A DNA stretch of 47,782 bases, the filler included, from Sphacelaria rigidula (taxonomy: Eukaryota): NCBI GenBank assembly GCA_964200075.2. It is 2 parts of 2 records of this genome, joined end to end, with 100 filler letters (N's around TTAATTAATTAA, not from the genome) between each part and the next. Parts side by side here need not be neighbours in the genome. Positions count along the whole stretch, not along the records: positions 1 to 23,854 come from CAXNAA020000243.1; 1 more part is not named here. One strand, 5' to 3'. Below are positions 1-47,782 of this stretch, one piece after another. The notes beneath the pieces were generated by a model that saw nothing but the letters and a program-made list of their open reading frames with translations, made no database searches and had not been told where the DNA came from. Positions within the stretch are counted from its first letter, which is position 1. Each line of letters begins with the position of its first letter. The position numbers were made by a program, and so were the translations under genes.

Positions 1-49
1 GGTGGTTTGTTACGGCCGGCGCACACCCCCGCACCGGCCATCGAGGGGG

Positions 50-80
<31 letters not shown>

Positions 81-382
81 AATTCTCGATAGTCGAGTAT
101 ATCGCTGCATAGACATATACCCCTGAGCTCCTATCACCCACACTCCCTCGTAAATGCAGATTGAGCAAGCGCAAAGCATCCAGCGTAATGAATCCACCCA
201 TCCAGAGCTCGATACGTACAGTAGACAGGCATCTCCCTACATCCGTGACAGAAACATTGTGGCATCGCAACGACGAGGGCAATGGAGATGATCACAAACC
301 TGCATGTCAGGCAGGGCACACATATATATCGACGTCTCGATTTCTACCTACAGTGATCGTCAAGGCGAAACAAAGTCATCAC

Positions 383-2941
383 CTGAGGGACAGCCGTCTG
401 CGCCCCCTGCATGATAGCATGTACGGCCGGGCTGACCTCTCGGTCCTGCTCCTCCTCGACCGCCGCTGCCATTATTGCTGGCTCGCTTGCCTTGCCTACA
501 AGCAGTTGCTGTCCTCCTTCCGCACCGCTTCCGGATCCCTCCGATCCCGTGTCCGCCGACGGATGCTGCCGTTTCTGCTCTACTTCGGAGGCTGCCGCCT
601 CCGGCGCTTCCACCGGTACTGCAGCGGCTGCCATCGCTTGCGCCTCAGCCTCCACTGCAGCGTCATCGGCTTCCTGTGCCTTCTCCGTTCCTTTCGCAGC
701 CCTAGCTTCCTTCGCGGCCACTGCCTCGGCGGCCTTGACTCCCCTCGCCTCCGCGGCACTCGTTGTGTTGACAGCGGCCTTGGCTGCTTCCGCGGCGGCC
801 ACGGCAGCGGTAGCTTCTTCTTCAGCTTCGAACTGAGTGGCCTTGGCTATGCTTTCTTTCCTTGCAGCGGCGGCCTGTTTCTCTGATTCCACTCGGTCAG
901 CCCTAGCCTTTTCTTCTCTCTCTGCACCGGCGACCTGTTTCTCAGCTTCCTCTCGGGCGGCCCTGGCCTCTTTTTCTCTCTCTGCAGCAGCTGCCTGTTC
1001 CTCAGCTTCGTCCTGGGCGGTCGTGGCCTTTTCTTCTTCTGCAGAGGCTACCTGTTTCTCAGCTTCCTCCTGGACGGCCCTAGCCGTTCCTTCTCTCTCT
1101 GCAGCGGCGGCCTGCCTTTCAGCTTCCTTCTGGGTGGCCCTAGCCTTTTCTTCTCTCTCTGCAGCTGCTGCCTGTTTCTCAGCTTCCTCTCGGGCGGCCC
1201 TAGCCTTTTCTTCTCTCTCTGCAGCTGCTGCCTGTTTCTCAGCTTCCTCTCGGGCGGCCCTAGCCTTATCTTCTCTCTCTGCAGCGGCTGCCTGTTTCTC
1301 AGCTTCCTCCTGGGCAGTCCTAGCCTTTTCTTCTCTCTCTTCAGCGGCTGCCCGTTGCTCAGCTTCCTCCTGGGCGGCCCTAGCCTTTCCTTCTCTCTCT
1401 GCAGCGGCGGCCTGCTTCTCAGCTTCCTCCTGGGCGGCCCTGGTATTCTCTTCTTCTCCAGCGGCTGCCTGTTTCTTCGCTTCCTCTTGGGCGATCCTGG
1501 CCTTTCCTTCTCTTTCTGTAGCAGCTGCCAGTTTCTCAGCTTCCTCTTGGGCGGCCCTAGCCTTTTCTTCTCTCTCTGCAGCGGCTGCCTGTTTCTCAGC
1601 TTCCTCTTGGGTGGCCCTAGCCTTCATCTCTCTCTCTGCAGCGGCTGCCTGTTTCTCAGCTTCCTCCTGGGCGGCCCTGATATTTTCTTCTTCTGCAGCA
1701 GCTGCCTGTTTCTCAGCTTCCTCCTGGGTGGCCCTAGCTTCTTCTTCTCTCTCTGCAGCAGCGGCCTGCTTCTCAGCTTCCTCCTGGGCGGCCCTAGCCT
1801 TTTCTTCTCTCTCTACGGCGGCTGCCTGTTTCTCAGCTTCCTCCTGGGCAGTCCTAGCCTTTCCTTCTTCTGTCGCAGCGGTCTGTTTCTTAGCTTTCTC
1901 TTGGGCGACCTTGGAATTTTCTTTATCCGCAGGGGTTGTCTGTTCTTCAGCTTCCCCTCTGACGGCCATAGATTTCTCTCCCTTCTCCGCAGAGGCTGCT
2001 TCAGCAGCCACTTTCTCTTTTTCGGTATCTTTCGTTGCCTGTGTTGCAGCCACCATCTGCTCTCCTTCTGCTATGGCATCATCTCCAACATCAATCTCCC
2101 CCGCGCCGCTCGTCTCTCGTCGAGTTCCCTCTTCTGATGACGTAACGACGGCACTTTCTGCACAGGCGGGTTGAGTGGGCCTCGTCGCCCGCAAAGGTGG
2201 CGACGTAGCTTTCGCTGCAGCAGCAGCATCGATGGCGGTGGCAGCGGCAGACACCGGTGTACGCTCTGACTCAACACGCACTCTGGTCTCAGCCTCACTC
2301 ACCTTCCGCTCCTCCACTCCCGTACTCACTCCTTCGTCGCTTTCGTTACCTCCACCCTGTCTGCCAATAGTGCCATCAGACTCAGCCCTTCTGCTCCGTG
2401 ATGGCGACGTCCTCGATGACTGGAATCCTGGCTGTTTCTCAGGCGTCTCCACCGCGTCGGTAGCGGCAAGCGCCAGCGCTTCCGTTGCGTTCTCTTCTGC
2501 TTCCGCACTGGCCACGACCGCTACCGCAGCCTCAATAACGCTAGCTGCTAATTCATTTATCCGTGCGGTGACGGCGGCAGCGCTGTCACCAACAGCATCT
2601 GTCGTCTCAGTACTCAAAACCGGTTGTTCCGCTTGATAATCTTCTCTTCCATCCGTTGCGGCCATCTCAGGTGCGACACCAGCTTCGGAGATGGAAGACG
2701 CGTTGGAAGGCGAAATTACCCCATCCTTTTCCCCCCTTCCAGAGCGGTTTTGCGACTTTTGGGGGGTGGCGGGGGAGGGCCCCGGGGCGGACAATGTCTC
2801 GGGCCAACGAACTACCTCTAGCGCCGCCATTTTGACATTCCAAGTAAAGGGGTATATCGGTCCGTCTTCCCATGGTTGGTACTCGACGGTGTGGTTGCGG
2901 ACCCCCTTTGCGTTTGCTAGCGGCTGCCTGATTACCTTGCC
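383..2941 (-). CDS. Exon: second half of module 3 and Ala/Glu/Lys/Arg helical repeat region; the gene probably continues past the window start
   Basis: Acceptor cgacAG|GGC at 2941 is in frame with ORF 344-3001. Probable donor CAG|GTGATG at 383/382; otherwise the frame stops at 344. Confidence 0.8.
840..1905 (-). repeat. Coding minisatellite: about 18 units of 60 or 57 bp (QEEAEKQAAAAEREEKARAA)
   Basis: Near-identical consecutive 60-nt lines at 1081-1440, interspersed with 19-aa variants such as EEENIRAA and EEENTRAA. Confidence 0.95.
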
Positions 2942-3461
2942 CTGTCGGTTTCGGTTGTTCCCCGTGCCGTCGATCAAGAAAGGAGTGTAGAATAAAGACA
3001 CCGATGATCACACGGGGAGAGGAGGGAGGAGGGGGAGACTAGAACTGGTGGGGGCCATGTGAAATGACTTCAGACGACAGACAGGGCGGAAGCCATTACC
3101 ACATAATCTCGCCGTGCTCCTCTCGACGAAACACATTGAGCATTCATTTATTCGAACTCGTGTAACAGACGCGGCAGTTATACCACGTACAGTCGTATCA
3201 CAAAGTGTTGAGGCAATGCTTGGGGAGTACACAGTTTAATGTCGTTCCAGTATGAGCGGGCCGAAAATACTCTCCTCGGCGATAATACCGACAGTCCAAA
3301 TGTTTACGCTCAAGCCAAATTTACTATTTTTGCCTGCATGTCGTCTACCCCTCCGCTCTCTACTCACACATTGACTTTCTTGGAACCACGCAAGTTTTGC
3401 GCCATTTACACGTGAGCTATTTCGACAGTTTCATCTTAACTCAACGACAAATCCACCTCAC

Positions 3462-3887
3462 CTCCCGACCAAGCAGCTCATGGAAGCCTGCTGGTCTCTG
3501 CTCGCTTCGCGCAAACTTCAAGCTCCGACCGGGATCCATGTCTACCGTGCGAACAACCACGATCGTCCCGATGGGATAGCCGAACTTTTCGACAGCGGCC
3601 GTAACCGCGGGAGAGGGCGGGGTCGGCTGTGGTGACGGTGACAGCAGCGGTAGAGACGGCGGCAAAGGTAGTGGCAGCGGCGACGGCTGCGGCGATGCGG
3701 CAACTTCGCCCTCTTGCACCTCCGTGGCGATCTGACCAGTGTCGAAGTTAGGCTTCCAGAGAGTAATATACTTGCGTTGGACATTCCAGGTGATCTCCAC
3801 ATCGGTGGGCCCGCCGGGCCAAGTTTCGAAAGCTAGAACGTGGTACCGAGGGGAGCTCCATACGGTAGGTGCTTTCCTAACGATTGC
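3462..3887 (-). CDS. Exon: second half of module 2, Pro/Ser linker, first half of module 3
   Basis: Acceptor atgacAG|GCA at 3887 gives AIVRKAPTVWSSPRYH, in frame with ORF 3441-3800. Donor GAG|GTGAGG at 3462/3461. Exon is 426 nt, phase 0-0. Confidence 0.85.
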
Positions 3888-4243
3888 CTGTCATGGCGGC
3901 GAAAATAGGGTTCAAGACATGAAAGATACAAGCGACGATAGAATTGATCCGAAAGGTCTGGCCCATAAAACAAGTGAGTGACTTAAATAGACGATGGAGC
4001 ACGAACGGCTTACTGCAAGCGCACACAAATTCGTCAGGCGGATGGCGTGGAGGACAGTTTTGGTACTTTTAGGCCATCGAATACGTTCGGAGACAGACTG
4101 GCAACGAAAGCAGTGGGGAAAGTGGTACGCGAAAAAATACTCCCGCCGTCCCTTCGCTCCCTTCGTATGTAGAGAACAACGAGGGCACCCTGCTTTCAAG
4201 ATACGTCCCATACATGCCTAATCTGCCACCATTTCATTCTCAC

Positions 4244-5188
4244 CGTCTTCCCCAGAAGCTCGGCCACCTTGACCCTTCCTTTCGGGTTCGGCCCGCCCCT
4301 CTCGTCGTTTGACCACTTGGGTAACTCGACGAGCACAGCGCGGGTGCCCACGGGAATAGACCAGACCTCTCCGTCCGCAGCCTTCATCTCCTGGATCTCG
4401 GCCTCATCACCATCGTCGTCGTCCTCCTCCTCCTTCTCATCATCATCATCATCATCATCATCATCTTCGTCATCATCATCTTCATCATTATCGTCGGCAT
4501 CGTCTTCATGCTTTTCCTTCTTCTCTGCACCTTGCTCTAGCTCCTCTTCGACTGTCTCTTGACCAACTTTTTCCTCTTCATCTATGTCCATTTCCTCTCC
4601 CGAATCTAGTGTCTCGACGGTGTCATTCTTCCTTCGCTCACGACCATCGCCCACTTTAACTCCACCACCAGCCGTCTTCTCAACTTCTTTACGCAGTCCG
4701 GCTCGCTCTACCTGCCCCTGTTCATCGCCATCACTGCCACTATCGTGTGCCCCGCTATCGCTGCTTCGCCGATGCCTCCCCAGTGCGACCTTGCTTGCCC
4801 TCCTTCTTGACACTCGGCGCGTCGGCCTGCTGTTCCTAGGAGTATCTACTTCTGAGGACGTGTCTTCGTTAGCAGCATTGTCCTCTGCGCCGTCGGCTAA
4901 CACCGTTCCTCGGACTTCATCAAGAGAAGCAGCTCTCCTGGGTCCGTCTCCGCTGCCGCGCCGTGCCGGAGACGGTGAAGATTGCCCTACACTGGTGCCG
5001 GCCGCGGTGTCAACGGAAGCCGCATTTGTGCTCCCCGTTGGCTGTGCTGTCGACGGCGGGGCCTCACAGAGAAATCCGGCCTTCACTTTGAGCTCTACTG
5101 GCTCGTCAGGGCCGCCTTCCCACGGCGGAAACTCCACCGTGTGGTACCTTGGACCTGAAATCCACGTGGGCTTTTTGATAACTCGGGC
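4244..5188 (-). CDS. Exon: second half of module 1, poly-Asp/Glu tract, first half of module 2
   Basis: Acceptor caatcAG|GCC at 5188 and donor ACG|GTGAGA at 4244/4243. Exon is 945 nt, phase 0-0. Confidence 0.85.
4404..4506 (-). repeat. (TCA/TCG)n microsatellite encoding a poly-Asp/Glu tract
   Basis: Run of TCATCATCA..., translated as EDDADDNDEDDDDEDDDDDDDDDEKEEEDDDDGDE. Confidence 0.9.
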
Positions 5189-5558
5189 CTGATTGATATG
5201 TTTGTACGCACGAGCCGAGTGAGGGGGCAGCGGGAAAATGGTCGTAAAGCACGTTCCATAAAGAGGGGACGAAATCAACCGACTACATCGAAAACAGCAC
5301 AGGGAAGACGCTGATGACCCCGTCAATGATTAAACACTTGCAACTTCCCACCTGTTGACCTGTGGATGGTAAACTGCACCCATGCAATATCCACCCTTTT
5401 ACGATGAGTATAGCCCCGAAGCAACCGAGCAGCCTCAAACAGCCACGGAAACAACGAAATAATATGAGCGATACGACAAGCCCAAGCGACATACGAAATA
5501 AATCTAGCGTTGCGCAACCACGAATGGAAAAGTTGACGTGTGCCGGCCGTCCTCTCAC

Positions 5559-8500
5559 CGTCTTGTTGAACAAATCTTCCAGCTGTATAGGATATGGGGG
5601 CCTCGGTCTCAGCGCTTTGCCCTCGGTCGGGATGTTGAGGACGACGAACGTGCCTTCCGCATAAATTCGAGCCCCAACACTTTTTCTCTTGCGCTTTGAA
5701 GCGGTAGCCTCTACGTCCCCCTCCTGCCCCTCTTCTCCGTCCTCTTCCTCGTCGCTTCCTTTTGCCACCCCCTCTCTCCCGACATCGTTGACCTCCACCC
5801 CGGCTTCTTTCGTTACTTCGCTCTCTTGCCGCTTCTCCTGCGGTTCCTGCGCCACCACCTCTGCCGCTTCAGCTTCTGCTGAGGCCGCCCGCCGTGAAGA
5901 ACGCTTGGGGGTCTTGGTGATATCTTCTGACCGCTCCTCTTTGCTCACGTCACGTTTGGGCCCAGCGTTGCTGCTGTCTTTCGCGATGTCTGCAACGGGT
6001 TCCGCCCCAATCGCTTCCTGATTTGGTGCCGCGATTGACTGGCTCTTGCCCGTGCTGGGAACGCTCTCCTCCACATTGTCCCTAACCCTCGCCTGAGGGA
6101 CAGCCGCCAAATCGGTATCAACATCAGTTGAAATATCCCCGGTGCTTGTCCCCGCCGGAAATTCTGCTCCCGTTCGGGCAGTAGTAACGTCGTCTTGCAC
6201 GTCCTGACGTCTGTTCTGTTCCGCGCCTTGACTGCCACCATTGGTTGCGTCAGTGACCCCCTCGTCTTCCCCGCGAGTTCCATCCCTGACACCGCGCAAA
6301 GATCGTCTTCGTGGGTCTAATACCGCGCCCGCCCGGCGTGGTCGCAAGGATTGAAGAGGTGAACGGAGTGTCTCACCAGGCTCAGCCGCTGGTGCCGTGG
6401 CTGCTGCCGCCGTTTCGGCCTGTAGCGGAGGTTCTGCCGACGTGGACAAGAGTGGCAGCGGAGGAGCTGCTGACACCGTGGTTTCGTGTTCATCGCCCTT
6501 ACGATTCGCCGTTCCTTCTTTGCCAACCTTGTGTGTTGTCGCTGTGGCGCTTGCAACGGTAGAAGCATCAGGATCAGCTGCAACGATTGGCTGCGGTACG
6601 CCCTCCGCGACAGGTACCTTCTCCGCTCCCTTCTTCGGGATTTCCCCTGCACTTGGCAACCTTGCTGTACAAGCACCGGTTCTGTCCGAGCTAGCTCGGG
6701 ACATCCGAGATGATAAAATTGAGGAAGAGGAGGAGGAGAACGAGGACGGACACGACAGGTCAGGAAGGCGTGCGGCAGAATCGAAACGAGTACCAGTACT
6801 AGTCACACTGGCGGTTGTACCAGCGGCGGCGGTCGTAGCTGAGGTCGACGAGGCTGCAGTCGGGCGGATAGGCGACGCTTCGTGGGCATTTGTACTGTCG
6901 GCTCCATGCATAAAAGGATCAGACGTGTCTTCAAGAAAGAAGTCGTCGTGGTCGCCGCCCATACCGTGAAACTCTAGCGAAGAAGTCGGCATGGGCAGGT
7001 GCTCGTATGCTGAGCTGAGTGTATTCCCTGCTAAAGGTGGCGGCTCATTTTCTACACCGTTCCGTCCCCGTTCTCCTCCAACACTACTGGTGGGAGTGCC
7101 ACCAGAGATGGGGCCAAGAGCAACCTTCGTCGGAGTACGTCGAGCCTCGTGACTGCCCGGGGAACGGTTGGCACGTGCGGAGGATCCCGAACGAGACGAC
7201 GGTGATTCCCCATACCGCCCACCGGCGCTGGAACGACTCGGTGGTGTATCGCAGATGCGCCTTGAGCTTGCGTTACCTCGGTGCCGGTCCTCCTTATCTT
7301 TGTTACCTTCGGCACTCCTGCGTCTCGCATGCGCGACGTCTTGGTTGATATCTCGCTCAAATGCGCTCTGCTTGTTGTAGCCACGTTCACCGCTCCGCCG
7401 CTCCCGGCTTCGGCTCCGGGCGCGCTCATTGCCACCGCTGCCGCGGCGACCATACGCGTCAATTGGTGTTGATTGGTAGTCTTTGAAGCCGCCGTTGCCG
7501 CAACCACTACGCGTAGCCCCGTCGCGGCCTGTGCTACCCCCACGATTATCCTTCTCACTGTAACTACTACTACGGTCGCGGGATCTGCGGCCTTTTTGAT
7601 CCGACCAATTTACCGTGCTCTGAACCGCCTTTCCGCCCTGAGAGCTACCACTACTCCTCGGCGCCCCTCCCGAAGATCTGCTGGCGCTGCGCTTGACATC
7701 CGGCTGGCCATGGCTCCCGTGGGCACGACGTTCTCGAGAACGATCATTCCGAGCCCGTTCTTTGGCGTAGTAGCTGCTGGTGCGATCGTCATGTCGACCC
7801 CTATCGTGGTCACGGCTGCTGCGGCTACCCCAGCTGTCTCTGTTTCTGTCGCGACTGGAGGATCTACGGCGATGATCACGACCACCACTGTCGCGGCTGG
7901 CGCTGCCACTTCCACCCTTCCACTTGCCCCAAGTGTTGTCACCGCGACGAGAGCCACTGCGCGTGGAAGTATTGTCAATGCTGCTGACACTAGAACTCCG
8001 GCTACGCGAGCTAAACTCCGGCTCCGTGCCGCTACTGTTACTGTCACTGCTGCTGGAGCTACTCCTGCTACTGCTACGTAGACTTCTACGACGGGCGGGG
8101 GAACCGTCGCCTCTCCGTTGCTGTACCCCTCTCGAACCGGATCCACTCTTGCCTACGTGCGGCCGCTCGTAGCCAGCAGCACCAACAGTTGCGCTGTCAC
8201 TGCTGCTACTCCTCTTGTTGCCGGTTGCGTTGCTGCCATCGATACTATGTTTTTTGGCACGTAGATTGCTACTACGGGGAGGAGACCCATCAACACTCCG
8301 TTGCTTGGCCTGTTCGTAACCGGATGCACTCTTGCCCACGTGTGGCCGATCGCCGGCAGCAGCAAGAGCAGAACGCTCGTTCGGTCGTCGGCCTCGACCT
8401 GTAGTCAATGCATTATCCAACATAATCGCCGGGAGATTACTTTGTGTCGACGATTGAGGTGGTGAAGGCGGAGACGACACCGCCGCCGTGTTGCTGTGGT

Positions 8501-8714
8501 GTTTCCCCTTTTCATGCATGGACTGAGCGCTACCCTTGGCTGAGTCACTGAGGTGACGACCTCCACCCTTCGCACTCGTACCTTGCCGCTGATTCAAGTT
8601 GAGCTCAATCGATGCCACCAAGTTTTGGACGATACTGGCGGCGTCTACATTCTGCCCACTACGGGGGCCCACCGGCGAGGGAGGTCTCCTCCTGGCTGCG
8701 CTTGTCGCGGATAC
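5559..8714 (-). CDS. Large exon of the PHD protein: Arg/Ser-rich and acidic disordered region, ending with the first half of repeat module 1
   Basis: Acceptor cctcttgacAG|GTA at 8714 is in frame with ORF 5283-8672. Donor ACG|GTGAGA at 5559/5558. Exon is 3156 nt, phase 0-0. Confidence 0.82.
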
Positions 8715-8961
8715 CTGTCAAGAGGACAAGGTGACATCACACGCACGGAAGGTAACGAGTCTACGTACAAAAAAAATGCGTGTAAGCTGGTTCCAGGGAA
8801 AATGAAGACGAACGTCCTCCACACAGCTCTCAGGGGTCGGACGAATCGTCGCTAGTTCGAATCCCCTAATCTACGATTTCTGAAGCCTGATTACTACAAA
8901 GAGACAAAGTTGGCCGCGGGTTAACAAAGTCTACACGTGAATTTTGCGCTATTCCACGTAC

Positions 8962-9009
8962 CTGGGGTGCGCGAACGTCGGGCGTATCGCTCAACAAAAA
9001 GCCCGAGAA
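8962..9009 (-). CDS. Candidate 48-nt micro-exon of the PHD protein (FSGFLLSDTPDVRAPQ)
   Basis: Acceptor aatcAG|TTC and donor CAG|GTACGT, phase 0-0, stop-free, compatible with the flanking exons. Confidence 0.4.
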
Positions 9010-9160
9010 CTGATTCATTCGGTACGAAGCAATGACACTAAAACCAAGTAACTCCCAGACGAATTATTATTCGCTCGACCCTTGGAAGTTTTGCGCACAT
9101 ATAGGCGCCTATCTGGAGAGCAAATAAAGCCGCGTCATCATTTTTCTTGTCCCTCGGCCC

Positions 9161-10406
9161 AAGGCTTTAGTTTCGTATGCGCGCATAAAGTTTAGCTTAA
9201 TTTCGGTTTATTTAGCTTAAATAGGCCTGTTAAGCGCAAAGCTTATAATCGGCTTAATACGCCTGAGACGAGCTTAACTTGCTTAAAACGCGCATAAGCG
9301 CGCATGAAACGCGCATAAACTTGCGATAGTTTTTTGCTCGCAAGTGCTCCATGTGGCGTAACTCGCCACTAGACATGCCGGCAGGCGTCAGGCTTCAGGC
9401 TCCATCACTCAATGCTTCAAATTTCCACGGTCATGTTTCGTTTTCCTATTTTTTTGCGGGTCTCATGAGCAGAGTGCTCAACTCTATATTTAATACACAT
9501 GGGACTATGTTGCTTTAAAAAATATGACAATAATATTCACTTGTACTTTGTACAGCAGACAGCAGAGAGCAACAGTAATAGCAGAACCAACAGAGAGAAG
9601 TGATAACGAGCGATAGCAGCGTTTGTAACTCACGCGGTCATGGCGGGCCTATTGTCCGAGAAGGACGACTTTTTGGTCGCGGCCTCAAGCACGCACTCGG
9701 AGTATGATTTGCTGTCGTTTTCAGATGACAACACGAACAGGCTTCCCAGTTGGTATCTCGTGGCGATGGATATTGTACTTATCCAGCCATCTTCCGCGTC
9801 TACGGAGCGAGTGTTTTCGATTTTGAGGAGGTGCTTGAACTCCCGGCAGGAGAAGACGTTGGGTGACTACATCGAATCCGTAATTCTGATGAAGTACAAT
9901 CGGTACTGGTAGTTCGACAAGATTTTCAATGTCGACTGATGGTAAATGATGCGGGGTGATGGTAGCTTGTAGCTCGTAGCTTGCCGAGCGAGAGGCCAAA
10001 GGCTGAAATGCCCTGTGTCTAGAGGCTACAATGCCGTTCTGTGGTATCGAGTATCGTAAGTGTAGTGGCGTTTGCTGTTTCCGTACGTGGGTTAGGGTGT
10101 AGGTGCGCAGGTTGTAGTCTCCAAACTCAATAACTGAAGAAAAGCTTCATCTTTAAAATATAAAAAATGAACAAAAACTTCGAATGCCCAACTTGTCGTC
10201 GTGTCTTCCTACTATTATAGAATGCGCGCCTCGTGAGGGGAAACTCCCACAACGCCACGACAAGGACGGGAAGAAGGCTCATAAAGCGCGCCTAATTTGC
10301 GCTGAAAAGGGTTAAAATGGAGCTCAGTACCCGAAAAAAAGCTTATATAGAAAAAAAACTGGAGCTTAATATCAAGAAAAAAACGCGCATACGGAACTAA
10401 AGCCTA
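9161..10406 (+). mobile_element. hAT-superfamily transposon, internal-deletion (non-autonomous) derivative
   Basis: 23-bp TIRs AAGGCTTTAGTTTCGTATGCGCG (9161-9183) and CGCGCATACGGAACTAAAGCCTA (10384-10406). Exact 8-bp TSD CTCGGCCC at 9153-9160 and 10407-10414. Subterminal GCTTAA/GCGCATA motifs. Confidence 0.92.
9640..9912 (+). pseudogene. hAT transposase C-terminal dimerisation-domain remnant
   Basis: LPSWYLVAMDIVLIQPSSASTERVFSILRRCLNSRQ matches the hAT dimerisation motif (PxSSAxxERxFS) and lies inside the TIR/TSD-bounded element. Confidence 0.88.
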
Positions 10407-11170
10407 CTCGGCCCTGACTTCATCGGTGCTTGAAATGAAACTGTGCTATGGGTTACCCTCCAACATGATGGATCTTCGTGTGGAATTACTTGCGTCACAT
10501 ACCTGTCAGCTTCCGTGCTCTAGGTCGGAATCACCACGAAACCACCAAAAGATGATATTTGCAGCGAGTGCTCGTCGCAGTCTCGGCACAGCAAGGCAAG
10601 CCCTCGAACACGAATAACTTCATACTGTGCGCGCAGCTAACTACGGTGACCCCGAAAACAGCACAATTCTGGGGTTGCGATGGTTGTGTGCAGGGGGGGA
10701 AATGTATCAGGTGCTGAAAAGTTTGAGGGCACACGGGGAACGTAGGGAGATGATGTTTTGGTACACAACCAGGTGAGACTGCTGCGTTTGGGTCGAATCT
10801 TTTATCCTTCGTCCCCAATTGAAACAGCACCCCCGGCCCGAATCCGGCAACGGCGTTGTGCTCGTCCCATACTTATCCTGTTCTCATCGTCGAGCAGATA
10901 TTATCAATGGCATACCGTCTCCCTGGTGATCACAAGAAAAGCTGTGTTGAAAGTATTTTTTTCAGTTTTTTTGAGCGTGACCCGCATTCAGGGGAGGGGA
11001 CCTTAGACCCACTTTCATGGCAACGACTCTCGACTTGTACAAATATGATAATCTCAGCCCGTCTTCAGGCGATTTTCTCCCGTGGATTGATTTTTCGGAC
11101 CCCAGACCGTTGGGCAATGTTTTTCGCCTAGCTGTGAACAACCCAGATCATTTCTCCGATTCTCTGGACG

Positions 11171-11300
11171 TTGACTTTTGGTTTACCATCTTTCTGCCCA
11201 AATCGGGACACTCCTGCATCTCCTTCGATTCTTCTGAAAAAATCGAGGGAGATGCAGGAGTGTCCCGATTCCAGCAGAACGGTGATGTATCGAAAGTCAA
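11171..11300. repeat. Long fold-back: 30-bp near-perfect stem with 10-nt loop and an imperfect outer extension
   Basis: 11201-11230 AATCGGGACACTCCTGCATCTCCTTCGATT pairs with 11241-11270 at 29/30 positions. The outer arm TTGACTTT..TTCTGC pairs with GCAGAA..AAAGTCAA. Confidence 0.9.
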
Positions 11301-11582
11301 TAAGCAGGAATATCTATATGAGAACGTGAGGGCAAAGTAGTGTCACCTAAGCCTGCCGACAAAGAACTGCGGGCCGAACGTATCCGTCCATCCACGGCCG
11401 TGTCTCACATATTGCGCTTGATCCTGTTTCCCGTGCAGTCCCGCGGGATTATTTCTTGGGGGAGCGGGGTTTATTGGACATGTTTGGACGATGTAAGGAC
11501 CACACTGAAACCGACGTAACCCTAGACCGACCGATTGTTTCGTACTAATAGCCGCCGAGCCCCGGTGGTGTAATGTTTCGAC

Positions 11583-11856
11583 TGTCGTTATTAGGGTGGA
11601 GAGAACGAAGGTTCGATTTCCGATGCGTTGGGGTGTTTCCTTGTTTTATGTGATGTCCACCGTGGAAAGCGTGAGAATATGCGTAAACAAAGCAGTCGAC
11701 AGGGTTTGTTTGACGTGAGTTGACGCGGTGCGGGAGTGCTGACCCAATCCGTGAGACCAAAATGAAAGGCGTGTACCGGGGGAGAGATGGGTTAATTAAT
11801 CCCTTGAGACCGCGGACTCGTCCCGAGGACGGGGAAGGGTTCAAAGTACGACAAAA
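11583..11856 (+). repeat. Dispersed repeat family A, copy 1
   Basis: Colinear with 20100-20369: TTAGGGTGGAGAGAACGAAG..CCACCGTGGAAAGCGTGA..TTGACGTGAGTTGACGCGGTGC..CTGACCCAATCCG..AAAGTACGACAAAA. Confidence 0.9.
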
Positions 11857-11986
11857 AAAGGGGGGGGGAGGGCACAAATCGACCTTTTGACGTTTTCCGA
11901 AAGGAGGTATTACGTCACATTTAACCGACCGCTATGCCCGTTGCCAGTACAGCCACGGGCTTATTATCGCGTTCACGCCTCGTGCG

Positions 11987-14932
11987 TACGAGCGGGGCCA
12001 GCCTAAAAACGGATCTAAGCTCTCAAAGCGATATCTCAACCACACAGACGAGTTGGGCCGTGATCCAGATATCGCGGTAATCGCCTAATCAAGGGGAAGG
12101 TGCCCATCTGCTCAAAAATCTGGGCCAATTTTTCCCGTTGATTAAACCCCATGTCTAGTAATTCCTATTCCGTACGGCGATAGCTTCCACACTAAAATCT
12201 ATATGAAACCCCGAACGATTCATTCAGAGGATGATGACGATTTCTCTTGTAGACCTTTCCTGGAGCACGGGTAAACCATGGATACCGTCACCTGCACCTA
12301 ATTTCTACTTCATCTCGAGATGTGGCCCACATAAGGTTTTATACTAAAATCAATATATTACGAGCAGAGGCACTAGATGCCCTGAATCTGGATATCGCGT
12401 CTCAGTTCTTGAGAGTTGTGCTGAGAAATTTGGTGTGGAGAACCGCTAGTGCATATAATGAAATTGAACAAACAGCTTTTCACTTTTTCTCGGGTTTTTT
12501 CATTTTTTTTCGTGTTTTTAGAGGAGTTTTAAGGAGAAATGAACATTGTTCTTGAGCCTTATTTCAATTTGAAACTTAGCATGGAGAACGACGGAGGTAT
12601 GCCGAATAAAAAAATATATATGGGCCTTCATCTTTTTAAGGGATTTACACGTTACACGTGACGTTTTCACGTGCAAATTCGAAAAAGCGTAACTTTGGTT
12701 CATTTAACGCTTCGTAAGGTTTGATGTTTTGGATGAGACAAATGTAACGTAACGTGATATAACGTGAGGCCCTTCGCATGAACCCTGACATGACGTTTTA
12801 CTTTCCAAATGTGACGAAAACTCTGCTTGTTTTCGTGAATATGTAACGTGTCACGTGTCACGTAAAAAATTCACAAAAAACAGTTTTTCTTCACATCTGG
12901 AAAATACCAAGAGACACTGCTTCAAGATCAACACTTTACATCACGTTACGTTGCACTTGTCCCGTCCAAAAAAACAAGGTTGTCTTTTGTAGGGTATACC
13001 CGGAAGTGGGTGATTTTTAGTTGACATACCAAACTATCGCGGAGTGTGTAACGCACATTCAAGTATGACTCGGAAGGGTATCGAGCCCTGTTCCGAACAC
13101 TCTGGTGAGGTTCTCAAGGGCATTTTCTGATACAATACATCCCGGAGACTTCTGTAAATACCTGAATTTTGAGCAGGTATACCCTACAGAACAAAATCTT
13201 GCAGAAAACCAAACTCTACGTACAGTGTTGCGCCAAAAGAAAAAAAAAAAAATCCTCAGCCGATTCCCGCATACAACAGTCATTGTACAAGTTATCAGCT
13301 GGGATCACCCGCAAAGTAGGGGTAGTTCACACGAGCAAGGTGCCCCAGAGGGACGACCTATAGCCCAACACACGGCATATCTGAAAAGGTATGTTTAAGG
13401 CTGGATCGTCGGCACAAGTTGCAGGCCGAGAACGTGACGATATCCCGCGTTCGGTGGTGTGCATGGTGTTGCTCGGTGCGGGTGCCTTGCGGGCCCCATT
13501 GTACGACGATAGGTGGCGACCACGCTTAGTGTTCCAGCGCACCACCGCGCCCAGAGCGTAGTATATGGAGTGTACAATGCGCTCGAAAAAGAAGCATCTC
13601 ATTCGCTTTCGGCGCACTGGAGAACGGCACAATTGTTTGCATGCATGTCTGGCGGCGCAGCTGATGGATCTGAAATTTGAAAACTCCGCCATGACCACTA
13701 CATAAAGTGTAGTTTAATACGCTGATTCAATGTACGGTCTACAGACAGTATACCCGTACCGTGAAACTACACAACCGCATATGATATGCGGCGTAATCAT
13801 GACGTCACCGCGTCTCACTGCTCATCTTCATTTGAGTGCTTTCCTACGGTAAAACCACCATTTTTCAGTGCAACTTGGATTGTGGATTTCTCGCCTGCGA
13901 TTGCGTGTTCCATCGTGAAATTTTGCACACTAGTTGGGCACAATACAGGCAGCATATGTCCAAAGCATCCGCGCGATTGGGCCCGGGAACACCGTACAAC
14001 ATGGTCCCAACCGATTGTGGAGAATGCCGTCCGTGCGCTCTCAAATCGGCCATGCTGCTGCCCGGACTTTGCGCACTATAGGTGAATGCATATGTGCACG
14101 CACAGATGCACAAAGTTGGACGTTTAGCGCGGCTGGGCGGTCGATGTGGCAGAAAACTGACGCCGGTCTGTACTGCGACCCTCTCTGGATCATGAACATA
14201 TGTAGTGTACCGATCGGCATACGGTCTGTAGAGCTGCGCAGTTCACGACGTACGGCCCTGCGCGCGATGTAGCCGTCGCGAGGCGCTGAAACTTTGCACA
14301 TATGTTGTGCGAACCACAGTCAATAGTTCCACGTCGCTATATCTGGTACTGTGCGCTGCAGGAGTGCGCACTACAGGAAAGAGTGGTCAATTTCTGTTCC
14401 GAGAAAATTGTTTTTTTTTTTCTTTTGGCGTAACACTGCGTAGCATTAAGTGGCCCAAAGTTGGGTTTTTTTTCCGTTTTTTTCAAATGTGTCACGTGTG
14501 TAACGTACATATCGCTGATTTTTTTTCTTGGGAATGGTTCGGTCGTTGTCGTAACAAAATGGTCATTACCGTACTAATGGTTTAAACCAGCGAAAAAATA
14601 AATCAAAACCAACCTGATCCATTTTTCTTGGTTCATCATGACCTAGCGAGGTCCATCACAAAGTTTCAAAACACAAACACCAAAAGTGGGTCGGTAAACG
14701 GCCCGCATAATACTGTCCAAGTTTTTTTTTTCATGAGTTAAGGGCAGAGATCAATTTCAAGGTTTTAGTAAAATGTCCTAAAATCACCAGAAACAAAATT
14801 GGGACCCGGCACAAGAAAAAAAATCATGCCCTGTTGAGTGTCCATACCAATTTTTACTGTCCAACTCTAAGTAGAAAATTTGCGAATTCGCCTGCAAACT
14901 ACAAATCCGCTTCTGGGCTGGCCCAGCTCGTA
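11987..14932. mobile_element. Tc1/mariner-like DNA transposon, apparently non-autonomous (about 2.94 kb)
   Basis: Left end TACGAGCGGGGCCAGCCTAAAAACGGAT (11987-12014) matches the reverse complement of 14905-14932, TACGAGCTGGGCCAGCCCAGAAGCGGAT, at 24/28 positions. TA on both outer sides is consistent with a TA target-site duplication. No recognisable transposase ORF inside. Confidence 0.7.
12727..12971. repeat. Internal ~40-bp imperfect inverted repeat rich in AACGT/CACGT motifs
   Basis: 12727-12766 (TTTTGGATGAGACAAATGTAACGTAACGTGATATAACGTG) is an imperfect match to the reverse complement of 12932-12971. Confidence 0.7.
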
Positions 14933-15149
14933 GGATATTGAGGACCGTTGCCAAGAGACTGTACGTGTGCGCATATACAGGAAGCCGTTGATCAGTCTGC
15001 AGCGTAGCGTGGAACAACGGATGAAAACCGTACAGTACAGTGCAGTATAGTACTGCTTGTGGCTGATTGCATGACGTATGGCTGCCTAACTTCTGAAAAT
15101 CTCTCTTCGGACTGCATGACCACAGGTTGTGTTCACAAAATTAAACCTT

Positions 15150-15960
15150 TTGGTCCTGGCAATGGGAAGATGCTGACTTCGAGGTGCTGTTTTTTTAGCA
15201 ACAAATGGTCGATTGTTTTACAGCTTCCACGCAGCACTTTTGTGCCCAAGGCGTGTTTTTCAGACCCGCTCCAATTGGCGGTAGATCGCGTCAATATCGC
15301 GCCTCAATCCTTCCACGTATGGTGAGGGGATTTCTGTGTGCTCAGCCATACTAATTGGTTTCTGTGACGTAGCTTAGCACGCTGGTCAAGTGTTATGCGG
15401 GTACGAGCTCCGGGCTCCAGCACAACAATATCCCGGTAGGGTGCGTCACCGTTATCAAAGTGTGCCCCAGTGCCACACGGGACTGCATGTACAGAAAATA
15501 TACAGGAGGTGCTGATTTTTGCTGTATGAATTCAGAGGCCGCGGTGCTGATTTTTGCTGTATGCACAAAGTTGAACACACTTGACCCGTTGCGTCCCATC
15601 ATTGGATAAAACTAATCCAACCGCACCCCGGCGACATTTTTGGTGCCAGCATCATCTATGTCGGGTTCTTCTGCGGCCGTAAAAATAGTCGTTGTCGGTA
15701 TTCTTCATTTCCCGTATTATCTTCTTTCTCAGCGCTTGAAAGAATGAGGCGTCTGGACCGGGGACGGGAGGGGAGAGTTCCCAAACGGTTAAAGACCTTG
15801 CCAAAAGCATGAAAGCCACACAACTGCCCAGAAAAGGCGCGTGGCAGCACCGCACTGAGAGGCACAACCTTTGACTGCCTTCGACGCGGCAATAGCAGTG
15901 TTCAAAAAGTTTACGCATAAGGCATGCCATGTTTCCAAGACGACCGTCATGATCAACAAG
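15150..15960 (-). pseudogene. Frameshifted exon relics resembling a PHD finger followed by a bromodomain
   Basis: Hand translation across frames gives EHCYCRVEG..CC..F.GSCV.F....VW (degenerate PHD-like). It then gives FQALRKKIIREMKNTDNDYF / APYRDIVVLEPG..RITL / HTWKD-LRRDIDAI..ANW (bromodomain-like helices). Several 1-nt shifts are needed and the resemblance was judged by eye. Confidence 0.35.
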
Positions 15961-16173
15961 AGCAGACCAACTCAAACAACTGCAACAAAAACAACAGGAA
16001 TAACTCCTATCCCATGTTCTGTACAAGCACGCGGTTCTCCCCCGCATAATATAGCCGGCGCTGTGGCAAAAAATGTTCTGACCCCATGTGTCAAGCTGTC
16101 GATCTGGGAGACATCTGCGGCATTTGGCACTCAAAAAGGCTTCATATCAATCAACATCGTTAAAAAATCTCAC

Positions 16174-16607
16174 CTTTTTCCCCGAGACAGAAGCGCCCTC
16201 GGCGAATGCCGCCGCAACCTTTGGCTTCGCGGCCGCGTTTTTCTTCAACAGAATTTTCCCGACCCCCCCGAGCTTAGACTTCTTGCCAACCGTATCCTTA
16301 CCACTAGCAATCGCCTTCTGCTCCTCGGGAGAAAATAGGTACGACTTTTTGCCGGCTCCCGCTGCCTTTACCGCAGATGGCGTAGATTTTGTGGCAGTGT
16401 AGGCGTAAGGCGCTGACTTGGCTTTACCGCTCGACTTTGCCCTGCCCAGCGGAATCAAATCCTGGCCTGCCGGCGAAGGATCGCCTGTCCCGTTCCCGCC
16501 GACAGTTGAAATCGGCGCACTTGGAACACGCACCAATGGTGACGGTGGCAACGGTGACGGTGGCAACGGAGGCGGCGGTTGCTCCGGTGGCGGAGGTTGT
16601 GTCAGCG

Positions 16608-16638
<31 letters not shown>

Positions 16639-17868
16639 CGGCGGTGGTGGCGATGGCGGCGGGGGTGGTGCCCTAGCAAGCGGCGATGGCCTCGGCGATG
16701 GCGATTGCAACGGCATCATCGCTGCGGGAGAGAACGGTTCAGAGCCCAGCACTCGTGACACAGCCGGCAGCGGAAAGGCATGCGTAGGATCGTCAAGCGA
16801 TGTTGGCGACGTCAGCGGAAGGATCACGGGGTGGTCTGAGGGGAGCGGCGGAGGCGGGGGTGGCGGCGGCGGGGGAGGTGGCGGCACCTTCCCGGTGAGT
16901 CCGTCTCCTGGGTTCTCTGAGAGCGACTGCTTGGCCTCCCCTGCTCTTGAACGGCGTGGCGGAGTTGGCGGCCTTTTCGTGTGGGAGGACAACGGTGGCG
17001 GAGGCGGCGGTAGCGTCACGCTTGTAACCACAGAAGATGTGGCCGCGATATTCTTCGATAGCGTCGGTGTAGCGTGGTTTGCATTGCCCTGAGGGTTTAT
17101 TAGCAGAGGCGGAGGAGATACTACCTTCGTTCCCACCCCAGGTGAGCGTGGCGGGCTCCCGGGAGGGGGCGGTGGAGGTTGCTTCTTCTGCGTAAGATGC
17201 TTTCCCCCTTTGCCCCCATTGATTGGTAGGCCGCTCTTGTCTGTCTCCTTAGTAGCAACGTCCATATCGCTGTCCCAATCAGGGGTGCTCCCGCTGTTTG
17301 TTTCCGCGTTTTCTCTGTTTCCCACTTCCATCCCCCCTACATTATGATCTTGCGATGACTCGACCGACGCATTTTCTACGGCTCCACTCTGCCTGTTTGC
17401 GGCCGAAGCAGCCGCAGCAGCCGCTACAATGCCCGCCACACTTTCTTTCTGTTTTTCCGCCATCAACGACTGCAGTCTAGCCACAGTGGCGATCCCTTCC
17501 GCTTCGGCATCGCGGACACTAATGCTCGCTGAGGGCACACCGCCCGTAGACCCCGCGGCACCAGGGGCTGTTTTACGCTTTGTTGCCAGGGGAATGGGAG
17601 CGTTTGCACCGGTGCGAGGTGTGCGTTCCTGTTCTGATTCAGTTTCATCGTCGCCGGACCCTGAAAATCCTGGAATATCGTCTTGACCCGTCGCCACGCC
17701 TCCACCGTTGTTCGTAGGAGAAGCCTTAGTAGAGGCATACGAGGAGAGAGACAGTGCCCCAGGCGAAGCTGCCATCTGGGTCTGGACACTGGGCGGCCTT
17801 TGGTGAATCAGCTGTCCAAGCAAGTCGTTTTGCACCAGTATAGGAGCAGGAGTAAGAGCGGGCCCAAC
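16174..17868 (-). CDS. Exon 2 of the PHD protein: Pro-rich low-complexity region
   Basis: Acceptor ccacctttAG|GTT at 17868 is in frame with ORF 16147-17835. Donor AAG|GTGAGA at 16174/16173. Exon is 1695 nt, phase 0-0, with poly-Pro runs. Confidence 0.8.
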
Positions 17869-18130
17869 CTAAAGGTGGAATCGAGCCGGCACAGAGTCGC
17901 AGCACAGGGAGGATCGGGGGATAGGCGACAAACGATTTCAAAGGACATACATGCGACCGACGCAGTGCGCAGTGTTCTCTGGCCACAGCAAAATAAAAAC
18001 GATTACACCCCACCTAGGTGCGAGAATGATCTTGTCACCACAACAGCTACGCGCGGCTACTTCATGAAGCGCACCGCTGAAGCGCACAGCACAGTGAAAA
18101 TATTGTGCGATGACAATGAGTATGCCTTAC

Positions 18131-19261
18131 CGCCCCCCTGATGATCGGAGGAGCCCTGGCCGTTGCGGCCTCAGCTGCTGCGTCCACCGCCGTCCCACGA
18201 GAGCCCGAATCCTCTCCGTTTCCCACGGTGGCCGCTGCAACTCCCGGTCCCTCCTCATCCCTTCCATCCTTGGCACCAGTCTCTTCTCCAGGTGGCGCCT
18301 GACAATTGCGGCAGAGCCATTCCTTTGGCGTCTCCGCACCCTTCACATTCACGCAATTGGCATGCGATGGAGTCTCGCATTTGCTGCATCTTATCGTGCG
18401 TTTGCGACCCTTATCTTTGCCGCAGACCGGACATAGCTCCCGCTTCTCTCCTCCGCCGCCAATGCTGCCACCAGTGTCAGCGCCGCTGGCCATACCCATC
18501 TTCATCGGTGAGCTCGTCACAGCCGGCGAGGTCGGAAGTGCACCTACACGTGGCGGGGAGCACTGCGGAATCACCTCGTCCCCTCCTTCGACAGATAATC
18601 CCACACTATGCGCTATCGAGCCCGCCATGCCCACGACATCGACCACAATTTCGCCAGATCCGGACTCGGACGCACCCGCTTCCGCCTCCAACCCTGTCCC
18701 CGCTGCTTCGTCCTGGGCAATCATGCAAGTCTTGCACTTCCAAAACTTGGGAGGAAGCTTGTAATTGTGCTCGTAAAATCCCATGCACGACCAGTGGAAG
18801 GACTCGTCGCAACCGTCGCATTTGACTCTCCGCGACAATTTCGGCGTTGTGCAAGCTTTGCACGTCGACGGTATGCCAGGAGCTTGCTCGTTGTCCGCCA
18901 CCGAACGTGCCGGCCTCTTGTCCCCTACCCCCCGCTGAGACCTATCACTTGGTGCCCCATTTCCCATGGATGGAGAAGATATGCCGACGTCTCCCGCCGC
19001 GGCCGAGGCTAGAGGCAATGGATTCTTCCTTCTACCATTGTTCTCGCCAGAAACGTCTTCGCCTGTGCTGAAACCCGGGAGGGTTGGAATCGAACGAGGG
19101 TGAAGCGGGTTATCTCCGTCTGTTCGTGGCCCGCCGTTGGTATTGACCTCATCTGCTCTGGCCACCTTCCCTTCCCGGCTGTTTATGTCACGGTTGTCAC
19201 TATTAGGGGCATCTTGGTTGTCCCAGCTGCTTCCCTTCCCGGAAGCGATCATTGTTGCCAT
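18131..19261 (-). CDS. Exon 1 of a giant PHD-finger chromatin-associated protein; contains two PHD fingers (about 18725-18862 and 18302-18433)
   Basis: ATG at 19261. Two C4HC3 motifs with the conserved Trp: CKAC..KCDGCDESFHWSC..WKCKTC and CPVC..RCSKCETPSHANC..WLCRNC. Donor GCG|GTAAGG at 18131/18130; exon is 1131 nt, phase 0. Confidence 0.85.
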
Positions 19262-19306
19262 TTTTATAAACTGGGTGCAATCGCCTCGGCGCGCTTCTTG
19301 ATGAAG

Positions 19307-19673
19307 TGTACGTCAGGCCGGTTACTTCGTGTAGCTGGTATCTGCCGGGACATCCGATCGGGACAAAATAGTATTGCGAAAACGTATTTATTGAGATCGA
19401 GTATGCTTTGTGTTCACATACATCAATGAGGTATACTATAAGGAGGGGGCTGTCGCACCAGCGGAGACGGTCATCACAGAATACTGTGTACAGTGTACGC
19501 AAGGTCCATTGCTGGTACCTGCCGGGATATCCGGTCGGGACAAGAGGGTATTGGAAATACGTTCTTCTTGAGTAGCGTGAATTCGATTACACTTGGCATT
19601 TTACACACCAATGAGGTAAGCTGCAGGGGATTGTCGCATCAGCGGAGACTGTCACCGCATTGTACTGTGTACA
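19307..19673. repeat. Diverged ~185-bp tandem duplication just upstream of the PHD gene ATG
   Basis: GCTGGTA(T/C)CTGCCGGGA(C/T)ATCCG(A/G)TCGGGACAA ... CAATGAGGTA ... TGTCGCA(C/T)CAGCGGAGAC ... TACTGTGTACA occurs twice (about 19307-19492 and 19493-19673). Confidence 0.85.
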
Positions 19674-20032
19674 AACATCATTTTTCCAGGATACCGTTTC
19701 TTTTTCCCATCTTCTGTCCTCTCTTATCTTCTAGTAGTTCACTCCATTTCCTCCTGCTTTTTCCTTCATATTCCTCGTCGACTGATTCTCCTTTGGTGGG
19801 TGTTTCCGTCTCTTCACCTTCGGTACGGGTACCGTATGGCTCTCGACCACGGCTGGATTTCGCAGCGGATCACCGGGCGGTGTGATGGTCCGACTGTCAT
19901 CACTAGGGGGGGGGGGGGGGAACTGTTTTTTTGCTTTCCTCTGTCGTTTTACACGATTGCCCGCCTTCTGCGGTGGGGCAGGGCCCGGGCGCAAGCCCAA
20001 ACTGCAGTTTCAAAGGCGGGGGGGCGGTGATT

Positions 20033-20369
20033 GTACTCATTTGTTGCTTGCCTTCGTCGTTTGACCATATTGACCACACATCCCTTTCGAGACGGAGCAT
20101 GTCATCATTAGGGTGGAGAGAACGAAGACTCGATTCCCGATGCGTTGGGTTTTTTCTTCGTAATATCTGAGTTCCACCGTGGAAAGCGTGAAAACGTGAG
20201 TGAACAAATGAGTCGACTGGGTTTGGTTGACGTGAGTTGACGCGGTGCAGGAGTACTGACCCAATCCGCGAGACAAAAATGCAAGGCATCCACCGGGGGA
20301 GAGATGGGCTGATCCCTTGATACCATAGACTCAGCCCGAGGAAGGAGAGGGGTTGAAAGTACGACAAAA
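20033..20369 (+). repeat. Dispersed repeat: family B head fused to family A body
   Basis: Head GTACTCATTT..TGCTTGCCTTCGTCGTTTGACCA..CATCCCTTTCGAGACGGAGCA is shared with 45693-45765 (+) and 37230-37300 (-). The body is shared with 11583-11856. Confidence 0.88.
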
Positions 20370-20471
20370 GAAAAAGAAAAAACACTCCATGTGCGACAAC
20401 CAACCCGGTGCGGTTGCGGCAGTAGTGCTCACCCCTTGGTCGATTAGAACCTTCCCAGAATTTATTCCTCG

Positions 20472-20660
20472 ATTTGAGTGTGAACACCGATATTCGGATC
20501 TTGAGCGGGGCTGACAGCCCCAACTGCCCCTCGGGTGCGCAAAACGCGTTCTCGCCAAAATCGGCGAGGTTTACCAGCACCACACTTTGCCCAGGGAACG
20601 CTTCCCAACCCCCTCGCCCGAGGTTCTCGGTATGCCTTGGGTTGGGGTTAGGCTTAGGGT
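20472..20660 (+). repeat. Dispersed repeat family D
   Basis: TTTGAGT..CACCG..ATTCGGATCTT.AG.GGGGCTGAC..CCCAACCCC..CTTGGGTTG.GGT.AGG.TTAG is shared with about 35904-36065 (+) and partly with about 32975-33135 (-). Confidence 0.7.
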
Positions 20661-20788
20661 CAGCACATATGTTTCCGAGAAATTTCTTCATCAATCAAGT
20701 GGTGAACCCACCTCAGTTTTGGTGACATGCAAAGCCGTGTTGTTGCAAGATCTCGGTGAGATCTATCAACACGGGTACTCGTAGGCAG

Positions 20789-22800
20789 GTGGCGACGAAG
20801 ACAGGATATCTATGGACACAAGTGGGCTGGTGGCGACAAAAGCAGGATCTTCGTTCAACAACAAATTTGAAACGATGGTATCCACCCCGCGATCCCTCCC
20901 GGCTAGGCACCTGAATGGACAGTCACACATTACCGTTGCCTATCGTACAAGCACAGGCGCCGAATGGTACCGACCAGTGTTGGCCCATGCAGCATGTTGC
21001 ACAGCAGCAAATTACGCCTACTGAGGGATGAGAAGGGACGGGGTTGATCGTCAGTCGTCTAGAATCAAGCGTGGATGGAGTAAATGCGTGGCTCACACCC
21101 ATGCAGGTATCAAAGATCCGTACAAAAAAAACGCTGCGAACGGTGGCGACGATGCTAGGCCGTTTCGGAACATCTCCGCCGTTGGCGTTTCTCGCGCGAT
21201 TTGTGGAGTCCTTTGGACCCTATGTCTTTCATGTGTGAGCCACGGTCGGGTGCGAGCATATTGTAAAGCTGAACTTCACGGCGGGCGCCGATAGGTACAG
21301 CGGCAATGATTTATGGCTTGACTGCCAGTTACACTGATACAGAGGATCAGCCGTGCGCTACTACATTTCAATGGACATGTAGGCGCACCCGAGATGGATG
21401 ATATTGGCAATACGTGGGGGCACGGCGCAGTGGGCAGATTGTCTCGCCCGACGAATCGCGAGATTGAGCGGCCAACACTTGCGTGGAGAACATGTGCAAG
21501 GTAGAAGCTCCATCCGAGGTACAGCGCAGGGAAAGCTCTTCATCTCGGGTGCTTATTTCCAGGAAAGAATCCCCAGGAGAGCATCCCGAGATCTGAAGCA
21601 CCTTGATTAACAAGATCGAGTCAATACCGCCTTGCATATCGCCTTGCGCGATCTTTTATAATCAGGTGGGGATCTGCAATCGGCCGGGGATCTACTATCG
21701 GCTGGGGATGTGCAAAGGACGAGGCTGCACCACCATATTGCCGTGGAGAGGCGGTCTGGGCCCAATACCACGGCCAGATAGGAAACAACAAACAACAGAA
21801 AAGACGGTATTCATTGCAGTAAACTGAAGTACTGTCAAGTCAGTGTAGAGACAAAAAACAGTACACCCACCATGTGGATCGGCTCCAATGCATTTTGTGG
21901 ACATACACGAGGCCGAAGCACTACAGCAGCGTACGCATAGGAAATACGTAATGCTCATGGAAAAAAGAGGTACTTTACAACAACTACAACAACTGACCTA
22001 CAAAAGAGCGCAGGTTACGGGGTCACAGACGAGCATCGCAAAGCTTAGCGCTGCCGAAATTCACTTCGCTTCCTGTACCTTGCACGTCGAATCTGTCACA
22101 TGAGACAGCTTGTTTCCCCTCCTCTCGATTTAGAAGAGGGGCAAAGCTTCCACACGCTGCATTTCCATGTTGCGCCGGGGACTTCCCAATGAGGAGTGGA
22201 TTTATATTTCTCACCTGGTTTTTTTCAATGTTTGTTGGCTAGATATAGTTGGAATCTTGAGCCACGTTCAGCAAGGAAAGCCCCGGTCCAGATCCATCGC
22301 AACGACCTGTGTGTGCCGCAGTTGTACGGTTGCCCTTGGCGTTATTGGACGTACGTAAATATGGCAACGTATACGGTGTATAACATCCCCTGGTGACCAG
22401 TCATTCCAGTCAAATTTCTCCAGAAGATAAACTAATGCTGTACTTTACTCTACATAACACCATCTCACAAATAATAAAACATTTACTATTTCTAGAAGCA
22501 CGCATGTTCTGCAATATCGAGCCGAAGCCTTCATGAAAATGCACATCAAAGCTCTTATCACCTCGGGTGTTATACAACGCCACCAGCGAGGGCGTGCGGC
22601 GCTGGCTCTCTGGGTCGCAGTGTGCATTTCAGACGGGAGACGTACTGTCAGCTGTACTGTTGCTGACTTTACATCTTGCTGTGCTCATGGTTAGACCCGC
22701 AGCAGGCTTGGGTCCAGCTCCTGCCGTGCTAGCAGTGGTCTGCACGGCCATGGTGTCAACGATCATCTTCGTACATCATAATCAGGAGAGCGAGAAGGAG
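20789..22800 (+). pseudogene. Possible decayed multi-exon gene of unknown function
   Basis: After gcAG at 20788, one frame runs 20791-21294 with a single internal TGA. A second exon-like block (about 22497-22800) has one TGA, two hydrophobic segments and a perfect GAG|GTGAGT donor. Confidence 0.3.
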
Positions 22801-23793
22801 GTGAGTCACGGACAGGCTTCGCGATTTGATAAAGGCTGATGAGATGGGAAGGCAGTGATCTGAACTACAGTAGTTAATACTGTCGTTCAAACTGGAACTG
22901 GAGTCACACTGGAGCTGGTGACAAAGGCGCCAGTTGTCCAGTTCATTTAAAGGTTGCCGGTACCGGGTATATCTTATACCAATGTTGGTGTAGAGCAATT
23001 CCACGCTATTGCAGACCATGTTTTGGAGATGTTCGACTTCCAACACATGAGGGAACTCACCAAGAGCCCAATTATTAGCGTAACAGGCATAATAGTAATA
23101 AGCAACATCAGTGAAGTCGGATTCGGGCGGGGGGTGCATGGTAGTGCAGGGGACAAGAATATAGCTACATAGCTACCCTCAGGAGTGCATTCTACCGTGA
23201 CTTCAGGGGTATCATATCCCTTATTTTGGCCTATACCCTGCGAATGGCAATGCGTATGGGTGAAATAATAGTTTTTAGGGATAACCGAAATATGAAATGA
23301 ACGAAAAATGATAAATATTTCCTTATCCGGAGATTTTATGTACGCATCCCCCAAGATCTCTACCGTTTTGGCCTGTCACACACGAATGGCGATGCGCCTA
23401 AACACGCGAACTTTCTATAGAACGTGTAGACAATAAAATGTCTATCCTCATCCCCCCCATTTTCTCCCACCCGGGGATAAAATCGCTCCATCCCCTCTCT
23501 AGACACGATGGGGGGTGTTATTCACCGTTTCCTCTAGTTATGTAGGCATTCACAGACGAATGGCAATGCCCCTGAACACGCGGGGGGCGTCGTTAAAACG
23601 TATCCACCACGTACTACAACTTCTTTATGTCCTGTCAGAGACTGCTAAATGCGAATGGTGAAACCTCTGAACACGCCAGTGGTGACTAGAACGTATGCAT
23701 CTTACTTGCTGATTCGAGACCCCCCCTCTCCCCCTCCTGGATAAGAAGATGAACCTTTCTCCTCCCGAACACCTTCCCGGGGAGGGGGGGGGG

Positions 23794-23854
23794 GTGCTCA
23801 TGATCATGCATGCCATAGTCAGAAGACCATTGATCTCGCATCCCTACAAAGCCG
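23794..23854 (+). repeat. Dispersed repeat family B' copy, truncated by the assembly gap
   Basis: G-run followed by GTGCTCATGATC.TGCATGCC.TAGTC..AAGACCATTGA.CTCGCATCCCTACAA.GCCG; also at about 42630-42730, 45155-45256 and partly 47701-47725. Confidence 0.85.
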
Positions 23855-23954
23855 NNNNNNNNNNNNNNNNNNNNNNNNNNNNNNNNNNNNNNNNNNNNTT
23901 AATTAATTAANNNNNNNNNNNNNNNNNNNNNNNNNNNNNNNNNNNNNNNNNNNN
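23855..23954. other. Assembly artefact: 100-nt contig spacer, N44-TTAATTAATTAA-N44
   Basis: Symmetric N runs around TTAATTAATTAA (23899-23910), which has stop codons in all six frames, a typical artificial linker. Confidence 0.95.
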
Positions 23955-26900
23955 ACCGTGGTGGCTGGTTCCCGTACGGAACGTTCCCGAAGTGACAAAT
24001 CGTTCACGAGAGGAGCCTTGAAAATAATGCCATGAGCGGTAAAAGCACAGAAAACACCCAGTTGCCGACCTTGGTTTACCGTGAGGGTTGCATGCTCGCG
24101 CAAAATGGACACGCTGCAACATGTGTCTCAACGTAGAGCGATTCCCGTTATCGAGTGGAATTCAGAAGCATGTACAACATAGCTACACGAGGTATACCAC
24201 CGGGTTGAGATAAAAAAGACATAGCGTATGTGTGTGTGCTCATATAAAATCATAAGGTGGCTAGTCAAGGCACCTCTGCTCACGTGCCTGCGCAAACATT
24301 TCAATCGTAGATTCTCAGCGACGATATGTCTGTACTTTCATAATACCGTGAATTCGTCATGCGTGTATATTAATTGAGCACAGCATTGCAATCACCAACC
24401 TTGAGTCTGCCCATATCATGAGACGAATAATGACGGAAATTCAGCACTACTGCAAACATTCAATCTGTCGATCTGCACTGCCGCGCGACTGGCTTCTCCA
24501 TGCAGCCTCCTTTCATGTGAAGCAAAATACGGTGGTTTTACCAGGGTGAATGGTGACGTACGACGGGACGAAAACATATGTTTCTCTTGCGTCATAGACG
24601 TGACGCAGTACTGTAACACGGACCACCGCGCCTGGTATGATTGAAGCAGGATGGTAATGCACGTCGAGTGTTTCCCTGTTGCGATGGTGGTGACGTGTGG
24701 TGATGTCATACCTGCACCCACACGTGCATTATACCGGATGCAATTGCAGCGACTAGTCCACCCGTTACTGGGACCACCTACGCCCGAGGTTTGGCATCGC
24801 ACATATGTATGCAGGACGCACGGGCGCATGGCGATAGAGGGGTGGGGTACTATGAAATGGCGGGTAGGAAACAAAAACTAGCAGGGATAAACGATGCTCG
24901 TATGTTGCCGGGATATTTTGATTATGTGGGCGCAGACGGGAACCGTATGCTGTCATGCGGATTTGATAAGATGAAGCGCCCTCGGTCGTGATTTTCTCAA
25001 AAGTGGTACCACGGGAGGAGTGAACAAATACTTCATCGCATTTGAAGTGTTGAGAACCTTTCATCTCATCCCCCCCAAAAAAACGACTAATGAAATATGT
25101 GAGAGCACGCCATGTCTGGAATGCATGGGGCTAGGGATAGATATCCCGGATGGAGTTGGAAACGGGTGTGTTCTGACCCATGTTATTGTGTAGGTCGTGA
25201 CGTTAGGGGCTCCTGAATGGGAGAAACACTTGGGCCTAAATGTGCAGCCCCTACCATGGTATGACTGTCCTCAAAATGGACACAGCATCGGTTTGCCAAT
25301 GAAAATCACTGCCTTGGGTTCAGGCTGGGCTCAGACCTTATTCGGTAGGCTCACCCGACATATAAATGCCGTGCAATAGTGTAGCCCGAATTGTCAGACG
25401 CTACTGTACTTCTGATGTCATCCGAAAAGTCCAGCCTGAGCTTCTCGCATGTGTGTTCTTCATTCGCGGGCCGCCTCCTTCATGCATATTCAAATAACAC
25501 GAAGAAAGTGTAGACCACAACTACAGTACATGATACTTCATACTAGAAGGCGACTCTGATAGCTCCCAGAATGAATTGGGTGGCGTTGGTTGAGACTTAT
25601 TTGAAGATACGTGCCCTATACTTCATGGCTCCAGGAGGACATCCGCGCCCGTTTTCATGTCTAGCAATCACATTGCGCTCATGAGTTCACATTGCGCCCA
25701 TGAGTTCATTATTTTTCATCGCAGAGGGTGTTTGGGCTAATAATAAGAAACAGCAGCAGCCCCAACACCAACACAGCGAAATCAACGCATGAAGTGCATA
25801 TAGCCGGCGCCGCCTCCATGCGTCCAGCAAGTCTCTGACAAGACTCGAAAAAAAAACACATATTATATATGCCGAATATCGGATGGTCACCACAAAAAAC
25901 AGCAGTCACGTTTCCAACAGTTTTTCTTGTCGAGTCAGTGTCGCAGCACGACTGTGTTGCTCACGCTCAATGGCGAAAACATGAGTCGAGCTGCTGCAAT
26001 GACGTACTACCTTGAACCTTTCCCGCGTTCTCTCTGCTCAAGCACTATCATGCTGCGGCACGCCACGTCTTTCAGACAACGATGATCAATGTACTCTTCG
26101 GCACGCAAGCGCACAACACGCAGCATTACAGCTACCCTTTCCTCTCTCCACCCCCCGATCCCACCCTGGTGTCCACCCTATTTCCCCACCACAATGCCAC
26201 CCCGGTCATACAACTGCCTATTGGTCGTGTCGAGACAACCTGGACACCAATTTCTTGAGTTTGCTCCCCTGGCCGAGAATGACACGTACGTCTCGCCCCC
26301 TATCCTATGGATTACAACACAACTAAATGAAGGAAAATGCTCACTAACGTTTTGACTTTTTTTGTAAAATGCTCACTGACGTTTTGACTTTTTTTGTCAC
26401 CACAATTATCAACGAAATACATTTTTGCCAGTAGCCGCTCGTTTCTCGACGGAGCGCGAGGGGTCCCCGTCGCTGTTGACGGGGCACAATAATGCCATTC
26501 GTTTGTCCCCAAAACAAGCCGGACGAGCTTAATGGGTAAGACGATAGCACGTACGAACAGTATACAGGCAAACATTGAAGAAACACTACTAAATATAAAC
26601 GCCCGCTTACACTAAGACACGAAGAAATGTTTGCGTCTGTTAGTCGAGACGACAAACAAATGCACTCTTCGCCGTGCTGCTACCCTGCCGCACCGCGATA
26701 TGCGCTTTTAACTCGACAGAAGAAAGGACTGCGTATTCTTGCTGCCATGTGACACACTTTACCGCCTCAGAATTCAAGTTTGCCCTGCCTACTCGTGATG
26801 AAAACTTTGGAGAACATGAAGAGTCGATAGTACAGCGTTACCGTACACTACGAGTACAACAAGACTATCCAAAAACCTTTTGAAACCTGTAAATCTGCAA

Positions 26901-27662
26901 GGAATTGCCGTAGACGGTGTCCATCGTCGACATCCTTTTACCGTGCACTTCACAACACGACCGGGAAATATGTTGTTTGGCCGCAAGAGTGCAGTATGAA
27001 GGGATTAACACAAGCACTGATTACACGCAATCCTGTCCTTCCTCCCACCCCCCTTCCCCCCCAAAATCTCCTTCCTCCCGAGGACGTATGGTTAATGGTC
27101 TAACAGCCGTGGTATGTTACACTATAGAACGCCTCTCCTTGCGCCCACCCCCACGCAAGCCCCTCGTTGTGTAAGCTTCTTTGACCCCACTTCCTGTAAC
27201 GGTACAACATCTCTGCAAACAGAGCGGAACATTTCACCACACTCTTATTACGTACGCAATGCACACAAACCAAATTTGAAAGCAAATTTTGGTGTACGAG
27301 AAGAGTGCCTATAGACAAAAAAAGGCGCTACTGCCGTAGGAACGTGTATATATTTCCTGTTCAAAATATCTCGAATTATTTGTTCTCGAACCATTTTGCT
27401 AGTTTCCGACAAAATTCCCAATCATCGCATATCAGTTTTTTTGTCCAACAATCCAACGAACGTGCTGACCGTGTTTTCCAACGAGAGCAAGCAAACTTTA
27501 TAAAACATGACAAGCTTTGTTTACCCTGATTAAAGCACGCAAGTAAATCACCATCCCATCGCCAGTATCGACTAACCTTCTCCCCCACACCCCCAAACCA
27601 CGACTGTGAAGGCCATGGCTTGTATCACCACTACACGATTCCTACCTCGCATGGCACGCTAT

Positions 27663-29035
27663 TCACGCGAAAGCGGTGGGGCCATACGCTGAACCACCTG
27701 TTGCCGGCCCCGCCCCCCCCCCTTCCGCACGGGGCAAGAAGAACTCCTCTACCCCGAAGACTCCAGCAGCCTCCGCCTCTTTCATAAACGCCTCCATTTT
27801 CCCATCGTCCATGCCAATCGGCGAGGCGGGTGTCAGCGGAGCGGCATCGGCGGCGGTGTGAGAGGTAGCGGCGTAGGCAGCGGCGTCTTCACTCGTTTCA
27901 TCCCAGTTCTCGGCGAACAGGTCGATAAATCCGAAGTCCTCGTGGCCGGGTGGTTGTGATGGCGCAGTGTCTGCTTCGTCTCCGGGGCGGCCCCAGTGGA
28001 AAGGCTCAAAGGGGCGAGGTTGCTGCTTCCTTTGCTGCTGTTGCGGCCACGTGGAATGCGCGTCGACCGCCGCTGCCAGCGATAGCGCGTTATCGTCGCA
28101 TGGTGTTACCTGGGCGGCGGCCGCCTGCTGCACGGCGGCTATCGCCGCTTCTACGGGAGTGTGAGGGTGATGCGAAAGGGGGGAGATATCGCGCGAAGAG
28201 GGTGACATGCAGTTGTCGTCGTCGTTGTTGTCGATGTTGTCGTTCATTTCGTCGTCGAAGCTGCTGCTATTGAGGCTGCTGATACTGCTCCCCGACGAGT
28301 GAAAGGTTGTGTTGCTGTCGTGCGGCAGAGGCGTACTGAAAGACGTGTTGGATAACAACGACGACGACGAGCCATCCGACGTCGTGCTGCCGCTGGGGCT
28401 GTTTGCCGTGTACTCCGAAGATTGGGTTCTAGAGGACGGCGTTGAAGGGTCGTACAGCAAGCGCGGCGTCCGCTCCGGTGAGGCCGTCACTCGATGGTGC
28501 CGCCATTGCTCCCCCCACCCCCGCCCAGCTTCCGGCATGTGGCTCACCCCAATTGAATCATCTTTCGACCAGTCATCATGGTGCGGACCGCCAAGCTGTT
28601 TTTGGATGCTACTGTCGGGGACACTTGGATCCACCGAAGCAGGCCCAGGACCCACACGACGTCGCAACGCACTACGACGCGAACCGGGTTTGTAATCAGC
28701 GATTGATAGATCATCACCGACACCGCTAGGATCGGTCTTCACTGTGCGGAGATCTGCCTGCGATGCTGTACGTGTCCGCCCCCTGCTCGAAAGATCGGGC
28801 GGCTTTTGATTGCTGCCGTAGTGTGAACCAGCGTCGCGGGCCGAGCGAGCAAGCCGCTGAGCAGCACGCGCTTCTACGGCGAGATCTCGCTTGACTTTCT
28901 GCCGGCGAACCTTGGTAAGCAGGTGGCGCTGGCCCCTGCGAAAGCAGGGGTGGTGGAAAGCTCCCGCGTGTGCTCCTTTTCGGCGCTTGAACTGGTAAAG
29001 GTTGAGCTGTCGCTGGAAGGACGTGAACTTAGAGT
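27663..29035 (-). CDS. Heat shock factor (HSF-type DNA-binding domain protein), exon 2
   Basis: Acceptor catccAG|AC at 29035 (phase 1) gives HSKFTSFQRQLNLYQFKRR..FHHPCFRRGQRHLLTKVRR, the second half of the HSF DBD. Stop TGA at 27663-27665. Confidence 0.92.
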
Positions 29036-30369
29036 CTGGATGGATGTATGGGAGGGGAAAGGGACAATCGCACCGCAAGCGGGGGGCGGGGGGATGAATG
29101 GGCAAAATGAGCGGAAAAATAGGGTCCGGAGATCATGAAAATGACTAGAGAGAAAAGTATCTGGCTTTCTCGTCTCGTGTACTGGGTGCGCAGACTATGT
29201 GTTACGGTGTGGGGTAGAATCACTTATGAAGACGCCGAATGCGAGCAACAATATTTTGCGGCGAGCAAGGGTATTTTTGCGCATTCCATCTTACTTTGAG
29301 TGCGTTTGGAAACATGGAGGAGGAGAGGCTGAGGAAAGAAGCGTGCGTTCGCTCCCAAAAGCCTATCGGAGGCAGCGCGGGGGTAGCGGGTCGGCAGACG
29401 CGGTAAAAACGAAGAATCGAGGGTGCGCACCAACCCTGCCGTTCTAACTGAGCAGCGCGACCACATATGTCGGTGCGACGATGAGCACTTCGTGCTCATC
29501 GGTGTCTCTCACTACAATGACTTGTGTACGAAATCTACCAGAACGTATTTACGTGGGGTATAAACCGTGGGGTCATGACTTTTCAGGGGCGACATATCTC
29601 GGGCGTTTTAATGTGGGCCACCCAAACGCACCACAGCGCTTCCCGAATTGCATGCACTGTAGCGTTTGTGTGCGAAAGAGATACGCGTGCGAATATTCGC
29701 GAGCGGCAAGCTATTTGTATCTAAGCCTGGGCTATCTATCTCAACTTTCGTGCGGAGCAAGGGGTAAGAGGACAGCTACTACGCGCGGCGTGTCATTCCC
29801 TCACTCTTCCTCTGCGCATCGGGTTAAAGGAGGGGGATGTTACGGCCTCGTGAGTCTACGTGAAACACCCCAGACTTGTTGGAAAGCAGCATGTAAAAAT
29901 GGGGTTGCAAACACAACAAAATCCATGAGAAAGTGAAGAACGACGGAAGATTTATTGGTAGCTACAAACAAACATCCAAACCGCGATGGTCGGCATAGTA
30001 TACAGTACGCAAACCGCCACGGCCAGCGCTGCTGCAACAGCTGTGGGTGTACCCGAGAAGAGTCGGCATGATCGAGCGTCGCACTATCGAGTGTATGCGT
30101 GGTGGATTCTGCGTTGCGCGCATGATGACGGCAATCACCCTAGTTGCGGGCAACAAGTAAGTGCTGATGTCACGGAACGAGGCATTACCCACAATCCCGA
30201 AGTCATATGCAGTATGTACGCTGAAGACCATACCCCAAAAAATGCGCAAATTCACAAATAATCAAAGTGAGAGCACCATGACATGCGCGGAGCGAATCGA
30301 AACCATCCAATAACGACAGCAACAACGATGATATGCGAAGAGGATAATCATCGCAAGTTCGCCACTCAC

Positions 30370-30646
30370 GGTTAAAGTACTTCTCCAAAACCTCCGTGCT
30401 GAAGCGCGCGATGTCCTTCACTCGAAACGCAAGCCCGTCTGGCAGCCACTCGACGATATCTTTGTCTTCCTCTTCGACGAGCGTAAACAGCTTTTGAGCA
30501 AATAGCTGAGGCCCACCGCGGGCGCCCACGCGACGGGTGGGACTGAAGGCCGAACCTGCGATGACAGTAGGCACTTCCGCCGGTGCCACCGGGGTCGCTG
30601 CGCACGATACCTGAGACACTTGCTGCTGGTCTGTTGCTGACGACAT
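30370..30646 (-). CDS. Heat shock factor, exon 1 (spliced product about 549 aa if this ATG is the start)
   Basis: ATG at 30646. FAQKLFTLVEEEDKDIVEWLPDGLAFRVKDIARFSTEVLEKYFN is the first half of the HSF DBD. Donor C|GTGAGT at 30370/30369 is phase 1 and joins to give KYFNHSKFTSFQRQLN. Confidence 0.92.
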
Positions 30647-33600
30647 TGTGAGGTCGCTCGCTACCCTGCTGTCCGACTCGTCGGTGTGCAAGATGTAGTA
30701 TCTTGGGGAACGACAGGGAAAGGAGGTAGGTAGTAGCGATCAAGAGGAGCTTGGTGGAAAGGAGGGGGGGGGGGGGTGTTTACGCGGTGTGCTGCTGTGG
30801 GCAGTTGCGTAACAAGGGGTAAAACGCCTGCGCGCGGCGGCGGACCTTTCAAACGACGAAAAATTTGGAATGTCTTGAGGTCTGTCGATGAGCTATAGCC
30901 CCGTGGATTTCATGGTACGTGCGGAATACCACGGAAGCACGGTGCGCCCTTGGCAGATTTTCCCTCGGTGATGATTGACCTCTAATGATAGAGTGGGTAA
31001 AGGTTTCGACAGTTTTTCGCTGCAGACCGCGATGCCGTGGTATCAACGCAGGTACTCAAGATCATTACGGCGATTGTTGCAGCGCTCATCTTTTTTCAGG
31101 GGGTAGATACGGCGTCATGAAACCGTCAAACGGCTGTTTGAAACGGTCGAAACGGTCGTTCAGGGTACTAGGTGTGCCGAAAATCCCAAGACCATGATGA
31201 CTTTCGCCATGTTGGTCTGTGTCCTCTGTCTGCCGCACCAGGCTCATATTTAGGCCATACTCAGGTATGGTGCCGCAACATGTGCAACTCCGCACATACT
31301 ACGACCACAGGGACGTGTCTCTCCTCGTCTGACTGCCGTGCTGCCGCTCAAGGGAAACGTGGTGCCGCCGCCCCCAAGTGGCTGTAGCGTATGTGCCGTC
31401 CTGTACTCGAGACTGGATGCGCATGTATTTTATACGAATCTGAATGGTACCTGAACATGTATATAAAAAACGCTACTTGATATCGCCGTATCTTTTGGGT
31501 TGGTGCATCCGAGCCTAGCCGCTTCTGTCTCGTGCGGCTATCACGCGGCCGCTTTGACAAACCTGACGCCGAGCCCCCCATACTATGCTACTGTATACTC
31601 CAGGCTACTGTAGATGCGCATGTATGTCCTACAAGAAAGAAAGAAGAAGTTGTTTCGCAGTAAGAGAATCTTCGCAAAACCGATCTGGATATGCCCTAAC
31701 CTGCTGGCGAAGCATGCGGTGGTTGCTCGCACAGACAGTAAATAGTAGATATTATAGATGTTTTCAAAGGCCAGCAGATAGAGATCTTGCTTGCAAGTCA
31801 TTGCACACAAGTCTACTACATACCACAGAAATGAAGCAGTTTTGCAGTTTAATGTCAGTCACATTGGCAGACCCGAAGTTGCGGTCCGGCGTTTGTCGTC
31901 GGCTTGATTGAAGTTTGAAGTTTTTGTTTTTACGCGAGGCACTGCTTGCTACTGCTTGCTGCTGCTGCTGCGGATGCCCTGATCAAGAGCTTCACACAAA
32001 ATATTATACCATGCCCCTGCCCCCGTGAACAAGCGAACGTGACCTGCCACGTATTTCTTCTCCGGTGGCTGATTAACGATTACCGTTCCGTCAAAGTGCG
32101 ATGTAGGTAGGCGGCTGTTGTTGTGAGATGTAAATGTTATAATACTGTACCATACTTCCAGCACACACACACCGCATCCATTTTCTTCATTGGCCAACGG
32201 CTGGATACGAAATACCCGTCGTTGGTGTTGCGTATCCAAACCGTACTCCATACCCCCACGGCTTACTGGTGTACGCATCAGGCGCAACGAAATTTTATGC
32301 GGTAGTGCGCTCGACAGATAAAAAAGATAAACTTTGGGCAACGGACCATCAAGGGCAAACCACTTGTAACAATGTTTTCGTGAGATTGAGAGGAGAGGAT
32401 ACGATCGAGAGTGAAAAGCGGTCAATTAGTACATGAATCGTTTCAGTTCCGAAATGCTCCTCGACGAGGCCCGATATGCTTTCTGTAGTAACTGGCCAAT
32501 GAGGCCCTTGATATCTCTGAATAGGATATCGTCGTGTAGCTGTAAGCACACGCTAGTGATGGAGGGAAAGAAGAGCACGTACAGAATGAACGATGGCTAC
32601 GTTAAGGCGAACGATCAAAGCCGCTCTCAATCAGCGCTCTGCTCTCAATCTCACGAAAACGTTGTTTTGTGTACGTCACACATCCTGAATGACGACTTGG
32701 TTTTAGTTGCCTGCCGATTCACTGCTGGCTATTGATAGCGTACCGGACAACTATAGATTAATAGTGGTTGTCTCGACTAAATTTCGCTCAAACCGCCCTT
32801 GCTCCTGCTGTGCACCACACCAATAATATGTCAACTTGCGCTGTTTAGTTGTCAGCGAGATTCATGCAGCATGGAAACCTTGTTGGGACGAACTTCATGA
32901 TGAGTAGTTATTGCGGTTATTGTTGTGTTTTTAACACAATGAGGTAATGAATTTATGGTTTTGATGATACCAAGCTAACCCAAGGCGTACCGAGAATCCT
33001 CGAGCGGGGGAGGAAGGGTGGATGTCCTAGGCGAAGTGTGCGTTGGGAGTCCTCAAATCGGCGCCTGCGGTGACGATGTGATCAAAATCGGCTTCTGCGC
33101 ACAAAAATATAGGGAGCACTTGGGGCTGTGAGCCCTATACTAGGATCTGAATATAGGCTTGAGACTAATACCAAGTAACACTATCCCGCGACAGGTTTAT
33201 GCTACGAAGCGGTCATGTATCTGCTACTACTACTGATGATGGATGGCGACCTATACGAAAATTCCGAACACCGGACAAGCGAGGGTATTATTTGTATTCG
33301 GCATCTTTTTAAGTATAGCAGCCGTTCATGTGGAGCTAAAGTTTTACCCGCAGGCTGGCGTTCATCTATAATTTCATCACGGCGTACATGTATTACAAAC
33401 AAATGATACAAAATTTCGCACATGACCGGATGTTGGCGACGTTCGACCCAATCCGACGCAGGGTATACCCCCTAACTTTCCGTTGTGTCGATCTAAACAG
33501 ACGTCACGGTGAAGAGGTTTTACTGTACAGCATACGGAACAAAATGCCAAGCTTGCCCGCGACACACGGGCATTCTGACAAGAGGCACGCACACACGCAG

Positions 33601-36111
33601 TATTAGCATATAAAGTACATATATAAATGATTATAGATAGATAGACCATTGATTACAATACATGCGCTAGGATGTAGATTCTGCATCATGCATGCATTTA
33701 TAACTATACTACTAATATTACACACATGACTGCAACAAACTACACATTTACTTCAAGACAACGCCGTCAGTATAGCCCTGATATATTCGCGTGAATATGG
33801 CGGCTGCAGACAGAGAAAAAAAACATGATACTGTAAAACCGGCCGGGAAGAAAGGTCTACACAACAACAATCAAGTATTAGCGTGCAAGACGTGAATGCG
33901 CGGCGGATGACACGATACTATATATACCCATAACAAAGCGTTTTCGCTGCCCACGTGCTTCCATTCTCACTCGCGAAAACATGCTTTCTACTTTCTAGTG
34001 CCTGATTTCTATTTGAGCAAGCTGCTGTAGATTGCGCAACAATCATGTCGTGAGAAATGAAGACACCAACAACGCCAACAATAACAAGTCAAGTAAGTAG
34101 GTACTTCTCCATGGGCGCGATGATTACGTGGCTGTCGTCAGAGAGATCGCGATCTTTCCCGCTGTACGAAAGGTGGCTCGATGCGTTGCTCTTGTTGGCA
34201 TATCCTATCTACGACGATGATCATACATGATAAACTGCGCGGGTCGCGGGTGACAAGTTACAAGAAAAAAGTATCTTGATTGAAGGAAGGGCTCTCGGGG
34301 CGTCCTCGGTTTCTCTCTAGACTGGAACACAGACAGGTGGCCAAAACTAGCTGAAACTGACGATCAGCCAAGAGGGGCTTCGCGGTCGGGGCAGACTGGA
34401 TAGATGAACACCGTACCGTGGAGTTCAGCACGGGAAGCGCGAAGAGCGGCACGGGGATGATACTACAGAACTGTGGTACTCTGAACCGCAGATTAGGGGT
34501 AGATATATCAAACATCGAGCTGGTCTCATTCCATGTTCAACAATTTTAACCTTAGTCCGCCCCACAGAAGAAGAATGCCGTTCCAATTTGTCAGGACCGC
34601 TTATTGTCTGTTCCCCTGTTTCACGCCCCCCCCCCAACCTCTCAAACTTCATTCCCCGGTCCCCAAATCACGGAGTTTTTTTGTCAGTCCCATGATATGT
34701 ACTGTATGCTGCGTGTACGGGCGCCGGATCTCCAGCCATATCCATGCAGCATGCCCATCACCGACGCCCCCTCTCACCCCACAAACTGCCACATTCACCT
34801 CATCATCGATACAGGAGGTCATGAGTGGACATGGACGACGGGCATGCTGTCTCACCATTCTCTTGATGACGATTTGAGCGCTCGCGGATGGACACACGGG
34901 GCCGACAGCCACCATTTTCCAGTCAAAACTACTGGTCAACAGCGGATGAACGGCGAACAAAGAGTGGACTCTTTGACTGGAACCTTCCACTCGTGGCCCA
35001 TCAGCTATCCCCCAAAATTACTCAATCCATATACTCCGGAGCATGTATTATCTGGTGCATCATATTTTATCTGAATTGTCGAGATTGGTCGAGGATGTAG
35101 GACTATGCACCAGGAACCTCGAGGTCGAGATACCTCTCAACACTAATATCACGTAGTAAAATGGATCATGGTCACAACTTATAGCTTCAGAACTTTTGGT
35201 TTTCGAGCCACACTGCACGCCTAGTGCTTACTCACTCGTATATAATATATATATATATATGTATGTTGAGCATTTGTGTTGTAATCAAAGGTTACGACAT
35301 TTATTACATGACCTTCGGTGGTAATGGGGCCCGTTCTAGACGATCGGGGTACTACTCTTCACCCGCGTTGTTTTACGTTTTCCAGCTGAAGGAACAGGGA
35401 AACGTCAACAGTTTCATGCTGAATGATTTTGGGGCTCACATTACTACCTTCTACATCCCATCTCACTCGGTGTCATGCCTGTAGTGCAGAAGCGCCCGGA
35501 AACATTATGGCCACCCCCAATAACAGCAAAACATCAGATTTATACGCAGTTTAGATATACAATGTGAGCAGCGTAAGGGCTATGCGTGACCCAAACTGCA
35601 TGAAACATGCAGCAGTGCCGATTTTCGGAGGTGCTCGCTTACTTTCCAAACAAATCTGGACCTGAAGATGAATGTCGCGATGGGACGAGAGTCGTGCGAA
35701 TTTTATGAGCATGAAACTTGGAGAAGATGGAAGATGCTGATGGAAACGGCGCGAAAAAGGGAAAACATGACCCCGGTTTCCATCATCAAGAGCGGCCCTC
35801 GAGACGGGACGACCCCTCACCGGTTTTGAGCCAGCAGCAGGTCCCACCTCCGGTAGAGATTGTCCAAGTTAGGTTACAACCTACCCATGGGTTATTTTAC
35901 TTGATTTGAGTATCAGCACCGGGATTCGGATCTTCAGTGGGGCTGACGGTCCCGAGTCCTGCGGCACCAATTAATGAGGTCTCCCAACATACACCTTGCC
36001 TGGGAACCCAACCCCTCTGCCGGTGGCATCTGGGCATGTCTTGGGTTGTGGTCAGGTTTAGCGTTAGTATTAGCGCTAGCGGAGATTGATGCCACGAACC
36101 CCCCCTCCCCC

Positions 36112-36345
36112 CCCTCAAACCAGCCCTAAAACTGTCAGAATTAAAATGGCCATACACCGCGCCTACCCGGTGTTTGGTTTCAGGTTGCGCATAGAGCACC
36201 TCACATGTGCGACATTATTGACGGAAATGATCCGAAGCGTGGGAATTTGCAGCTGCTCGGTGTGCTCAGCTCTTGTCATTTTGATCAACATGTAGATTTT
36301 TCCTGCTCAAACCAGCCACTTTTCTGGGGTGGGGAAGGCTATCGC
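36112..36345 (+). repeat. Dispersed repeat family C, copy 1 (begins in a C-run, ends in a G-run)
   Basis: Colinear with 46278-46500: AAACCAGCCC.AAACTGTCA..TGTTTGGTTTCAGG.TGC..AAGCGTGG.AATT..CAGCT.CTCG..ACATGTAGATTTT..CAGCCAC.TT..GGGG. Confidence 0.85.
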
Positions 36346-37155
36346 GGCATTAGTCAAGGGTGGATTGTAGCCGGACTGTGGCAAAACTAAGCTCGGAGGT
36401 CAAGTCCACCTTCGGTTCACTATCACCATCTTCGTGGCGTACACTGCCTGTACTTTCGCAACCGCCTTGGCGCTTTGGGGGCAGTGCTGGCACACGTGGA
36501 GCATGTTTTGATATGTTGCACTGTGTCTCACATCGTCTCGACTGTCCTTCATACTGCACTGGTTACACTGCTGCTGTACCCGACATGGAGATCGTTTTCA
36601 TCACCGGCTGAACACAACCGTACGAATCTTTCACTGTGTAGAGGACTCGACCAACACATACAGTACTCCCCTGTGCCCTATTGCTACCCCTGCGTAATGA
36701 TATTCAACAACAGTTCGCTGCAACGAAGTGTAGCATCTTAACGGCATGGGGGCAAGCTGATGGCAAAACTACGCACACACGGTGCAGAAAGCGCGATCTA
36801 CCTTGTTTTCGTAGTTCATGGTTTAGTGGTAGTTAGGGTGTGGGTAGACTAGAGCTTGACTGCAAGGTAGTGCATCCAATCAACACAGTCCATCTGTACG
36901 GGAACACATACATAGTGAACTAAGTGACCAATCAGAGCCATCGAAACGTCCACACCCTTGACCCATGGCCTGCTGCCCAACCCAAAAAATTCTCGGAATA
37001 CGGTATGCATATTTGATCAGGGCAGCGTTCTCCCTCGATCTGGACACCCCAATCGTTCGCCAAAACACCCCCCCCCCCCCCCCCCCCCCCCCCCCACCCC
37101 CCCCCCCGCCAGCGGGACTGGCGCGCTGTCTACGACAAAGAAGACCCACAACAAA

Positions 37156-37165
37156 NNNNNNNNNN
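37156..37165. other. Small assembly gap within a poly-C low-complexity tract
   Basis: 10 N flanked by long C homopolymers (about 37067-37221). Confidence 0.95.
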
Positions 37166-37229
37166 CCCCCCCCCCCGCCCCCCCCCCCGCTCCCCCCAAC
37201 CCCCCCCCCCCCCCCCCCCCCTCCGTTCC

Positions 37230-37300
37230 CATGCTCCGTCTCGGAAGGGATGCGTGGTCATTGGTCAAACGACCAAGGCAAGCAAAAAATGAGTACGCCC
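37230..37300 (-). repeat. Dispersed repeat family B head (inverted copy)
   Basis: ATGCTCCGTCTCGGAAGGGATGCGTGGTCATTGGTCAAACGAC.AAGGCAAGCA..ATGAGTAC is the reverse complement of the heads at 20033 and 45693. Confidence 0.85.
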
Positions 37301-37849
37301 TCTCCCTCTCCCCCCACCCCATCAGAAACCCTTGGATACCGCCCAACTGTCAACTGAGGCGAAACTGCTCCCAGGGGAAGCTCGCAGTCATCAAGTCAAT
37401 GATTTGACACCTCTTGCCTTGGAATGAGCATGTAACCAAGACTGGCTGCATACTCAAGCGGCGGCGAGACCAAGTACCGCAGAAAACATATCTCGAAGTA
37501 CTCTCTCTTTGTTAGTGGGCAAAAACAGCAGGCACGCAGAAAATGATAAGTATCATCAGACGCGTGGATTAAAACGCCGTCTGTCAAAAAAGACCCACGC
37601 AACATAACCGCCAGAAAGAGACGTCACTACTACAAACGAACTTCGAGCAGTTCACATATTTTTCTGTCCCGTCACCACCTGTGAAAATGGGCCCTCACTC
37701 AGTCACTCACCGCAAAAACCCAACCTCGGTCGCGGATCGGTGACCTAATACCTCACCACTAAACGTAACAAGCCCAGTAGCCGCGATATCAACGATCCAG
37801 CCACCCACTAAGCCGCCAATCCCACGTGTCTAGTCCACGCGCAACTTGA

Positions 37850-40800
37850 TAGCATGCCATACGTGATGCGTCTTGATGGAACTAATAAGATGAAAACAAT
37901 CAACAACCCAGCAAACCACAACAACTTGACCCCAAATATTATCTCGCCATTACGCGTATCCACGCCGTCCATCGCAATCTCTTGGGCGAATGCTACAAAA
38001 TACGCCAAAAGTTGTCGCCTGCTTGAACATGCGACGAGCGACGGATAACGCCGCCATACGTCACGCCATCACGACGCAGATTCAGAAAAGATTACTCTCA
38101 TTACCTTGAGTGTGCAAAAAAAGGGCAAAATCTCCTTTACGACCATTCTTGGGCAACTTATAGAAACAAACGCGTTCAGGCCCATGTATGATATACTTGC
38201 ACGGTTATGCACCGTGCCTAAGGGGCTACAACACCCTCCTCCCGGGGTGAAGTGATTTTCGATCTCCGTAATATTAATGAGCAAAACTCCGCGCGCCCGA
38301 AATATCTCCCTTGCCCACAAGTCTCGAGAGTTTTGTTCAACCAACAAAAAATTGGGCAGCATGGTCGTCGCAGTTATCGATGAACTCGAGGTGCAAAAAC
38401 AAATCACCGGGTTGTTTACACTTCGCCCGGCACCTTCAGTACACAGTACACCGTACGAAACTATATTGCGCTGTATGCCTGACCAGAGATGCACTACTCA
38501 CCACCAACAACCAAGTCCAGAGACACGTACACTTGTCCGACCTGACGACTTCCACTGATGTTAAAACACGAGACACCACCACCACGAGACCAGAACAAAA
38601 CCTGAAACTCATGATAAATCTCAAAATTGCCGTCATAAAGGACTATCTGAGATTCCAGTCTTCTACAACCGTGCGCCCGATATCTGCCAGCCTCAGGTGT
38701 ACAATACCGCTACTAGTAATACCGAGCGAAACCGGGCGCCAAGAATTATATTAGAACTGAACTTTTGCCCCTACCACAAACAAAAAAAAGCACAACAACA
38801 TACGCCAACCACGCGCTATTCCGCCGCTGATACTGTACTCAGCTGCCAAAAACAAACGAACGCAAGAAAACATATCGTCCCTGCACGCTTCCTTTTTACG
38901 GCCCTTCAACGTTAATGAAAGTCCTTTTTTCATGTACAACAATACTAGCGTATCCGAGCCCCATCAACTTCACCGACCCGCGGTGCGAAAAAAATAAATA
39001 AGGGAAAGAAAGCGACGGTATCAACAACGAAAACCAAAAGATGAACACGATAAACTCCCAGAGTGTAATCCTCCGCTCCATTAACTCCATGCCCCCACAG
39101 CGGTACGCATAGGCAAGGATGGTAGAACAGCAGGGGGCACATTTCGACTCAACAAAACCGCCCCCTCCCCCCTCCTCCGTTCACGTTAACTTCTTCACGT
39201 TTCCTATCCCCTACTCCCGTTCTTTTGAAGGAGTACGACATAGGATGAAGACAAACATGGTGCATTTGATTCACTTGGCGCAAGACCAAATGGCAATGCG
39301 AAGACACTAAAGAACATCGACAACAACACAGAACAGAACGGAAGGGAAGAAAAAAAAAGACAACAAAAACCAAAACGGATTTGGCTTGCTCGTTTTGTAC
39401 ACGCTACTACTATCTATGTAACTTACGGCAATTACCGTAGACGGCCATACCCAGCTTAGAGTGTAGAGCGGCGCTGCCTCATCCAGTGTTTTTCTTCACC
39501 GAAAATCATAGTCGCAGACGCCCGCCTTTTGCAATAGCCAGGCTACAGACGCGAACACCTCGACAGCTACGGCAGAAAGCGATACTCCTGACGGCAGAAG
39601 CTGGTCAGAACTGAACTTCGCAACTATTAATACTACCGTGCGGGACTATTCTCTATTCCAACGGCATTCATATTACTGTCAGTACTGCAGCACTCTAGCC
39701 GCTGTCCACCAGAGAAAAATCCCTCTCAAAACAGACTCCGCAACCCCAGTGCTCTCTCTTCAATATGATATGTTCTATGAACTCTGAGGTACCCTGTGGT
39801 TTGCAACCTTATACCTTTACTCTGGATCAAGTCGCCTATATATCCAAAACGGCCGGTCTGGATCTTTTTCAAGCGCGCGGATTTTCGGCAGCATGGGCAC
39901 CGACGGGTCGTGGTGGCTGACCCCCGTGCTGACGAAAAACAAAAACCGAGGTTGTCTACCATAATTCGGTGGCAATAAGGTGAGTGCCGAATCAACGCGC
40001 TCGTTGGGTACGGTAGAGAGAACAACCTGCACGCGGTGCATGGTGCAGTAAGTCTTATTTCACTTTCTCTGCCTCGTCTAACAAGCAACAGAAGAGCGAG
40101 AGGTTTTCAAAGACTGAGTGAACACCGTATCCAACCTCAACGATACGAACGACAGTCGGAGAATAAAATACAGCAAGAAAAACATTCTGCACAGGAATGA
40201 GCACCAAACCAGACTCGACACATCCACGCACGCATACACACGCGTGCACACACATGAAACAGAGAACATAGAGCACGTTCCCCCCGCTTGAATAGAGGCG
40301 CAGGCCAAGGAGAAAGGATATCAAAACAGACGAAACGATCAGACGTTCACAGCACATCCACAATGCAAAACTGTAAAAAGTTTAAATCATTATCTCGTCG
40401 TTTCAAATTTCTGCCACGCAAGCACCCACTGTCGTGACCGCAGTAAAAGCCCCCCCCCCCCCGCCACTGCTCCCTAGTAGAGCAGCAGCCTCATTTCTCT
40501 TTCTACTACATACCTCTGTACTACCCCACCCCTGTCACCGCATCGATCACTATAACCGACAGCATCAACTCCCAGCAGCTTCTTTGCCAAGACACGAAGT
40601 TCCTGCTGAGAGCTACAATACAAAAAAGTGTGCCTGCGAGTGGTCCTCCCGAGTGCGGTAAATTTCAAATGTTTTCTGCTACAACCCGTTTTCACCAACT
40701 CCCGTGATGGTTATCCTTCAGCCTAACTCTGTAGGCTCCTTACCCTGCCCCACCAGCTATCTCCCAACTGCTACCTTGCTAGCGCACAATCGTTTCTCAT

Positions 40801-43800
40801 GAAAACATCGAGGTGCTTTCATCTTGAGTTATTGCCGAAAAATCACTCGAATCTTGCTGAAAATCCCGGAGTGGATCCTTCCCCTCCTCAAAAAACGGAA
40901 CGGGAACGAAACACGAAACGATTTTTCGACAAACTTGATCGATGACCACAATCGCGGCCAACGGGCCTGCCTCATTTGACCATGCCCCCTACCCCTTCAA
41001 AAGCGCAGAGATACTGTGTGTAGGCCACAACCTACACAGGATCGTATCCTGCTGCTGCGGCGGCGGCAGTAGTCGTGGTAGCGCCGTAAGTGTCCCGGAA
41101 TGACGCCAATACCGCTCCAGGCGACACGGCATCCGACAGCACTAACGTTGAGCTACTCGACTGATTTGCCACACATGCAAGCAAATACCCGGGGAAATAC
41201 GGCGCGAGCGAGGGGAGGGCGGGGGGGGGGAAAGGAGGGGGGCGACAAGTTAAGTATGTTAACCCTTTGACCGCCAGCGTGGGTCATACGTTGAGCCGGC
41301 AATATATTGTGATAAAACTCCAAAACACACACCCATACGTGAGCAAAAACCACGGATGCTTAGGAGTACTCTGGACACCTGAAATCGCTCAGTCTGGGCA
41401 AATTCGTTCATGCAGCGGTAGAGTATATTCAACGAGAACTCGCTTGTTCTTTTCATTTGCGTTCCTTGGGGGAAATCATCCGCTTCTAACGCCCCACCCG
41501 GTGGCCAACATGCTACAGTACATTATCCACCATTTTGGGAGGAGTGGTAGTGGTGCGACGCGAGCCAACGGAAAAATCTATGACAGTCGATGGGGCGCGA
41601 GAGGGCTTCGGCAATGCTCGGTACCGAATTGTCTGTCAGCTGTTGATAGGGGGAGAGAAACGGATTGGTTTGTCGAGACTCGGATTTCAACTCGTCCCAA
41701 GAAAACAGAGGAGAGGGGGGAGGGGGGAGGCGGGAGGGGGTGGGGGAAAGTATGAAGAACAAAAAAAGCGCGCGCTGAAGCCCACTTGTCACTCACTACA
41801 TCTTGACGCTACTTCTTATGCGCGAAAATAAATCCTGTTGAAAATGGCCTTGTTGTCCCTTCTTCATCGTGTACTCCCGAAAAGAGGGCAAGACGAACTC
41901 TTGTTTTCGATACCTTGACCGTTCGCCATTGAAAATGCAAGTGTGACAAACAAACAAACAAACTGCGGACAGCGGAAAACATGGAGTTGCCATGGAACGG
42001 TCTCAACGAGTAGAGCAAGTCATTCCAAGATGTTAGCATCCGCCGCCTGGCCCTCTTTTCGGGCGTAAAACGAGGGAGGAGGGTCCAAAAGACCATTTTC
42101 AATAGTTTTTCCTACACATAGGGAGTGATCTCACGCCGGAAAACGAGGACATTGCGTCTCAAATGGGTCAAGCCGGGAGGTCCTGCGATCCACACATGAA
42201 ATGTCAAAGGTATCAATTCTGGACAACAAATTGGGAAGATGAGGAACAGATTGACTTAATTATTGATTCGTCGAACATGAGCCGATTCCCTGGGATCCCC
42301 GAGGAACCCCATGGTCACGACGTCGACTTACGAGTAGCAACCCGCGGCGAGCAAGACGGAAAACGTCCGCTGAATAAAAGTCGAGAAAAAGAGAATAAGG
42401 TGGAAAAAAAAGGAATCGACAGGGTGAGCTCAAGAAGGCAAAAACGACAAGCTGAACAAAATAAAACAAAACAAAGGAAACAGACAAGAACGAAAAAAGA
42501 GGGGAAGACAGAAAATGAGAACAACAATTAAATAAAGAAAAGAGAAACGCCGAGATACCATAGATCCAGTACATGCAGTACCGAAAAAAAAAAGAGAGAG
42601 AAATGCCAGCCATTCGACGAACACTTCTAGGGGGGTGCACTCATGATCTTGGATGTCGTAGTCATGAGACCATTGACCTTGCATCCCTACAAGGCCGAGA
42701 TGGAGCACGCCGGGTGTTCGCCGGACCAGGAAGTCATCATCCGCTGCCCAGCACGTCGTCGGGTGAACTCGAAGCTCAACATCTCAGATTAAGGAAACAT
42801 AAATTCACATGTGACGCCCGCTCAAAAGATTGTACCCGAACGGAACCCTGCAGCGACACGTCATTTGTCTACTAATCTCGCCGCATCCAAGCAACGAATA
42901 CTTACCTTCAAGTGTTCGGGACAACTACGGTTTCCGTCGTCGCAGCATGATAATGACATTCGGCTGGAGTATGACATAATGCGAAACGACAGGACCGAGA
43001 GCTGCACGCTAAAATCTACAAGCATGGAACCCATGTCTCTTACCCTAAAGGGCGAGGCCCCCGAGCTATCTTCAGCGGAGGTTGATATGAGCAGCTGGGG
43101 CCTGGTCTGGCGGGTGGGAGACGAGCCCATCGCCCTTCGCTCTGTCAACACGAGGATGGCCAGCGACGGAAGCAGCTCTTGCAGCGCGAGAACTGCCTCG
43201 AGCTCAAAACTGCGCACGCAAAAAAAAAAAAAGGAACGTATGGGAAGAAGGAGAGAATTCAATGTGACAGCGCTCAGTGGAAAAAAAACAAGCAGGATAT
43301 CACTTGAGTAATGCGGGCAGATTGACACGGACAAAAGAAGGCAAGCTTGGTCTTCGGCGGAAATTTAAATCTCCAGTCTAGCCTCTGTTCAAGAACCCGT
43401 TGTCATCGGGGAAGCATCGCTCAGCAGGGGGGCGGATGCGGGGCAGACGATCACGACATTATCGACAAACAACGGCGTGAGCTATACGTGCGTGTGTGGG
43501 GGTTCACCTGTCAGGTGTGTCTTTATACAGCGGGCTGAGTCGCCAACTGCTCGACCCTGCGGCCACGAACAGGCATCCCTTGCTGAAAAGCGCGAGCCCG
43601 CAGATGGAGGACAGCAGCAACATCCGATAAAATACGCCCTTGCTGAGGCTCCACGCCGTGCTGCAAACGCGCGTGGCGTAGTAGGAGAAGGCAAGCCACA
43701 GCAGAAGGTACCTGTTCGAGGAATCGTGGAATATGACAAAACGCTGACGACCGGATGTATAACGGGGCCCTTAGGGGGTGCAATACCAGTTGCGTAGGTT

Positions 43801-43860
43801 TTATCGACCTCAAATGAAGCATCGAGCTGTGCTGGGACAGTTATGTTGGAGGTAACCTGT
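37850..43860 (-). pseudogene. Possible degenerate multi-exon gene of unknown function
   Basis: Exon-like blocks with canonical splice sites. 43209-42906 (gcgcAG..AAG|GTAAGT) is open: FELEAVLALQELLPSLAILVL.... 40026-39793 is phase 0-0 with one internal TAA. The block ending near 39436 has one internal TGA. No family recognised. Confidence 0.35.
42630..42730 (+). repeat. Dispersed repeat family B' copy
   Basis: GGGGGTGCACTCATGATCTTGGATGTCGTAGTCATGAGACCATTGACCTTGCATCCCTACAAGGCCG..CCGGACCAGG matches the copies at 23794 and 45155. Confidence 0.85.
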
Positions 43861-45154
43861 GCCACCGTGAACAGACGAGATACTTGGCAACACGCGCTCG
43901 TCAAGTGTGGCGCAGCTTGCCCGGGACTTCTTCCATCCGCTGCTCAATACAACAGTACAATCCGTGACAATCCGTGTCACCGCTCCCCACCGCATATAAT
44001 CTACCCTGCTCTTTTCTGATCTATGCTCACTACTACACAAGGACAGTGTTCAGTTGTCCTGTCATTCAGCCAGAAGGGGGCAGGCAGGTCATGAAGATGG
44101 CGCAAAGAGCAAGACAACACCCCCTCTTCTCGTGTGCCTCAACAGCCAACTGGTCGTCGCAGAAAACTAAATATTGGGCGTTCTGTACGGAAGCGCAACG
44201 GATCAGTCGACCAATGGAATAACTAAAAAGTGACTTCGCTCCGCTAAGGCTCGTCGCTCAATCTACAAGATTCGTGGCAACACGCCTGTCAAATGTGGGA
44301 AGCCTCCTCTGACGATATGGGAGCCCGCACCCTCCCTCCGTCAACAGGAACCCCTCTCCAAGGGAACCCGTGAAATTTCAGCGGGGGATAATGTTCCGAG
44401 ACGAAGCTGGCGCTCGAAGCTTAACCCTTCGACCGCGAGGGTAGGTCGCCTGCTGAATCGACATCAATTTCGCTCGACAAAGTATGCGTGTGATCCAGAT
44501 GGACCACCCGCATCGCGATCTGAGGGTTAAGCGAGATATGTTTTCCCCCCTTTTTTTCACCAAAATCAGTTATAGCGAACGTCTGTTTGCCAACACCGTG
44601 ATCCAATACAGATTAAAAAAAATTGAGAGACACCACAACGGTCATGACTGGAACACGGTGTACCTACAACATATATGTAGGCACTTCAAAAATATGCGCT
44701 CAGATCACTGCAGCACGAGTGCAGCACGAGTCGATCCATTGCCTCTGTTCCGTCTTGACACAATGCAATGCTCCTTGTTTCAGGGTAACACATTCAGTCT
44801 CGGGATGAGCAGCGGTCGTGTGCGTGCCAAAGGAGTTGACGACGAGGCAAGTGGTGTTCTTCGTTTGAGCGTTTTGTATTTGGCAAGCGTGGCACAAACC
44901 ATCGTATCCCGTCGAGATTTCAAGCGCGACTAGGTCTAACCCTAGGGACACCGTACGCAGTTCGTGAAGCAGTGGGCCTCAAAAGTCGTGACGCATGGAT
45001 AGGTAAGCCTTGGGTCTGGGTCACATATCGACTCATGTTGCCTTGTAGTCGCCGTGTCATGCTCCTCTGAGAGCAAAAAGTGCTTTGGTGAACAGCCCAA
45101 CTTGTTCCCAGCAAAGTTCTAATCGACTGTTTTCATCACAGACTCCAAGGAGAT

Positions 45155-45256
45155 GGGGTGTGTGCTCATGATCTTGCATGCCGTAGCCGTAAGACCATCG
45201 ACCTCGCATCCCTGCAAGGCCGGGGCGAAACGCGCCTGGCTTTCACCGGACCAGGG
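45155..45256 (+). repeat. Dispersed repeat family B' copy
   Basis: TGTGCTCATGATCTTGCATGCCGTAGCCGTAAGACCATCGACCTCGCATCCCTGCAAGGCCG..CCGGACCAGG. Confidence 0.85.
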
Positions 45257-45692
45257 TCGCAATCTATCACCTAGCGCGAAACGCCGCGATGTGTCCGGCG
45301 AGTCGCATTAAGGGTTAGCTGCATCCTGCTTAGATTTTTCGGTCCGAAGCCTACTGATTATCTTGTATATAGATGACAGCCTTCAATGAGTTGCCTCATT
45401 TGCTGGTACCGCCACTTCCAGGGTCAGACACAGGTTACAAACTGCCTCATGAATGCCTCACCAGATAAACATTACGTTGTACAATCATTCCTTTTGCGCG
45501 GAGTCAAGGTTCTCCACTCCGCATATCAAGATCTAGATCGACCACCATCATGGTCAACATACAAAAAAAATCAAGCGAGGAACAACCAGTGACCTAGTTA
45601 CCTAGCTTACGCAGTGAGTCGCCTGACTCATAGCGTCGTTGCCAGCCAACGCCAAACCTCAAAGGGAACTTCGGGTGGGTGGGAGGAGGGGC

Positions 45693-45765
45693 GTACTCAT
45701 TTGATGCTTGATGCTTGCCTTCGTCGTTTGACCATTGACCACGCATCCCTTTCGAGGCGGAGCAC
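45693..45765 (+). repeat. Dispersed repeat family B head
   Basis: GTACTCATTT..TGCTTGCCTTCGTCGTTTGACCATTGACCACGCATCCCTTTCGAGGCGGAGCA, after a G-rich run. Confidence 0.85.
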
Positions 45766-46277
45766 CGTTCCTACTCCTACTACCGACACCTCCAACATTT
45801 CGGTGCTCATTACGTTTCTACCATACACGACATGAAACTTTTCACGGTTCGGACGAATCATCGGCGGTTGGAATCACCAAACCCGCGGTATTTCAGGCCT
45901 GGTTGCTTGAAAGAGAGAAAAGTTCGACCGCAGGGCAAAAAGGCCTCCACGCAAGTTTTGCGCCATTACACGTGCCTGGGCTGTGCGCACCTGGGTTGCA
46001 ACACTGAAAACAAAGCCCAAGGATCGGTTCGTACGGTACGAATCAATCACTCTGAAATCAAGTGATTTCCAGGCGAATCATTGATTCGTCCGACCCTTGA
46101 AACCTTTCGTATATCTTATCCCCTTGGGACGGGGGAAGCACCAGGGTGGTATCGCTGCGACCGATCACAGGGTGTTGTGTGGAAACTCGCTTCCGGACAC
46201 TTGTCGCTTTGCCACATCAGGGCACGGCCTGACGGATATTCCCGCCTTTCTGATGCGACACCTTCTACGGACCCCCC

Positions 46278-46500
46278 CACCCAAAACCAGCCCAAAACTG
46301 TCACGAAGAAAATGGTTATACAGCACCTGATGTTTGGTTTCAGGCTGCATGAAGCACCTAATATGGGCGGCGTTGGGGAAAACGAACCCAAGCGTGGCAA
46401 TTCCCAGCTACTCGTTGAGCTCGGCTTTTTTCATGTCGTTTTACATGTAGATTTTTCTTTCCTAAATCAGCCACCTTTGGGGGGGGGGGGGGAGCTATCG
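46278..46500 (+). repeat. Dispersed repeat family C, copy 2
   Basis: Colinear with 36112-36345. Confidence 0.85.
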
Positions 46501-47782
46501 TAGAAAGTGTCGTGTATACTACCAAGGGAAGTAGCACGGGAACAATTTCTCCCCAACCAATAATTTCGGGTTCTCGTTCGTCGCCTCACCGCACCCGCTT
46601 CACATGATCCGAAAACAAAATCTCCCGAAAAAGTGCCTCCGTAACCCTTCCGCGACGATTTGCACCTCAGAAGGCTCGGCGGATTTTGCTACCTCGGAAT
46701 GACTTGCTCTACTCTCCAAGGGGATTCTGGCATGTGTTCATGTCTCTTCCGGTGCACGAAGTTTGAACTTGAAACGGAATGGGAATTTTCGTGGAAATAT
46801 CATCACACCACATGCGCGGAAAATGTCCAAAACGATCAGAGATTCTTTATTTTTGGTACATATCATTTCTTGAAAAAAAGTCAGTTTGGGCTAGAAATTT
46901 ACATACGGCCATAAGAAAACGTCAAGGCACCCTGGGACCCTGTCGAAGAGTAGAGCAAGTCATACTCCAGGGGTCAGAATCCTAGCCTCTCTCGAAAAAC
47001 GTCGCAGAAGGATAAAAGAGTACTTTTCCGAGACCATCTCTTTGGATTAGCAGAGGCGGCCTAGGGTCACTACAGTGCAGAATTCGGGGCAGAAACAACG
47101 TCTAGTGGACCTGATTTCCACGTCTTCTGCACGTTAGAAGGGCGGTTGACGATCGACAACTGTACGCACCGTAAAGCTGTTCAAAAGGACGAGAGTGAGC
47201 AAACATACTGCTGCAAGCGGCCAATAGGGGAGTGGACAGCGTTGACACAACCGCAGCGAAGCCTCGCGAGGAATACAGGAAATAAATGGTCGAGAAAGTG
47301 AACCAATTGGTAACTCACTAAGGATGTGTGGGAGAGGCGAATGTATCACTGAAAGTGATGTACCCCCGACGGGTGGCATATAGTTCTATTTCGGCACCAA
47401 ACCCAAATATCTTCACCAGTCCAGGTTTGGCTGGGGGGGGGGGGGGTTGGGGCAGGGACGGGCAGTGCTCTCAATCCAACCAAGTAGGCTGCCAGACGTG
47501 TTCAGACTCCTATAAACGTGAAGTTCGTTTACGTCATGAAAGCATGTTCGTGGAGTCGAAGCAAGGACTTACACTGTTGTACGCGTTGACCGCGAGTCAG
47601 AGAGGTCGAACTGACGTTGTGATTAAAAATACAACGAAGAGGTGGCTGGGTTGTGGAGAATTTTGGAGACCCCGCTGCGCCCTTGAGGGGGGGGGGGGGG
47701 GGTGTACTCCTGATCCTGCACGCCCAGGGCGGAAAAGCGTGGCGCTCGCTGTATGTATTTATATACAAATGCCCGCTTGCGA

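Follow-up and report, generated by a model that had tools for sequence, protein, structure and literature searches.

A PHD-finger gene of Sphacelaria rigidula carries three intron-split copies of a conserved, unnamed module of ~85 residues

From the analysis of a 47,782-nt stretch of Sphacelaria rigidula DNA (assembly GCA_964200075.2; in the following called the window), we delineated one large gene unit on the minus strand. It comprises at least 3,304 codons within the window, counted from an ATG at position 19261, and its transcript extends past the window start. The encoded protein begins with two PHD fingers, followed by a Pro-rich region, a Ser/Arg-rich region of net charge +55, three copies of a module of ~85 residues and an Ala/Glu-rich repeat array. 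The modules 1, 2 and 3 correspond to residues 1956-2036, 2267-2353 and 2409-2494 of the in-window protein, which is low-complexity outside of them. To delimit the exons, we used contigs from three RNA-like runs (X1-X3) and from the DNA-like run X5. X1-X3 belong to one study and, like X4, were marked as RNA by a software guess, with no RNA entry on record. The principal features are, in the direction of transcription:

18725..18862, minus strand: PHD finger 1 (Cys/His pattern; PF00628)
18302..18433, minus strand: PHD finger 2 (Cys/His pattern; PF00628)
17869..18130, minus strand: intron of 262 nt (GTAAGG..TTTAG) separating the exon of the PHD fingers from the Pro-rich one; X1-X3 contigs join 17866 to 18129
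8715..16173, minus strand: intron of 7,459 nt (GTGAG..ACAG) between the N-terminal and the module-bearing parts, placed by contig joints
5682..5696, minus strand: basic cluster KRKRK, immediately N-terminal to module 1
5559..5681, minus strand: module 1 N-half, at the 3' end of the 3,156-nt exon 5559-8714, which ends at 5559 in X1-X3 contigs
5189..5558, minus strand: module 1 intron, 370 nt, GTGAG..CAG, phase 0; absent from X1-X3 contigs, retained in X5
5068..5188, minus strand: module 1 C-half, at the 5' end of exon 4244-5188
4244..4372, minus strand: module 2 N-half, at the 3' end of exon 4244-5188
3888..4243, minus strand: module 2 intron, 356 nt, GTGAG..CAG, phase 0; junction 4244/3887
3753..3887, minus strand: module 2 C-half, at the 5' end of the 426-nt exon 3462-3887
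3462..3584, minus strand: module 3 N-half, at the 3' end of exon 3462-3887
2942..3461, minus strand: module 3 intron, 520 nt, GTGAG..CAG, phase 0; junction 3462/2941
2800..2941, minus strand: module 3 C-half, at the 5' end of exon 383-2941
383..2941, minus strand: last in-window exon, spliced out at 383 (donor GTGATG at 382)
863..1907, minus strand: 60-nt tandem repeat, 17.6 copies, encoding a 20-residue Ala/Glu/Lys/Arg-rich repeat C-terminal to module 3

The N-terminal part matched the PHD model PF00628 in two stretches with 51.2 bits (gathering cut-off 24), and both Cys/His patterns show the Cys4-His-Cys3 spacing of PHD fingers. A preliminary description of this DNA had assigned two PHD fingers to the same protein as the modules, and the X1-X3 contigs bear this out by linking both parts across the 7,459-nt intron. 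Every RNA-like run contributes one contig with this joint, and X5 contributes none; the intron itself is packed with high-copy repeats. For the 262-nt intron, the canonical ends were obtained by a 2-nt shift of the contig joint. At the other end of the region, the fit of the X2 and X3 contigs ends at 383, and thousands of further letters map elsewhere. The KRKRK cluster, the one place in the in-window protein with at least four consecutive Lys/Arg, resembles a nuclear localisation signal and its position directly before module 1 would suggest a nuclear context. The 20-residue repeat array appears coiled-coil-like.

Each module copy is divided into an N-half and a C-half by a phase-0 intron, such that each middle exon opens with the C-half of a preceding module and, past a linker, closes with the N-half of the following one. 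These exon units are of phase 0-0, so that their omission would leave the frame intact. For module 1, the splice ends are GT at 5558-5557 and AG at 5190-5189, with the next exon starting from 5188. Contigs of all three RNA-like runs omit 2942-3461, 3888-4243 and 5189-5558, whereas the X5 contigs run continuously through all three module introns with no joint. The three module junctions are thus used in transcripts, at the positions originally proposed. All five introns have canonical ends, are missing from the X1-X3 contigs and are retained in X5, and the reading frame is open once the module introns are removed. Of sampled words, X1-X3 contain a fraction of 0.77-0.80, which equals the part of the query that is exonic (4755 of 6001 nt). 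The G+C content is 0.49-0.50 in the module introns versus 0.57-0.60 in the exons.

The spliced copies are significantly similar to each other, as had been claimed. Pairwise local alignments (BLOSUM62) scored 105, 91 and 63, corresponding to z = 14.0, 12.3 and 6.7, and for every pair none of 2000 shuffles matched the observed score. The intron lies at the same aligned codon boundary in all three copies; with five introns in ~10 kb of coding sequence inside the window, a rough estimate puts the probability of two further modules being interrupted at the identical boundary by chance at ~2.5e-7. Run against the entire window translated in all six frames, an HMM derived from the three copies recovered these copies alone, with the remainder at E ≥ 1.8.

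To identify relatives, we searched public sequence collections and found unnamed genomic ORFs only. Among 1.84 billion representatives, 13 of 15 matches were ORFs with the layout of an exon unit (C-half, linker, N-half), none of which had the order N-half then C-half, and an intact module was absent from the ORFs of 17 relatives. A profile search yielded seven ORFs, all without names, and a region search gave the sister ORF P0018 as the sole match. No match was obtained for exon 4244-5188 among proteins of 553-2000 residues, a search in which the word filter was probably swamped by the acidic run of this exon. P0001, the window's own ORF, was excluded from alignment A1, and P0014 (1382 residues, E 5e-5) and P0015 (1010 residues, E 3.3e-4), which matched via 5-7 short stretches, were excluded from every alignment as presumed low-complexity matches to Pro-rich sequence. 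We also scanned contigs with sequence patterns, for which alignment A3 was too variable. This yielded 55 matches in viral contigs and 73 in metagenome contigs, none confirmed, and 18 in genome contigs with one passing. The latter was rejected as a probable chance match of 23 residues in a 64-residue out-of-frame ORF overlapping a bacterial gene.

The residues flanking the half-modules in these ORFs indicate that the relatives possess the same intron. In all 15 ORFs with an N-half end, Val-[Arg/Ser/Gly] follows directly after Gly-Arg-Glu/Gln, as in read-through of a GTG.. donor, and all seven ORFs extending upstream of the C-half have Gln there, as in read-through of a CAG acceptor. Intron use in the relatives is deduced from these read-through residues; because each relative's ORF consists of C-half, linker and N-half, the intron position appears conserved. 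The module family is hidden in a particular way. The intron cuts every copy in every relative found, and public protein collections hold ORF-style fragments only, so the family escapes both ORF-based and profile-based annotation. Other families have likely been overlooked likewise, and splicing-aware translation of such assemblies would reveal them.

A module that already contained its intron was probably multiplied in tandem at an early date. Between the introns, no similarity was found, and the module coding DNA yielded a single 37-nt match between copies (E 0.002); together with the layout common to the relatives, this points to an ancient event. The tandem duplication suggested in the preliminary description is supported, and the relatives' same exon structure strengthens it. 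Classical exon-shuffled modules, such as EGF, Ig and kringle domains, are bounded by introns mostly of phase 1. The modules described here resemble them in their multiplication as tandem units at the DNA level and in intron phases whose symmetry preserves the reading frame, but the intron lies inside the module, in phase 0, and the repeated exon begins with the rear part of a module and, after a linker, ends with the front part of the following one.

Comparison with the relatives suggested that the module halves are under purifying selection while the linkers drift. Relative to P0018, the halves are identical at 85 of 87 residues (module 1 C-half, 40/42; module 2 N-half, 45/45) versus 149 of 228 for the linker, and more distant ORFs retain 25-32 of 44 N-half residues versus 0-19 of 51 linker residues. 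The module 3 N-half is the best conserved piece among relatives, with 16 invariant residues in 13 sequences. This pattern argues that the module is a folded unit. Moreover, no copy has a spacer between its N-half and C-half, whereas the inter-module linkers comprise 55 to 230 residues (a strongly acidic one of 230 and a Pro-rich one of 55), which argues for one unit rather than two. We consider it very probable that the module is a real folded domain under selection. Alternatively, the N-half and C-half might be conserved short linear motifs, serving as docking or modification sites in a largely disordered protein and repeated by duplication. The low-complexity remainder of the protein and the low confidence of structure predictions for the pieces fit this idea, but we regard it as very unlikely, given that ~85 residues are conserved in fixed order without a spacer and that Gly, Pro and many hydrophobic and aromatic positions are among those conserved, as expected of a packed fold. 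The modelled pieces, in addition, are half domains or permuted, for which poor models are expected.

In agreement with its earlier description as unrecognised, the module matched no named family when half-modules, alone or in permuted exon units, served as queries against Pfam, PDB sequences and the ESM Atlas. Searching Pfam-A (24,736 models), none of the five half-module pieces hit a family at E ≤ 10, and 13 exon units gave at E ≤ 1 eight unrelated families, each matched by a single exon unit (best E 0.0061). The PDB profile search returned nothing significant, the best E of 0.22 belonging to a lipoprotein matched via the low-complexity linker, and the Atlas contained no usable match for the exon unit or the C-half. 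The module motif strings occur in no paper, which for a nameless family does not demonstrate absence from print, and the passages checked of the brown-alga chromatin paper PMC13076208 make no mention of PHD or readers. The module family is real, conserved and unnamed.

Royal-family readers (Tudor, chromo, PWWP, MBT, Agenet) and KOW motifs are small, largely beta, often tandem, often accompanied by PHD fingers and carry conserved aromatics. The module shares the tandem arrangement, the PHD company and the conserved aromatics with them, and could accordingly be an SH3-like beta barrel (Tudor/chromo/PWWP/KOW) whose conserved His, Phe/Tyr and Trp line an aromatic cage for recognising histone methyl-lysine or methyl-arginine alongside the PHD fingers. 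An SH3-like barrel and an aromatic cage had been suggested in the preliminary description. Its size of ~85 residues, the strand-like alternation of the C-half and a hairpin predicted within this half are compatible with such a barrel. Each copy contains 10-12 Phe, Trp, Tyr or His residues, and His, Trp, Gly and Pro are invariant across 15 C-halves, with mostly aromatic positions beside the His and Trp. We nevertheless consider this explanation unlikely. The Tudor, chromo, PWWP, MBT, Agenet and KOW models matched neither the halves (E ≤ 10) nor the 13 exon units (E ≤ 1), the module profile has no relative among solved chains, and the conserved aromatics may be plain core residues. In KOW motifs, the spacing is Gly-x-x-Val ... 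Gly-Lys-x-Gly-x-Val; the KOW model (PF00467) gave no match, and the Gly-containing stretches of the module lie ~25-30 residues apart. Comparing the N-half with the C-half by hhalign (probability 0.15%, E 0.4) showed that the halves are not alike, unlike those expected of an internally duplicated barrel. The SAND domain, of ~80 residues and mixed alpha/beta character with a KDWK signature, also occurs in nuclear proteins that bear PHD fingers. The module is similar in size, in its probably mixed character and in PHD company, but has no Pfam match to it, and neither half shows KDWK in its consensus.

Structure predictions, all of low confidence, showed one hairpin and one short helix. AlphaFold2 modelled the exon unit, with its halves in permuted order, at pLDDT 53.2 with a hairpin of strands 14-19 and 31-36, and the N-half alone at pLDDT 66.2, with residues 38-41 as the sole predicted helix. 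A complex prediction of the module 3 N-half and C-half as two chains, run without alignments, scored 0.01. A crude hydrophobic periodicity scan indicated strand-like alternation in the C-half and a helix-like stretch ending the N-half. Taken at face value, these weak models place the helix after the second strand and before the third, where barrels have a loop, a weak hint of a layout unlike canonical Tudor/chromo domains. The fold is probably mixed, with a beta hairpin and a short helix in the N-half followed by three or four strands in the C-half. One possibility is a compact alpha+beta domain of the order strand-strand-helix-strand-strand-strand, for instance beta-grasp-like or OB-like, that makes protein-protein or nucleic-acid contacts instead of reading methyl marks. 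The inferred succession of two strand-like stretches, a helix-like N-half end and C-half strands would agree with it, as would the small positive net charge of each module. We judge this rather unlikely, as the elements were assigned from low-confidence models and the crude scan, and half-modules and exon units matched no beta-grasp or OB family in Pfam.

With respect to function, we favor as fairly probable a single minus-strand PHD-finger gene with three ancient module copies serving as putative ligand-binding units. These units, together with the PHD fingers, may tether one nuclear scaffold protein to chromatin, or to a partner protein, through several weak contacts. The "histone or nucleic-acid reader" of the preliminary description was a plausible guess from domain company alone; judged by domain company and conservation, a chromatin-binding role is plausible. 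With a net charge of just +1 to +4 each, the modules give no strong indication that they bind nucleic acids. Only tentatively would we place the ligand in chromatin, as a histone tail, DNA or RNA; otherwise it would be another protein. The most far-reaching version, an undescribed fold or family limited to this eukaryotic lineage and acting as a putative reader of a histone mark or nucleic-acid feature, with three copies joined to two PHD fingers in one giant scaffold, seems doubtful; if true, the module would enlarge the repertoire of readers specifically in this lineage.

Should the module prove to bind a ligand, it would be a nameless companion domain of PHD fingers in a little-studied eukaryotic lineage and would offer a concrete handle on chromatin reading there. 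Like multi-reader PHD scaffold proteins, the protein combines two bona fide PHD fingers with repeated, putatively globular modules and long disordered charged regions; it differs from them in that its additional modules fall into no named family and in that it is known from unannotated assemblies only.

On the minus strand, an unnamed segment of about 85 residues occurs in three copies (modules 1 to 3), each divided by an intron into an N-half and a C-half. The junctions previously read from the sequence proved exact in every copy:

5559/5188, minus strand: split of module 1 (exon end 5559, GT 5558-5557, AG 5190-5189, next exon from 5188)
4244/3887, minus strand: split of module 2
3462/2941, minus strand: split of module 3

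The introns of modules 1, 2 and 3 measure 370, 356 and 520 nt, respectively, start with GTGAG, end with CAG and have a lower G+C content (0.49-0.50) than the exons (0.57-0.60). All three lie between codons, hence in phase 0, and an open frame extends from 8717 to 344 once they are removed. The preliminary description had proposed copies of one module split at one position. Pairwise local alignments of the spliced copies scored 105, 91 and 63 (z = 14.0, 12.3 and 6.7), with 0 of 2000 shuffles of one partner matching the observed score in each pair. The similarity is far above chance, and the intron sits in the identical alignment column in 3/3 copies. A three-copy profile found no further copy in any of the window's six frames, every other match having E ≥ 1.8. 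No mutual similarity was found among the three introns and the module coding DNA shares a single match of 37 nt (E 0.002), which argues for an old duplication.

The stretch was present in eight public sequencing runs. The share of sampled words was 0.77-0.80 in X1-X4, runs from one study whose RNA nature is a guess and not on record; the exonic share of the query was 4755/6001 nt (0.79, our own arithmetic). Assembled contigs, not raw reads, of X1-X3 and of the DNA-like run X5 were compared with positions 1-20000. One contig each of X1, X2 and X3 exactly skipped introns 2942-3461, 3888-4243 and 5189-5558 (coordinates with the cut shifted one place to the right, which fits equally well), whereas X5 had none of these joints and its contigs read through the introns. 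Because of this difference, the three module junctions are real splice junctions. Even if X1-X3 were DNA, contigs without five GT..AG introns would represent a processed, spliced copy.

The same contigs place the PHD fingers and the modules in one protein, as had been suggested, although they lie about 13 kb apart on the DNA:

18725-18862, minus strand: PHD finger 1, N-terminal exon
18302-18433, minus strand: PHD finger 2, N-terminal exon
between 17868 and 18131, minus strand: 262-nt intron, flanks joined in X1-X3 contigs
8715-16173, minus strand: 7,459-nt intron, X1-X3 contigs joining 8714 to 16174
863-1907, minus strand: 60-nt tandem repeat (x17.6, 83% matches) coding for a 20-residue Ala/Glu/Lys/Arg-rich repeat after module 3

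Pfam PF00628 scored 51.2 bits (cut-off 24) over two stretches of the N-terminal exon, and no Pfam family matched in the other three large exons. The joined exons, read from the ATG at 19261, form a single frame that stays open for 3,304 codons. At 383 the transcript enters a further intron (donor GTGATG) and runs on outside the window; since it exits via the donor at 382, the C-terminal part of the protein lies outside view. Contigs of X2 and X3 carry >3,400 more letters without a place on the window. The PHD part is followed by a Pro-rich stretch, a Ser/Arg-rich stretch, a KRKRK cluster immediately N-terminal of module 1, the modules (residues 1956-2036, 2267-2353 and 2409-2494) and Ala/Glu-rich repeats. 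The Ser/Arg-rich stretch (residues 941-1500, exon 5559-8714), also rich in Gly, has a net charge of +55 and numerous Arg-Ser and Arg-Asp dipeptides; it may resemble the RS regions of splicing-related proteins. The linker between modules 1 and 2 is acidic (230 residues, net -41), that between modules 2 and 3 Pro-rich (55 residues).

A TCA trinucleotide run (+ strand, x18.7) at 4437-4492, where contigs of all compared runs were broken, corresponds to a poly-Asp tract in the linker of modules 1 and 2. Contigs of X1-X3 and X5 end at 963 and restart at 1833, leaving the repeat array unassembled in all four. The 7,459-nt intron is crowded with high-copy repeats, DNA-run word depth rising from ~70 to thousands and up to 237,000, and contains a remnant of a hAT-transposase dimerisation domain (9607-9912, + strand; PF05699, 32.3 bits).

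Family, structure and fold comparisons all rest on half-modules, with homology at HHpred or fold level beyond their reach. In this scope, 5/5 half-module pieces matched 0 Pfam families at E ≤ 10, and 13 exon units (C-half of one module, linker and N-half of the next) gave merely scattered single-member low-complexity matches. An exon-unit profile matched no solved chain (best E 0.22, via the linker), exon unit and C-half had no usable match in the ESM Atlas, and a comparison of N-half with C-half showed no resemblance. Viral and metagenome collections yielded no relative; a lone prokaryote-genome match was attributed to chance, being located in an out-of-frame ORF. A literature search returned nothing on the module family, a nameless family not being reliably searchable.

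An exhaustive phmmer search of 1.84 billion representatives with the 142-residue middle exon (C-half of module 2, linker, N-half of module 3) yielded 15 matches at E ≤ 0.001. Two long proteins matching in many short stretches, presumably of low complexity, were left out. The remaining 13 are ORFs of 95-403 residues with a C-half, a linker of variable length and an N-half; word-based searches added P0016, P0017 and P0018. All relatives come from assembly collections, and all are unnamed and lack precomputed Pfam domains. None of the ORFs found contains an N-half followed by a C-half. Val and then Arg, Ser or Gly follows Gly-Arg-Glu/Gln in 15/15 ORFs with an N-half end, as results from reading into a GTG-AG/GG donor, and Gln, as given by a CAG acceptor, precedes the C-half in 7/7 ORFs reaching upstream of it. 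From this layout and DNA-level read-through, rather than the relatives' transcripts, the intron position appears to be conserved in every relative found.

Within the aligned ORFs, conservation falls mainly on the module halves rather than the linkers. Against the sister ORF P0018, 85/87 half-module residues are identical versus 149/228 in the linker; more distant ORFs keep 25-32/44 residues of the N-half and 0-19/51 of the linker. Invariant are 16 residues in the N-half of module 3 (13 sequences) and His, Trp, Gly and Pro in the C-half (15 sequences). The consensus reads YP.GT.VVV...PGR.LKFARGE..A.F.ELLGRE for the N-half and ..V.K..T....R.H...F.PW.GGP...TW.V.RK.L for the C-half.

A conserved, repeated and spliced module thus stands within a PHD-finger protein, and it very probably represents a folded domain. 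AlphaFold2 gave pLDDT 53.2 for the exon unit (halves in permuted order), with a C-half hairpin as sole element, and 66.2 for the N-half alone, where a single short helix was predicted at residues 38-41. This fits a crude scan of hydrophobic periodicity, in which the N-half end appeared helix-like and C-half stretches strand-like. Together, these results weakly suggest the order strand-strand-helix-strand-strand-strand. A Tudor-like reader with an aromatic cage appears unlikely; the canonical Tudor/chromo layout differs from this order, a difference that in itself excludes nothing. The net charge per module is only +1 to +4 and gives no strong pointer to a nucleic-acid ligand. Each folded module probably acts as a binding unit, and the three together with the PHD fingers probably form a multivalent nuclear scaffold; a chromatin ligand is conceivable, if somewhat doubtful.

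The arrangement is familiar in kind, a small repeated module beside PHD fingers, multiplied via tandem duplication. Unfamiliar are the family itself, an unnamed and lineage-restricted domain family, and the position of the intron, which lies within the module rather than at the module borders; because this intron splits every copy, the family stays hidden. Elsewhere in the window, two minus-strand ORFs (27666-29132 and 30206-30739) match PF00447 profile positions 1-46 and 41-100, respectively, each covering about half of the HSF-type DNA-binding domain, so that the domain of this neighbouring heat-shock-factor-like gene is also intron-split. N runs at 23855-23898, 23911-23954 and 37156-37165 were read as assembly gaps.
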